From Takakia lepidozioides (lineage: Eukaryota; Plantae; Bryophyta): a DNA stretch of 64,000 nucleotides. The translations under genes were made by a program, and so were the position numbers. Of this stretch, positions 1 through 64,000 are shown piece after piece. A model generated the notes under the pieces. It did not search any database. It was not told the origin of the DNA and was given only the letters and a program-made list of their open reading frames with translations. How positions within the stretch are numbered: the first letter of the stretch is position 1; every line of letters begins with the position of its first letter. The stretch covers positions 65,596,001-65,660,000 of the forward strand of contig CM060732.1 of assembly GCA_030704615.1 (NCBI GenBank), read 5' to 3'.

Positions 1-253
1 GTCGTCATTTTTAGGTGTCGGTTGTAAGGGAACCTCGTTTTACATCCATCCGTCCGTCTGGCCGTCGGAGGTTTTCTTTTGTCCTTTTGGATCGAAGTGG
101 AAGAAGAGTTTGAGACTTGTGCGCATGTGTTGTTGTGTAGGCCTTGTTTCTGGAAGGATCTGAAGGAGCGAGGAAGACTGTTAGGGTTTCAGATTTCCAA
201 GGAGTTTTTCACGTGCAGCTTGTGCAGGATCGGTGTTTTAGGGGGCTTTGGCT

Positions 254-2897
254 ATGGGGTGGTTGACGCTGGCAGTGCTGACACTTCTTGGATTCTTTCA
301 TAACTCCGCCTCATCTCTTGTCGTTGCTTCCACCGAGGGCAACAAAGAGGTGGGTCGTATGGAGATCTTCAGAGACATTGTGAGTTGGAGCAGATTTGCA
401 GATGGCGGGTTTGAAATTAAACTCATGGATTTATCTGGATCAGGTGACACATGGGAGCGTAATAAAATTGTTGCACGAGCGCACCAAGTTTCGTCTGCAT
501 TCACACGAAGTGCCTTATGGATCGGGCAGCGGACAGCAATCTGTTACTGGCTTCCCAGGTGTTGAAGACGCCAACAGTTACTGGGTGAGTGTTCGCTTTA
601 CCTACTGGTTTGTTCTTATGGAATGTAGACTGCATTCCGAAGAATGTTGCCGAAGCTTTACTATGGACTTATACTCTGTTGGTGGGTGCTTTGAATGTGG
701 GAGCTATGCAAGCCTTGCTCTCTGGTATCTTAGCATGGTTCTGTTGTGCTCAAAGATGGTACAGATTGTACGGGGTCCCGCTGAAAGTGAAGCCAAGCAA
801 GGTGATGAGATCCCAAACAATTCTATCGTACGGTTCCAGCATGTTCGCACTCGCAAGTGGCTCCACAGTCACCTTCATCAGTCCCCAATTTCTGGCAATC
901 TTGAGGTATACATTCCATATCACTGTGCCACACTGTTCTCTTTGCAGTTGCTCACAAAATGACTTCTAGTTTCAGATGTGAAGTATAGATCACATCAATA
1001 CTCGGTCTTTGCCACCGAAACTACATCGAACAGGTCTCTGGTTTCTGTTCCCAGCCTGAAGTCAACCAATTTCCTCAAATGGGAAGGCAGCTACATAATC
1101 AATCAGACAGAGGCATTGACCTGTAATCAGAATATAAGGGCTCAAAATGCACCATTTTCACGACCAATCTGCAGGCAGATGACAGGGCCAACCTACAGAA
1201 GGGCACCTAGCATTCCTTTTTATGGGCTGTCTTCTCAAGTCTACAGAGTCATTTCTTCCTAGTAAGGTGTCCTTTCACATGAAGTCTACACTTTTAGGAT
1301 ATGCGCATGTCGAAATCATCATCAGTTTCATTAACCTGTCAATGTGTGGAAACTGGGTTGCAATATGGAAAGTGAGTAGTTTTTAATTTTTGTAAGGAGA
1401 CACCGAGTTTGATTCTGAATGCAGGTGAGTGCCTTTGGAGGAGACGATCAAACTGATACAGGCGATAACTGGAGGTATCTCCTTTTCGACATGTGCTCCT
1501 CCGTTTTACAAGTGCCACATTGTCACTCCTGGATTGGATATTATGTTTTTTAGCAAGCTGGCAAGTCCTGGTTTCTTATCAACATTTAGTCACCTTGTAT
1601 TTGCATTGTTGTTGTCCATTGTGAGTGTGATGGAGATTACTGGTCCTGAGTTTCCTGTCCTGGTAGTGAACACTCCCAGGCGGTTATCTCACAGGCAACA
1701 TGCGGTACGTATGTCATTCTCAATGTTCACAGGAACAGTGAATGAATTTATCTTTACCATTAGTTTGATGTGCTCTGTTTTATTGTTTAAGCAAGCATTC
1801 CACCTTCCTGTGGACATCACTGCCAGGGATTGAGGAAACCGTTTTGTGCACGTCCATTTGTATGTCTTCTGTTATATCTGAGTGTATCTGCTGATACCCC
1901 TTGTTGTTTCTGCTAGGGAGGATTGATCTCATATTGTAGTGTAGAGCAGTTGTTGAGGGGAACCGCTGAAGACAGGGGGTGGTGTGGCAGGCTGGAGGTA
2001 GAGGGAAAGGGCAATGTGTGGCTAAGAAACCAAAAGGTGCGGCTGCGGCATGTGGACACGAATGGTTACCTCCATAGCCATGACAAGAAATACAGCCGTA
2101 TTGTCGCCGGTCAGCAAGAGGTGAGCTTTGGTCAGTAACTGGACAGGTCTTTTGTACAGAAACATGCGTGCCAAAATTTTATGTGTCATGATACTCTGTC
2201 ACACTATTGCAGAATTGGTAGTCTGGAATAAATCGTATCTTAGTCTTCAGGTCATTGGAGTCTTTGCATCTGCTCTCAATCTTTGCTTCTTAGCCGGTCA
2301 ATCACCTAGGTGCAGGTATGGCTGAAATTTAATACATGATGGGCAGCTTAGACTCATATTTAGGTGCTTTCGCATTTCAACCAGATGTTGCAGATAGGCC
2401 ACTGGTTTAGACACTGTTGGCTTTCTAGCAGTTGGACCCAGTGGAAGTATGCTTACCCAGTCCACCCAGCATGGTGGCAGACACTATCTTGCGAAACTGA
2501 GTACCCCGGGACATCAGTTTTTTGGGGACAAATAATATCTTTTCTATTGTACTGTAAGTGGCCATGTTGAGGTTTGCACCTCCAAAGAGTAGGCAATATT
2601 CCAAATGGATCAAGGTAGCTCCTCAAGGTTAATGTTTCTCTATTCCGGCTTGGACTCATCTCGCAATTGTCAAATATAGTCTCTTTTATGTTAGGACAGT
2701 CTCACTACCTGCAACAAAATGTTTGTGGAAGGAACTTCCTCAGATTACAATTTATTAGTTGTGTCCAGCCCAGGCTGTTTAAAGAGCTTGGGTGGTGGGT
2801 GGCAATTGTGTAGGTGTGCGGTGTGATGAAAAAGACAGCTGACAACATCTGGTCTGCTGCTGAAGGAGTCTATTTTCCTGCAAATAGTGATGTTTGA
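254..2897 (+). CDS. SDF2: Stromal cell-derived factor 2-like ER protein (signal peptide + three MIR domains), 6 exons: 254-349, 444-584, 765-905, 1425-1474, 1991-2120, 2814-2897 (213 aa)
   Basis: All introns are GT-AG and splice into one open frame: MGWLTLAVLTLL... / VTHGSVIKLLHERTKFRLHSHEVPYGSGSGQQSVTGF / ...RKWLHSHLHQSPISGNLE / VSAFGGDDQTDTGDNWR / ...YLHSHDKKYSRIVAGQQE / VCGV...WSAAEGVYF..*. Three LHSH MIR motifs are typical of SDF2. Confidence 0.95.
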
Positions 2898-3427
2898 TAC
2901 CAATCTACACGGGATGGCCATCATTTGCTCGATGGTTATTCCTCATATTTAGGACGTTGCCACATCCCTGGTGTTGATGCGTTGAAGAGAACCTGGTTGG
3001 TTGACTACCTTGATTCAGTCTGTGGCCCAAGGGCTTGAATTGAGGGGAAACTCGTTGTCTTCTTGGCAGTAGGACTAACATCCACACACTCAGTTTGCAG
3101 GGGAGTGTTATCTTGGTAAAACTTTTCTTTTAATCAACTTAAGCAGAAGTATTTAAGGTGTACATCAGGCTTGGATGATTACATTCAGCTGTTTGGTTCT
3201 GTGTGCTTTGGTACTAACTATTCATCGAAGTGGAGACACTCTAATGCTGAGAGAGGAGATGGCTGCGATCACCCTTTGCACAATCTTTTATAATTTTCCA
3301 TTTATCTTGCTTCAGTCGTCATCACACTTGAAGACCGCGTCACCACGCGCCCAGAAAGAAGTGGAGTGTATTCCCGCGGATTGGCACCCTTTACCACGGA
3401 AACAAGCTGGACGACATAATAAAAGGC

Positions 3428-3790
3428 ATTGAATAAAGGATGGATGAATGTACAGTTGGATGATAAACAGATGGATGAGTGTGAAAAATGAATGTAGATG
3501 GATGAATGAGGGATGGATAAGAGTCAAATGGATGAATGTATAATGGATGTTGAGCAATGACAAACATTCATGACAAGAAGATGCATGACTAAAACTTTAG
3601 ACGAATGCACAACGTATATGACATGAGTGTGGAAGGTTTGTAGGATGGATTAAAGAGTACAGAGGATGAATGCACAATGGATGTTGAACAAAGGAAAACA
3701 TTCATGAATGGAGCACGCATGAATACACTGTAGATGAAAGCACAATGGATATGACAAGAGTGAGGGAGGTTTGTGAGATGGATTCATACA
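3428..3790. repeat. GGATGAAT-rich degenerate repeat with an internal ~135-bp duplication, probably the subterminal/3' region of the MULE-like element
   Basis: Many ggatgaatg units; 3528-3650 resembles 3663-3785. Confidence 0.55.
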
Positions 3791-3913
3791 TATTACAATT
3801 TAAATGGTAGTTGATTCTTTGATTATTTTTCTTTCCAAAAGAACAACTACGGTGGAGGAAGGGGATTCAACGTTTTCCAAAGAGGATGAAACAGAATAGT
3901 AAAAGAACATAGT

Positions 3914-6900
3914 TCAGTCTGACTCAGAGTCAGTACAATGTATCCCCACTTCCTCTGCATCTAAGTCTAAGTATTTAAGAACTCCGGATCTACGCTGGCT
4001 ACACCTACGGCCGGGCAGTAAAAATTCAGGGGATAGGGACTCGGCCGCGTGAAGTGCCATTGCTTCGGCATAACCAGGAAGCAGAAAATTGGAAAGGGGG
4101 CTGTCAGAACAGACTCGCCACAAATGACTGTATCTCCTGAAGATCCACTGCTGCCTTTCCTGAAAGATAGCCTGAAAAAGTTATTACTGTAACTTTGATG
4201 TTATTGAGAAATTGAGTATGACTCCCAAAGTGGGTTTAGCACTTACTCACATGAAAAGTCGTTGTCAACCTGCTTATCTTCGGGATCGTCATCATTTCGA
4301 ATTTGAATCCGACCAGTCTGTGTGCCTGAAGTGGAGCCAGACAAAAGGGGGAGGAGCACTGTGTTGTAGAGGTCAGAATCACCCTCCATGCCAAAAAGGC
4401 TTCTTCCGCCTGCCTTGCATGCATGGTAAGTTGCTCCTGCATCAGACAGGAGGACATGAACAGTTTGGTAGGGGGGTTTAAGCAAATGGAACTGGTGAAA
4501 GAAAATCAATTCGGAAGGGAGAGAACGAACCTGTGGACACAAAAAGATCGACCACCTGTGCAGAGTGGTGGCTGCATGACTCCAACAGTATTTGCATGAA
4601 CGCTGGGGATTTTTCCTTTGCACCTCTCCAGGGAGTGCAATCTGGTCTCTTCAGGGTCTGACTGGACTGCATGAAGTTGTACAAAATGTTATCGACATGC
4701 GGCTCATAGGGGGGGTTGACGAAACAACCCTGGTCAGAAATCTCAAAGCTGTGGATGGAGGATGGTGTCTTGGAGGTGTGAATCCTCCGCAGGCAGATTG
4801 CCTCGAACATCCTCATCTGCCAAAGATAGCAGGTTAGTGTGGTAAACACAATCTATAGTGGAAGTGTGTACATCGGCTATTCAGAACTCAGGCACAAAAC
4901 AATCATTTTTATCACGAATCGGTGATGATCGGTGTCGATCATGACAGATTCTACTAGAGTGGAGCTGCAGAGAACATTGAAACTCATCACGAAAGCACAA
5001 GCAGAAGGGAGACGGCATACCAGCTGACCAGGGAAACCCCCTTTCACAAGGTAGAGGTTGTTCACACAATTCCATGTGCGCAAAACTTCAAACCCTGAAG
5101 ACTTGAGGTATGATGCCAATGCCCGACGACTATCATTGTCACATGACTGAAAAAGCAGAAGTGTCCCTGCATCAGAGAGGAAATTATTACAGAACCCGAA
5201 CACCCAACTCCAGTAGTTGTCCTCGAATTTATTCCAGCCTGGCGTCTTGCCCTTTGAAAGAACTTCTGGCACAGCCTAGCCATCCGGGATGTCGAGAATG
5301 ACAATGTCAGCCACATATGTTTTCTGCACACTGTACACGAAGGTGGGACATGTGCTCACTTGCAACAGACATGTTTTTTATAAAAACGATGGCAAGAATG
5401 TTTTCAAAGAACCAGACCGAAATACTGCCAATGAAACTTTCAGAGAAAAAGGAAAGAAACTGGAATTCTCACCAGATTGAGGAATGAGATTATGTTGTCC
5501 CAGGTAGGCGAAGGCACCCCACTGTATCCTCTCTTTCGACTCTGCATCATCGACAGCCAACCCTCATTGACAATTTTAATCTCTCCTGCCGAATCAGAAT
5601 GGGAAGGGTGTGGCTTGGCATCAAACATGCACTGAACTGTGCGGGTATATCTTCCAGCAGTGAAGTCCTGCCCACTCTCCATCTCTTTTTCTTTCTCCTT
5701 CCCCTTGTCCTTTTCCTTCTCTTTAGACTTGTCTTTGTCTTTTGGCTTTGCTGGTGAGATGGCTATGACATCAAGAGCCTTGTCTTTTGGTTTGCGGCCC
5801 GCCTTCTTTCCCTTCTGCGGCGTTCCCTGAGCATCAGGCTCCTTGGCAGCCAATGTTGCTATGTTTCTTTGGTACTCTTCGTCAGTCAGAGGCGCCAGCA
5901 TCTCAGCATTATTGTTCAAATATTTCATATGCTGTTCTTGAAAGGTCGTGTGCTCCGGTGGGCAGTCAAGGTACCAACCACAGTCTCTGAAGTGAGAAGG
6001 ACTCCAGTCCTTCAATATCCCTGCAGTATACATGGTTGGATCGTTTGCAGGGTCCGACCACATGTCAAGATAGTCTGGAATACCGCTCAGATGATTTTCG
6101 TCCATGAGCACATATTTCGTGTACCTAATAAACAGTAGATAAATCCCAACCCACCAAAGCGCGAAGTGAGTAAGATGCAAGTAGCACAGAATGAAAAAAA
6201 CATAGAATGAAATGGCTCTGAGAACTGATCCAAGGACCTTTCAGGACCACACGTCTGCTCCGGATGTGAATGTCGTCAACACCATTCAAAACATTCCATT
6301 CAATGATACTGTAAATACACCCTAATCCACGTGAATGCAAACTCTCGCTTTGGAATGACACAAACATAGAAGTGAATGTCGTCAACGACATTCACTTTGG
6401 ATTTGTGAATACACTGCTAATCAAGCCTAATGATTTCTCAAAAGAGGCAAAATCATTGGATGGAAATCATAAACTCGACTAAGGAACCCTCCCCAAACAT
6501 TCATAACGAACATAACACTGAGGACCTCATAATAACAGTGGATGTGAATGGCGTCAACGCCATTCACAAAATTGCCAACAAGGAACCAATTAATTAGCTC
6601 CCAATCCATATAAATTCAAATTGTCGCTGGTGAATGACACAGACATAGAAGTGAATGTCGTCAACGGCGCGCTTTTCGAGCTGCAAATTGTATATTTGTC
6701 AGTATTGCAAATAAGATACTCATCACATAATTGAAGAAAAAAAAACGGCTTATTTGAATACACACCTGACTCCAAAATGTAGCCTTGTGGAGCCAGTTAT
6801 CAGACACCAAATCACTGATTCCTTCCACCTTTGTGCCAGGCTGTATGGTGCTCTTTGGGAACTGATTCAAGTCCTTTAATGTCTGATCTGAGTTCCATAT

Positions 6901-7022
6901 CTCCAGCCACCTTATTTTTATTTGTGGGTCGACCATGGATATGGCCAACGGGTGCAATTTCTCCTGCTGCATCTCCGGATGCACATGCTTGTCATAGTGA
7001 GATTTGATCTGCTGAACGGACT
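3914..7022 (-). pseudogene. Multi-exon gene ending in a beta-class N6-adenine/N4-cytosine DNA methyltransferase-like domain followed by an acidic tail
   Basis: Exon ~5323-5021: ADIVILDIPDG*AVPE...FLSDAGTLLLF (motif IV-like DIPD at 5293-5282; in-frame TAG at 5278-5276). Then ...PWRGAKEKSPAFMQILLESCSHHSAQVVDLFVSTG | intron 4530-4437 | ATYHACKAGGRSLFGMEGD (motif X/I/II-like). Upstream exons 7022-6766 and ~6124-5490 include a Lys/Glu-rich linker. Confidence 0.75.
6255..6670. repeat. ~280-bp degenerate direct duplication within an intron of the MTase-like gene
   Basis: ggatgtgaatg(t/g)cgtcaac(a/g)ccattca at ~6262 and ~6540; gaatgacaca(a/g)acatagaagtgaatgtcgtcaacg at ~6353 and ~6632. Confidence 0.65.
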
Positions 7023-7334
7023 CTGCGCAACACAGGTCAAACATGTTTGACCACGAATATTGGCATGGCAGATATGACTACCAGTCACGATCATGGCTAC
7101 ACTGGAATGACGTGTGCATATTGCAAGACAGACATATGACTTCATGACTCTCACTCTAATGCATTATGCCAGATCATCACATGGATGAATCACTACATGA
7201 CTACACGTGTCGACACATGCTTTTCTGGTTATATATATAATATATGAGTATTTATATCTTAAAAAAACGGAGACTCTTACCACTAGAATGAATTAAAAAA
7301 AACCCAAAAAAAACAAAGATTTAAAAAAAATCAC

Positions 7335-7545
7335 ATCGGCTGGTAAGTGCACAGTGTGTCGCCCTTGTGGTTTGGGGTTCAAACCCGCTGCCCTTATCTC
7401 GTGTGTGGGATTGTTCGAGACGGTATGTCTTGACGTTGATCGTCCTGTAGGTCTTATGGCCCATAAATGAAGGCAGGTGAATTTTTCCCCTCCTCAAGGG
7501 CTTGTGGTTTCCTTTAAGAAAATAAAAAAAAGAAAAAGAAAATCA
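7335..7545 (+). mobile_element. Possible tRNA-derived SINE
   Basis: Pol III B-box-like GGTTCAAACCC at ~7376, an A-rich tail at ~7515-7545, and similar flanks aaaaaaaatca / aagaaaatca. Confidence 0.35.
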
Positions 7546-7567
7546 AAAAGGGGCTTTTAGGGTTTAC

Positions 7568-10500
7568 AAAAAGGTTAAAAAACTTTAAAAGTTGCCCATC
7601 ACGGTAGCGTGAACAGACTTAGAGCGAGCGGGAGGGAGAGAGAGAGAGGGTTGGGACTTAGAGCGAGCGAGCGGGAGAGAGGGCAAACATGCATGGGAGG
7701 CCCGCAGTTGGATCAACCTTCGCATCTGGAGCAAGCAACCCTAGAAACGCTAGGGTATGTGTGCGAGGAGGTTTCGGTTGGGAGCCCGCCGTTCTTGGGA
7801 GAGTCAGCTTCGTCTTAGCAGGCCGTGTTTCAATCTCTACCCGCTCGGCCCTGATTTTACAGCACGGAGCAGAGCTGGCATGAGTTTCTAAAAGATCCTT
7901 CACGATGGTGGGACAACCGCAATCGCAAGGTGTGGCTTTTTCTTAATGTACGATGTGAAGAAGTTTGTCCATCCTGCAAATGTGGGTTGTTGGCTCCTGT
8001 TAGTACCATGATTTGGTATTCTTCCTGATGTTTACAAGGTTCTTGGGAGAGTTAGCTTGGTCTTAGTAGGCCGTGTTTCAATCTCTGCCCACTCAGCTGC
8101 ACCGTGGTGGTTCTCACTGACCAATCCGACATTACCTAACTACAGACACAAGCAGCACACACTAGAGGTCATCTTGGGTTCATGTTCAGTCAAATCCTCC
8201 ATGGGTCATGACACAAGGTCGAGGACAATGTGGTGAGGGCACCTTCTTCTTCGACCTATTTCAGCCTATTTTGCCCTCTCATCAGACTCGGCCCTGAATT
8301 TGAATCATGGAGCAGAGCTGGCATGAGTTTTTTTAAGATCCTTCACAAGGGTGCGACCGCAATCGCAAGGTGTGGTTTTTTTTTAATGTACGATGTGCAG
8401 AATTTTGTCCATCCTGCAAATGTGGGTTGTCGGCTCCTGTTAGTACCATGATTTGATATTCTTCCTGATGTTTACAAGGTTCTTGGGAGAGTCAGCTTGG
8501 TCTTAGCAGACCGTGTTTCAAAGTCTGCCTGCTCAGCTGCACCGTGGTGCAGGTTCTCACTGACCAATCCGACATTACCTGACTACAGACACAAGCATCA
8601 CACACAAGGTCAAATCCTCCATGGGTCATGACACAAGGTCAAGGACAGTGTGGTGAGGGCACCTTCTTCTTCGACCTATTTCAGCATGTTTTGCCCTCTC
8701 ATCAGACGCCCTGAGATGCATATTGAATTTTGTAAGTTAGCTCATTGCTCGTTGATAAGTAGGGTTGGGGGTGTTTGCTGGAACAATTATAGGCTGTCAT
8801 TGTCAGCTGCTAGCAGAAAGGCAAGGATTTATGCATAGATAGCTGAAGGATTTTGTGCAGAGGCATAGATAGCTGAAGGAGCAGGGATAGAGTGTGGGCC
8901 CAAATTCGTCCAAGAGGGCCGGATTTTAAGCTCCATTATTTCAGTGTCATCCATTCAGCCAGGGATTTCCTGGTGACATTGCCAAGGCTTTACTCGCAAC
9001 ACGATGCTTGTAAAGCTTCCTTAGCTTGAATGCTGATTATGCTTGAATTATTAGGTTTGTAAAGCCAGTTTTGAAATTTTCATGGTAATCAGCTCTCTTG
9101 AAAATCTGTAGGTTGCAAGCCATTTACAGCGGGCCGTGGGTGGACTGGAAGACAGCCATTGAAAGTCCTGGTGCAAGTTAATACCAGTGGAGAGCAGAAT
9201 AAGCTTCATATGCCCTTTTGGTGCTAGTTATCTTCATGTATGGTACTGTTGAACACCAACAATCTTTTGGTGAGATTCTGTCTTGGTGCACATTCGGTAA
9301 TGTTTGTTCTGAAACCTGAAGGCGTGAAATGACTCAACACAACAAGAGCGTTACGCGTGTCACAGTACAAGCTGTAAGAAAGCAAGAGATACATAGTTAT
9401 ACAGTCAAACATACAACTATCAGTTTCTGTGGAATCTCTTGCCAATGGCTGGGAATAGCCAAGTCAGGAGGTGAATGCCTGTCAAATTACCACATGTCCT
9501 TTTGAACACTGCCCCTGCCCTGGTGGACATGTACGCCAATTGTGGGTGCATTGAGGATGCAAAGGGAGTGTTCAACACTGTGGCTGAACGAGATGTGGTG
9601 TCGTGGAGTGCGATGATTGCTGGGTATGCACAGCTGGGGTGCGGGATGGAGGCTCCAACCTTTGAGAAAATGATGGGGGAAGGGGTGAAGGCCGCCGACA
9701 TAACGTTTGTGTGCGTTTGCAGTGCGTCTGCAGCCCTGGAAAAGGGCAAAGAGATCCCTGGTGACATCATCAAATCTGCAATTGTACCAGATGTCATCCT
9801 GAACATGGCTCTGGTGGCCATGTATGCTAAATGTGGGAGCATTGAGGATGCCAAGGGAATGTTCAACACTATGGCTGAACTAGATGTGGTGTCATGGAAT
9901 GCGATGCTTGAAGGGTGTGCAGAGCAGGAGCGCGGGATGGGGCTTTGGACACCTGAAAGCAAATGATGGAGAAAAGGATGAAGGTACCTTCTTCACCATA
10001 TTTCACCCTGTTTTCCCTGCTAGTGTTTGCTTTGACAATTCTAGGCTGTCATTGTCAGCTGCTAGCAGCAAGGTGAGGATGTAAGCATGATTTGTGCAGA
10101 GGCATGGATAGCTGAAGGAGCAGGGATTTCGTGTGGGTCCAGATTCATCCAAGAAGGCCAGATTTCAAGCACAAGATTACCTGTGATTCCCTGTGGATCA
10201 ATAGCTACAAGAAACTTGCATGGGTAGATGGTCAACTGGGAGCAGCGGCACAAGTGATAAAATCAAGCATTGCTAATGAAGGCATCTTCTTCAACACATT
10301 TCACCCTGTTTTTCCCTCTTATCAGAATCGGCCCTAAATTTACATGTTCAATTCTACAAGTTAGCTGGTTGAGTGAATCTAGTTTGGAGTGAGTTTGACA
10401 TGATACTGCCAATGTGACAACAGGAAAGTGTCAAAAAATAGGTAACAGAGATGAGGAGAAGCTGTGGAATGAATACTTATCTGAGCCCAGTCACTGATGG

Positions 10501-10710
10501 GTCAACCGGGGCAGAAAGGTGAATGCCTGCTACATTTCAGAGAGTAGCAGACGCAATTCAGCATACGAACTAGTGTGCTACGCTGAGTTGGGTGTTTCCT
10601 AGAACAAATGTAGGCTGTCATTGTCAGCTGCTAGCAGCAAGGCAAGGATGAATGCTTGATTTGTGCAGAGGCATGGATAGCTGAAGGAATAGAGATAGAG
10701 TGTGGGTGAC
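7568..10710 (+). repeat. Mosaic of repeated modules of the local PPR-pseudogene family
   Basis: Module gttcttgggagagtcagcttggtcttagc... at ~7791, 8040, 8480 and ~51705. Module ctaggctgtcattgtcagctgctagcagcaagg at ~8790, 10041, 10611, 30275, 63921. There is a ~440-bp tandem duplication across ~7860-8715. Confidence 0.85.
9475..9966 (+). pseudogene. PLS-class PPR fragment (S-P-L-S-P motifs)
   Basis: ALVDMYANCGCIEDAKGVFNTVAERDVVSWSAMIAGYAQLG...ITFVCVCSASAALEKGKEI...MYAKCGSIEDA; no N-terminus or E/DYW domain. Confidence 0.9.
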
Positions 10711-11379
10711 GCAGGGTGCTGGGCAATGGGCAAGATGTCTTTGTATAAACGTGAGTGACCTTCCTATCATCCTGGGTTTCATTTTTAGTGCATGTTTCTT
10801 TGTGAAGTATCTGACGACTTCGCCAATACACACCAACCTTTTTGCTTTGGTTTGTTTAGGACATGGGATAGAAGTTACCATAAACAACACTGGCATTGGT
10901 TTTTCATATATGGTATTAGATAATTCTCTTAATTGTTTCCGCCTTGGCAGGTTGCTCAGTGACCTTCCCTGGACGCTTTGGAGTATAGTGAGTGAGTGTC
11001 TCACAATGCAATATTGGTTGGTGCATCTTATGCAAGAACTTGGAAAACAAACAAATGTCCTTGCTGTAGTAATTCTTAAAGCCATGCAAGCCGTTTTTGA
11101 TGGGTTGCAGATTGATGGAATACATGAGTAGTTAGAAGATTCTGGGTGAACACTTTTCAAAGTGTTATAGTTAGACAAAATAATTCACATGAGAACATGT
11201 GACTATTTAATGTATTTTTAGATCGCAACAAAAATGATAATGATAAATAGATTGGTAAATAGAGATGGTATGCAATCTCTTGGTTTTGCTCAGCTTGTTG
11301 CAGTTATGTCTTGCTGCCTTGTTCTCTTTGTATTATATATTATATTTCATTGTTGTAATAGACATGTACATGACTGCTA

Positions 11380-11790
11380 TCATAGTCATAATAATGACTA
11401 TATCTATTTTCACTCTCCAATAGTACTACACCACGTGGCAGAAATACAAATATGTAAAAAAACAGCAATACACCCCAAAAAACACCCATCATGACACATG
11501 TCAATCTGCTGATGGACCACGTGTAAAAACTGCAACGCGCCACGTGTTGCAACCGGATTAGCACACCCGTAGTCATAGTTCGCAGTCATGGAGAGCTAAA
11601 CACTCTGCCACGTGTCATTTCCTGCATCGAGCACGTGCCACTCTTGCACAACCGCTGACATGGACTACACTGTCCGTTCAGTCATTCAGTAAAGTCAGCG
11701 TGTATGACTACCCCCACAGCTGCTCTGGCGCCACGTGACAGCCAGCCTGGAGAGTCATATCTGCCATGTCACAACTGACTAGGTCTTTAC
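11380..11790. repeat. Cluster of CACGTG / ATGACT-AGTCAT motifs, related to 7060-7215 and 50420-50740
   Basis: Multiple gccacgtg and (c)atgacta/tagtcat units; cactacatga and ctacacgtgtc are shared by ~7191-7211 and ~50554/~50726. Confidence 0.6.
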
Positions 11791-12111
11791 GTCTGCAGAG
11801 TCAGGAAGCCGTAAATGGCTTCCATGACTGCATTTGCAGTCATAACACAGAGACGTAAAAGCCGCAATTTGTTGTAGTGTCCTGCTTAAGAAGGGAAGAA
11901 AGGCAATCAGACAGACTGTTTGATCTGAACAACGGTGATTGACGGTACCGTCTGTCACCCACTCATTGTGCGGTAAACCCTTAACAGAGGAGTAGAAGCA
12001 AATCACCGTTGTTTCGTGGTGATGGTCGGTAGCGACAATCCCTTTCTGGGACATTCAACTCAATCTCTACGCAGATCTTCAACAATGAAATGTAAGTTAG
12101 AGAAAACTTAC

Positions 12112-12417
12112 TGGCGCCTTCTTAGGTTTTGAAATTGGATCCCCTTCTGTAGCTTTCCTCTTCCCTCTCACATCTGCTGGAATTTATGTCTGCTCTAGGG
12201 TTTCTGGACCTTCTCCCGGTTCAGCGTTCCTCGTGCTTCCACCTCCTTCAGTTTCCCTGCGAGTCATCTCTGCATCCACAGGCTGGTTTCCAACGCGCAC
12301 TGTTATCGCCGACTGTGTCACAGCCGCTGCCTCAGTCTCGGTCTGCTCTTGTGAATCAGTCTCCGCGTTCACCTGCTGCCTTGGCCCTGTGTTCTCCAAC
12401 AAATGACGCCTCGTCAT
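12112..12417 (-). pseudogene. Probable first exon of a leftward gene divergent from the transposase (candidate 5' end of the MTase-domain gene)
   Basis: ATG at 12417, low-complexity MTRRHLLENTG...GKRKATEGDPISKPKKAP (NLS-like) with one in-frame stop, then a GTAAG donor at 12111. Confidence 0.4.
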
Positions 12418-13267
12418 TTGCTCTCTTGCTCTGCGTCTCTCTCTAAGGGAAGTAAAATAAAGAGACTTTCCTATCTTTCGTATAGTAGAAGGAACCCTCC
12501 CCAGCTTGACTACCACTCTCCCTCTAAGCGCGAAAAGTAGAAAAACGAAGTGACTCCCGATTTCTTGCGGGATTGCGTTCGTTGTTGCTTGTCTCTAGAA
12601 GCATCGGATTCCCTCTCGCGTGACCGTTACACATAGTCGTTCCCTTATTAGTGCACATGCCAACAATTAGTGTACAACTGTTCGAATTCAGTTATCGATG
12701 TCTGGCGTGTGTTGCCCAAAATAAACGGCGTGTTCTTTATTAGAACGGTCTTAATATTTAAAAATAACAGCGAATCCCAGAAATCTTGGCGCACAATCTT
12801 AGACAAATATATGTAAATGAACGAGAGTTTGATGACAAATTTTGGGATATCATACACGGTCATCCTTGTTAGCCAACCCCACGTTCGTTTCACATTTTGA
12901 ACTTTCCAGGTGCGCATGATCATTGGTAGTAGTATAAAGATACATTTACTTAATCTGCAGTCCCACCCTCAGACCTTGTGGCATGCTTCCAGGAAGTCGG
13001 CTTGTTATTGTGTTTGTTGATGAGGTTCTGATTAACGGTTTAACAACTGCCGACATTGCTCCTAGGGATACTCTGACCACTGGGCCCACAAGAAAAGTAA
13101 TTAAAATGGACGGCTGCATATCTGGAAAGAATAACAGAATATGCACAGTCGTCGTCTGAGCTTCCTCCGCCATATTCTCTGTTCATTCTTCAACTGTGTT
13201 CTGGAAACATCAGTAAACCGATTTACACTAGGTCTGCGATAGCAAGGTATTAACGTACGCGAGGAAG

Positions 13268-16200
13268 ATGGCTTCCTCTGAAGCGGAGTTCTTCTCTGAC
13301 GACAAACCAGTGCCGTTCTCCCAGGAAGTCCTTGACAATGGATTTGTATTGTTCTGGAACATGTCTTGGCTACCCGTTTTCAGCTTCAGAATGGCTCCAT
13401 CTTTTTGGAGAAAGAGGTGTACGATTTGAAAGGGAAGTTGTTGAAATACTCTTTCCAAAACCGTGATGAGACGGCTCATATCAGCCAGTGGAGAGTGCGC
13501 CCTGGTCGATACAGAGTACTTGGAGAGCCTCGGCGAAAGTCCCTTGGGTCATATGTGACGCCCGGGACTGCTGCTTCGGTCGTTGAAGACAAGAGGGAGG
13601 TGGTGGTGAAAAAAGAACAGACGTCCTCCACTCCAATCGTTGAGCTTTCGGATTTGTCCGATGATGACATAAGTGAAATTCCAAATCCAGTCCTTCCTAC
13701 TGTGGTTGGAGAAGCTGATGAAAAAGAGATTTGTAGTGTCATTCCAAAATTACGGGCGATGGGAGGAATGGTTGGATTCAAAAGTGAGTTGCGAGGAATT
13801 GATTAGGAATCTTTGAAGCAGGTGCCTGTGAAGTTCTTGCCAGAGACTTTTGATGGCGATATCCTATTCGAGCTGCCTCCTCCTCCGCGAGTTGAAGGTG
13901 TAACAATCATGATGCATGGAATGGACAAGAAACACGACGGGCACCCGTGGTGCAGAACAAAAACATCCAATATTCAGAATGATGACAAACTTGTTTTCAG
14001 GAGAACAGTTTGCAATGGACACCTTAGGTGTGATAATTTGAATTGAAGACACTTTCTTCAGTCTGGGGTTCATAATCAAAGCAAATGGGAGGGTCTAGCG
14101 GAAAATCCATTTCAGCCTGGGACTGCCCCTCCACCGGCAAACACTTTCGTCTGCAAATTCTGCAAACTTGTGTCATCCTGCTTGGCGCTCTGCGGAGCAA
14201 GAATATACTATGTTGTCCACCGTTTGAAAAAATGACAAGAGCTTGTGTGCATTTCGGATTCCATAACCATCCTGTCTCGAAGGGGGATTACAGGGAGAGT
14301 GTTGAGACAGTATCGAGGTTGATTAAACAGGAGTTTGGGAGAAACCCATCTGCAACAACATCTACAATTGCTCTTGGCGCAAGCAAGTCCTTCTTGGAAA
14401 GCCATATTTTGAGTGAAGGGGATTTTGTGGGGACTAAACTTGACGGTGTAGCATTGGACCTGATCATGGATCATTTCTCCACTTTGAGTTCACCTAACAT
14501 TCGGCATCAGATCAATGCATTAAGAATGGCTCTGGTATCAGAGGCTACATAGACAACATTTTGGAGTTGAAACAAGTGAGCAAGTACGATTACATCCAAG
14601 ACAATGTATTCCCAGGTCAAGGTGCCATCAAAGTTTTTCTTTTCAAAATGTCGACTGTTGGGGAGGGCAGTGGGGTTAGCCTCGTGAAGCAGATGCAGAA
14701 GACTGGGGACTTGCAGAACTGTTTTCTTATGTTTGATCATGTGAAACAAGTGAAGGATTGGACGACAATGGCTTGTCATGTCTACGATCCAGTGTACCAA
14801 TGAGTTATGACAATTGCAGTTTGTGACATGCAATCCGACGGAATCCCAGAAGCTCATGTGGAATTCCCTGATACGTGTCATGGGCTGCCATGGGCTGCCA
14901 TCTCCAAATTTCGCAGGTTTCATGGCGGATAGTGCTCAAGCAAATTTCTATGTTGTTCGTATTGTCTTCGGATCGGGCGACCCAAAAGTGCCAATGTGAG
15001 GAAGAGAGCGTACATGTCTATTCCATTGGACACAATCTCTGGAAAAACATACAAAGTCGGACATCAAACCAGAGATGCAGACTCAGCACTGTAAATTGTG
15101 CAAAGAGTACAAAGATGCTAGAACAATGAAGGAGGCGGACACTTTGTTCCAAACAATTCGTGCCTGGTGGTTCTCTTATGGAGCTGCATCACTTGAGAGT
15201 ATGAGAGCATTGGAAGATTGGCTGGCGTTTTGGCATTTCCGGTATAGACAGTGGGGAGCAGCCATGGCAGTGGTATGAGGCTTATATTTCTTGCTTTATT
15301 CATACATTTACTTTCCATTTTATTGTGTCCTCGATTTCTTTATGTTGTTTTCTGTTCACTATTTTGAAGTGTGGTTCTGCACTTTGTAGAACATGTCCAT
15401 TAAGGAAATGGCGGATATGCCATCTTGCAATTTGGCAGAAACTGTGCACAATGCATGGTTGCCGCAGTCTGGGAAACGAGGTCGGGATTTGTATGTGGCA
15501 ACAACAAATGATTTGATACGTGCCTTGCAACAACAAACCCGATAACGTGATTTCTTACGAGGTGGGGTTGGTGGCAAGGGTCCGGACAAATGGGAGTTGA
15601 TGTTGCGTGCTGCAAACAGATCCGGGGATCCAATCAAGATAGCACGGGCGGTGAGCATGTATGCCCAGGGAACGCCATTTGTTTCTAGAGTTCCACATCT
15701 TGAAGGGGAGGAGAGATTCGGCTCCTGTAAGAGGAAATTGAACACTCCACCTGGTTCGGATTCCGATTCCCACAGGGCAGACCGTGATAACTTCTCAAAG
15801 CCTCGTGTTCCCCTGCATGACAGCTCCATGTCCGGAACCTCCATTGTAGAGGAACCTCCAACACAACGGCAAGTCCAGCATCAAATAGTGCCACTGAAAT
15901 GGTGCAGGAGATAAACAACCCCCTTCATGTGCTTGAGTCCGCATGCCCCGACCACGTTTGGCACATAGAACGCATAAGTGTAGGGTCTCGTGTGAAATGT
16001 ACAGCGATCAGGGCAACTAATTTCGAGAAGTGCACTTCATCTATATCCAGAGGTGGTGCCCGAACTCCTGCTCCGACTTTCACGGGTTTGATGCGTCCAT
16101 ACGGTCAACCAGAAGCCAAGAACCACAAGTTCTGGTTCTGCACAGATGATTGTGCCAGATGTGTGCATGGAACTGTGCGTCCTTCCGTAGTGATGAAGCC

Positions 16201-16774
16201 ATCTCCTCCAACCGTTTGGCCCGTGAAGGTGGGAACACATCTCAGCTTTCAGGAGATTGAAATGCTGGAGGAGGCAAGTTTTTCCCTTGTGAGACAACCC
16301 CAACTCCATACATGTGCTACTACTTCTGCATCCTCCCGGGTCCCCCCGGCAAATCCTGACATGTGGCCAACCAAATGAGATGGAAAGCTCGTTCGGCGTT
16401 TCCCTCCAACCGCTGAACACTTTGGCAAAGTAGAGTCCGCAAGAATGCTCCAAGCTCGTGTTGGAAGCACCACGGAAGTACCCGATCCAGGATATGGTCG
16501 GGTATTCACAATCATCACTTCCACATCTGCTGTTCATGACAGGACCTACGACATCACGGTTTCCAATTTCCCCAATTGCACATGTCCTGATTTTGTGAAT
16601 ATGCTATCAACCAGTTTGGGCAAGAGAGGTAAATTCATACCCTGCAAACATTTGTATTTCATATTTTTGAAGAGGATGGTTTGCGATCCCAAACGTGACA
16701 ACTTCATTCACCAGGTCACTATGAGTTTCAACGAGGTCGATACTCTATTGCAGCGGGATACAACACATGGGTAG
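13268..16774 (+). pseudogene. Mutator-family transposase with GCM/WRKY-like N-terminal Zn domain, DDE core and C-terminal SWIM finger; stops and frameshifts
   Basis: DGHPWCRTKTSN...CNGHLRC...CKFC...HFGFHNHP; LMFDHVKQV; FMADSAQAN...RERTCLFHW (MULE D...D...CxxH); LAETVHNAWL after a short intron (~15273-15389); SWIM CTCPDF...PCKH at ~16577-16650. Confidence 0.85.
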
Positions 16775-17409
16775 CATCAACTATGCAATGTGGTATGTGG
16801 ACGACCATGATTTGAAATGTGCAATTCACATCAATTCGTCGGCGGTGCAATGATATGGCCTCCAACTATACGGAGTGAGCTCTGAGTGGCAACTTTAAAA
16901 GCACATTTGTCATTGCACCGTTCGAAGTCTACATGTCTTGCTGTCGCTATGCACTACAATCATCTTTTGAAGATGATCCTAACTCTCATTGTTATTTGAG
17001 GAGGGAGGAAGGTCTTCCCGTGGCAGCCTTTATGGCGCACACTTTGTGAGGATATTTTCTCGTCCTCGTAATTGTAAAAGTGAAACAAACATTTGTAATT
17101 GCACAATGTTGGATGCTACAATTGTAGGCCTCATGGTAGTCTTGATTCTATTTAGGCAAGATTCCCTGCATTAATTCCACGGTCATAGGATCATCCTCGG
17201 TTATAGGCGACGCATGTTAATGCTGACGTGGCAGATGACGGACAGTGCCACGTCATCATTTGCCGCCACATCAGCATGCTGACATGACGCTCACGCCACG
17301 TCAGCGTGGGTGCAGGCTCACGCCACGTCGGCTGGCGTGAGCGTACGCTCACGCCACGTCACTCCTGCGTGAGCGTACGCTCGCAACGCTCACGCGCAAC
17401 GCTCACGCC

Positions 17410-17941
17410 ATTGCCACACACTAGTATACCACTAGTCCACCACTAGTCCAACCACTAGGCTGCCCACTATGGCAGTCACTAGTCCACCACAATGATAAGA
17501 ATGAAGCCACAAGCTCATGCGAGCTCACAAAACTGAAGCATAAACTCAGTCAAATACACCCCACGCCATGGGAATCCACACTACGGCGCCATAGCTAGAC
17601 ACGGTGAGACTCAACTCGAGAAAGATGAGCCTACCGCGCTTGCCGTGAAGTTAACCACTCCAGGGCCTAAATCTGCCTTGACCCCTGGATTGACACTTGG
17701 GCCAATCCTAAATGTCAATATATAAAAGCTAGCTATTTCCTAGCTAGTTTCACACTAGTGGTGAAATAACTTGACAGTTGTCGTGCGCATACATATCGCT
17801 ACACAACTACATCGCTGTCCAAAACCACACCACACACAAGTATACCACTAGTCAGCCACTCGTCTAGCCACTAGTCCAACCACTAGGCTGCCACTAGTCA
17901 GTCGCTAGGCTGCCCACTATGGCAGTCACTAGTCCACCACA
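17410..17941 (-). repeat. 3' LTR region of the Gypsy element (TG start at 17941 after the PPT), with a tandem partial duplicate of the LTR start at ~17413-17491
   Basis: ctaggctgcccactatggcagtcactagtccaccacaa occurs ending at 17492 and at 17942; TATA-like sequence at 17719-17727; shares blocks with 28209-28390. Confidence 0.7.
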
Positions 17942-18204
17942 ATCGCCCCCCTAGCTGGTGCTTAAGTCCCTCTAAGTCCAGGTAGCCACAAGATGAGATA
18001 GTGACAGTAGCCTCACTAAGTCCTCCACCACTATCCCTGCTACAGTCAAACTTGATAGATCAAGAGGCCGGGTGCAAGAGTTGCCCCATCGTTAGTCGTC
18101 GTCTTGCAACCTGTGAACTTGAGCCTGGGATCTTGTGTATTAACTCCTATGAGCTTGGCCTCCCATGTCTTTTTAGCTGCCTCTAGTCATGTCCACTGCC
18201 ACTA

Positions 18205-18360
18205 TCCCAAGCGGTGTAGACACAACCAATCTCCATCAGGAACCTTCTCAAGAGGTGGTGTCAAGCATCCCATGTGCCACCATCTTGAGCATCGATCATA
18301 CACCAGCATAGTGGCTGCCCCTTTGGCAGACCCACAGAGCATGCACCTCAAACATGCAGG
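18205..18360 (-). other. PHD finger at the integrase C-terminus
   Basis: CMLCGSAKGAATMLVYDRCSRWWHMGCLTPPLEKVPDGDWLCLHR fits the C4HC3 pattern with the typical W-H-x-x-C-L-x-P-P-L-x-x-x-P-x-G-x-W-x-C tail; two ligands are mutated (C->Y, C->R). Confidence 0.88.
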
Positions 18361-21300
18361 TACCACTGCCAAGTTTGGGTCAACTCTGCCATCGACATTG
18401 GAAAGGTGACATGGCGCACAATTACGCACATGGTCTTTCCAAGTCATGCCATCCCGACCCTCCAAGATCAGGACTCCTGAGGGCAACACCTCTTGAACCC
18501 TCAGAATAACACGCACTGCAGTGACATCCAGGGTCGTAGGAGCAGTCTGCTGTAAATAAACATAGTCACCAGGGCTAAACCTCCGAACCCCAAGACGATA
18601 TCCTCTACCACGTATAGTGGCATACCTCAACGTATTACGGTGCTGTGCAATGGCAAGGTTATCAAAAGCCATGGGCATGACTTTCTTGAACAACTCTGCA
18701 CACTGATCACATGTATGTACCCACACGTCCGGATCGTCAAGGTTAAGGACTTGAGTAGTGTCCCTACAAATGGTTGTAGGCAAATCCGGCTCCGGCCAAA
18801 GAGAAGAAAAAATGCTGAGAATGAGGCAAGTGATGTTTGCTTGCTGAACCGGTAGCCCATGGCTAACCAAGGTACCTGAAGATCCCAATATCCTAGGTGT
18901 CCCTTCTGCAAGCCATACTTGCGCAAACCCCTCTTCACCGTCTGAACAACTCTCTCTGCCAAAGCCATCGGCCTCAAGATGCAGATCCCGAGAAGTGGTG
19001 CGGTGGTCTATCAAGGCTTTATCACACAAAGCCTGAAACTCCCCCAAGAACTCTCTCCCTTGGTGTGAGCACCTCAACTGGAGCACCGAATTGGCTAAGC
19101 ACACGATCCAAGAATGCATACGCAACCCCCTCACTAGCCTTGTCAGGCAATGGAACCAACTCAATCCACTTGGAGAAGTGCTCTACCATCACCAACACAT
19201 ATCTGTGGTGGCGCATAGTCAGTGACAACGGTCCTGCAAAGTCAAGACTCCACCTATAGCCCAATCCCATGATTGGTAAAGGATGCAATGGTGGTATAGG
19301 GGCGTTGAATGAAGCACGCACCCTGTCACACACCATGCACCTAGCCACGAATCGTTGCACCTCTATGTGCATACCACGCCCACCAATACTGCCCTTGCAG
19401 TAAACTATGAGTGCGTCGCACTCCAAAATGTCCTAACTCCTCATGGGCATGCCGCACTAACCGTGCACGCTCAGTTGGGTGAGGCACAATCCTCACCCAA
19501 CCATCCTCCCATACTTGGAGCATGTGTATCCCCTCCCACTTGAACCTCTTGGCTCATTGCAGGATCCGATCCCTCTCCTTGGCAGTCACAGTGGCTGCCG
19601 TGTCTCCAATACGGACGTAGTCCAACACGGCCGAATCCTCATATATATCTTTGGCACCACCTGGCTCGTCACTAGCCTCAGGGTCCTCAGACACTCCGTC
19701 TACAGTCATCTCTGTTGTAGGTCCAATCTGACCTCCCGCTGCCAAGATACACAAAAATGCAGATGCGTGCCATCCGGGCATCATCTCCTCGTCCGTCTAA
19801 CCATGCCACCGAGCTCCAGTGTCATCATGTTGGTTCGTGCATGGATTGCAACTCAATCCATCCGCATCCCGATTTACCAAACCCGGTCGATACACAACCT
19901 GAAAATCATACTCCTGGAGTATGAGTGCCCACCGTGCAAGCTTCCCCGTAAGCTTGTTTGACTCCATCAACTGCTTGAGTGGCTGGTGATTTGTGACAAG
20001 GGTGAAGAGATTGCCATATAGATAGCACCTGAAGTGTGCCACGGCCTACACTGCAGCTAAGCACTCTCCCTCATATGAGCTGTACTTAGCCTCTGCAGCA
20101 TTGTTCAAGCGGCTAACATAAGCCACTACGAACTCTCTTCCCTCATCATCCACGTGTGTGAGCACCGCTCCAAGCCCCAACATGCTCCAATCCGTATGCA
20201 GCTGAAAAGAGACGCCCCCTGATAGGTCGTCTCAGGATAGGCGCCGAGGTCAACCTCGCCTTGAGCTCTTGAAAAGCTCGTTCCTGCTCATCTTCCCACT
20301 GCCACTCCTGGTCCACCTTGGTCAGCTTGGTTAGAGCCTTTGCGATAGCACTAAATCCCTTGACAAACCATCTATAGTAGTTTGTTAACCCCATAAAAGC
20401 TCAAACTCGGCTTACATCCGTGGGGCGTGGAATTTGTGCAATGGCCTCTACCTTAATCTGCTGTACCCCCAATCCTCCAGGATATATCATGTGACCCAGA
20501 TACTCAATCTGGTTGTGGAAAACTTGCACTTCCTTGGATGCAACTTCAATCCGTGCGCTCTCAAGCGCTCCAATACTACCTGAAGGTGTCTCTCATGCTC
20601 CTCCACCGTAGCACCAAAGATGATGGTGTCATCTATGTAGCACCGAGCAAAGTCCACCCCCGCTAGAATCCTATCCATGACTCTCTGAAACTCTGTATGA
20701 GCGTTCTTAAGCCCAAATGGTAAGAATCGCCACTGATATAGGCAATCCTTGCCGTGCTCATTGATCCCCCAAAATGTCGTCTTCTACTTGTCCGCCTCCT
20801 TGATCGGCAACTAGTGATATCTGGATCGTAAATCCAAAGTGCTAAAGACCTTAGCATGCCCAATGGCATCAAAGATCTCCTCCGGTGTGGGCATGACATA
20901 CTTATCGGATTTAGTATGATGATTTACAGGCCGATAATCACCGCACATACGTCTCTCCGTCCAATTGCCATAGACATCCTTCTTGGCTGGCATCACTGTG
21001 GCTGAAGCATACTCTCCACCAAAGAGCTCCACCAAACTTGCCTCCCAGAGATCTTGAGTCCTCATCTGAATCAAAGACCTCTCCATGTCACTGTATCTAT
21101 AGGGTCTCCGAAAGATTGGCGTGTCAGTGGCCAACTCAATACGGATCTCTTGACCCTTCAGTGCTCCCAAGTCCTTCAAACTGAAGGCAAAGCAATTCCT
21201 GTAAGCCCTCAAGAACCGCCGTATACGTCGTCTCTCTCCTCCGATGACAATGGGTCCAATGTCAGGCTCCCAATTGTCCTCCGTAATTGCAACCTTAAGT

Positions 21301-21639
21301 CCAGTGGGCTTAGAGGTAGAGGACGCGTCCAGTGGTTGCTATGTTGCAACCTCTTGAGCAGTACTCCCTACCTGCTCAATCACTGAGGCCTCATCCTGCC
21401 CCATCATCTCATCCTCGAGGACTTTCTCAACCCGAGAAAAATCCCCAACCTCATCCATCACCGCCGCCTTGGCTGCCAACTCCCTCTGAACCTCGAGCAC
21501 CTCCCACGTGTGCGATGGATGTCTGCACCCCGTGGTGCTCACCTGTGTGCCCCCACTCACTGCCTGTACCGTCTCGGTAGGCAGAGTGACCATCGAGGGA
21601 AGTGTACTCTGCACTCTGTGTTACTCAGCCATAGCCAAG

Positions 21640-22590
21640 CTGATAATCCAGGTCAAGCAATTGAGATCCATGGCTTGCCCCAACACCTGACGACGTGATG
21701 CCTCAGAAAGAGACGGCATCGCCGTGGTACCAGTGGTAAAATCCAGCGCCCGCTCACGCTCGTCAGCATTAGGCTCCACTAACTGCTACAACTGAGTATC
21801 CCACAGGAGGTCGGGTCCACTATCTCGGAAAACATGCGATCCTGGGAAGCTGAGCAGTGTAGGTAATGTTGTTCGTGGTTGACCCACCTTGTTGACCACT
21901 GCCAAATGCGAACGGTCATCGTGTCTCACACGCTGAGACTGCCTCCATATGTCCAAAATGCTATCCACTGTGAGGTGTGCTGGCCGCTGTACCCCATCAA
22001 ATGCACGCTTGAGCAGTGCGGGTGGCATCAAGTTAGTCCACCATAGTCGTGGACGATGAGCCCGTGACCCCACTGCTGCTGCATCCAACAACACTGCTGA
22101 CCCAAGCCACGACCGGACTTGATGCACACTAGCCATCACCCTTGCCCGAGAATCACCCATCAGTGGCACATTCTCCAAAATGTATGTCGGAAAATGTATG
22201 ATGAAGCTGTAAGTGGCGCAAAACCCGCACCATCTCCCAAAACAGACCCGACCTCGAGTCTCGCAATCCATTGCCATGTCTGGCTGATGAATGCATTGGC
22301 AAGGCCAACCTGCCACTACCAAGTGGATGGAGCCAACCCGCTCCAAATCTTGCACCCCCAGTAAGGAAATGTCTGCTGATAATGCCTGCTAGTATCCACA
22401 AACTGCAGACAACGGCAACAACTCAGCATACTGCTGTACCAACTAGGCAACATGGCGAAGTGAGACGCGTCGTGCAGTCTCATCCCTCTCCATATACAAG
22501 TAACGCCAAACTCGTACACCTGCCTGTAGCACAACAGCCAATCCGGTGCTGATCCCGCCAAACAAGTCCAGAAGGCAAATGCCTTCATCC
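21640..22590 (-). pseudogene. DNMT3-like C5-cytosine DNA methyltransferase catalytic domain inside pol
   Basis: Motif I LLDLFGGISTGL (~22575-22540); II YLYMERD; IV VVAGWPCQ (22313-22296); VI ILENV (22175-22167); VIII SRAHRPRLWWTNL; IX/X ERERALDF...RRQVLGQAMDLNCL (~21765-21650). Contains stops and frameshifts. Confidence 0.92.
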
Positions 22591-25500
22591 GGATACTGCC
22601 ACACACTAGGTGTGGTGTCCAATGGAGACAACTAAGGTGGTCCTGGTGCAATCCCCGCACTCTCCTCCTCTCCTGATGGTACAAAAGCCTCTACCCAAGC
22701 TTGTTGCACCCGTCGATCAGCCTCCCGCTGCAAATCCTTGCTCGTGCCCCACAATGGAGTCTGAGCAACCATGGCAGACAACTCCACCATACCATACATG
22801 TCATCCTGCTCTCATGGAGGCCGTGTGTCATCCTCTGAATGAGCGTTGCCCTCTAGCAACTCTCCAGGCCAAGTCACTGCAGCCGTGAATGCTGCCAGAG
22901 TCGACATCTTGCCTCGCTGGGCAACCACAACTCCTCCTACGAACGTCACAGGGAGCTGCACACGCCGACCTTCCCCTGACTGCCATCCAGACCTATAGGA
23001 AGCTGACTCCTCCCAAAAATCTAGGATGAAGCCCATGGGGTACAACACTGCCCCAGCAACCAAGACATCATACGAGACCGCGTCTGTCACAATGGCCTTG
23101 GCTCGCAACATTGAGCCATATGTAGGGTGATCCGGCCGTAGTTTGATAGTCAACTCACGCCGTGTCATGCCCTGAGCCTGCTCCGATCCTCCCAGAGATG
23201 TCTGTATCTGGAAAGGATAAGGCTTCATATCCGCCTCCGTGACGCCCAAGCCTGCAATAGCAGCTCTGCCCAGCATCAATGGTTGAAATCCCGAGTCCAA
23301 CAAGACTCGCTGTGCCCGGTATCTCTTGCCTGCCGGTCCACTCAAACAGAAAATGTCATCCTGGTTATCTAACATGACAACCATAGGTGTCACCATGGCG
23401 CGCTCAATGACTGACCTTGCTGGCAGCTCCGCCAACCTGACAGTTGTAGCTTGCCATGGCGCCGCCGTGGCAGTCTTGACCCTCATATCCAAGGATCCCT
23501 CTGTCACTACACCTCCCACTATCTCCGCACAAGATGAAGTAACCTCCCCACTCTCACAGAAGTGTAGCTGCCAGCCTGAACACCTCAGCTGGTCTTACCC
23601 CCGGCGTCGCAATCATGGTAGTCGAGAACAATGGAGCCTGACACACAGATGTGGCCGCCCCCAACAGCACACTAGCTGCCGTAGCCTTGGCAGTAGGTAG
23701 TGATGCTGCTCGTGTGGCTCTCCCTAATGGCACAATAATCTCCGCCTCGGTAGCAGTCGGGCGAGAACTAGGTACCATGGATGGCGTTGAAACTGTCTCC
23801 ACCAATGTGAATGATTGAGGCAGCCTAGCTTGACGGCTTGCCTCCCCACGCTGTGGATCCAACTCCACCTCCGTACCTCGTGGCTCATGAACTCGTGCTG
23901 CTCATCGAGTCACGGCTGCAGCAGACTCCACCTGCACTGGTGGTAGTGCTACTCCGCACATGAATCCCATGTCTCCCATATCTCCTCCCTCATGAATCCG
24001 GCCTTGGAGTCGGCACCACCTGAGTTGTGGCCATAGCAGCAAGCCTCTGCTCTAGCTGCTGAAGCCGGTTAGCCATGCATTGGTCAACACCTTAACCTCC
24101 ATGTCCTTGGCCATGCTGAGCTTGCCCTTGGCATGCACCTTGTGCCTGACCACCTCGTCCTCTCTGGGCTGCTCCACCTCGCCCCCGGCCACCATTGTTC
24201 CCTTGGAACTGGCCTGGGCGCAACTTAGGATGCAAACCATAACACTGGGCCTCTCCATGCCCGTGCTTGCCATAATGCCTACATTGCAACTGTGCAGGCT
24301 GTACATGTGCCGACCCTTTGCCTCCCTCTGGGCAATCCTTCTTGACATGGGGTCCTCCACATGTCCAACACACCACCTCCGCCCGTTGTTGGCCTGCAAA
24401 TGAAGGGAGAGACACCTGCATCTGAGGTCCTCTCTGTCCTTCCCTGGGCTTCACCTGAGCCCCCTTGTTGCCTTGAGCATGTTGAGGTAGTGGTTGGCTA
24501 GGAGCACCACTACCCCGTGGTGTCTCCTTAGCAAATCCCACCATGACCACTCGTTCCTCCACCATGTTGAGCTCTATCCGCTCTGCCAGCAAAAACACAT
24601 TTGCTAAGGTGGGTTGGGCCGCTTGTAGGAGAGTTTCATCCCGCACCATTCTCCTCAGCTCCTTGTCCAATATCCCATACATTGGACTACTTGAGCTTCC
24701 GCAACCCCTTGGGTTACATTTATCAAGCGCCTCATGCGAGTGAAAGCCTCCCTCAAGCTCTCAGTCGGCTTCTGTTGGAACTCTTGCAAGCTCCGCAACT
24801 TCTCTGTCATCACCCCTTGGTAGTTCTCTCTCAACTCTTCGAAGAATTCCACAACAGGGTTGACGGCAGGCACGGGTACTAGTGCTGGTGCGGCACTGGC
24901 TTGGGTGGACATTGTAGCTACGGTACCACTTGTCCCCCTAGTCCCACTAGTCCCACTGCTGCTTGTTGAAGCTGCCGGTGCAGCTACAGGTGTAGCCACT
25001 GCCCTCGTGGCTCAAGTGCCCCTAATGATAGAGACATAGTCGGGTGACCAATACATCATTCACTCCTCGATCTCAACCTCATGCCCCCGCCTGAACTCAT
25101 GGTAATCATCCATGGGCGGCCCCTCAAGATGCTGAAACAACCCTTCCATGCCATGAAAGACGTAAATAGTTGTGGATTGTGCATTTGCTGCAAATCACAC
25201 CAACTATCAAACTCTTGGATAAAATCGTCCAGTTCAATGGTGCCCACTACTCCAGAGTACCTACATGCCCCCTTGGTAGCTCCATACATCTCCTCCATTG
25301 TGTCCCACAACAATGGTAAGGAAACAACTTGCACCGCTGGTGTGAGTCATCTTGATTCACAATCCGAATCAGAACCTTCCGTAGAAGACACAGGAGGTGA
25401 AGGTGGCCTAAACCACACACTTCGTCTCGTGTACCCACTACTATCGTTAGTGCTCGAACCGGCACTCTCCCTAGCAACTAGTGGCACCTCCGTGTTGACA

Positions 25501-26209
25501 AACTGACATTCAACCGGTCATGAACATGTCCCTAACCCCTCTCCACAAGGTAACCGGGTAGAGAACCTGTTGCGGCTTATGGTTTGAAATACTAGGTTCC
25601 TAACATAGCCTGTACCTGCATCTGCATCCACCGCAAGCACTCCTATGGTTGGCTGGTCACCACCTCCAACCTCACCACATGAGAAACAATGATGGTCTGA
25701 CTGGTCATCACCTCAGCCTCACCATCGACAACATGCTCTAGGACTGGCTGGTGATCAAATCTGGACCAATCACCTATAAAAACAAACGCCTACACAAAAC
25801 TAACATGGCGCACAGTCGAGCATGCAGGTATGGAGGGGATCCAAACACAAATCAGAACGACAACTCCCCCACACCAAAACAACTCCACAAGGACTGACTC
25901 TGCAAGGACACCCCAGCCCAAACCTGGACTGACTCTTGCTTCCACCTACGGAAAGGTCTTGGCCTAATGAGAGGGTAGAAAACTACGAGGAAGAGAAGCT
26001 AAAGCAATGCCTAACCCCAGCATGCCCTTATCCCAACACTCTTCCTCTCCTCTCTTCCCTCACTTGCATGACCATGGGAATATCATGAAGATACTTCTCA
26101 AACCGCCCTCCACGGGCTTCGAAATTTGGCCTTCAAGACCACATGCTAGTCCTCGGGCTGTCCACCAATGCCTCCACGAGTCAGCAAAGGCTATCCACAG
26201 GTCAACATG

Positions 26210-26735
26210 GGCCACCACAAACCAGCACAGGCCCACACAGATCACAGGTCACAGCCATCATAGCCCCATATAGGCCACAACCTGTCACAGCCCTACACAG
26301 GTCACAGGGTCACAGCCCATCACAGCCCCACAGGCCACAACCTGTCACAACCCATCACAGCCCTACACAGGCCACAACCATCATAGCCCTCACAACCCCA
26401 CAGGCCACATATCACAGCCTATCATAGCCCCAAAGGCCCCAAAGGCCACAGGGCACAGCCTGTCACAGCCCCACAGGCCACAGATCACAGTCTATCACAG
26501 CCCCACAGGTCAGAGGTCACAGCCTGTCACAGCCCCAAAGGCCACAGGGCACAGCCTGTCACAGCCCATCACAACCCGTCACAGCCCCACAGGCCACAGG
26601 TCACAGCCCATCACAGCCTATCACAGCCGGTCATAGCCCCACAGGCCACCTGTCATAGCCCATCACAGCCCTACACAGGTCACAAGGTCACGGTCCCACA
26701 GGCCACAGTCTGTCACAGCCCGTCACAGCCCCATC
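26210..26735. repeat. Degenerate (CACAGCC/CACAGG) tandem minisatellite in the Gypsy leader
   Basis: Dozens of cacagccc / cacaggcc / tgtcacag units. Confidence 0.9.
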
Positions 26736-27229
26736 CAAGCCGCTCATGGCAGGTTAGCTGCCATTTCTCCAAGGGGTTTAGCCACACCAAGCTAGGGTTT
26801 GTGTCTCTTGGACTCTAGGCTTCTTTGCACCGAGCTATGGCGGCTGTGAGGAAATCAGTAAGATATTCTTGCTCTTTATGGCTCCCACACACCACCAATA
26901 GTAGCTCTAATTCCAAAGGAAGATGTTTGCAACCCAAACTAAGTGCACAAGCTTCCTTCTAACTCACAAAACAACGCCATTGATCCCTATGGTGACTAAC
27001 CAAATTGGCTGACTTCCAGCCCTTGTAGGCACTCATTCACGCGCTTTTCTTGACCATAGCACGCCCCTTTGCACCTAATCCAACCCCTGCACCTGCTGCC
27101 TCAAGAGTTGTGCTCCCTTCAAGCTTGAAGTTGAAACCCCAACTCACATATGCCCTACAAGTGCTTTTCTTTCACCCCAAGTGGAAACCAGCCCTAGCCC
27201 TTCCATTCTAGCTCTCTAAAGCTTGAAAA

Positions 27230-27490
27230 CAAGAGCCTCGATGGGCTGAAGGCATGCTCCACACATGCCCCACTCTCACCATAAGAGAATCAGCTCCTTT
27301 GCTTCTTTTCTTGCACCCACAAACCTGAAAATACAAACCTTCAACAAGCTGAAAGCATGCTCCACACATGCATTGCCCTCATATAAGGGAAGTCAGCCCT
27401 TCCCTCTTCCTTGCTTGCCCTCCAAGCTTGAAGATGGAAGCTTCAATGGGCTGAATGCATGCTCCACACATGCATCCTCTTCACACAAGA
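27230..27490. repeat. Three ~105-bp degenerate tandem units in the Gypsy leader
   Basis: gcatgctccacacatgc at ~27252, ~27355 and ~27457. Confidence 0.7.
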
Positions 27491-28208
27491 GGTAATATCA
27501 GCCCCCTATCTTGGCTCTTTGGCTCCTTGATGCTCTCTAAGACAAGACTAAGCACTCCACAGCCTTTGCCAAGCTCTTGAAACCCTAAGGCTTATATTTC
27601 CAACCACAAGACACTCCTCTTGTGGTGCAAGAGCTCTTTTTCCAAGCTCTGAAACCTTAGGTGCACATTCCATGGCCTTGTTGCACCTCTTAGCTCCTGT
27701 TCCAGCCCTTCTTGCCATGGCAAGAGCCCTCTCAATGAGCTCGAGATTGAAACCCAATCTCAACATACTCCACCAAGTGCACTGATTTGCCCCAAAGCCA
27801 AATCAGCCATCTTGCTTGATCTTTTACTCTTCCGCACCATGGAAGCTCGTATTCCCAAGGTCAGTTCTCAGATTTGCCGCCAGAGCCACTATAACTTGCT
27901 CTCATTCAACCTCATATGCTCATGACTAAGCCTCTTCCCACTCGTGCTCACCGCACACAATCTGAAACTATCAAGGTGCTCTGGAATTACCTGCAGCACA
28001 GTGCTTTCATCTTTGAAGATGAAGATCGAATGCCAAGGTCTACCACCTTGTAACCAACATCGCCTCTGCTTCTAACAATCAAGAGCTCACGGTGCTCCTT
28101 GCATAACAACCTGGTTTCTCTAATTTTCAGGCAAAAACTAGAAGTGCTACAACGCAACTCGGACCTGGCACTCACAGACTCGAGCTGATCTTTCTCGAGT
28201 GATAACGA

Positions 28209-28390
28209 TGAAGAATACAAGCACAAGCTCATGCGAGCTCACAAAACTGAAGCATAAACTCATGCGTATATAACCTCATCACTCAAATACAAGTCAAGCC
28301 AAGTGCACCCCACGCCATGGGGAATCCACACTACGGCACCATAGCTAGTTTTCCTAGCTAGTTTCACACCAGTGGTGAGATAACTTGACA
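28209..28390 (-). repeat. Truncated, internally deleted 5' LTR of the Gypsy element
   Basis: cacaagctcatgcgagctcacaaaactgaagcataaactca and ttcctagctagtttcacac..gtggtga.ataacttgaca are shared with 17507-17776; the 17599-17730 segment is missing between agctag microhomologies. Confidence 0.75.
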
Positions 28391-29439
28391 ATATCATCTT
28401 AGATGGATGATGCAAAGGATGCTGGTGCCATGAAAATGAAGCTGATACAGATGGAAGCATATAACATAAGGTATGCTTATAGTTCGTTGGCCATTTAAAT
28501 AATTGCTTATGTCCACAATGATTGTTGTCACTACAAATTGATATGTATTTGTTACCAGCAACATTGTTTGGTGCCGGTAGTTTACTTGCATCTACCATGA
28601 AAGTTGCTGGTTGATCTTAGCCAAAACTACATATAACAAAAGTTGTAAAACTGTGATTGAAGCCCTTTAGGTCCTTTCTCCCCTACTCCCTGCCATTGTC
28701 CGTTCAGCTTTGTTGTAGCTGAGTCCATCGACTGGTAAAGTGAGTGGTCAACTCCATCTTCTTTTCCATTGCATTGCATGTTGAAATTGGGCGCCTATAA
28801 TGTCAGGTTGCATAAAGAAGTAGTGAGTGTCAAGGCCGATGCGAAGATGGAAGTGAATTCTGCATACAGACAACTTGAAGAGAACAGTCGTGTGATGCAT
28901 GATCTGCTTAATTCTTCCAACCTAATATTCCCTTTTCTATTGTCTGCAAACACTACTAACTATCCTATATATTGAAAGAGAGATGAAGACAGCAAAAGCA
29001 CTAGTGCTTTAGGAAAGGGTTGGGAAGTTAAGCTACAAAGTTGAGAATATGGGAGGTGTCATACAACTTATATATATGCACCTCAGACTCCCATAGGATC
29101 AATTAAGTGTTGCTGAAGACATTTCAGAAAAATTATGTCCTCTAGCAATAAGGGATATACCCTGTAGATAATTTAGGGCCATAACCCATCTGTCGTGGCA
29201 AGTGCCAATTCCTGAACCCAAGATAATCTGTTTGTCACCTTGCTGCTAAGAACTTGCTTTTAATGAATGATGCTAATCCTGTGATTTCAATGGCAACTGT
29301 AGCGATACGAGGGATCGCTGACACAACTAAGAGGAATGCAAGAAGCATGTACAAATAAGGAGTCTATGTGCAAGGATGAGAAAACTGTGCACTCTTTAGT
29401 ATCTTCAGCTAGTATGGCTGGTATGTGCAAGGCACTGGA

Positions 29440-29750
29440 GCAGGTGGCATGATACTGCAAAGATGAGAAGAATGATCAAGGTCAGAGGGGTTAGAAAAGA
29501 GCCAGGTCGCTGTTGCATTGAGGTTGGCAACAGGGTGCACACCTTCGTTTTAGATGACAAGTTGCATCCCATAATTAAGGAAATCCATACTGAGTTGAGA
29601 AGATTGTCTAGGCAGATGCAAGAGGCGGGGTATGTGCCTCACACGCGCGTTGTATTGCATGATGTGGGGGAGGAGGAAAGGAATTTTCTCTTTGCCACCA
29701 CAGTGAGAAGCTGGCCATTGGTTTTGGGCTGATCAGCACGACCGCTAGGA
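29440..29750 (+). pseudogene. Isolated E+/DYW deaminase fragment of a PPR gene, fused to a repeat module
   Basis: KEPGRCCIEVGNRVHTF...HPIIKEIHTELRRLSRQMQEAGYVP..., then (frameshift) HHSEKLAIGFGLISTT; truncated before CxxC. Confidence 0.88.
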
Positions 29751-30315
29751 CGAGATAGCTTGGTCTTAGCAGGCCGTGTTTCAATCTCTGCCTGCTCAGC
29801 TGCACCGTGGTGGTTCTCACAGACCAATCCGACATTACCTGACTACAGATAGAAGCAACACACACAAGAGGTCCTTTTGGGTTGATGGTCGGCCAAATCC
29901 TCCATGGGTCATGCCACAAGGTCAAGGACAATGTGGTGAGGGCACCTGCTTCTTCGACCTATTTCAGCCTGTTTTGCCCTCTCATCAGACTCGGCCTTGA
30001 GATGCATATCGAATACTGTAAGTTAGCTCGTCGGGTGCTACTGTAATAAGTAGGGTTGGGGTGTTTGCTGGAAGAATTTCACACCGTCAGTGTCAGTTGC
30101 TAGCAACAAGGTTGAGGATGTATTCATGATTGGCCCTAAATTTCCATGTTGAATTCTGACCCCAGTCAATGGTGGGACAACTGAGGCAAAAAGTTAAATG
30201 TATGTTAGATCAGAGAGTAGTAGACGCAATTCAACATAGGAACTAGTGTGATTAGGTGTTTCCTAGAACAAATCTAAGCTGTCATTGTCAGCTGCTAGCA
30301 GCAAGGGCAAAGATG

Positions 30316-33246
30316 AATGCATGATTTGTGCAGAGGCATGGATAGCTGAAGGAGAAGGGATAGAGTGTGGGTCCAGATTCATCCAAGAGGGCCAGATTTC
30401 AAGCACAAGATTACGTATGATTCCCTGTGGATCAATAGCTACAAGAAACCTACATGCGTAGATGGTCAACTAAAGGTAGCAGCTGCAGCGGCACAGTTGA
30501 TAAAATCAGGCACCTCAACCATGACCACAGCTTCTGGAAGATCAGGATCAAGAGAGGGAGTCCACAATGCCTCTTCTGGCACTTCTGGGCATGTGAAGAT
30601 GCTTTGCCAAGACTGAAAGAGGCTCTACAGACTTTAAACCAAGGAGGCATTTCAGGAGATACGTATGTCTGTCTCTTGCATAAGTGCATCAAGATTAAAG
30701 GCCTTGAAGCTGGAAAGCAGGTGCACACTCACACAAAGTGGATTTAGCCAAATGTTTTTCTACTCAACACCCTTGTCAACATGTATGTTAAGTGCGGGAG
30801 CATCATGGATGCTCACCAAGTGTTCAACAGAATGCCTCAACCATCTTTGATCACGTGGAATATAATGTTGGCAGGATTTACCAAGCATGGGTGGTCAAAT
30901 CCTCTATGGGTCGTGCCACAAGGTCAAGGCCAATGTGGCGAGGGCACCTTCGTCTTCGACCTATTTCAACTTGTTTTGCCCTCTCATCAGACTCGGCCCT
31001 GAGATGCATACTGAATTGTCAAGGACAATGTGGTGAGGGCACCTTCTTCGTCGACCTATTTCAGCCTGTTTTGCCCTCTCATCAGACTCGGCCCTAAGAT
31101 GCATATTGAATTTTGTAAGTTAGCTTGTTGGGTGGATCTGTGGTGGTTTGGAATGACTTTGACAAGTAACTGCCGATGTGGCAGCAGGAAAGTATCAAAA
31201 AACAGATAACAAAGATGAGGATCTACCAAGCATGGGTGTGGTACGAATGTTTTGGAGACCTACGAGCAAATGATGCATGAAGGGTGAAGCCCAACCACAT
31301 CACGTTCATTTGTGTTTGCAATGCGTGTGCAAGCCTGGGAGCCCTGGAAAAGGGGAAAGAGGTCCACGATGACATCAAAGCTGGAATTGTACCAAATGTC
31401 ATTTTGAACACTGCGCCCTTGGTGGACATGTATGCCAAATGTGGGTGTATTAAGGATGCAAAGGCAATTTTCAACAATATGGCTGAACGAGATGTGGTGT
31501 TGTGGAGCGTGATGCTTGTTGGGTATGCACAGCAGGGATGTGGGGTGGAGGCTTTGGAGACCTATGAGCAAATGATGGGGGAAGGGTGAAGCCCAACCAC
31601 ATCATGTTTGTGCGTTTGCAATGCGTGTGCAAGCCTGACAGCTCTGGAAAAGGGCAAAGAGGCCCATGGGGACATTGTCAGAGTTGGAATTGTACCCGAT
31701 GTCATTTTGAACAATGCCCTCGTGGGACATGTATGCCAAATGTGGGAGCATCGAAGATGCAAAGGCAGTGTTCAACAATATGGCTGAATGAAATGTGGTG
31801 TTGTGGAACGCAATGCTTGCAGGGTATGCACAGCAGGGGTGCGGGATGGAGGCTTTGCAGACCTATGAGCAAATGATGGTGGAAGGGGTGAAGCCCGACC
31901 ACATCACGTCTGTGCGTTTGCAAGCCTGGCAGCCTTGGAAAAGGGCAAAGAGGTGCATGGTTGCATCGCAAAAGCAGGAATTGTACTAGATGTGATTCTC
32001 AACAATACCCTCGTGGACATGTATGCAAAATGTGGGTGCATCGAGGATGTGGAGGGAGTGTTTGACATTATGGCTGAATGAGATTTGGTGTGTGGAGTGC
32101 AATGATTGCAGGGTATGCACATCAAGGGTGCGGGATGGAGGTTGAGCAAATGATGGGGGAAGGGATGAACCCCGACCACATCACGTTTGTTTCTGTTTGC
32201 AATGCCTGTGCAAGCTTGGCAGCCCTAGAAGAGGGCAAAGAGGTCCATGGTGACATCGTCAAAGCTGGAATTGTACACTGCCCTGGTGGACATATATGCC
32301 AAATGTGGGTGCATTGAGGATGCGAAAGGAATGTTCGACATATGGCTGATCGAAATGTGGTGTCGTAAAATGCGATGATTGCAGGATATGCCCAGCATGG
32401 TTGTCATAGGGAGGTCCTGCAACTATTTGAATGAATGCAAAAGAATGGCTTGAAGCGAGACAGTCTCACCTTTATATGTGTTCTCTCTGCATGCAGCCAC
32501 ACTGGCCTACTAAATGAAGGAAATCAAGATCATGGTGTCACTCCGACAGTAAAGCACTTTGGCTGTATGGTGGATCTTCTTGGACAACTGGATGAGACAA
32601 TGGATCCGATTAATAAGATGCCAATCAATCCAAATGTTGTGGTGTGGAAAGCCTTGCTTGGTGCCTGCAGAATCCATAGCAATGTGGAGATGGCTGAACG
32701 TGCGGCAACATCTATCCTCAAGTGGGATGAACATGATGCAATATGTGTTGCTATCAAACATCTATGCTGCAGCTGGCAGGTGGGACGATACTGCAAAGGC
32801 GATAAGAATGATGAAGATCAGAGGGGTTAAAAAGGAGCCAGGTCGCTGCTGCATTGAGGTTGACAACAGGGTGCACACATTTGTCGTAGATGACAAGTTG
32901 CATCCCAGAATTAAAGCAAATCCATGCTGAGCTGAGAAGATTGTCTGGGCAGATGAAGGAGGCAGGGTATGTGCCTGACACACGCTTTGTATTGCATGAT
33001 GTGGGGGAGGAGGAAAATGAATTTTTTCTTTGCTACCACAATGAGAAGCTGACCATTGGTTTTGGGTTGATCAGCACGACCCCTAGGACGCCTCTCCATC
33101 TCATCAAGAATCTTCGAGTGTGTGGTGACTGCCACACCTCTACCAAATTCATTACAAAGATTGTTGGCTGAGCAATTGTTGTATGGGACGCTAACCGCTT
33201 TCACCACTTTGAAGATGGGATTTGTTCTTATGGTGATTACTGGTGA
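30316..33246 (+). pseudogene. Near-full-length PLS-E-DYW PPR (C-to-U editing factor type) pseudogene, interrupted by repeat modules
   Basis: Transit-peptide-like N-terminus and HVKMLC..RLKEAL; several P-L-S triplets; P2L2S2/E (VWKALLGACRIHSNVEMAERAA); PG box; CYHNEKL...KNLRVCGDCH...DANRFHHFEDGICSYGDYW* ending at 33246. Many frameshifts and stops. Confidence 0.93.
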
Positions 33247-34174
33247 AAGGATGTTTTCTTGGCAAGATGCAAGTGTCTTGCTTCATTCATTGATCTGTGT
33301 AGCTACTCAGACCATCCACCATTTCCTGAGAGTCTTGCCCATCATGTACTGCCAGAGAGGGCTGGAGGATCAGATGAGGGTTTGACAGATTCAACAAAAA
33401 TCATTAACGGAGGGTGGCTGAACACTGGGGATTCTACTGCTCACAGTCCCTAGCTCACAGTCCCTGCTTGAGCTACTGACTGTTGGGTAAGAGTTTTTAA
33501 TATAACTCTGAGTGTATTTAGCATAAAATATTTTGTGGAGATAAAATAAAATAAGTGAAAAATGGATTATATTGGTAAAATATAAAAGCACGTATCCAGT
33601 TAACCCGTTAACCCTTCGCTGCTTACCAGGCTCAGATGGATCCCACTAACTTTTGCATATGACAATAATTTTCACTCTTTTTTCAAGAGCATCCTCGAGT
33701 AGGCCCTACCTCTCATCAAACAAGGGAAGACTCTGAACCACTGGGAGAGCTGACAATGAAATGTTTATAATTTTTCTTGCGAAAAACAATGAAATATAGG
33801 ATGTATGTATGTAACACCATGGGGATGACATACCTTTTTTTGTGAAAATTGAACATTGAAATCCAGATCCTTCATTTTTCTTCCAGAAATAAACAAAACA
33901 TGGGATCTTTTGCATGTAATACCGTGGGGATGACCCACCCTTTTTTGTGAAAAATTGAACGTGGTTCTCAGAATTAGTCGCTAGTAGTGCGGAGCAACGC
34001 GAAGCCCTAGTCAGAGTTGTATCAAGAAGGAGATGGTAGCGTGGTGGCTAGGTAATGTCTTGGACTTGGGATTATTTTGGAGACCAAAAAATATGTTAAA
34101 CAGTCCCATGTTCATCCAATCAGTCAACGCAATATCACTACCAAATATTGAACCTTGGACCTAAACTTCGTAAC

Positions 34175-34384
34175 ACCATGGCTACGCTCCTCTGTTCCCT
34201 CTGTCCCCTCATTGTTCCCAATCCCGCTCCCCTATCCCTGTCCCTTGTCCTCGCTCCCCTCCTCGCGGTATGGAATGTGGCTCGCTCCCTGTTCGTGGTC
34301 CCCGCTCCCATGTCCCACTATGGGGAGCAAGGATCTTGGATCGGGAACAGGAGAGCAAAATTGGAGAATGTTTGGGAACATGGT
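34175..34384. mobile_element. Possible MITE
   Basis: Starts ACCATG and ends CATGGT, with internal gttccc/gggaac-type repeats in opposite orientation; no clear TSD. Confidence 0.3.
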
Positions 34385-34798
34385 CCTAAAAATGCGGAGC
34401 GTGAGGAGGGAGCAGTGTGGAGCGCTCCCCACCTTCACAGTGGGGCAAGAGATTTGACAGGTAGTATGCCGGAGACTCCCTGAGCGCAGGCCAGCGGGCC
34501 CCACCACCTGTGACCTCACACGCTTGCCTTAAACTCGACGGATAAGCGTAGTCCTTGCCAATAATATTAATTTAAAATAAAGTGGTAGCCAAAACATCCT
34601 AATTCTGCCTTCAATTTCCATCTCCATACTTATTACTAACCTGGTAGGTACCGGCAGTGCCCAGGTGATAATCCTGCTTGAAACCCTAAATTCCCATCAT
34701 CCAATTTCTTTATTCATCCGAGAAGTTTTGCACGTGCGAACTTTCTCCTCCTCCTCGCTTTGGGTTTTGGTTGTTTTGTGAAGGAGACAAAGGGCAAG

Positions 34799-37700
34799 AT
34801 GGAGGAGCAAGAACCGAATTGGGGAGGGCGGACATGGCCTCCGTTAGCTCAGCTTGCTTTGCGCATGCGTGTCACCAAGGTCCTCTTCATTCCGATGTTT
34901 TAGACCACCGCACATTTTGGGATGGCTGGTGATTGATCATAGAGAATGAGTTTGGGATTTTTATTTGTCCTGGTAGAGTTATCAAGATGCCCTCCCTCGT
35001 GTGAAACGGACTTTCAGTTCACTGGGCATGTGGTGCGGCATTATTCGATCCGATGATTCAACTGGTTTTGATTAGTGTGGGGCACATGAATATGTTATTG
35101 ACTGATTAGAAGGTTTGCAGGGTTTAGGATTGAAGGAGTGTTGGGGAATGTCAATGAGGAGTACCCGTTCCCCAATTGGGTCCGTAGCAAACTCTGATTG
35201 AAATATGAAGAAGAATCTAATGGGAAGTTAATATACGCCTTGGATTCTCGGAGTCACATGGAACGATGGGTGCCAACCCTAGTCTAGAATTTGACTAGGC
35301 GTGGACAAAATTTGAAGGACCTATCTGTCTAAAGTTGGACAGCCTCCTGGCCTCCGAACGCCGCCTCGGTAAATGAAGAATATGAACAAAGGATTAAACC
35401 CCTTGGTTTTGAAAAGTACCAGGGGTGTTTGCAGCATTGCAATCTCGTTCTAGGAAGCAATGCCAATGTAGTCACCCTAGTTTGCTAATAGCAGAGTTAT
35501 TCCTTTGTAAAGATCTGCCCGGTGGACAATCTTGTGATGATCCACCGGGCTGGAAGGGCACACGTCGAAACTCTACTTGCTGGTTATTATCAGTGAAATA
35601 CATCCAGTGGAACACATACCATCTACCAAGCCCCAGCAAGTTAGAGAATGACATGAAGGAGTGACTAATGATAAGCAGGTAAGATGGTGGAAGGTATGTA
35701 CACAGGAGAGGAGTATACACTAAAAGAGGGTGAGGGTGGAAAACATCTCACAGCAGAAGTGGTGGTCACAGCGATATTGGGATTAGTTTTTTGCATTAGG
35801 GACTCCGCCCAAACCTGTCACATTTGTTTTAAGGTTCATACCCTTGGTAAAACTGTAACTGTTGTGCTACTTTACTTACTTTATGACATCCTAAGCTACA
35901 TCACTTGAGTGGATCCAAAACTTTGCTCACATGGTCTGGTTGTCTGATTTGGGATGTTTGCTTTGTTACACTGGAGATGGGCGCAGTATCGTCCAAATCG
36001 AGAAGAGATCCAAATGCTGATGAGGTGTAGGCACGAAACGGTGGTAGGCTGTGCAAAGTCTGCCTTCTTTGCCGGCATTGTTGGTTGGACTGGTTCGTCC
36101 CTTTACACAGTTTGTCTTTCAAGTTTGTAGTCAGGGGTTTGAAGCTCGAGAAACTCACTTGTTATCTAACTGAGAGGGCAGAGAAGAGTTATGAAAGTTT
36201 CTGTCATGGCAGGTGATCAAGTGGAGGGCCAGTTATCTTGGCCTTAACCTGGGATGTGTCTCAACCCTGAGTTCTTTGTGCCCTTGGTGTGGGTGTGTTG
36301 GTGAAACCCTCAATAACAGAGCGTCCGGCAAAGCAAATATAGTTTCACCCCGTCCATGTCCTGCTCTCTGACATCAAACTGACGCAGGCACTTCTTTTGA
36401 GTGGTGCAGTGACTGCCCGACTTAAATTTCTGGCTCGCGCTATTGTGACAGCAGGTAAACCCCGCGAGGGTCTTAAGGGTCTCTTTTCTATCTTTCGTTT
36501 GGAAAGGACTGCATTTGCGACTGTTGATGTGGCTGCCTTAATGCTCAACTGGGCAAGTTTGTTACCTTGAACCGCTGAGTCCTTAAGGGTGGTGTGTCAA
36601 CCCTACTTGTGTGTGAGTGTCTTTATCAGTGGTATTTGTAGAGCTCAGCTTAACATTGCAGCCTAGTGACAAGCAGACACCCTACAGCATGTTTTAACTA
36701 CCAGCACATTACTTCCCCATGTGGCTTGCATTCCTAACACTTTTACCTGGACAAGAATCACCCACCATAATTTGTTCTTAACTTGTACCAGTATGATGAC
36801 CCATTTTATCAGTTGACTCTATGAAGAGTTGTTGAACTGAAGTGCAGTGAGTAAGAGCTGTTTGGATGGCAGGTGTATCATTTGTGGGTGTGGAAATTGG
36901 ACGTCAGTTTGCAGAAACAAAATGCATGAAGTACTTCTTGTCCCTGCAAGGAAGTCCTTTACAGGGGGAGCTCATGGCCATGTATGATTCTTTTCTCCTT
37001 TGGTGAACTGATTGCTGTATGTCAAACCCATACATGTATACAACCATTGGAGGAACAAGACAAAGTAATGCAGGGTGAGGAAGCCACTAAGTGAGCAAAC
37101 CATCTCACCCTTCTGACCCCTATAGTTTGTAAGTTTGTCTTTTAATTTAGCTTTTTTTTTTATTTCTTCCTGTTGAGGTAATCTAGCTCGTTTGAGCACC
37201 AAGTATATTTAAACTTACTATGCTTAATTGTGGAAAATAATTTGGTTCCCTGGCGGTTTAGTTGCCTGCTTACCACTTCTTTCCAAAGTGGCATACGTAT
37301 ATTGGGAGTAGTGGTGTGTATAGCACACACATTTAGAACAGTGGTGGGGAAAAGAAAGTGAATGCGTTGCCGAAGCAAGCGTAATTTATGGTGTCAGTTG
37401 ACCCCGAAAGGCTGTTGCCTTGCGGTGGGAAGGTGGAAACCTTTATGACATCCAACATGTGTTTTGAACCCACAACAAACAGTTAGGTGGCTTGTGCCCT
37501 TACCACCGGGCTAAATGTTGGTTGTCTTAGTACGGCTATATATGCACATAACTGCTGGTTGAGTCTTCTTGAGTGTGTCAGTTGTCTCTGGCCAAGGGTT
37601 GCTGAAGCTACCTGTATTCGGGTTGGATCGCACCTATGTGCCTGGACTTCAAAATTACTCCAGCCTTTAAGAACTAATGATTCTGTCCTCCTACAACACT

Positions 37701-40700
37701 GCAAGAGTTGGTGGGATGGATATGCACGCATGAAACCTGGTGATTACTCTATGGAATGAAATCTTGGAGAGCTTAGATGGTGTATGCCTGATGTTGAGGA
37801 ACCCCTCCTTGAGCTTGTTATTCTTTTCTAGTTTGTCCAGAGGAGATCGAATTGATATGTCAGGGCTGGCAGCCTGCAGAGGGACTTCCCTGAACATCCT
37901 GTCCTGCGGCAAATATTGCAGTCTCAGAAGGAGGCAAACCAGCAAAGGATCTCTGATGCTGGAGAGGATATTCCGTTCCGCAGGTTACCGCTGCCTGGGC
38001 CAGGTATGGGCCTTCTAGTTACACATCTACCTAAAAAATAATTTTCAACTGTAATGCCTGTGTTTAATGGTGGACACAGTCCTACCTTGTCTAATAGTGC
38101 ATTTTTGGGGACCAACAGAATGTTCTCTTGTGACAGAAATGGGTGCAAGAGAGCTCTGGGTGAGGCTTGTGTAGTAGCATGTCAATCATATTTTCCTGTT
38201 GTATTCCCTTCAACGTTTTACAGTCTGGCACAGAAGTGCTTTTTGAAAGTAGTGCAACTTGACTGGTTTGTATTTTACAATGATGTATTGACGTAAGACA
38301 AGCCTGTAAACAAGGATGAACCTGTCAGAACCTGTTGTGTTACGATTTCTCCCTTGACTGTTTTGGCAATATCATGGGTAAATTTTCCCATTACATCCGG
38401 AACTGTAACACAAATTGTATAAACATGGTCAACATGCCCATATTAATGAGGACTTTATACCATAAGTCACATCCACAGTCTGGAACTGATGGAGTGAGTG
38501 GTGATTCGTATCTAGCTAGTCACTGCTATGCATGATGAGTGGCCGTCATAAGGGTTAAGACTGTGCTCTTTTATTTGACTCTTTTGTCAAATGTTAAGGC
38601 TGGATATGTGTCAGATCTCTCTCTCTCTCCCTGCAACCTGGCTGTTGACCTTTGCGTGCGGTCAAGTGCCTCTATGAGCACCTTGATGGCAGTGGCGGGA
38701 AAATAAGTTTATATCTGCAGCTGAGGTAAGGGGATAAGCTAAACCCAAATCCATGGATGGATTTGAAGAGGGCGTCTCTCTGGTGAGAGTAGCCAGGTCA
38801 AAGAATTAGAAAGTGAATATTGTCTTCAGGTTGCCCACACAACGGGCATTGCAATCCCCCTTTCCTCTCTGCATCTGTTTGCTGTTCAAAGGTAGGCGTC
38901 CTGCCTGGGGTATAAATTTTAGTCTGATGAGAGTGGGTAAACCTTTGAGGTCATCCATGATGGCCTACCCCATGTCACGGAATGGTAACAAGTTCAGGAA
39001 AGTTCTCTGCCTACCTTCATTTTCATCGGACAATTTCCTGGCAACAGACATGGCTGGACACTTCAGCCTCTAAATCAGATTATCCAGCAGGGTCAAGACT
39101 TGCGGACTTAACATTCATATCCTTGAAAATCTCTTCTACCCTCTTCCGCCAGGACTTAGCCTATTTGACAGGGTGATCCTGCTTCCAAGATATAGAATGT
39201 ATTCATTCATAAGACGTTGTTTGCTTCCAAGATATAGGGTCAATAAACTTAGGATATCTGATATTAGTTGTACGTTGCAGCTAAACCACCATCTGACCTT
39301 GAATTCATCTCGTCGGGAGCTTAAGGGAGGGATGCCAAACTCACCCCGAACAGCCACATTAGCTGTTTTGGAGCCTGCTGACATGCACTCCTTGAGCACC
39401 CCAGTTGAATGGATTCTAGAGACTTCGCCTGTTTGGAGTTATCAACCCACACTGGAGATGCATACTCCAAGGCAGGCCTAATAACACGGCAAAGCACGGT
39501 TTTTTGTACTTCAGAGTTGATCCCTCTGCAGTGGAAAATTTTAGTGAGACACAACGCTTTGGGCTTGCCAGATGGAACAACTTTTTGAAATATGTGCATC
39601 CCAATTACAGTTGGAGGTGAACTCAACACCAAGGTATGTGTAGGGAGGACAGGAATCTCTTGGCTTCCCACTGCCACTTGAGATCGCCTCCTCCCTCCCC
39701 TCGGTCGTTGAATGCCGCCATTGCACATTTACTGATGTTAGCCTCTAGCCCCTGAAGGTCAAAGTATCGCTTTGCGCAATCAATCAACTCCGAAGATGGA
39801 TGGAGTCTCCCCTATGCCTGCGAAGTCATCCGCAAACATAAGGGCTGGTACCTCTGTTTACCAACTTTGAAAAGCTTGAGGCTGAGCAAAAGCCCAGGCC
39901 CTTTTGGCGCCTAGTCATTGGGCAAATCACACACAGCAGATTGATGCTTGTATAAAGGATTTCTAGTGGATATATGGAAAACTTGGATCAATTGTCTGTT
40001 CCAAGGCAAGTCATACTACCGGTGTCAGCCCCTGACAAAGGTAGTTTCTGTCCCTTTGTGTTCCGCTCAAACTGGGAGCGGGGTCAATGGCCACAAGGCT
40101 ACGGCAAACGTCTTATAAGTACATTCTAATTATCTATGGCCACAAGGCTATGGCTTCGTCTGTGGTCTTCTGGGGTCAGGGGAAAGATGTGGAGGATAGT
40201 TCACACAACCTATATGAAACACCAAAAGTTGTGGTATGGTCAGTGGCCAGAAGTCTAATTTCCAACTGTTTATACCAAGGTAAGTCCCACTACGGGCTTG
40301 AGCCCCTCACAAATTTCTGTTCCCTCTTGTTCCAAACTGGGCACTTGGTCTATGGCCACAAGGCTATGGTAAACAACGTCTCATGCGCACATTCTCTAAT
40401 ACGCTTATTCACCGTTATGACAGCAGATGGGAGACTTCATGGAGACATAAGTGGTGGTGCCACTATACAAGATGAATGGGAAGCCACCATAGAGGCAAAA
40501 CGAGATAGACAACCATCTGACCCTTGGGAGGAGCTAGGGCACTTGCTGAAGGGAGACAAGGCTTCTGGCCAGCAGGGGAATGCACGGCGGGCAGCCAGAG
40601 GACCTGTTGGAGATAGCCGCTGGGATGTCTCCGAAGGGAAGGATAAAAATGAGGTGTGACTTGCAATGTGGTTTTCTTGCTGGGATGGTATTTTGGTATC

Positions 40701-41480
40701 AACTTGTTTGGGATTAAAATTGATTAGGGTTGTATCCGTCTGCTCATTGTGTTGTAGAACCTCTCTAGGAGCAACTGCCGATTTAGCTCTGCATGGCATA
40801 TACAGGTAATTTGATAGTGCAGGGAACTTTGTGAACGTAAGCTTAAGAGTCCATTTTCCAGACCATCAAGTCATTCATGTTGTGTGACCACGGTGTGATG
40901 AGGTATGGAGAGGTGCAGAGAGGCATGTGTGGCATTTAGATATATGACTGAGAGGTTTGTCTATTGCTCTCTTTTCAGAGCCATGAGGACACAGACATGC
41001 TAGTGAACCCCTTCGATTTGAGTGTCTGGAGTCAAGACGCACAAGACAACACAGATGGGGGTCCTGAAAGGGCAGAGGTGGGAGGGAAGGAGAGACGGCG
41101 TAGCCGGATGACTGCAAAGGAGAGACATGAACACAACAGAAGGCAGTACGTGCAACGAGAAGACCAACAGCAGCAAGGAGATTGATTTGCTGAAGGAAAC
41201 TAGGCCTGGTTGGTAAGCCTTTGTAAATATCTGAGGAAACTCTGTTTATTAATAGTTGCTAGGTGGGATTCCACCAGCCCTTCATGGAAAGTAATGTTGT
41301 AACATGGAATCACCCAGTCAGGTATGGCCTTGGGTTCACAGTTGGCTCCATTAGGTGTTTGTCCCTCTTTCTTGCTACCAAAAGCCTACAAAGTGCTCTT
41401 GCGTTTGGTTTCCAGCCACAGAAGAAATTACGACGCAGATGCACAAGGATCTGCCAGCAACTGCAATGAGCCCACAAGTT
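34799..41480 (+). CDS. Putative multi-exon host gene of unknown function (structure incomplete)
   Basis: Telo-box AAACCCTAA at 34681; ATG exon 34799-34879 (MEEQEPNWGGRTWPPLAQLALRMRVTK|GT); further AG/GT-bounded open segments at ~40424-40653 and from ~40979 (SHEDTDMLVNPFDLS...RRRSRMTAKERHEHNRRQ). No recognisable domain. Confidence 0.35.
38640..39856 (-). mobile_element. 5'-truncated LINE (non-LTR retrotransposon) RT and 3' region, degenerate
   Basis: EVPALMFADDFAG (~39856-39815), YTYLGVEF, RPALEYASPVW, AVRGEFGIPPLSSRRD, and CPLCGQPEDNIHF zinc knuckle near 38850. Confidence 0.85.
39849..40395 (+). mobile_element. Two short 3'-end fragments of the same LINE family
   Basis: 39849-40130 and ~40255-40395 match 41741-42027 (ggatcaattgtctgttccaagg...ggccacaaggcta). 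Confidence 0.8.
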
Positions 41481-41554
41481 ATGTACATTTGAAGATCCTG
41501 ACTAACTCCCTCTCTCTCCCTTCCTCTCCTCAAGGGTCTACCCACTCATGGCAC

Positions 41555-42027
41555 TAGACTGAAATTTAAACTCAGGGTGGGAAGCCTACCTTTGAACAGC
41601 AAACAGAAGCAGAGGGGAAAGGGAGAGTGCAATTGCCTGTTGTGTGGACAACCTGAACACAATATTTATTTTCTGATTCATTGTCCGGGGTTCTCTCACC
41701 AGAGAGACGCTCTCTTCAAATCTATCAAGGAAATTGTTCCTGTACCTCTGTTTACCAACTTTGAAAGTCTCGAGGCTGAGCCAAAAGCCCAGGCCCTTTT
41801 TGGGCCTAGTTATTGGGCAAACCACACACAACAGATTGATGCTTGTGTAAAGAGATTTCTAGAGGATATCTGGAGAACTTGGATCAATTGTCTGTTCCAA
41901 GGTAAGTCTTACTACCGACTGTCAGCCCCTGACAAAGGTGTTTCTGTCCCTTTGTATTCCGCTCAAAGTGGGCGTGGGGTCAGTGGCCGCAAGGCTACGG
42001 CAAACAACATCTTATGAGGACATTCTC
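41555..42027 (+). mobile_element. LINE 3'-end fragment with Cys/His knuckle
   Basis: CNCLLCGQPEHNIYFLIHCPGFSHQRD...FLEDIWRTW; its 3' end gcaaacaacatcttatgag is shared with 43280-43368 (-). Confidence 0.8.
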
Positions 42028-43279
42028 TCCCTTCCTCTCCTGTGAGGAGCAAAGGTTGAGATCTTGCAGGAGGATTTAAGGGTGCTGAGCTGCAGGACCA
42101 AAAGTATACACGGAGAAATTTCCCAAATCTAAAGAGTGATGAGAACAGACTTTACTAGCTTGAGGTTTACACGTTCTTCTGCAATTAGCACTACCCGGTT
42201 GTTTAGCAATGAAATCGAAAGTTGATGAGGATGACTTTTCTTAGGGCATTCTATACTGGTATGAAACAAATGAGGAGCTGGAGGGGCCTGTTGGGTATTT
42301 AGTGCTTTAGCATGGTAACGACAAAAGATGGACCACGAATTGAGTGATTAGTGACAAAGACCTGGACAAGGCTCCCTTGAAACTGCATTCCTTGTAGATG
42401 CTGCTCACACCATGGACAACAGCCAGTAACCACACATACCTTTGTACTAATAATTTGGTAACAGTGGTCCATCATTTTGATGTACATGTAGGTCTAGGCA
42501 ATACTGTTGGCACTCACCTGGTTGTAGTGTTTTTGGGAATGGAGTGTTGATCACATCAGTAACATGCACACACCATGGCTGAGGGTGAGGAGCAGTGTTG
42601 GGCAGGTATATATTTCACCCGGGTTTACCAGGCGGGTATCAATCATAATATCTATAACCATTTGTTGTCTAGGTTTTGCAGGGTGCTCTTTTCTGAGCTC
42701 TCGCAAGGTGTTGTCAACAGATCATTTGGTGAACTATCGGATTCAGGACCTGCTATTTGCTGTGTGTTGAGTGTCAGTTTTGGTTAAGGAACAAGGAGTA
42801 ATTTGTCTGGTAACTCCTCATACAGATTCACAGCCCTTGTGCAGCTTAATTTTCATGTCAGTTATGTCCATGGAAATCAACAGTCTTGCTACCTCACATT
42901 ATTGAGATGCTTGCGAATTGATGGAATTTGACGTTTTTGGTTCTCTTTGTTTATCTTTCCCAACACTATACACAGTTTTACTCCAGCTGCAGGAGGAGGT
43001 GTATGGCTGGACAAGGTTGCAGATTGTTTCGTTCAGGCACTTGCATGTCTGCTTGCAAATTTCAACGTGCCTGTGCACGCAGCTTCTTATGTTTTGATGT
43101 GCTCTTGAGGTTGGATAAGAACATTACGGTGTTCCCAAAGGAAAAAAGATTGACACCTGATTGATATATTTAGTGTACATAACCGCCCAGCACCCTCAAA
43201 CACCTAACCTCCCAACACCACCATCTCCAACATGCACACCACGAACCTTCTGATTTCAGCCCCTGGAATGTGTGAGAAT

Positions 43280-43368
43280 GTACTCATAAGATGTTGTTTG
43301 TCGTAGCCTTGTGGCCATTGACCCAGCGCCCAGTTTGAACGGAACACAAAGGGGCAGAAACTACCTTT
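43280..43368 (-). mobile_element. LINE 3'-end fragment running into the gap
   Basis: Reverse complement matches ~41935-42027. Confidence 0.75.
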
Positions 43369-43868
43369 NNNNNNNNNNNNNNNNNNNNNNNNNNNNNNNN
43401 NNNNNNNNNNNNNNNNNNNNNNNNNNNNNNNNNNNNNNNNNNNNNNNNNNNNNNNNNNNNNNNNNNNNNNNNNNNNNNNNNNNNNNNNNNNNNNNNNNNN
43501 NNNNNNNNNNNNNNNNNNNNNNNNNNNNNNNNNNNNNNNNNNNNNNNNNNNNNNNNNNNNNNNNNNNNNNNNNNNNNNNNNNNNNNNNNNNNNNNNNNNN
43601 NNNNNNNNNNNNNNNNNNNNNNNNNNNNNNNNNNNNNNNNNNNNNNNNNNNNNNNNNNNNNNNNNNNNNNNNNNNNNNNNNNNNNNNNNNNNNNNNNNNN
43701 NNNNNNNNNNNNNNNNNNNNNNNNNNNNNNNNNNNNNNNNNNNNNNNNNNNNNNNNNNNNNNNNNNNNNNNNNNNNNNNNNNNNNNNNNNNNNNNNNNNN
43801 NNNNNNNNNNNNNNNNNNNNNNNNNNNNNNNNNNNNNNNNNNNNNNNNNNNNNNNNNNNNNNNNNNNN
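43369..43868. other. Assembly gap (500 N)
   Basis: Run of N. Confidence 1.
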
Positions 43869-46800
43869 GTGCAAAAATTAAGGGTACCCTACAGATCCCG
43901 TATAAGTGTCTAAGTCCCCTACCGTCCTCTAACAATCACTCTCTGAAAGGTCGCTGGTGCATTACAGAGTCCAAAAAGGGCATGACTTTGTATGCATAAG
44001 CCCCCCAATCTGTGATGAAAAGCTGTTTTCTTGGTCTTCTTCGGCCACTTGCACTTGATTATAACCACTGAAGCCATCCATGAATGAGTACATCTCATGG
44101 CCTGCCACAGTGTCTAATATGCTTCTTGTGAATGGCAAGGGAAAGGATCTTTCTTCGTACAAGCATTTAGCTTCTTATAGTTCACACATACTCTTAGTTT
44201 GCCCATTCTTTTGGGAACTATAACAATGGGTGACAACCAAGTTGTATACTCTATTGGTATATAAACTTAGCCTCAACCAACTTCTTTATCTCTTCTCCAA
44301 CTTCTGTGCGTTAGTTGGGATTCATTCTATACTCGCCTGCCTTGATTGTTACTGACCCTGGTTCCAGTTCAATCTTATGCTGACAGACTTCAGGTGGTAT
44401 CCCTTTTAGATCCTCATAGCTCCAAGCAAATACATCTCTGTATTTTGATGAACAAGCTTTTAGCTTCTTCGAAGAATTCCGGCTCAAATCAGCTCCACTT
44501 TCACCATCCTCGGTTCCTCTTTAGTTCCCACATTTACTTCCCTCACCTGCTCATCAGCTGTGATTGTCCAACCAGTCACCACTTCATCCTGTAAGCTCAC
44601 AGTGGCTGCTTCTTCTAGGATTTCTATTCTCCTTCTCTTTCTCATAGAAAGTGATGGGTAAATGCTGGTTTCCTCTTCAGTTCGGGTTTCTGTCACTACA
44701 CCACAGCAGATATCTCTCAAACAACTTAGGCTTTCCAGCCGCATCTCTGCAACCTGCTCCCACTCTGGGGTGTGCAGCAAATACGGGTAGCTTCCTGCTC
44801 CTCATCCAGTCCTCCTTTCCAAGTCATACTCTCTGACTCCTCGAGGTCTTCTTGTAGCAGGTAATCTACTAGATTTCTTTGTGTTAATTTGTATCTCGTG
44901 TTTATCCCATTATGCACGGTTAGTAACTGAGAATTCCAGTCATGGAATACCCTGGCCTGTTTCAGCCACGGACGTCCCAATAATAAGGAGTAAGCCTCCA
45001 TGACTTCATCCATTTTTAATACAGTTACTGTGATCATAAAGATCATTTTCTGTATCTGTATCTTAACTCCTCTTATTAATCCCAATGGCTGTACACTTCT
45101 TTGATCTGCCATTGTTACTGTAAATGGAGCTGGTTTCATGATAGTCAGACCAAGCTTCTTCCTTAATTGGTCTGTCATGATGTTTACTCCAGAACCACCA
45201 TCTATCAGTACATCAGTTAGTTCTGTGCTTCCAATTCTCAATTGGATTACTGGCATAGAATCATCAAAGTCCATGACTGTTTCTCGCCCTTCCGGCTTCA
45301 CATTATAAATGGTCACCTGCTGTTCAGGTCTGTGTTTCCTGTTCTCTTGGGCAATTCGATTGATTGCCTGATACAGCCTGTGCCTACAATAAGTGCCACA
45401 GCTAATAGCTGTCCAATGGTAATTTCTGCTTTGGTCTGACATATTACTTCAGCCAAGTCTCTTCATTACTTTGCATGTCTGCATCCTCTTTCTTTCTTTC
45501 TTCCTCACTCCCTTCATTTTCTCCATCCGAATCAGAGGAATCTGCCACAGGAATATCCGTACTCTTTTTGCATTTCCCTTATAGTATCTGGCCACTTCCT
45601 TGTGCAGTTCCTTCTCATCTTTCCAAGTCTCTTCATCTTCACAGGCATAATCATTGCCACTTCCATTATCATCTTCCTTCCTCTTCTACTGGAGGTATTA
45701 GTTGGCTTTACTTCTGTGACTATCAATCATTTGACTTACTTCTGGTACAACACAGGCCTAACCATGTGACTGTCCACCACTGGGCCCTCATTCACAGGAG
45801 CTCTCATCTCATTCTGGTGGTCTTATCCAGAATGAACAGGCTGCCTTGCGATGTCCTGGCTGATTACAATAGTAACATAGCTCTTCACCATTGGGTCCCC
45901 GTCCCCTTGGCCTGTTCTTGGCTTATTTCTATAATCCTGATTCCTCGGGCTGGTAATTCCCCCTTGGATTACCCTGATAGTTTCCTCTGGAATTTCCTTG
46001 GTAATTCCCTCTTCAATTACCTCTCCCTTCCATGCCATTGTTATCACCACCATAGACCTACCATAGTGGTCCTATCATTTTTTTTTTCTCTTGGCTGGGC
46101 TGCACCTGATGCACCTTACTTGCCTATTGCTCTTTCAGCGTCCCTTCTGTTGTAGTAACAATTCTCAGAAATGGTTATTCATTTTACAGATAGTACAGTG
46201 TTTCTTCGCCTCATGTGGCAGTCTGTGGTGGTATGGCCTTCATTCTGGCAACTTTGCACACCATACTCCCTTCCTCCAATGTGTTGCAGCCTCTGTGGCA
46301 TACTTCTTTAAGATTTCTTCCATTTTTTTTTTCATTAGTTATCCCTCTTCAACTTCTCCTTTCTCTGTTACTCTTTTCTTTTAGTTCTTGCTCTTCTTCT
46401 TAATCTGACTCATCATCAGAGTCCTCATCTTCTTGTTTCTCGCTCCCTGAGCATTCCCAATTGCTCAATTCCGTTCGCAGTTTTCAAATGCCTCCTCCAC
46501 TGTATTATGGGGTAACATATCCACTTTTCTTTTGCAACTCCTGGTTTAGTCCACTCACAAACCAAGTCTTCTGTAAACCGGGCGCTGGTACTGCAGCCAG
46601 CTTTTTCAAAATCAGCAATTCCATCTTCTCCATATACTCTCAACAGTTTCAATGCTTCTTTCTGCTTCCAGCTGTTGTAAACTCCCTACACTTCATCTCA
46701 TTTTTACTTGTCCTGAACCGATTTCGAAATGCTGTATTCAAGCCATTCCAAGGTTAGGAAATGATTATCAGGGAATCTTGCATACCATTCCTTGCTTGTC

Positions 46801-48131
46801 TTGATAAGTGAACAAGAAAGCATTCTCAATCTCATCTTGGCATCATCGCCATTCTCATTGTTCATTATACAACATGTGCTCAAATTGGCTAATGTGTACA
46901 TCGGGATCCCCTTTTCCTGAATAATATTGGAAAGGTTGGTTTTGCCCGTGTTGGTTGTAACGCCATCTGGTGGCCCTACCTTCTGCCCACTTACAGGTGC
47001 TGGCACCCTTGCTGGTGCTGGTCCTTTGGACCTGTTGTTTTTGTGGTGGATCTTCCACCAAGTGGTGGCCCTTGAGCACTCTCCCTGCTTCTTTCTGGCC
47101 CCACGATATTCACAGTATTCCAAGCTTCAGTTGCAACTACGTCCCACACTCCCTGTCCCCCCAGAGCCAGATCCAGGCAGCCCCGCCTGATCCCCCTGAG
47201 CCGACGCCTTCGTTGGCCGTGATCCAAGTTCTCGCTTGATCCAGGTCCAACGGGTTGGGATGTCCTGGTTGTAGTCTCAACCTCAGCTGTTGGGTCTACT
47301 CTTCATATTCTTCCTCTTCCAATTTCTTCTCTCTGGTTTCAGCATCCTCCAAGTTCTGCCCTTGGGTTTTCTTCTTCACGCATGTAACTCAACTGTAATG
47401 GTGTTGGAGAGTCCTGAACTCCTCCGTTGGCTCTGCCACATCCTCTTCTCCTTCTTCACCTTCTGCTTCAGAAACTGGAGTTTTTCCTGCATTTTGGTGT
47501 CCATGCCAACTCTTACACCAAAGATTTCTGTCAATCTTTTATCAAGGATGACCAAGAAGTCCTCCTCCGAATGATATCCCTCCCTCAATTCCCCGTTTCT
47601 CCCTTTATTTATCTTCCAATCCGTGGTTCTAACCGTTTCCCCTCTTAAACCGTCGTCTGTGAACTAACATGTTCCCTTCGCAGGTGTTGTGTCCCCACAG
47701 TCGTTCCCTGTCCTACTCGTTCGGTCCCTATGATCGTGACATCTGTGTCAAGCTGTGACTGGCTTTGTGAAACTGTGACGGGCTGTGACTGGCTGTGCGA
47801 CTGTTTTTGGCTGTGGTCGGGCTGTGACTGGCTGTGTGGGCTGTGCCTGGCTGTGTCGGCTGTTACGATTGTGACTGGCTGTGTTGGCTGTGTGTCGGCT
47901 TGTCTGCTGTGACGACTGTGACGGCTGTTGTTGGCTGTGTTGGCTGGGCGACTGTGACGGGCTGGTGTTTGCTGTGTCGTCTGTGACGACCTGTGACGGG
48001 CTGTGTTAACCCCCCTCTACAGTGCGCTGCTGTCCACCCCTAAGGCTCCTGTTGGTCTCAGTCTGTGCAAAAATTAAGGGTACCCCCACAGATCCCGTAT
48101 AAGTGTCTAAGTCCCCGACAGTCCTCTAACA
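43869..48131 (-). mobile_element. Internally deleted non-chromovirus (Athila/Tat-like) Gypsy element: gag, protease and N-terminal RT only
   Basis: Direct repeat gtgcaaaaattaagggtacc...gtcctctaaca at 43869-43934 and 48065-48131; TGTTA...TAACA ends at 48004-48131; gag SCSLIKTSKEWY; protease VLIDGGSGVNIM...LLLGRPWL; RT FPLPF...SFMDGFSGYNQV stopping just before a PPT-like tract; (GGCTGTG)-type repeat at 47740-48003. Confidence 0.85.
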
Positions 48132-48139
48132 ATCCTTCT

Positions 48140-48820
48140 TAGACTAGAAGATGCAGATGACCTGGTGCATGCAAGGGGTTGGACAAGCGACCGCCTCATG
48201 GACTTCTGGGTTTCTTGCAAAACACTTACCCTCCCTACCACTGTACGCAGTAAAGTGCGATTTCTAGATAGTTTCACTTGGATTTGTCTTCGGGACCATT
48301 GCAGTGCATATGGGACAACAGTTGAGTCCATACAGACTTGTATGGACAGACGATTCCCTACTCTGAATTGTGTTGGTGTGGAAGCGCTCATTGTCCCTGT
48401 TACTTCTGAGTGAGTTTTCTGCACACCCTGCCCCTTTGTCTCGCTTCCATACGCATTTTGCATGTGGAATCGTGTGTTTCGTGGATATGACGATGCTGAA
48501 AGTCTGCATGTATTGTGCAGCAACCACTGGAGTGTCGTAATAATGAAACCCATGCGCCACCTTCACTTGAATAGCATTAAAAACATGCACAAACATAAGA
48601 GGTTGAAGCCACTGTTTGCTAGATTATGGGCTATGGTAAGAGGATTCTACCCTCCAGACCCAAGGTGGGTGGAGGCCACCGATCCTATGCGATGGGTGTG
48701 CCCCCCAGTTCCCCAGCAATCCTCCACATGGGAATGTGGCCTCTTTACAACTCATTACATTGACTTGTACCTTGACCAATGCTTCGTGAACCATGTGTCG
48801 GGTGGTGCAAGTCCGGTAAG
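48140..48820 (+). pseudogene. Ulp1/C48-like SUMO-protease fragment, typical DNA-transposon cargo
   Basis: GWTSDRLMDFW...RFLDSF...LIVPVTS|DNHWSVVIM (GT-AG intron 48410-48520)...HLNS...VPQQSSTWECGLF. His and Cys are retained; the triad Asp reads Asn. Confidence 0.8.
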
Positions 48821-48899
48821 CACTCAGTCGAACCTCCATGGTTTGAATCGCATTCCTCTTGGCAATTGTGCACGGGTGCCGTTTATGTCCTTCCACATT

Positions 48900-50280
48900 T
48901 GAGTCATGCACATACAACCTTGATGCCACTCGCATATTGTTTGCAGCTAAACCAGGATTGGTTTCCTCTTGAGGCTGTTGCTGTTGCAAAGAGACGGCAA
49001 ATTTGCAACTTGGTCATGGCAGAGCAGGACATGGCCTCCCCTATGCACGACCACCATATGTCAGGCCCGTGCGGGAGGCTGCGGGAGTGTCTTCCACGCA
49101 CTGTTCATGGCCTAGGACAAGGTCGAAGAACCCCCATCCCAGAAGACTGTGACTGTCGTGGCATTTGTGGACGCATTCACCTTCCTATTTTTATACTCTT
49201 TCCCCTTCAATGTGTAATCTACTCCCCATTGTTTGGGCATTCCTCGCTTGTAACATAGTACATTGAAATGCCCATGTCGGACTTGTTGCCCATCCTCGCA
49301 ACGAATGTATCACATGCAGTGCATCTGCCTTCTCCCCAGTGGGGATTCCAATTATCTTTTGCAGCCTTAATGTCTGTTCGTTACACTTTTTGTGATGAAG
49401 TTGTTTCGATATGTACCATTCAAAAATGAACATGTGCCCTCCCAAGTATACCTCAACCTAAGGATGGCCTGGTTCAGTCATGATGTGAATGTCTCCACCA
49501 GTGATGATTCTGTATATAACCCACGCCAATGTTTTGTGCTCCACCCTCTAGGACATCCAATGCGTTGCACAATGGCAAATCAACGACGTGTAAGGAGATC
49601 GATGAGTGCCGTTAGGATTCCCATAATGATACATACAGAGAGGGCATCATGCGTCGGGTGCGCTTATGAAAGAGCGGGCCTCAATGTCACCGCGGAAAAT
49701 GAGAACCCACCGCATATGCACCTGAATCCGACGGGAGGCATGTTGTGGCCCATACTGCACCATATTCATGGTTGTGTGCCACAACACATGCCACTCTCCT
49801 GCCTGCAACTCACACCACCGGTGTCTGTCATTCACATTGCTCAATGGATCGAATTCCTCCTCTGCAATGTCAACATCGACGTCATGCCATTCCACACCGT
49901 CCTCATCTTCATCTTCATCCTCGTCCTCCTCTGCAATCTCAACATCGACGTCATGCCATTCCACACCGTCTTCATCTTCATCTTCATCTTCATCTTCATC
50001 GTCCTCTGAATCTTCATTCCAATCGTCATCGGCGTCGTAATGTTATTCCATGCAGCAAAGTGTGATGTTCCTAACACAGTAATGTATCACAGAAGTGGGG
50101 GGGGGGGGGGGGGGGCACTCACTTCTGGTCGTGCCTCTCCGTTCTGGTTCCACAGTGCTTCGAAGGGAGGCCCATGACCCTTCATCTTTTACGGGAACCT
50201 AGTATGTTGTCTCATCGTCCTATGATGTGGCTCTTCCGACCTCCCTGCGTATGCCTCTGCAAGCACCATTCTCTACAGTG
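48900..50280 (-). pseudogene. Degenerate spliced coding remnant with a Asp/Glu tandem repeat, convergent with the Ulp1 fragment; product unknown
   Basis: EDEDEDGVEWHDVDV(E/D)IAEE repeated twice; a long reading frame broken by stops; a GTGAGT donor next to the G-run at ~50097-50122. Confidence 0.4.
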
Positions 50281-50799
50281 TCTGTATACATTGAATACAT
50301 TGTGTGCATATGCATTGTCATAGCTATTTGTCAAAGCCATTGTCATTGTCAAAATCATTGCTCATTGTCATACTCATTTTATGCATAGCTCATTGTATGT
50401 AGTGTGTGCAGCATTTCGTAGACGTCACTACAAGAGATGAGCGTTTTTAGGACTACGGCTTTTGCGGAGTCATAAAAACGGCATTAGGTACACGACTACA
50501 GAACGTTGAAATGCGTTGCAGTCATAGTTTTATCACTCTGTAGTAATGGATATCACTACATGACCCCGGAAAGGTAGGGAGTATTGGTCAAACATTGTTG
50601 ACCACGATGACATGATGGTTTATATGACTCGCGTTATATGGAGGACTATACGTGGATGAATTTTCCTAGAATCGTATGACTTCATGACCGAATATGGTTT
50701 CACAGCTCTAATTATATGACTGCATCACTACACGTGTCATTTTGAAGGCACATACACGAATGTATTCATCCATTGGGCAAGTTCATTCATCAATGATCA

Positions 50800-53700
50800 A
50801 AGTGCAAAAGGTTAAAAAAAATTCAAAAAGTTGCTTATAGGGTTGCTCATTAGGGTGCCAGCCATGAACGGCGGGCTGGGACTTGGCCTCCTTTTGGGTT
50901 TTTTTTTGTCTCCTGCCACACCATATGTTTTCTTAGTGTCCACGAGCCTAGAGCATGGAACACAATGATCGCAGGATGTGCAGGGGCGTGGGATGGAGGC
51001 TTTGCAGACCTATTCTTGAGCAAATGATGCAGGAAGGGGCGAGGATAGGCACAGCAAGGCACTACAACACACTATGGTTTTCAGCACCGTCGGTATTTCA
51101 CTATGAATTTCACTATTTGCCACTTTTCATTATTTCTAGCACCACGTACTGAAACATGCTGATATTAATAAAACAATTCACTACAACTATCAAAAGTTTC
51201 ACTATAGAGTCCTTTATTCTACCACCCCTAAGTCAAACATTGACAGCTGTAATTATGAAAATATAATTTATAATATATATTTTAATTTCAATAACTCAAA
51301 GTGAAAGTTATACTATAACTTTACTAACAAGTGTTCAAACTAGCCCAATGGTAATATATTTTACTACCACTATCAAATGTTTGTCTACGTGGTGTTTTGG
51401 TTTTCTAGACAAGCCTGGTAGCAGGATTTTAGCCTCTGACCTAGAATGAATCAAAGTGCAAAAGGTTAAAAAGTCAAAAAGTTGCTAATAAGGTTGTCCA
51501 TTAGGGTGATCGTGAACACAGAGGAGGGCTAGGACTTGGCATTTTTTTGTCTCATGCGCCACACCATGTAGCCGAGGGATGGAACGCGATGATCGCAAGA
51601 TATGCAGGGGCGTGGGATGGAGGCGTTGAGCAAATGATGCAGGAAGGAGGAGAGGAGGAGGAGATGAGACGAGGAGAAGCTCGCAACATTCTTGTGAGCT
51701 CCCAGTTCTTGGGAGAGTCAGCTTGGTCTTAGGAGGCCATGTTTCAATCTCTGCCTACTCAGCTGCACCGTGGTGGTTCGATCTCACAAACCAATCCGAC
51801 ATTACCTGACTACAGACACAAGCAGCACACACAAGAGGTCATTTTGGGTTGATGGTCGGTCAAGTCATGACACAAGCTCAAGGACAATGTGGTGAGGGCA
51901 CCTTCTTCTTTGACCTATTTCAGCCTGTTTTGCCCTCTCACATCATGTTTGTGTGCATTGCAATGCTTGCGCAAGCCTAGCAGCCCTTGAGAAGGGCAAA
52001 GAGGTGCGTGGGGATATCATCAAAGCTGGAATTGTACCTAATGTCATTCTAAACACTGCCCTGGCAGCTCTGGAAAAGGGGAAGGAGGTCCATGGTGACA
52101 TCTTCAGAGCTGGAATTGTACCAAATGTCATTTTGAACAATACCCTAGTGGAAATGTATGCAAAATGTGGGTGCATCGAGGATGCAAAGGGAGTGTTCAA
52201 CACTATGGCTGAACGAGATGTGGTGTCGTGGAGTGCAATGCTTGCAGGGTATGCACAGTAGGGACGTGGGATGGAGGCTTTTGAGACCTATGAGCAAAGA
52301 TGGGGGAAGGGGTTCAGCCCGTCCACATCATGTTTGTGTACATTGCAGGCCTGGCAGCCCTGGAGAAGGGCAAAGAGGTGCATGGGGATATCATCAAAGC
52401 TGGAATTGTACCTAATGTCATTCTAAACACTGCCCTGGCAGCTCTGGAAAAGGGGAAGGAGGTCCATGGTGATACCTTCAGAGCTGGAATTGTACCAAAT
52501 GTCATTTTGAACAATACCCTAGTGGACATGTATGCAAAATGTGGGTGCATCGAGGATGCAAAGGGAGTGTTCAACACTATGGCTGAACGAGATGTGGTGT
52601 CGTGGAGTGCGATGCTTGCAGGGTATGCACAGCAGGGACGTGGGATGGAGGCTTTGGAGACCTATGAGCAAATGATGGGGTAAGGGGTTCAGCCCGGCCA
52701 CATCATGTTTGTGTGCATTGCAGGCCTGGCAGCCCTGATTTAAATCAGGAACCTCAACCATGACCACAACTTCTAAAAGAGGATCGAGAGAGGGAGTCCA
52801 TAATGCCTCTTCTGGCTCTTCTGGGCATGTGAAGATGCTTTGTGAGGCAGGTGTAGTGTGAAACCAGCGGGGGAAGGATGTTTGCCACTCACTGAATTTT
52901 TGGTGTCTACAGGGAAGAAGTCCAAGGCCTGGAACTAAATTTCTCTAAGTTGATACTGTTTGAAAGGTGAGTCTTATGCCATCAAGAATTGAAGGGTGAC
53001 TTGAGCTCACTGGAATCTAGGTTGGCTAAGGATCAATGCGGCTGCTGCTACGAGCGATGGACTGAACATGACTGTGAATAGTAGGTTATCGCGTTCATTC
53101 TGCCATCTCGTAACTTTGATTTAGGAAGTGAATTAATTAGTAGTAGGGCAGGCGGATAAATGATAGATAGCGTGGCAGCTGGTCTGTCTGGGCTGTTGCC
53201 ACAAAAGCAAGCAGTGCCATCAATGTTTTATAAGTGATTAGGGCTCGCTGGCGGATAGGGTTTGCTGAAGGCAGAGTCATCACTTGCTGAGTCTAGCCAC
53301 TGGAGAAGCGCCAGAAGTAGGAGCAAGCGAAAAACACCAAGGTAGCTGCTGACGAGGATGTAGGAGCTAGAGTGGGCAGGGAACTCGACTGCCTGATCCC
53401 AAGTATAAAGCAGCTAAGTAAGATGAGGTTTAGGTTCTTCTACTTAGGATAGATGTTATTGAAATTTCTTGGATGCTCTCAAGTTAGCATGAGAGAGGTG
53501 ATAACTTTCTAAAAAATGGAATGGAGGGACGGCCTGGACTTCAAACCAGGAAGGTGTAGAGAGAACGAGAGGTGATGCAAGCATTGCAGTGGAATGCTGA
53601 TTGAGGGGAGATTCTCCAAACCCTCAGTCACAGAATGTATTGTCTTGATTCTGTTTTCTTTTCTTTCTGGTTCAGCACTGTGAGTCTGGAATCAACATTG

Positions 53701-55333
53701 CTTTAGGGTTTTAGTGGTGATCATACCTACAAAGTGGATGTTGTAGAGTAGAAACAAGTAAGATTTGCTGGTCAGTATTACAGCATAGGAATGAGGGTTC
53801 AGGTTACCAAGAATCAAGGCCTGGCATATGCATGATCAAAGTAGTGGAATGCATGGTAGATCTCTTGCAAACTGTTGGGTGCTTCTGCATTGCATATAGC
53901 TACATAAGTGACACTGTCATTTCATGTTAGTTGTTAGACTGAGAGGGATCTGTTTCTGGAACTCTATTAATTGGGAGTTGAATACAAACTAAGGTTTTTG
54001 TTTTGTAGAATGCATATAGTTAAGGGGCTTGTATTTACTGACTAACAAACTAATTGCTTCTGCAAGCAATCAGAATGAAGAGGGTCTCTGCGTGGAAAGA
54101 GAGACAGACTAATGAAGGATGAAGGGAGGGTCACTTGCGAGTTAAAGGAAAAACCATGAGAGGCAGTGTACTACCTGTACCTGCACATGGTGGTAGATCC
54201 ATGTTGCATCCTCACATCCCAATGCTTTCATTCTAGAGGAAGTTCAGCATGTACTGCTTTTAAATGTAACCACTTATAGGCTGTGTATTCACCCTGATAG
54301 TGAACTGTTTGTGACACTGAAATCATAACAGCAGTCTTATTGGTGTATGCAAACCGGACTTGGATGTACTAAGTCATAAAAGGGAGAAACTTCCCAGTCC
54401 CATCCATGTCTTCTCTTCCGTTGCGGTGTGGATGAGGGCATCTGGTCTCTGATCATGAACAGGGTAGAGGCACTCATTAGGGGTTCAAGTCTTAGGGTAG
54501 CAAGCGTATCTTTCACTAAGAACTAGATAGAATTAAATAGAAGGGGATTTATGCCCCTTTCTTTTCACACTACATAGGCAGACTGAAAGAGGCTCTACAA
54601 CCTTTAAACCAAAGAGCATTTCAGCATATTCAGATATGTATGTCTGTCTCTTGCTTAAGTGCATCAAAATGAAGGGTCTGGAAGCTGGAAAGCAGGTGCA
54701 CACTCACATTATCCAAATTGGATTCACGCCAAGTGTTTTTCTCCTCAACACCCTTGTGAACATGTATGTTAAGTGCAAGAGCATAATGAATGCACACCGA
54801 GTGTTCAACGTAATGCCTCAACGAACTTTGATCACGTTGAATACAATGTTGGCAGGATTTAACATGGGTGTGGTAGGAATGCTTTGGAGACCTGTGAGCA
54901 AATGTTGCGCGAAGGGCCGGTGAAGCCCAACCACATCACCTTTGTTGGTGTTTGCAATGCGTGTGCAAGCCTGGGAGCCCTGGAAAAGGGGAAAGAGGTC
55001 CATGCTGACATCGTCAAAGCTGGAATTGTACCAGATGTCATCCTGATCTGACAGGTTTGCCAAATGTGGGTGCATTCAGGATGCGAAGGGAGTATTTCAC
55101 ATTCTGGCTGAACGAGATCTGGTGTCGTGGAACGCGATGCTTGCAGGGTATGCACAGCAAGGGCACGGGATGGAGGCTTTGGAGTCCTATGAGAAAATGA
55201 TGTGGGAAGGGTGAAGCCCGACCACATCAGGTTTGTGTGCGTTTGCAGTGCGTGTGCAAGCCTGGCAGCCCTTGAAAAGGGCAAAGAGGTGCATGGTCGC
55301 ATTGCCAAAGCTGGAATTGTACCAGATGTGATT
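50800..55333 (+). pseudogene. PPR-pseudogene mosaic including a ~370-bp tandem duplication of an L-L'-S-P block and an N-terminal PPR copy
   Basis: ORFs 51953-52261 and 52300-52683 are near-identical; HVKMLCEAG|RLKEAL...YVCLLLKCIKMKGLEAGKQVHTHIIQ...MYVKC. Confidence 0.88.
52852..54574. mobile_element. Solo-LTR-like insertion (1723 bp)
   Basis: Perfect 12-bp terminal inverted repeat TGTAGTGTGAAA (52852-52863) / TTTCACACTACA (54563-54574); TG...CA ends; 4-bp TSD CAGG/TAGG; an empty site is seen in the paralogue at ~62790; no long ORF. Confidence 0.8.
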
Positions 55334-55569
55334 GGGGGTTGCTATTCCATGAGCTCATGAGCGGGCATGGCTCATCCATGAGCCGCAAAATAACACACTT
55401 CGAATTTCGGCAGATTTTTTTTGGGCCCAAAACTATAAAATAATCGAAAATCGAAGATTTCCGCGCTCATGCTGGAAGCACTCCGCTCATGAGTACCAGT
55501 GTACGCTCATGACTTGGAGCCCAGGCTCATGGACCGCCAGGCCAGGTCATAGAAAAACTGAATTCTGGG

Positions 55570-56045
55570 CAATAACGGCACCGAAATTATCCCAGAGGCA
55601 GAGACGCAAGTGGAATTAGGATCCGGGTTTGCAGACTCCGAAAACGCAATGGCGACCTATAACCGTGGATAGTACTGTTGCAGAAGTGCAGGATGGTTGG
55701 GTATAACGGCGCCGTAATTGGGCACAGGAAAAGAAATAGCCGGCTGAAGGCTCGGGAGTGAAGCCAACAATGGTGAAAGTAATTGGGCTCCACCAACCAA
55801 ATACCCGGCTGCATCCTCCGGAGTGCAGGCGATAACGGCGCCGAAATGGGCCCCGAAAACCAAATACTCGGCTGAAGCCACCGGAGTGCAGCCGATAACG
55901 GCGCTGAAATTGGGTCCGGAAACCAAATACCCGGCTGAAGGCTGGGGATTGCAACCAATAACGGCGCCGAAATTGACCTGCGGAAACAAAATTCTCGGCT
56001 GAAGCTTCCGCACTCCATCCAATAACGGCACCGAAATTGGGCTCT
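55570..56045. repeat. Subterminal ~63-bp tandem repeat containing ATAACGGCGCCGAAAT
   Basis: Units at ~55572, 55703, 55832, 55895, 55958 and 56022; related motifs near the right end (62152, 62284, 62350, 62416). Confidence 0.85.
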
Positions 56046-56159
56046 GGAGAGCAAATACCCGCCTTACGGTAAGGGAGGCCTTGCTCTCATTTTGCTCTTC
56101 ACTCTTCTCTGTTGTGCCCATCTCCTCCCTGCTTTGAGTTTGTGCTGTGTCGTGAGGCC

Positions 56160-56711
56160 ATGTCGTGCCCGAATCACATCTATCGACGCCAGACGGGAGT
56201 CATTTTCCCGAAAGCAGACGACATCATTGTTTTCCTGGATGTTTACAGGGACGATCCTCGACTTGTCCAGCTGAGAGCAATGGAGTTTCTTCCAGGATTG
56301 CACGATTCTCCTGGACCCCGGCTGGGGAGCAGGTGGTTCCTACGCATCATGGACCTGGACTTTCTACATGAGTGGGAGCCAAACAGATCACGCACAGCGT
56401 TGCTATATCGCTGGAATTGTTGCGAGTGGACGTATGATGAGTGCATAGGTGAAAACTTTACGCGTGGACGGACTGGCTCAGAAAGTGGGGACATTCTCTT
56501 CAATTATGAGGATGAGGAGGAGGGGAACACAGGGCCCACTGTGAAAATGTCCTTATACCAAGGGGGCGCTATCGATAAACACGACATCCTCGTTAGTTTC
56601 AACCGGGCGACAGAAACCACTGACATTTTGTTCAAATATAGGCACCCGGTCACTCAGGAGGTCCTTGAGAGGCCAGTTAGAGTTCCTTCTTCTTGGGCGA
56701 GGGGACCATAG
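56160..56711 (+). CDS. Uninterrupted 183-aa ORF of unknown function inside the MULE
   Basis: ATG at 56160 to TAG at 56711, with globular-looking composition; no recognised motif. Confidence 0.4.
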   Translation: MSCPNHIYRRQTGVIFPKADDIIVFLDVYRDDPRLVQLRAMEFLPGLHDSPGPRLGSRWFLRIMDLDFLHEWEPNRSRTALLYRWNCCEWTYDECIGENFTRGRTGSESGDILFNYEDEEEGNTGPTVKMSLYQGGAIDKHDILVSFNRATETTDILFKYRHPVTQEVLERPVRVPSSWARGP

Positions 56712-57394
56712 GTCTTGCATGCTAGAGTAGACATGTTTCGACTCGCCGACACTCAGGGCACATACATTTTCATTCAGAAATCAAGCAGCTTCCCTGTGCC
56801 ATATGGGGAATATACATGCTTGGATAATCTTCTGTTAAGGTTTTTTGCAATTCACTGCCAGTATGCTGGGACGTGTCCTTTGTCGTATGGATTGCTGTTT
56901 GCACAAGGTGCAGTATGCAAATGCTGGAATGTGCAGTAGGACCCTTCCCACTGGGACACAGAACTAGCAATCTTGTAAAGGCATCACATTTGCAGAACAG
57001 TAACAATGTATTTGTAGCAAATTGGAGTCTTCTCATAAAGGTGGACGAAAACGCCAGGATGGGCTGCGAAATCACTACAAATTGAATGAAGAGCAGTAAC
57101 AAGGAAGCACTATGCAGTACACAGACCATAAACGGCGCTGAAATAGGCCTCAATGCCCGTTAATCTCCACACAATGTATGCTTTACTCGGATCCATTTGT
57201 AGACAACCAAAATAAAAAAAGCATGCGCATGCCATTCATGGCCAAAAACCACATTCTCATGTATTGCGGCACCGAAATTCACATGTAGCCATGGCGATGC
57301 GGCACCACCAAGTGTATAATTCCTCACAAAAAAATAGGGTGCAAGAAGATGAATGTAATATAATTGCCACTTTCTCCTTCCCGAATGTGGAATG

Positions 57395-57990
57395 TCAAGC
57401 AGTCCGACCAGTATCCTGCCGTAGGGCCTTGTGCAGCTCGTTGAAACTCAGTGTTGGAGCATGGATGAAGACGTCCACTGCGGATATGCAACTCATGCGC
57501 TTCAGAAAAATGTAATAAAGGTGTTTGTAGGGGACGTATGCTGCATTCTTCGATTCCATAACAAGGAAGTCCTCATAGTTGCAAGCTGGATACTGTGAAA
57601 CCGTGATTGTATACACGACACTGCGCGCAGCAGACCCGGCTGTTGACAACTGAAATATGCGCCCCATCCCGGAGTGAGGAACATCCCTGCAACCTTGCAC
57701 TATGCAGGGCATTGCAAGAGCGTTGGCCATCCTGGTGTCGTTCGCCTTTGTTGGTGGCCGCCGTCTTTTCAGTTTCCCCCACCGATGGGTGGGCCAAGCT
57801 GCGGGGTCACCCACCGGTATGCGGGGCGAAGAGCTTCTCGTGGGAGGAGGATGACGACTGGGAATTGGATTTCGTGGAACGTATTTTTGCTTTCAAAGAA
57901 TCAGGATGGAAGTACACGTTTACCCAAATACGGGAGTCCATGTTGAAGACGGGACCTCTCGGTACGCTCCGCAGCGAAGTCCTGCAGTGA
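57395..57990 (-). pseudogene. C-terminal SWIM exon of a MULE transposase (DDE core absent)
   Basis: DPAAWPTHRWGKLKRRRPPT...GMGRIF...YTITVSQYPACNYEDF...PYKHLYYIFLKRM...FIHAPTLSFNE aligns with 16350-16774; two SWIM Cys read Tyr. Confidence 0.85.
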
Positions 57991-58189
57991 GAAGAGTGTG
58001 TCTTACCTAATAACACAAATGATTTTATGGAGGATTCCGTATCCAACAGGATGGGTGATTAGTGCACGTAAAGATGAAGGTGTGTAACGTACGTTACAAA
58101 AACGGACGACAACAACAAGTTCACATCGGATATTTGGTGCCTGAATTGTAATGTACAACCACTTGGGCTACAATAAATCAGGCCTTCCC

Positions 58190-59770
58190 ATAAATTTCGG
58201 CACCGAAATCTGGATGAACATCTCTGTCATGTAACAACTTTGGAAGCCAGGGGATGAATTCCGGCGACAGAAATCGTAATTTGTTCACCTCATGAAACTG
58301 ACCAAGCACCCAAAGGATGGATTTTGGTGCCGAAATTCGGATGAACATCTTCTTCATCAAATTGTTTCTGCACATGAGGGTTGAATTTGGATGCCAAAAT
58401 ATAGATGAATGTGTTCCTGATTACAGTCGTGATTCACCACGTGTCCGGATATCGGTGCCGACATCCGAATGACAGTAATTCTGAATCGGCAGAATGGATG
58501 TATTTCGGCGCCGAAATTCATCTGAAGTCTTTTTTTTCTTTTTTTTTCTTTTTTTTTTTTCTTTGCGACAAATGAACTTCGGCGCCGAATCTCATCCAAG
58601 TACTCCCTTCTAATTTTCCTTTTTCTTCGCGAGCAATGAATTTCGGCGCCGAAATTCATCCGAAGTCCTCCCGAATTTTTATTTTTTCTTCGCGAGCATT
58701 GAATTTTGGCGCCAAAATTCATCCGAAGTCCTCCCGAAATATATATTTTTCTTCGCGAGCAATAAATTTCGGCGCCGAAATTCATCCGAAGTCCTCCCGA
58801 ATTTTATTTTTTTCTTCCCGAGCAATGAATTTCGGCGCCGAAATTCAACCGACTTCATCCATCCAAATTCTTTTCAGGGTTTGAGCGCCGGATTTCGGCG
58901 CCGAAATTCATCCTTACTGTCCGCAATGAGTAACTCTAATATTACATTTTCAATGCGACGGATAAATTTCGGCGCCGAAATTCGTCCAAACCCGACACTT
59001 ACTTTTTGCTTCTGGATGATATAATTTTCCGGAAATCGTTGGAAATACCCCGTTCCGATGAAGATAACAGGAATATTCTGCATTTAATGGATAAATCGGC
59101 ATATTGAACCCCTTCTGTCAAAATTAATTGCATTTTAGCCGTTTTTTTCATTTGAAACCGACAGTATCTATTAAGTGGTCTTTTTCGCACGGGACGTTGC
59201 CGCACATAAAGTATAATTTCGGCGCCGAAATTATAGTTAATTGTCCAGAAATGGCAAGTCCAACAGGCATGGACAGATCCGTCAGGGGCAATGATGGCGG
59301 CGAAGCATAGCATGGTGCCGATTTAGTCTTCGCTCTGGATGAATTTCGGCGCCGAAATATGGATGATTTCACCTCGTCTGCGCGCGGACGGAGATATTCG
59401 TAATGAATTTCGGCGCCGAAATATGGATGAAATGTGCCCAAGTGCAGCCGTTTCCACTGTCCCGGAATTAATTCCGGCTCCAATATCCCACTGACAGGTT
59501 TGCTCATGACGGATGAGGACTTGGGAAGCGATGAATTGCGGCGCCGAAATTCGTAAGTTTGTGTATGAAAGCACTTGAATATGATGAATTTCGGCGCCGA
59601 AATTCATCCGTCCGCTGATGAAACGTACCGACCTGACTGTTGAATGTCATAGGCAGGGGATTTTCATGGCGGTTGGGTTTCATGATGTGCGGATATTTCA
59701 TTCAATGCCGGCTGCTCCGGGAACAGCATCCGGTGAACGGAAGGTATTTTGGTGCCGCAATTCGGATAAA
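58190..59770. repeat. Array of palindromic repeats (consensus GATGAATTTCGGCGCCGAAATTCATC) with ~63-bp period and mostly non-identical spacers
   Basis: About 20 copies, e.g. at ~58191, 58254, 58318, 58381, 58447, 58498, 58572, 58636, 58699, 58762, 58825, 58889, 58960, 59212, 59338, 59403, 59531, 59583; perfect 26-bp palindrome at 59583-59608. Confidence 0.9.
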
Positions 59771-60699
59771 CCGTCTTGTATTGGTGGCTGGAACTGGCAC
59801 GCGACTTCATCCGTGCGAACGTGTCAAGGGTCACAATCTCTTCATCACCCATACGGCAGAAAGTGGTGGACGGTGGCAACGCTTCGGGAGACGTGGCTGC
59901 TTACGCATCTGCTCGTGCATAGTGGTTGCATGTTCCACCGCTTCGCTCTCTCGCTCCTTGCCCTTCTGCAGTGACATTCTCCTGCGTGTCCTCTCCTTAT
60001 GCGGCATAGTGGTAGCATAGAGTTTGTGGAAGGTCAGGCGACTCCGACAAAGAGAAGGAGGACGTGGGATTTTGGGAAGCCGCCGACGACACGACTTAAG
60101 CTCCGTCTCATACATGAAATGCAGACCTCGTTATCCGGAGACTCGGATCGCCCACCAGTGAGAGATTCGTGCTTTGCGGATGTGAAGCACTCCATACGCA
60201 ATATTCCTTTTACACCTTTTTTTTTGCGTGCAGTGTCTCATGTTTTCCTGTTTGTTTGACATGGGAGCTAGGGAGGGATCGCACGGGGGCGAGGCAACAC
60301 AGTGAACATATGATACTCCTGCCCGGGTGCTGCGCTCGCAAGATGGAAGTGCATCGAGGCAGGCGAGTCCTCATTCAACACCTCAGATATCGCCTCAGAA
60401 AAGCCCACCTAGAGTTCGGAAGCCGAGGAAGCAGAAGGAGCCCATGGCTTCGCCAGTAAAACCCCTAGGGAGACTGGAAGCGGAGATATTGGGTTTGCAG
60501 TCAATTTCAGAAAACACGGATGCGGTGGAGGCCGCTGGAGATGTGGGAGTTGGATCTGCAGAAGTGCGGCCCATTGAGCTGACAGAAGGAGAGAACGACA
60601 ACATGGTACGACTTGGCGACGATCAGAACCTGCTGGAGCTTGCGGAGGAGCAAAACCTCCAGGACATTTCCTTCTCTGCAGACTCTTATCTACCGCTGT

Positions 60700-61790
60700 T
60701 ACTCTGAGAAGCCCTCCCCTCAAAAATACCATCCTCACCAGCCGGAACTGTCCACCTGGGTGCGGAAGTGTCCTCAACATTCCCCTCGCTCTCGGACGCG
60801 GATTCTATTACGAACTTCCCTACTCTGCCTTTCACAATTCTATGTTTGGCCTCACGCCTCATTATAATTCTCTGCTCATTCTCGTATGTCAATTGCTCTA
60901 ACCGAGTAGGCCTATCCTCCCTCCTGATGGCTTCTCTGGCAGCCGTGTCTGCATAGGCTAGTAGAAAAAAAGGCTTCTGGGGACTAGCGAGAAACGATTT
61001 TCTGGCAAAGAATGGCCGATGCGATTCTCTCCTCCTCTGCAACAGGGTCCGATTCGGGCAAGTCTCCCAGCTTCTCCTCGTCGGACGACTCTGCAAGGCT
61101 GAGTGTACGCACAAACATAGAATGAAGTACATTAGAGAATTCAAACAGGGAATCATCGGCAGGTTGCATGGTCCCTACAACCGAAACCAATACACTTACT
61201 ATGGTGCAACTCACTCGAAGACAAGCATTGGGGGAAGCGGCTTCGGGCGCCCCTGCATCGAACGAATTTCCTGGACTTCCTCCTCTTCATCTTTCTCCTC
61301 CCCTTCCACGTCATCTTCTGCGTTTTTGGGATCCTCAGTCGGAGGCAGACGCTGAAGGCCTGCCAAATTGTAATCGTACAAGGCCGTATCCCCCTCAAAT
61401 GAGAACACAAATCGGTTCGACATCCTTCCCGCCCACATACAGGCACCTGCGAATTCATACAACACAACCACAGCCAAACTCAAGAATGAGTCGCTTCCTC
61501 GCACAAGCAAACATATACAAACGGAAATGGTGTCAATTTCGGTGCCGCATTCAATTAACGTTCTCACCTGTATTTGCAGTGACGTCGAGGACCCTGCCTT
61601 CAACATCCGTACACGTTTCCATGAGCGTCTGGATGAATGCAGGACTCCTGGTCTTGCCATACCTCCATGGCTTGCCCGACAAATCACAAAGAATGTCCTT
61701 CTCTCCCACATGGTTGAACAGGACGTTATACTCCAGTGGATCAACTGTGGAATCAACAAGTCTTCCTGCTTCACGTAATTTGAATTTCGA
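60700..61790 (-). pseudogene. C-terminal half of the same beta-class amino-methyltransferase-like gene
   Basis: NVLFNH...KPWRYGKTRSPAFIQTLMETCTDVEGRVLDVTANTG | intron 61567-61447 | ACMWAGRMSNRFVFSFEGDTALY + acidic tail; same intron position and phase as the 4530-4437 intron. Confidence 0.75.
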
Positions 61791-62596
61791 ATGTTCCTTC
61801 ACGAAGCAAAATGCAGCAGTGCAGGTTCGGAGGCAGGTGGAAGGCAGCCATCCTTGCATGAGGCCGGGGATGCATCGGACAGTGATAGCGGATCCTCACC
61901 ATAGCAAAGTCTCATTTGGATCCTTTTGTTGTACAGTTCTGAAACACTTGATGAAAATATTGACGATTTGAAAAATCATTGTGTTCAGAATGCTTGTCCG
62001 ATTCCCTACATTTCTTCCGCCAACCAAAATGTATAATAAAAGCAGAAGAGACGCAAACTTCAATGAAGAACCCTACAAGTAATTTATGCACACCATCGAG
62101 CCGAGAACTTGAAGCCATGAAAACCCTGCCGTTTCTAACATTCATATTGGGAAATTTGGCGCCGAAATAGCCCAGTGCGCGCCTTCGTTATATGGGCCTC
62201 AAAAATTCCACAGATGAATTACTGTACCAAAATATCGCGATGGAAGCCTTCAGCACAAGGCACTTCAGCACATTCCACTTGGGTATTTCGGCGCCCAAAT
62301 AGCCCGTTCTGCGCCATTAAATACCACACTATATCACATTTTAAGAGGTAATTTCGGTGCCGAAATACCTCGGTGGATGTCTTCAAAACACCATTTTAGT
62401 ACACTGCTCTTGGGAATAACGGCGCCGAAATACCTCATTCCGCATCCTGGACCAGGAGAAACAGACCCTATTACCGAGGTAAGAGGACATAACACCGTCA
62501 ATAAAGGCAGGAAAATTCCAATTCCGCGGATGCCCGCTGATGAGCTCATAGGCTCATAGGCTCATGGGCTCATGCGCTCATGAAATAGTAAACCTC

Positions 62597-64000
62597 GATG
62601 TGATTCCCTGTGGATCAATAGCTACAAGAAACCTGCATGGGTAGATGGTCAACTAAAGGCTGTATCTGCAGGGGCACAGTTGATAAAACCAGGCACCTCA
62701 ACCATGACCACAGCTTCTGAAAGAGGATCAAGAGAGGGAGTCCACAATGCCTCTTCTGGCTGCACTTTTGGGCAGGTGAAGATGCTTTGCAGCAGGCAGA
62801 CTGTCAGAGGCTCTACAGACTTTAGACCAATGAGGCATTTTAGCAGATTCAAGACCTACATATGTCTGTCTCTTGCTTAAGTGCATCAAGAAGGAAGGTC
62901 TGGAAGCTGGAAAGCAGGTGCACACTCAAAATATCCAAAAGTGGATTCACGCCAAATGTTTTTCTACTCAACACCTTAAGTGCGGGAGCATCATGGATGC
63001 TCACCAAGTGTTTAACAGAATGCCTCAACGATCTTTGATCACGTGAAATATAATATTGGCAGGATTTACCAAGCATGAGTTTGGTAGGATTGCTTTGGAG
63101 ACCCACGCGATGCTTGCAGGGTATGCACAGCAGGACATAGTATGAAGGCTTTGGAGACCTATGATCGAATGATGGGGGAAGGGTGAAGCCCACTGACCAC
63201 ATCACGTTTGTGTGCATTTGCAATGATTCTGCAAGCCTGGCAGCCCTGGAAAAGGGCAAAGAGGTCCATGGTGACATTTTCAGAGCTGGATTGTACCCGA
63301 TGTCATTCTGAACAATACCCTGGTGGATATGTATGCAAAATATGGGTGCATCGAGGATGCAAAGGGAGTGTTTGACAGTATGGCTGAACAAGATATGGTG
63401 TCATGTAATGCCATGCTTGCAGGAGATGCAAAGAAGGGGTGCGGGATGGCCTTGGAGACCTATGATGGGGGCAGGGGTGAAGTGTAACCAGATCACGTTT
63501 GTGTGTGTTTGCAATGCTAGCCTGGCAGCCCTGGAAAATGGCAAAGAGATCCATAGTGACATCATCAAATCTGGAATTGCACCTGATGTCATTCTGAACA
63601 CTGCCCTGGTGGACATGTATGCCCAATGTGGGTGCATTGAGGATGCAAATGGAGTGTTCGACAGTATGGCTGAACGACATGTGGTGTTGTGGAGTGTGAT
63701 GATTGCAAGGTATGCACAGCAAGGGCGCGGGATGGAGGCTTTGGAGACCTAGGGGAAAATGACGAGGAGAAGCTGTGGAATGAATACTTTTCTAACCCAG
63801 TCAATGATGGGACCATCGAGGCAAGAAGGTGAACGCCTGTTGGATTATAGAGAGTAGCAGATGCAATTGAGCATAGGAACTAGTGTGATAAGTAGGGTTG
63901 GGGTGTTTGCTGGAACAATTCTAGGTTGTCATTGTCAGCTGCTAGCAGCAAGGCAAGGATGTATGCATGATTTGTGCAGAGGCATGGATAGTTGAAGGAG
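62597..64000 (+). pseudogene. PPR-pseudogene mosaic (N-terminus, PLS repeats, upstream module), continuing off-window
   Basis: GVHNASSG...VKMLC, ITFVCVCNASLAALENGKEIHSDIIKSGIAPDVILNTALVDMYAQCGCIEDA; frameshifts. Confidence 0.88.

Follow-up and report, generated by a model that had tools for sequence, protein, structure and literature searches.

A Gypsy retrotransposon bearing a DNMT3 domain is known from Klebsormidium nitens, in which de Mendoza and others described KnitGypsy-Dnmt3 (de Mendoza et al., 2018; PMC5890265), and DNMT3-Gypsy elements have been cited as “streptophyte” in the accessible parts of papers from 2025 and 2026. In the main text of PMC5890265 the Klebsormidium repeats are called DIRS-like, the order A-coding-B-A-B being spelled out for DIRS. 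The same text reports that the Dnmt3 domains of dinoflagellate DIRS elements carried out de novo CG methylation in yeast, and that the Klebsormidium Gypsy domain gave no methylation there, a result considered inconclusive by the authors, human DNMT3B being also inactive in this system. Why retrotransposons carry an enzyme that silences them has been an open question since 2018, one reason being that Symbiodinium and Klebsormidium, the known hosts, are difficult to manipulate. In other retrotransposons, according to the accessible literature, Gag:Pol ratios are set by in-frame stops located between Gag and protease.

The window, a stretch of 64,000 nucleotides of Takakia lepidozioides, harbours on its minus strand a Ty3/Gypsy element that extends from 28390 to about 17414, in the order gag, protease, DNMT3-like C5-methyltransferase (22586-21633), RT, RNase H, integrase and PHD finger (Table 1). 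A preliminary description of this DNA had placed the methyltransferase between protease and RT, collinear with pol and in the same orientation, but mentioned neither the PHD finger nor the split repeats nor the stop ahead of RT. The orientation was borne out, with the protease upstream and RT, RNase H, integrase and the PHD finger downstream on one strand. The domain does lie between protease and RT, but it ends a Gag-PR-DNMT open reading frame, with a conserved stop ahead of RT. The copy in the window is dead, carrying frameshifts and stops in the coding region. Its gag pieces are 44-69% identical, by piece, to Marchantia P0005 in tblastn, and a relative, L042, gives weak Asp_protease matches in Pfam.

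Table 1. Parts of the DNMT3-bearing Gypsy element in the window, from its 5' end.
Feature	Position	Strand	Evidence
Terminal repeat A, 5' copy, starting TGTCA at 28390	28204..28390	-	Self-BLAST versus 17491-17776
Degenerate short tandem repeats within the long 5' non-coding region	26226..26731	-	TRF
gag with zinc knuckles, frameshifts and stops	24000..25430	-	Retrotrans_gag E 8e-4, under curated cut-off
Aspartic protease (LDSG)	22950..23435	-	50-56% identity to the matching region of P0003, P0005, P0010
DNMT3-like C5 cytosine methyltransferase, motifs I-X	21633..22586	-	Motifs, PDB search, profile
Conserved in-frame TAG followed by CAA CCA, natural end of the Gag-PR-DNMT ORF	21333..21341	-	Read variants and relatives
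Reverse transcriptase (RT), in frame with the TAG	20250..21200	-	RVT_1 E 4e-24 at 20951-20517
RNase H	19812..20210	-	RT_RNaseH E 8e-31
Integrase zinc finger and core, frameshifted	18400..19500	-	Integrase_H2C2 and rve, both under curated cut-off; tblastn
PHD finger, integrase C-terminus	18220..18345	-	PF00628 E 6e-8
G-rich polypurine-tract-like stretch directly before repeat B	17946..17957	-	Inspection of ends
Repeat B, first copy, ending CACGACA	17779..17944	-	Self-comparison
Two-base spacer and second copy of repeat A (A = 17776-17491); junction CGACA-AC-TGTCA	17491..17778	-	Self-comparison
Repeat B, second copy, truncated	17414..17493	-	Self-comparison

The identity of the domain was assessed by motif, profile and fold. 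In six-frame translation, the C5-methyltransferase motifs previously named all follow one another in the canonical order on the minus strand, namely motif I (LDLFGGISTG, 22571-22542), motif II (22499-22479), motif IV (VVAGWPCQ, 22319-22296), motif VI (YILENV, 22184-22167), motif VIII (RAHRPRLWWTNL, 22064-22029), motif IX (ERERALDF, 21761-21738) and motif X (RRQVLGQAMDL, 21695-21663). The earlier picture of a decayed copy that retains the PC and ENV residues was right on both residues but understated the decay, as the domain contains three stop codons and changes frame for a stretch between motifs IV and VI. The X-read frame, compared with the PDB by phmmer, yielded 24 matches with E<=0.01, all of them DNMT3A or DNMT3B (best E 2.1e-5). 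By using a DNMT-only profile built from relatives, with the window left out, the domain was recovered at 22586-21633 with 393 bits and an E-value of 2.5e-121, and nowhere else in the window. The PF00145 search that the preliminary description recommended missed the decayed window copy but matched open relatives, namely L042 (E 1.8e-13) and Marchantia P0005 (E 8.9e-9). An AlphaFold model of the L042 domain (pLDDT 85) found DNMT3B as its best match, with Z 27.6, rmsd 2.6 and 268 aligned residues, then DNMT3A (Z 26.5), with M.MpeI (Z 24.8) and DRM2 (Z 9.3) as lower matches; every Foldseek match listed for this model was a DNMT3. Motif order, PDB matches and fold model thus agree with the original assignment of a DNMT3-like domain that is not circularly permuted. 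Since Pfam scans of the first ORF of L042 and of P0005 showed none of PWWP, ADD and DUF3444, the domain is described as DNMT3-like and not as a host DNMT3. A feature search of the protein atlas returned generic PF00145 clusters only, and the viral contigs held only phage-type C5-methyltransferases, with 29-48% identity.

It is probable that the enzyme is active on DNA. Each of the clade's 29 first-ORF proteins retains GWPCQ and ENV, and 28 retain motif VIII as well. A quite improbable reading is that the element retains the domain for some function other than catalysis, for example to bind or coat nucleic acids inside the particle, with no methylation. The inactivity of the Klebsormidium domain in yeast, as given in the accessible text of PMC5890265, speaks for such a role, as does the change of PC to EC in motif IV and of ENV to ENT or ENA in many chlorophyte-linked and other outer relatives. 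Against it stand the motif counts within the clade and the catalytic Cys, which is retained even in the EC variants. CpG o/e ratios of 0.46-0.59 in four elements indicate CpG depletion, which fits self-methylation as well as host methylation.

The relatives show that the domain is native to the family and not a secondary insertion. The first search returned 56 longer relatives, of which the best are 59-65% identical, with named proteins from Marchantia, Calypogeia, Sphagnum, Closterium, Haematococcus and Monoraphidium; a Klebsormidium relative (P0293) is also present. Run X1 gave 96,648 contigs along an 11.5-kb stretch, over the domain as well as over RT, the summed contig depth not being equivalent to copy number. 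One contig from a second organism spans 19959-22674 and thereby crosses the domain boundary. Protease and RT occur together in 36 of the 65 metagenomic loci, and the domain lies between them in 36/36, a count that is biased because a DNMT or protease pattern had been used to retrieve these loci. The preliminary description had named copies lacking the domain, or introns or a target-site duplication of its own flanking it, as signs of a host gene inserted later; the 36 loci carry the methyltransferase at the same place, and it has no introns. That a host DNMT3 gene or fragment entered the window copy alone therefore has next to no probability, given the shared position across mosses, liverworts and streptophyte algae, the lack of introns and DUF3444, and the contigs of two organisms that cross the boundary.

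Selection on the domain was estimated by dN/dS, as had been suggested. Between L042 and L045 the values were 0.12 for DNMT, 0.10 for protease and 0.04 for RT, the first indicating purifying selection on the methyltransferase. The window compared with the Sphagnum-type elements gave 0.07-0.10, near saturation and with low-identity columns filtered, and the decayed Sphagnum-type copies compared among themselves gave 0.38-0.56, about equal to their RT. The proposed extension of DNMT3-Gypsy elements to land plants is upheld by the named Marchantia, Calypogeia and Sphagnum proteins together with a moss-like host gene in the window. No vascular-plant name occurred among the named matches of the two relative searches, a weak negative, most matches being unnamed. 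Two members of this plant element family, P0491 and P0054, are labelled cyanobacterial or Minisyncoccia in public records, and are probably plant DNA in metagenome bins.

The feature that sets this family apart is the stop between methyltransferase and RT. In the window a TAG at 21341-21339 stands 114 codons past motif X and directly precedes CAA CCA, and RT lies in its frame. Positions 21333-21341 show no variant at or above 5% in any of four runs (X1, X2, X7 and X9), and at the neighbouring positions 21331 and 21344 most of the depth in those runs carries a difference. Of the 38 Sphagnum-type loci that cover the junction, 37 carry TAG (26) or TAA (11) at the equivalent codon and one carries TAC, and the next most stop-prone of the 466 codons examined is a stop in 26%. 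In L042, open frames of 1369 and 1047 aa are separated only by TAG CAG TTA; L045 also has TAG CAG TTA, and L041, which is too short to show RT, has TAG CAA CCA. The stop lies 100, 114, 131 or 148 codons past motif X, the linkers being widely different and CAR coming next in each. In agreement, the proteins of 12 clusters end 71-148 aa past motif X with no RT, the full-length ones being Gag-protease-methyltransferase, and five Marchantia models all end 98 aa past motif X. In the DNMT tree a single branch (support 84/97, recovered in 88% of bootstrap trees) separates the 14 stop-type rows from the rest; for 11 of them the stop-type label was taken from the protein end and not from DNA.

Other relatives read without the stop. 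It is absent from the five readable loci of another subfamily (L059, L060, L062, L064 and L065), in which the frame runs from the domain into the RT-side linker, and for P0049, P0252, P0387, Closterium P0043 and Klebsormidium P0293 the prediction is one protein without it; of these, P0252 shares an 18-row clade with the window and L042 in the RT tree. Marchantia P0007, P0009 and P0010 and Sphagnum P0028 are gene models that join the domain to RT with the junction omitted, which may reflect an annotation artefact or real splicing.

The hexamer after the stop suggests how it is passed. CAR-YYA is the TMV-type readthrough signal (PMC2194720) and gave 6-10% readthrough in Arabidopsis (PMC2754532), as reported in the accessible parts of both articles. 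An in-frame stop with this signal and an open downstream frame was found in the window and L041 (CAA CCA) and in L042 and L045 (CAG TTA), and the Sphagnum-type hexamer CAA CCC matches five of six positions, one base off. Readthrough is, on these grounds, the likely means of passage. A -1 frameshift at GGATTTT upstream of the stop was also considered and was dropped, RT being in frame with the stop. No shared structure was seen by eye in the 90 nt past the stop when four sequences were folded.

Expression of RT to integrase by reinitiation, an internal promoter or splicing instead of readthrough is unlikely, and the Gag-level excess of the enzyme may still hold under it. Reinitiation is possible in Sphagnum-type copies because an ATG follows the stop, two codons past it in 36 of the 38 loci, and in L045 an ATG lies a few codons past it; against this, L042 has GTG where L045 has ATG, and the window family has no in-frame ATG at or above 5% between the stop and 21255. 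The gene models that skip the junction favour splicing, but a possibly RNA-derived contig (from run X7, its RNA status being a guess) crosses the junction unspliced. A precedent for passage by another route is the in-frame gag stop of Candida Tca2, which gave no readthrough in a yeast reporter according to the accessible text. On the other side, RT and the stop share one frame except where a private indel falls between them, and the starts called for the second ORF differ (M, V, L), with no conserved AUG evident.

Because the conserved stop follows the methyltransferase, the enzyme ends the Gag-protease ORF, and with RT and integrase probably produced by readthrough it would be made at Gag-like levels. 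We therefore favour, with reasonable confidence, a model in which the bryophyte Gag-PR-DNMT3 ORF ends at a leaky UAG, and the enzyme is likely packaged and likely methylates the cDNA before integration. In this model the methyltransferase would be made with every Gag, and the UAG would be read through at a low rate to give RT, RNase H and integrase-PHD. Readthrough of 5-10% is reported for TMV and MuLV, and at such a rate the enzyme would exceed RT and integrase about ten- to twenty-fold. The element protease would free the methyltransferase, which may be packaged with Gag and could methylate the new cDNA inside the particle, ahead of integration. A new copy would then carry methylation from the moment of its arrival, and the host would keep it silent. 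A leaky stop that assigns a captured enzyme acting on chromatin to the abundant Gag product would imply that the dose of enzyme matters to the element.

As to the substrate, cDNA as the main one has a slightly better than even chance. It is also conceivable, though we hold it improbable, that the readthrough is real and the enzyme acts mainly in trans in the nucleus, on genomic copies of the element, as a self-limitation of copy number, or on host DNA. A Gag-level output would seem excessive for one cDNA per particle; slowed transposition was raised as an option by de Mendoza and others (PMC5890265), and in Physcomitrium de novo methylation of heterochromatin is carried out by DNMT3, as far as the accessible parts of these sources state. 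However, the first ORF holds no targeting domain (PWWP, ADD or DUF3444), the PHD finger being beyond the stop, on the integrase, and in chlorophyte relatives the domain follows RNase H inside Pol, which fits a job at the cDNA.

The CHD4, PHF21A, ATXR5 and KDM5 fingers are readers of unmodified H3 tails. All four are among the closest solved relatives of the PHD finger of the element, and it may, as a guess, steer insertion away from active promoters.

The ends of the element depart from a pair of complete identical LTRs, which the window element does not have; it shows split repeats in the order A-coding-B-A-B instead, also present in L011, L017, L064 and L065, and the same four loci carry a G run at the polypurine-tract-like position. 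An internal B-A junction composed of CGACA or TGACA, two bases and TGTCA occurs in the window and in L001, L015, L017, L042 and L064, with CA-NN-TG at 17776-17779 in the window, L001:15435-15438, L017:10350-10353, L042:8659-8662 and L064:8268-8271. Ends of the form TGTCA...ACA with a 4-bp target duplication were found in four of the five loci checked (L008, L011, L017 and L065; not L064). No target-site duplication is readable in the window because the terminal CACGACA of the second repeat B is missing; a palindromic stretch (17299-17394) lies directly past the truncated 3' repeat, where the terminal bases of the element should be. By eye, no TGG-type tRNA primer-binding site was seen after repeat A in the window and four loci. 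The junction looks like two joined integrase-processed ends and, with no tRNA primer site seen, it suggests an unusual regeneration of ends, in which both ends of the element would be copied from the internal junction and then cut by integrase.

The wider family was examined in two trees: a DNMT tree in which 40 of 74 rows were kept (long branches and redundant rows dropped), with phage C5-methyltransferases as outgroup and composed of element and phage rows only, and a quick RT tree drawn from the family alone. Both trees unite the window with Calypogeia, Marchantia and Sphagnum-type elements (RT 97, DNMT 99/100). Klebsormidium is represented by one DNMT row in a basal polytomy and by a distant branch in the RT tree; its P0293 is 42% (DNMT) and 44% (RT) identical to the window, and the two are not sisters in either tree. 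The Sphagnum-type RT (L001) is 84-86% identical to liverwort RT (P0010, P0266) and 75% to the window RT, a pattern that possibly fits old parallel lineages or transfer among bryophytes.

A second position of the domain was found among relatives of the second ORF. In the 120 matches listed, the DNMT lies between RNase H and integrase in 38 and ahead of RT in the same protein in 11, and 71 have no DNMT within the predicted protein, as expected because such products start after the domain. A profile search added 131 representatives at 50% identity (83 RNase H-DNMT-integrase, 12 with DNMT ahead of RT, 36 with the domain alone), proportions that favour the chlorophyte layout because the 572-position profile included RNase H and integrase flanks. 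The named members with the RNase H-DNMT-integrase layout are the chlorophytes Haematococcus, Tetrabaena and Scenedesmus; this layout forms one clade in the DNMT tree (100/99) and one in the RT tree, the latter with two additional rows without the domain. The large chlorophyte-linked clade comprises P0036-P0055, P0286-P0355 and P0358-P0488. The same metagenome loci also hold a second, distant DNMT3-Gypsy subfamily without the stop (L059-L065); L065 carries a nearby PPR gene, and the RT of Calypogeia P0310 groups with this subfamily.

Beyond the element, the window contains an intron-containing, SDF2-like (MIR domain) host gene at 254-2890 on the plus strand, whose named matches share 147 of 178 residues in Sphagnum, 140 in Physcomitrium and 127 in a fern and Ginkgo; this points to a bryophyte, probably a moss, although no liverwort or hornwort SDF2 appears among the 120 matches listed. 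The PLS-DYW PPRs previously noted for this genome are indeed present in the window as PLS-type repeats and a DYW domain. Decayed, dispersed PLS-type copies with shared flanks lie at 8040-10700, 29440-33200, 50950-52740, 54700-55340 and 62900-64000, one of them ending in the DYW domain (about 32965-33200), and these segments look to have been duplicated as a unit. A region at 15821-16774 with a weak SWIM zinc-finger match (16379-16771), a similar-looking ORF at 57395-57892 and an Ulp1-type protease fragment at 48414-48902 are likely remains of Mutator-like DNA transposons. Arrays of a 63-bp tandem repeat occur at 55703-56061 and 58549-58913, and fragments of another Gypsy element (protease, RT) at 44726-45448 on the minus strand and about 43974-44144 adjoin a 500-N gap (43369-43868).

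Annotated Gag-PR-DNMT3 proteins of 1278-1281 aa with catalytic motifs are present in Marchantia polymorpha, and these, with its methylation mutants and transcriptomes, make the question of why the enzyme is carried testable. Element copies can inflate DNMT3 counts in bryophyte genomes, and some of the methylation that is usually attributed to host enzymes could come from derepressed elements. More speculatively, and on balance doubtfully, a green-plant-wide PHD-Gypsy clade would have carried an active DNMT3-like enzyme since before land plants and shifted it between two positions; in the clade of the bryophyte elements a TMV-type leaky stop would raise the enzyme to the abundance of capsid protein and give methyltransferase-filled particles, with pre-methylated copies integrating through ends restored from the CA-NN-TG junction and no tRNA primer, and derepressed elements would add de novo methylation to the host, Marchantia included.

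In the accessible parts of the literature searched, which include PMC10952607, PMC9516144, PMC6453930 and bioRxiv 10.1101/363937 and leave subscription journals outside their scope, neither DNMT3-Gypsy elements in bryophytes nor the chlorophyte layout nor the stop was found to be reported; the supplements of PMC5890265 and of later papers may hold bryophyte sequences.

Compared with known systems, as given in the accessible text of each source, several partial likenesses emerge. SymbioDIRS-Dnmt3 and SymbioLINE-Dnmt (PMC5890265) and the EpiLTRs (bioRxiv 10.64898/2026.05.21.726589) are likewise retrotransposon-borne C5-methyltransferases, but they belong to other retrotransposon classes or carry a DNMT4-related domain, with no DDE-integrase Gypsy of the window layout. 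MuLV, Tj1/Tosmo (bioRxiv 10.1101/2022.12.06.519325), SIRE1 and TMV share an in-frame readthrough-type stop with a high upstream:downstream ratio; in MuLV and Tj1/Tosmo it lies between Gag and protease, whereas in the window family it comes past the protease and the captured enzyme. Gypsy-7a_cRei (PMC9940879) and REM1, both absent from our trees, have a PHD finger in a green-lineage Gypsy polyprotein, but no methyltransferase is listed for Gypsy-7a_cRei; the term “PHD” is absent from the main text of PMC5890265. The host PpDNMT3a/b (PMC6453930) and animal DNMT3A/B have the same unpermuted catalytic domain, the latter two being the best PDB and fold matches, but the element domain is without DUF3444, PWWP and ADD and is about 25% identical to the animal enzymes. 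The likeness to the Klebsormidium element that had been proposed extends down to the repeat layout. KnitGypsy-Dnmt3, as described in the accessible text, has the Gypsy order PR-RT-RH-IN with a DNMT in the coding region (PR-DNMT-RT-RH-IN in P0293), an unpermuted, intronless Dnmt3-like domain ahead of RT with key residues kept, DIRS-like split repeats and purifying selection on the domain. Relative to it, and with no earlier report found, the bryophyte hosts, the conserved stop after the enzyme and the chlorophyte layout appear to be new. In Klebsormidium the domain shares its ORF with RT and RNase H, whereas in the window family a stop lies between them; because this same-ORF feature is lacking, the window element, in a land-plant host, is regarded as a related variant and not as a member of KnitGypsy-Dnmt3.

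Follow-up and report, generated by a model that had tools for sequence, protein, structure and literature searches.

A Mutator-family copy in Takakia lepidozioides with deletions and an inversion, carrying exons of a methyltransferase-like gene

On balance we think it probable that a 7,263-bp mobile unit at positions 55334-62596 of the window (the whole 64,000-nt stretch of Takakia lepidozioides CM060732.1 that was analysed) is a deleted, partly inverted copy of a multi-copy Mutator family, in which the transposase stands head to head with an intron-containing gene of beta-class methyltransferase (MTase) fold that is likely fused to a ParB-like domain. The product of this accessory gene would likely bind palindromes of its own element and help to keep that element active, probably by binding or shielding rather than by writing 4mC or 6mA. 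The window copy is defunct; what makes it useful is that a TSD and TIRs tie the gene to a mobile unit and name a candidate site.

Ends of the unit and its repeated family

A perfect 9-bp TSD and 29-bp TIRs surround both a SWIM remnant and the C-terminal MTase exons, as an earlier note on this DNA had proposed; coordinates and contig ends agree on this arrangement. In order of position, the features are:

55325-55333, + strand, left TSD GATGTGATT, perfect 9 bp
55334-55362, + strand, left TIR, 29 bp, matching the right TIR at 24/29 positions
55349-55530, no strand assigned, sub-terminal GCTCAT/ATGAGC repeats, present at the right end too
55572-56061, + strand, left 63-bp array with 6 variant palindrome sites (ATAACGGCGCCGAAAT type)
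56160-56711, + strand, 183-aa ORF, convergent with the 3' end of the transposase and covered by family contigs
57046-57272, no strand assigned, 227-bp segment absent from some family copies and kept in others, with 5-bp microhomology
57395-57881, - strand, C-terminal SWIM part of a MULE-type transposase, by homology to intact relatives
57881-57882, no strand assigned, likely junction of the deletion that removed the DDE core, placed from contig ends alone
58194-59603, central non-coding palindrome field with 14 sites, 10 of them perfect ATTTCGGCGCCGAAAT, mostly ~63-bp multiples apart
60444-60666, + strand, acidic 74-aa reading frame, likely the accessory gene's first coding exon
60667-60691, + strand, 3' end of an intron lying, in other copies, ahead of the C-terminal MTase exon, with a deletion junction at 60666/60667
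60690-61814, - strand, 1.1-kb block inverted relative to family contigs
61211-61446, - strand, MTase-like exon, GACMWAGRMSNRFVFSFEGD... and then an acidic tail
61447-61567, - strand, predicted GT..AG intron at a position conserved in homologues
61568-61814, - strand, MTase-like exon, PWRYGKTRSPAF...DVTANTG, motif X/I region
62153-62431, right sub-terminal palindrome sites, 4 in number
62568-62596, - strand, right TIR, 29 bp, within an 8-bp GCTCATGG tandem array (62536-62582)
62597-62605, + strand, right TSD GATGTGATT, ending in TGATT, five bases with which another register of the PPR repeat also begins

This is the sole pair in the whole window that combines an 8-11-bp TSD with a 20-bp TIR at five or fewer mismatches, and a pair with a 9-bp TSD arose in none of 10 base shuffles. 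The available part of PMC6446971 gives MULE TSDs as 8-11 bp and MULE TIRs as 14-500 bp, and the unit lies inside both ranges, its ends being backed by contigs with other flanks; the view that TIRs this short are atypical of MULEs is thus mistaken. The sub-terminal GCTCAT/ATGAGC repeats may serve as transposase-binding sites. The TSD 9-mer also occurs at 31989, within an uninterrupted PPR paralogue, and no empty-site joint was present among the contig joints listed. The right flank does not continue the PPR repeat of the left flank: from the shared TGATT onward it follows a different part of that repeat.

In place of the TIR census suggested earlier, contigs from public runs were placed on the unit. 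Since these stop at the identical TIR bases, 55334 (run X7) and 62596 (runs X5, X6 and X11), continue into other flanks and together tile the whole 7,263 bp, the unit represents a multi-copy family. The MTase-like exons belong to this mobile family, as the earlier note had supposed: contigs connect the exons with the right sub-terminal segment, and seven of the eight X5 contigs listed within the unit, from its sub-terminal, SWIM and MTase parts, have similar depths of 44-64. The window copy diverges from the X5 contigs by ~1-2%. At 56 variable places in X1, the window has T/A against C/G in the family 27 times and the reverse 10 times, an excess that fits the decay of a methylated copy. Family copies also differ in the 227-bp segment, with the joint 57045/57273 seen in X1, X5 and X7 and the segment crossed ungapped by X7 record 27. 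No ORF of the unit had a match in Pfam, nor the unit one in Rfam; the 183-aa ORF likewise had none in Pfam, NCBIfam or PHROGs, or as a query against G001.

Transposase remnant and rearrangement of the window copy

Both genic pieces lie on the - strand of the window copy, and the DDE core and motif IV are missing, as first described from the letters alone: tblastn with full-length relatives found neither a DDE core nor a motif-IV exon within the unit, and an intact relative matches there over just its last ~145 aa. The window copy is without an intact DDE core and so is not an autonomous MULE. The SWIM remnant (57398-57892, - strand) aligns with the C-terminal part, at 16298-16762, of a transposase (43% over 155 aa, E 8e-30) whose own SWIM domain falls slightly below the Pfam cut-off (PF04434, E 0.0013, 18.7 bits against 19.6). 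The remnant itself has no Pfam match; by alignment it keeps the C-x-C...C-x-H pattern in a form that is degenerate in the window copy, two of the cysteines there being tyrosines, with a Cys codon at 57528 in family contigs. Related transposases at 13.3-16.8 kb of the window and in contig G001:C80 carry FDH, MADS, CLFH and NLAET, which we read as MULE transposase motifs, and a related transposase is weakly similar to Pfam Transposase_mut (E 0.033). At the likely junction of the DDE loss, X5 record 12 ends at 57882 and X7 record 28 runs 32 letters past 57881 that are unlike the window; 57882-58058 showed no similarity to the N-terminus of an intact transposase.

The block 60690-61814 is inverted in the window copy relative to the family contigs. 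The joint 60690/61816 appears on opposite strands in all four runs (X1, X5, X6 and X7), with at most 255 letters on its shorter side, and because the block is joined the other way round in each of them, the family layout of transposase and MTase gene is divergent. The loose end behind 61814 in family contigs is an intron acceptor, the reverse complement of which is near-identical to window 60667-60691. The window copy also carries a deletion at 60666: in the 30 letters available from the absent sequence the reading frame stays open, and other copies have extra sequence at this point, at least 255 letters in X5 and 160 in X6, so the missing pieces were most likely lost after insertion. Between mobilisation in trans and later deletion, both of which had been offered for this copy, the evidence thus leans to the latter. 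We suggest that the element would have inserted whole, and that breaks repaired at 1-5-bp microhomologies would later have removed the DDE core together with the greater part of the accessory gene.

Co-orientation in the window copy is the product of this inversion and deletion. That the unit instead belongs to a separate subfamily whose transposase and MTase gene natively share one orientation, and which is mobilised in trans as it stands, is extremely improbable: the window taken alone does show both pieces on the - strand inside intact ends, but the join is opposite in 4/4 runs, an intron end is left stranded on the + strand at 60667-60691, and the window's own junctions are bridged by none of the listed contigs. 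The earlier note had argued from co-orientation to distinct subfamilies; that argument falls with the inversion, the family being divergent like the gene pair at 4-17 kb, while the subfamilies are indeed distinct by sequence (30-43% protein identity). Around both genes of that first element no TIR/TSD pair was found within the window. In run X11, which we guess to be RNA, the MTase exons are uncovered, and no spliced junction was seen in the contigs.

Homologues of the methyltransferase-like protein

A profile search with the two exons recovered 66 relatives, 12 of which match PF01555 weakly (best E 8e-6, under the cut-off). An AlphaFold model of residues 310-562 of one homologue, P0017, itself ~30% identical to the window exon, has a pLDDT of 82 and matches CcrM (Z 19.8, rmsd 3.5, 219 aligned), as well as M.BceJIV, M.MboIIA, rotifer N4CMT (Z 18.4) and M.PvuII. 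For this homologue, the model places the accessory protein in the permuted beta-class amino-methyltransferase fold, with motif IV before motif I.

Motif IV is readable in 34 of 52 loci, many of which are near-duplicates. Its Asp is invariant across the 34, and 31 of them read D-x-P-E; none has an aromatic fourth residue or the canonical (D/N/S)PP(Y/F/W), the aromatic of which stacks the flipped base. The spliced homologues P0017, P0080 and P0081 have DLPE or DVPE (canonical in 0/3), and the window's other copy has DIPD. In motif I (F-x-G-x-G), the D and the last G are kept and the F and first G are mostly replaced (DCTAATG, DVTANTG, DWQCGVG). Because the relatives are without the standard catalytic motif, ordinary 4mC/6mA catalysis is likely missing. 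The retention of the catalytic Asp and, in part, of the SAM-binding segment leaves room for catalysis.

Exon pairs of the homologues gave dN/dS values of 0.03-0.16 in 23 of 25 computable cases and 0.34-0.36 in two close pairs, with 14 of 39 pairs saturated, which indicates purifying selection on the exons of both motif IV and motif I. In four of the 52 loci, an exon with DGNHR, which we take to be a ParB-like motif, lies upstream of the MTase part; L017, L028, L033 and L042 have repeats upstream and not this exon, and it is absent from the window copy. The exon gave weak DndB matches (E 0.05-0.12), and its ParB-like character was not confirmed by searches of Pfam, PDB sequences, NCBIfam or PHROGs. 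Judged by these sequences, the accessory gene is likely fused to an N-terminal ParB-like domain.

The homologues occur in near-identical multi-contig clusters (P0014, 12 members; P0064, 20 contigs; P0020, 17 contigs) and their loci are flanked by tandem arrays. A transposase piece was found in none of the 52 loci, all of which are 5.7 kb or shorter and mostly filled by the gene; in G001, one intact transposase contig co-occurs with two MTase contigs, with no common end sequence. It might be supposed that the unit is a Pack-MULE, a non-autonomous element whose captured host-gene fragments are without function for the element, as the window copy holds fragments only and capture of host fragments is frequent in MULEs (PMC6446971, available part). 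We consider this very improbable, however, because other copies show a longer cargo of which these fragments are what deletion has left, and because the homologues combine such clusters and tandem-array flanks with purifying selection.

Word-index protein searches with the two window exons and a phage tblastn gave no match, viral-contig scans yielded nothing besides one spurious locus (L001), and a first metagenome scan confirmed 0 of 140 stretches. Two loci in prokaryotic genomes (L054, L055) were rejected as short chance matches. A bacterial donor via two further loci (L052, L053) in a cyanobacterial MAG was also rejected: these have spliceosomal-type introns and a plant-type transposase contig alongside, and are read as eukaryotic contamination of the MAG.

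Palindromes, possible function and known systems

The element contains 26 helically phased 16-bp palindromes, and the other 57 kb of the window none. Matches to a 14-mer at up to one mismatch number 14 in the element against 0 in 200 shuffles; none of the 26 falls in the coding part (24% of the element), and the distances between them group around multiples of 63-64 bp. Palindromes are also repeated at eight related MTase loci, where their sequence differs. The palindrome contains GGCGCC and three CpGs, and since 9 of 10 changes in the palindrome cores are CpG transitions, the sites were likely methylated at some time, a point against the reading favoured below. With sites masked, CpG observed/expected is 0.82 in the element against 0.26-0.42 in the PPR flanks.

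It is unlikely, in our estimate, that the palindromes are transposase-binding sites and that the MTase-like gene does something else, such as acting on chromatin or RNA or assisting the transpososome. Arrays do lie near both ends, and MULE transposases can activate cognate copies sequence-specifically (10.64898/2026.08.24.746577, available part), but the perfect sites lie mainly in the middle of the element, between the two gene starts and 2-4 kb away from the ends, the ends have GCTCAT repeats of their own, and at other loci the arrays adjoin MTase-like genes, with none found in the transposase contig G001:C80. We favour the reading in which the intact accessory protein would likely bind the 16-bp palindromes and control its own element, would help to keep it active through an anti-silencing effect, and would probably act as a binding or shielding factor and not as a conventional 4mC/6mA writer.

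It is possible, if doubtful, that the D-x-P-E site, though non-canonical, is catalytically active and the protein an amino-methyltransferase that writes 4mC or 6mA at the palindromes or close to them, marking the element as its own. The whole fold kept in the homologue model, the invariant Asp, the purifying selection on both exons and the CpG content of palindrome and element are all consistent with such activity; against it, the base-stacking aromatic is present in no locus, F-x-G-x-G is degenerate, high CpG is also compatible with a young element, and the core CpGs have decayed by transition. A more elaborate version, which we hold as rather unlikely, would have a land-plant Mutator bear a bacteria-like ParB/parS system, in which a ParB-MTase fusion loads at the family-specific palindromes, spreads along the element, and writes a non-5mC mark (4mC, 6mA or another adduct) through a rewired D-x-P-E, shielding the element from host silencing. 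A conserved land-plant Mutator version with a 16-bp candidate site and a non-canonical motif raises the question of whether a transposon writes or reads its own DNA mark; if mark-writing were true, 4mC/6mA signals in seed-free plants could come from the accessory gene.

Cargo of a similar sort is already published for brown- and red-algal DNA transposons; the literature searched held no description of this cargo in land-plant transposons. The comparisons that follow draw on the available parts of the cited papers. The Ectocarpus element Sola1-1_Ec32 carries a transcribed gene whose strand is opposite to that of its transposase; the product, with ParB-like and N4C/N6A MTase domains, is proposed to bind and modify its own element (PMC12477816). 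The family layout from contig joints is similar, with MTase cargo of a DNA transposon opposite the transposase; by description, ours differs as a SWIM-bearing Mutator type with a 9-bp TSD, in a land plant and with D-x-P-E, from a Sola element of a brown alga. PAG2/PAG3 of Bostrychia Plavaka elements have homologues in giant Mutator elements of Chondrus crispus (10.1101/2025.02.11.637652), and by description share with our family a PF01555-type methylase as DNA-transposon cargo, Mutator included, and, as a candidate in ours, a ParB-like protein beside tandem arrays of inverted repeats. In these red algae, however, two genes are involved, one joining the methylase to SET and the other ParB to a 2OG oxygenase, and that part of the source reports no loss of a catalytic motif, unlike the D-x-P-E here.

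DIRS and LTR retrotransposons carry DAM, a prokaryote-like amino-MTase (10.64898/2026.05.21.726589), described in DIRS copies as likely inactive (PMC4738411); ours is a DNA transposon with a different MTase group, and the terms Mutator, MULE, moss, bryophyte and 4mC are absent from the searched part of the former source. Arabidopsis VANDAL elements are anti-silencing MULEs whose VANC targets tandemly repeated family-specific motifs (PMC5735166). They resemble our family in being Mutator elements whose TIRs are short or degenerate and whose accessory protein is aimed, here as a candidate, at the element's own non-coding repeats. VANC, however, induces 5mC loss and likely derives from MAIN-like proteins (PMC13547354), whereas the cargo here is modelled with a prokaryote-type MTase fold, the unit's ORFs being without Pfam match. 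The permuted beta-class, prokaryotic-type amino-MTase fold is shared in eukaryotes with two active host N4C MTases, Marchantia MpDN4MT1, which has TSPPY (10.1101/2021.02.12.428880), and bdelloid N4CMT (PMC8885841); unlike these host genes, the gene described here is transposon cargo with D-x-P-E.

Ends, content and repetition of the unit

The Mutator-type copy at window positions 55334-62596 carries the 9-mer GATGTGATT on both sides as a target site duplication (TSD), and its terminal inverted repeats (TIRs) are identical at 24 of 29 bases; these ends are the sole pair in the whole window to fit a scan for an 8-11-bp TSD with a 20-bp TIR, and ten shuffles scanned likewise gave no pair with a 9-bp TSD. 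The unit encloses the C-terminal ~150 codons of a transposase with a SWIM domain (43% identity to the transposase at 13.3-16.8 kb) and two methyltransferase (MTase)-like exons (~30% identity to the gene at 4.2-7.1 kb), which bears out an earlier note's claim that the MTase-like gene lies inside the mobile unit. On the strength of its TSD, TIRs and SWIM remnant, the unit is filed as a non-autonomous MULE derivative, the assignment of its transposase to the MULE DDE type being tentative. An ORF of 183 aa, open at 56160-56711 (+) and covered by family contigs of all four runs, has no family match and is possibly a third gene of the element. Degenerate PPR repeats flank the unit. Judging by introns and PPR repeats, the host is probably a moss or some other seed-free plant.

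Features of the window outside the unit
4246-7077, - strand, MTase-like gene, divergent second copy; motif IV DIPD, then a stop
13270-16771, + strand, MULE-type transposase, frameshifted
17400-25500, - strand, Gypsy-type retrotransposon, broken
48414-48899, + strand, Ulp1/C48 protease fragment (PF02902, E 1e-5)
7.7-10.7, 29.4-33.1, 50.8-55.3 and 62.6-64 kb, degenerate PPR repeats, four occurrences

The element is a repeated family, as judged by aligning contigs of public sequencing runs to the unit: contigs of runs X1 and X5 cover 30 of 30 bins, and contigs end exactly at 55334 (X7) or 62596 (X5, X6, X11), passing into other sequence. The window copy diverges from family contigs by ~1-2%, with C-to-T/G-to-A decay in excess in the window copy (27 vs 10 among 56 places, X1). 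Of the eight X5 contigs listed within the unit, seven, drawn from its sub-terminal, SWIM and MTase regions, fall at depths of 44-64, a similarity that weakly backs one family since depth is not copy number; the remaining contig, at depth 5.6, represents a divergent relative. Several X6 contigs share part of the last MTase exon (61183-61434) and then run into at least 255 letters of other sequence, which suggests related families or chimeras with a common exon. Compared with the element, the PPR repeats reach a summed contig depth several to forty times as great, which makes the 'host gene' flank a high-copy repeat in its own right, perhaps one carried by a TE.

Gene order and rearrangement of the window copy

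In all four runs aligned to the whole unit, 60690 is joined to 61816 on opposite strands, in X5 within a single 883-base contig (338 bases on one side, 541 on the other). Family sequence behind 61814 is an intron acceptor, whose sequence lies stranded at window 60667-60691 (+), and behind 60666 other copies hold at least 255 bases absent from the window. From these observations the family order is left TIR, transposase (-), palindrome field, accessory (MTase-like) gene (+) from ~60444, right TIR. The co-orientation of transposase and MTase that the earlier note had described is thus wrong for the family, being private to the window copy, which has undergone a deletion at 60666/60667 and a 1.1-kb inversion. 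A second deletion, by which the DDE core was removed, is hinted at by contigs that end at 57881/57882. The right flank changes PPR register at TGATT of the TSD, consistent with loss of neighbouring sequence once the element had inserted. None of the contigs listed spans the window's own junctions, so a mis-assembly is conceivable, but the intron end stranded at 60667-60691 points to a genuine rearrangement.

The cargo protein and the palindromes

Searching 1.84 billion representatives with a profile built from both window exons brought up 66 relatives, 12 of which match PF01555, all below cut-off. One spliced homologue, P0017, is alignable to both MTase-like genes of the window, and its C-terminal domain, folded from a 23-row alignment (pLDDT 82), matches the beta-class amino-methyltransferases CcrM (Z 19.8), M.BceJIV (19.0) and M.PvuII (17.7), as well as M.MboIIA and rotifer N4CMT (Z 18.4), with MT-A70 proteins well under the beta-class matches at Z about 12. 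Relatives are encoded at 50 metagenome loci and on 2 contigs of a metagenome-assembled genome (MAG). Motif IV reads D-x-P-E at 31 of the 34 readable loci among these 52, and the aromatic of (D/N/S)PP(Y/F/W) occurs at none of the 34. Among the 25 exon pairs for which it could be computed, dN/dS lies at 0.03-0.16 in 23, which indicates that this unusual motif is maintained rather than decaying. On account of motif IV, the cargo protein is not classed among active PF01555 enzymes, and ordinary 4mC/6mA catalysis is less likely than binding because the aromatic is missing. The protein may nevertheless be an active non-canonical enzyme, the motif IV Asp and the fold being kept, but the same absent aromatic speaks against this.

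An upstream DGNHR exon, which we take from its motif to be ParB-like, is present at 4 of the 52 loci; searches with it returned DndB alone (E 0.05-0.12), and several other loci have repeats in its place. None of the 52 loci, all short, holds a transposase piece. At three (L041, L042, L044) inverted-orientation tandem arrays close on both sides of a ~2.2-kb MTase-like gene, with neither ParB exon nor transposase; these are possibly elements with the MTase-like gene as sole gene. An intact related transposase occurs in one cyanobacterial MAG, G001, on a contig of its own. Contigs L052, L053 and L064 of G001 are plant-type, intron-containing transposon contigs, which might wrongly be taken for a bacterial donor.

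The element contains 26 sites of ATTTCGGCGCCGAAAT type, ten of them perfect, and the remainder of the window none. No palindrome falls within the coding 24% of the element, and the intervals between sites group around 63-66 bp, about six helical turns, and multiples of this (array sites not being independent). Repeated palindromes of different sequence occur at eight related MTase loci, and a separate GCTCAT repeat at the element ends. The accessory protein most likely recognises its own element: it would bind these putative sites and would help the element evade silencing. The palindromes may alternatively be binding sites of the transposase, or the MTase-like gene may have been passively captured, as in a Pack-MULE. 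Such recognition and protection from silencing by the accessory protein would work in the manner of VANC (PMC5735166) and would resemble what has been proposed for the ParB-MTase of Ectocarpus (PMC12477816) and the PAG genes of Bostrychia (10.1101/2025.02.11.637652). Amino-methylase cargo in DNA transposons, red-algal Mutators included, has already been published (PMC12477816, 10.1101/2025.02.11.637652); in the published literature searched, such cargo was not found in land-plant transposons.

Other repeats and genes

The MTase-like gene at 4246-7077 and the transposase at 13270-16771 are head-to-head with PPR repeats (7.7-11 kb) between them, and no TIR/TSD enclosing the pair was found; a palindrome-like motif specific to the former is repeated at 6268-6653. 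In the Gypsy-type retrotransposon a PHD finger follows the integrase (PF00628, E 5e-8), and a segment at 21789-22388, without a Pfam match, is presumably C5 DNA-methyltransferase-like. The Ulp1/C48 protease is of a kind that MULE or CACTA elements typically carry. Repeats of 64-290 bp, inverted and direct, occupy 38746-43368 and adjoin a 500-N gap.
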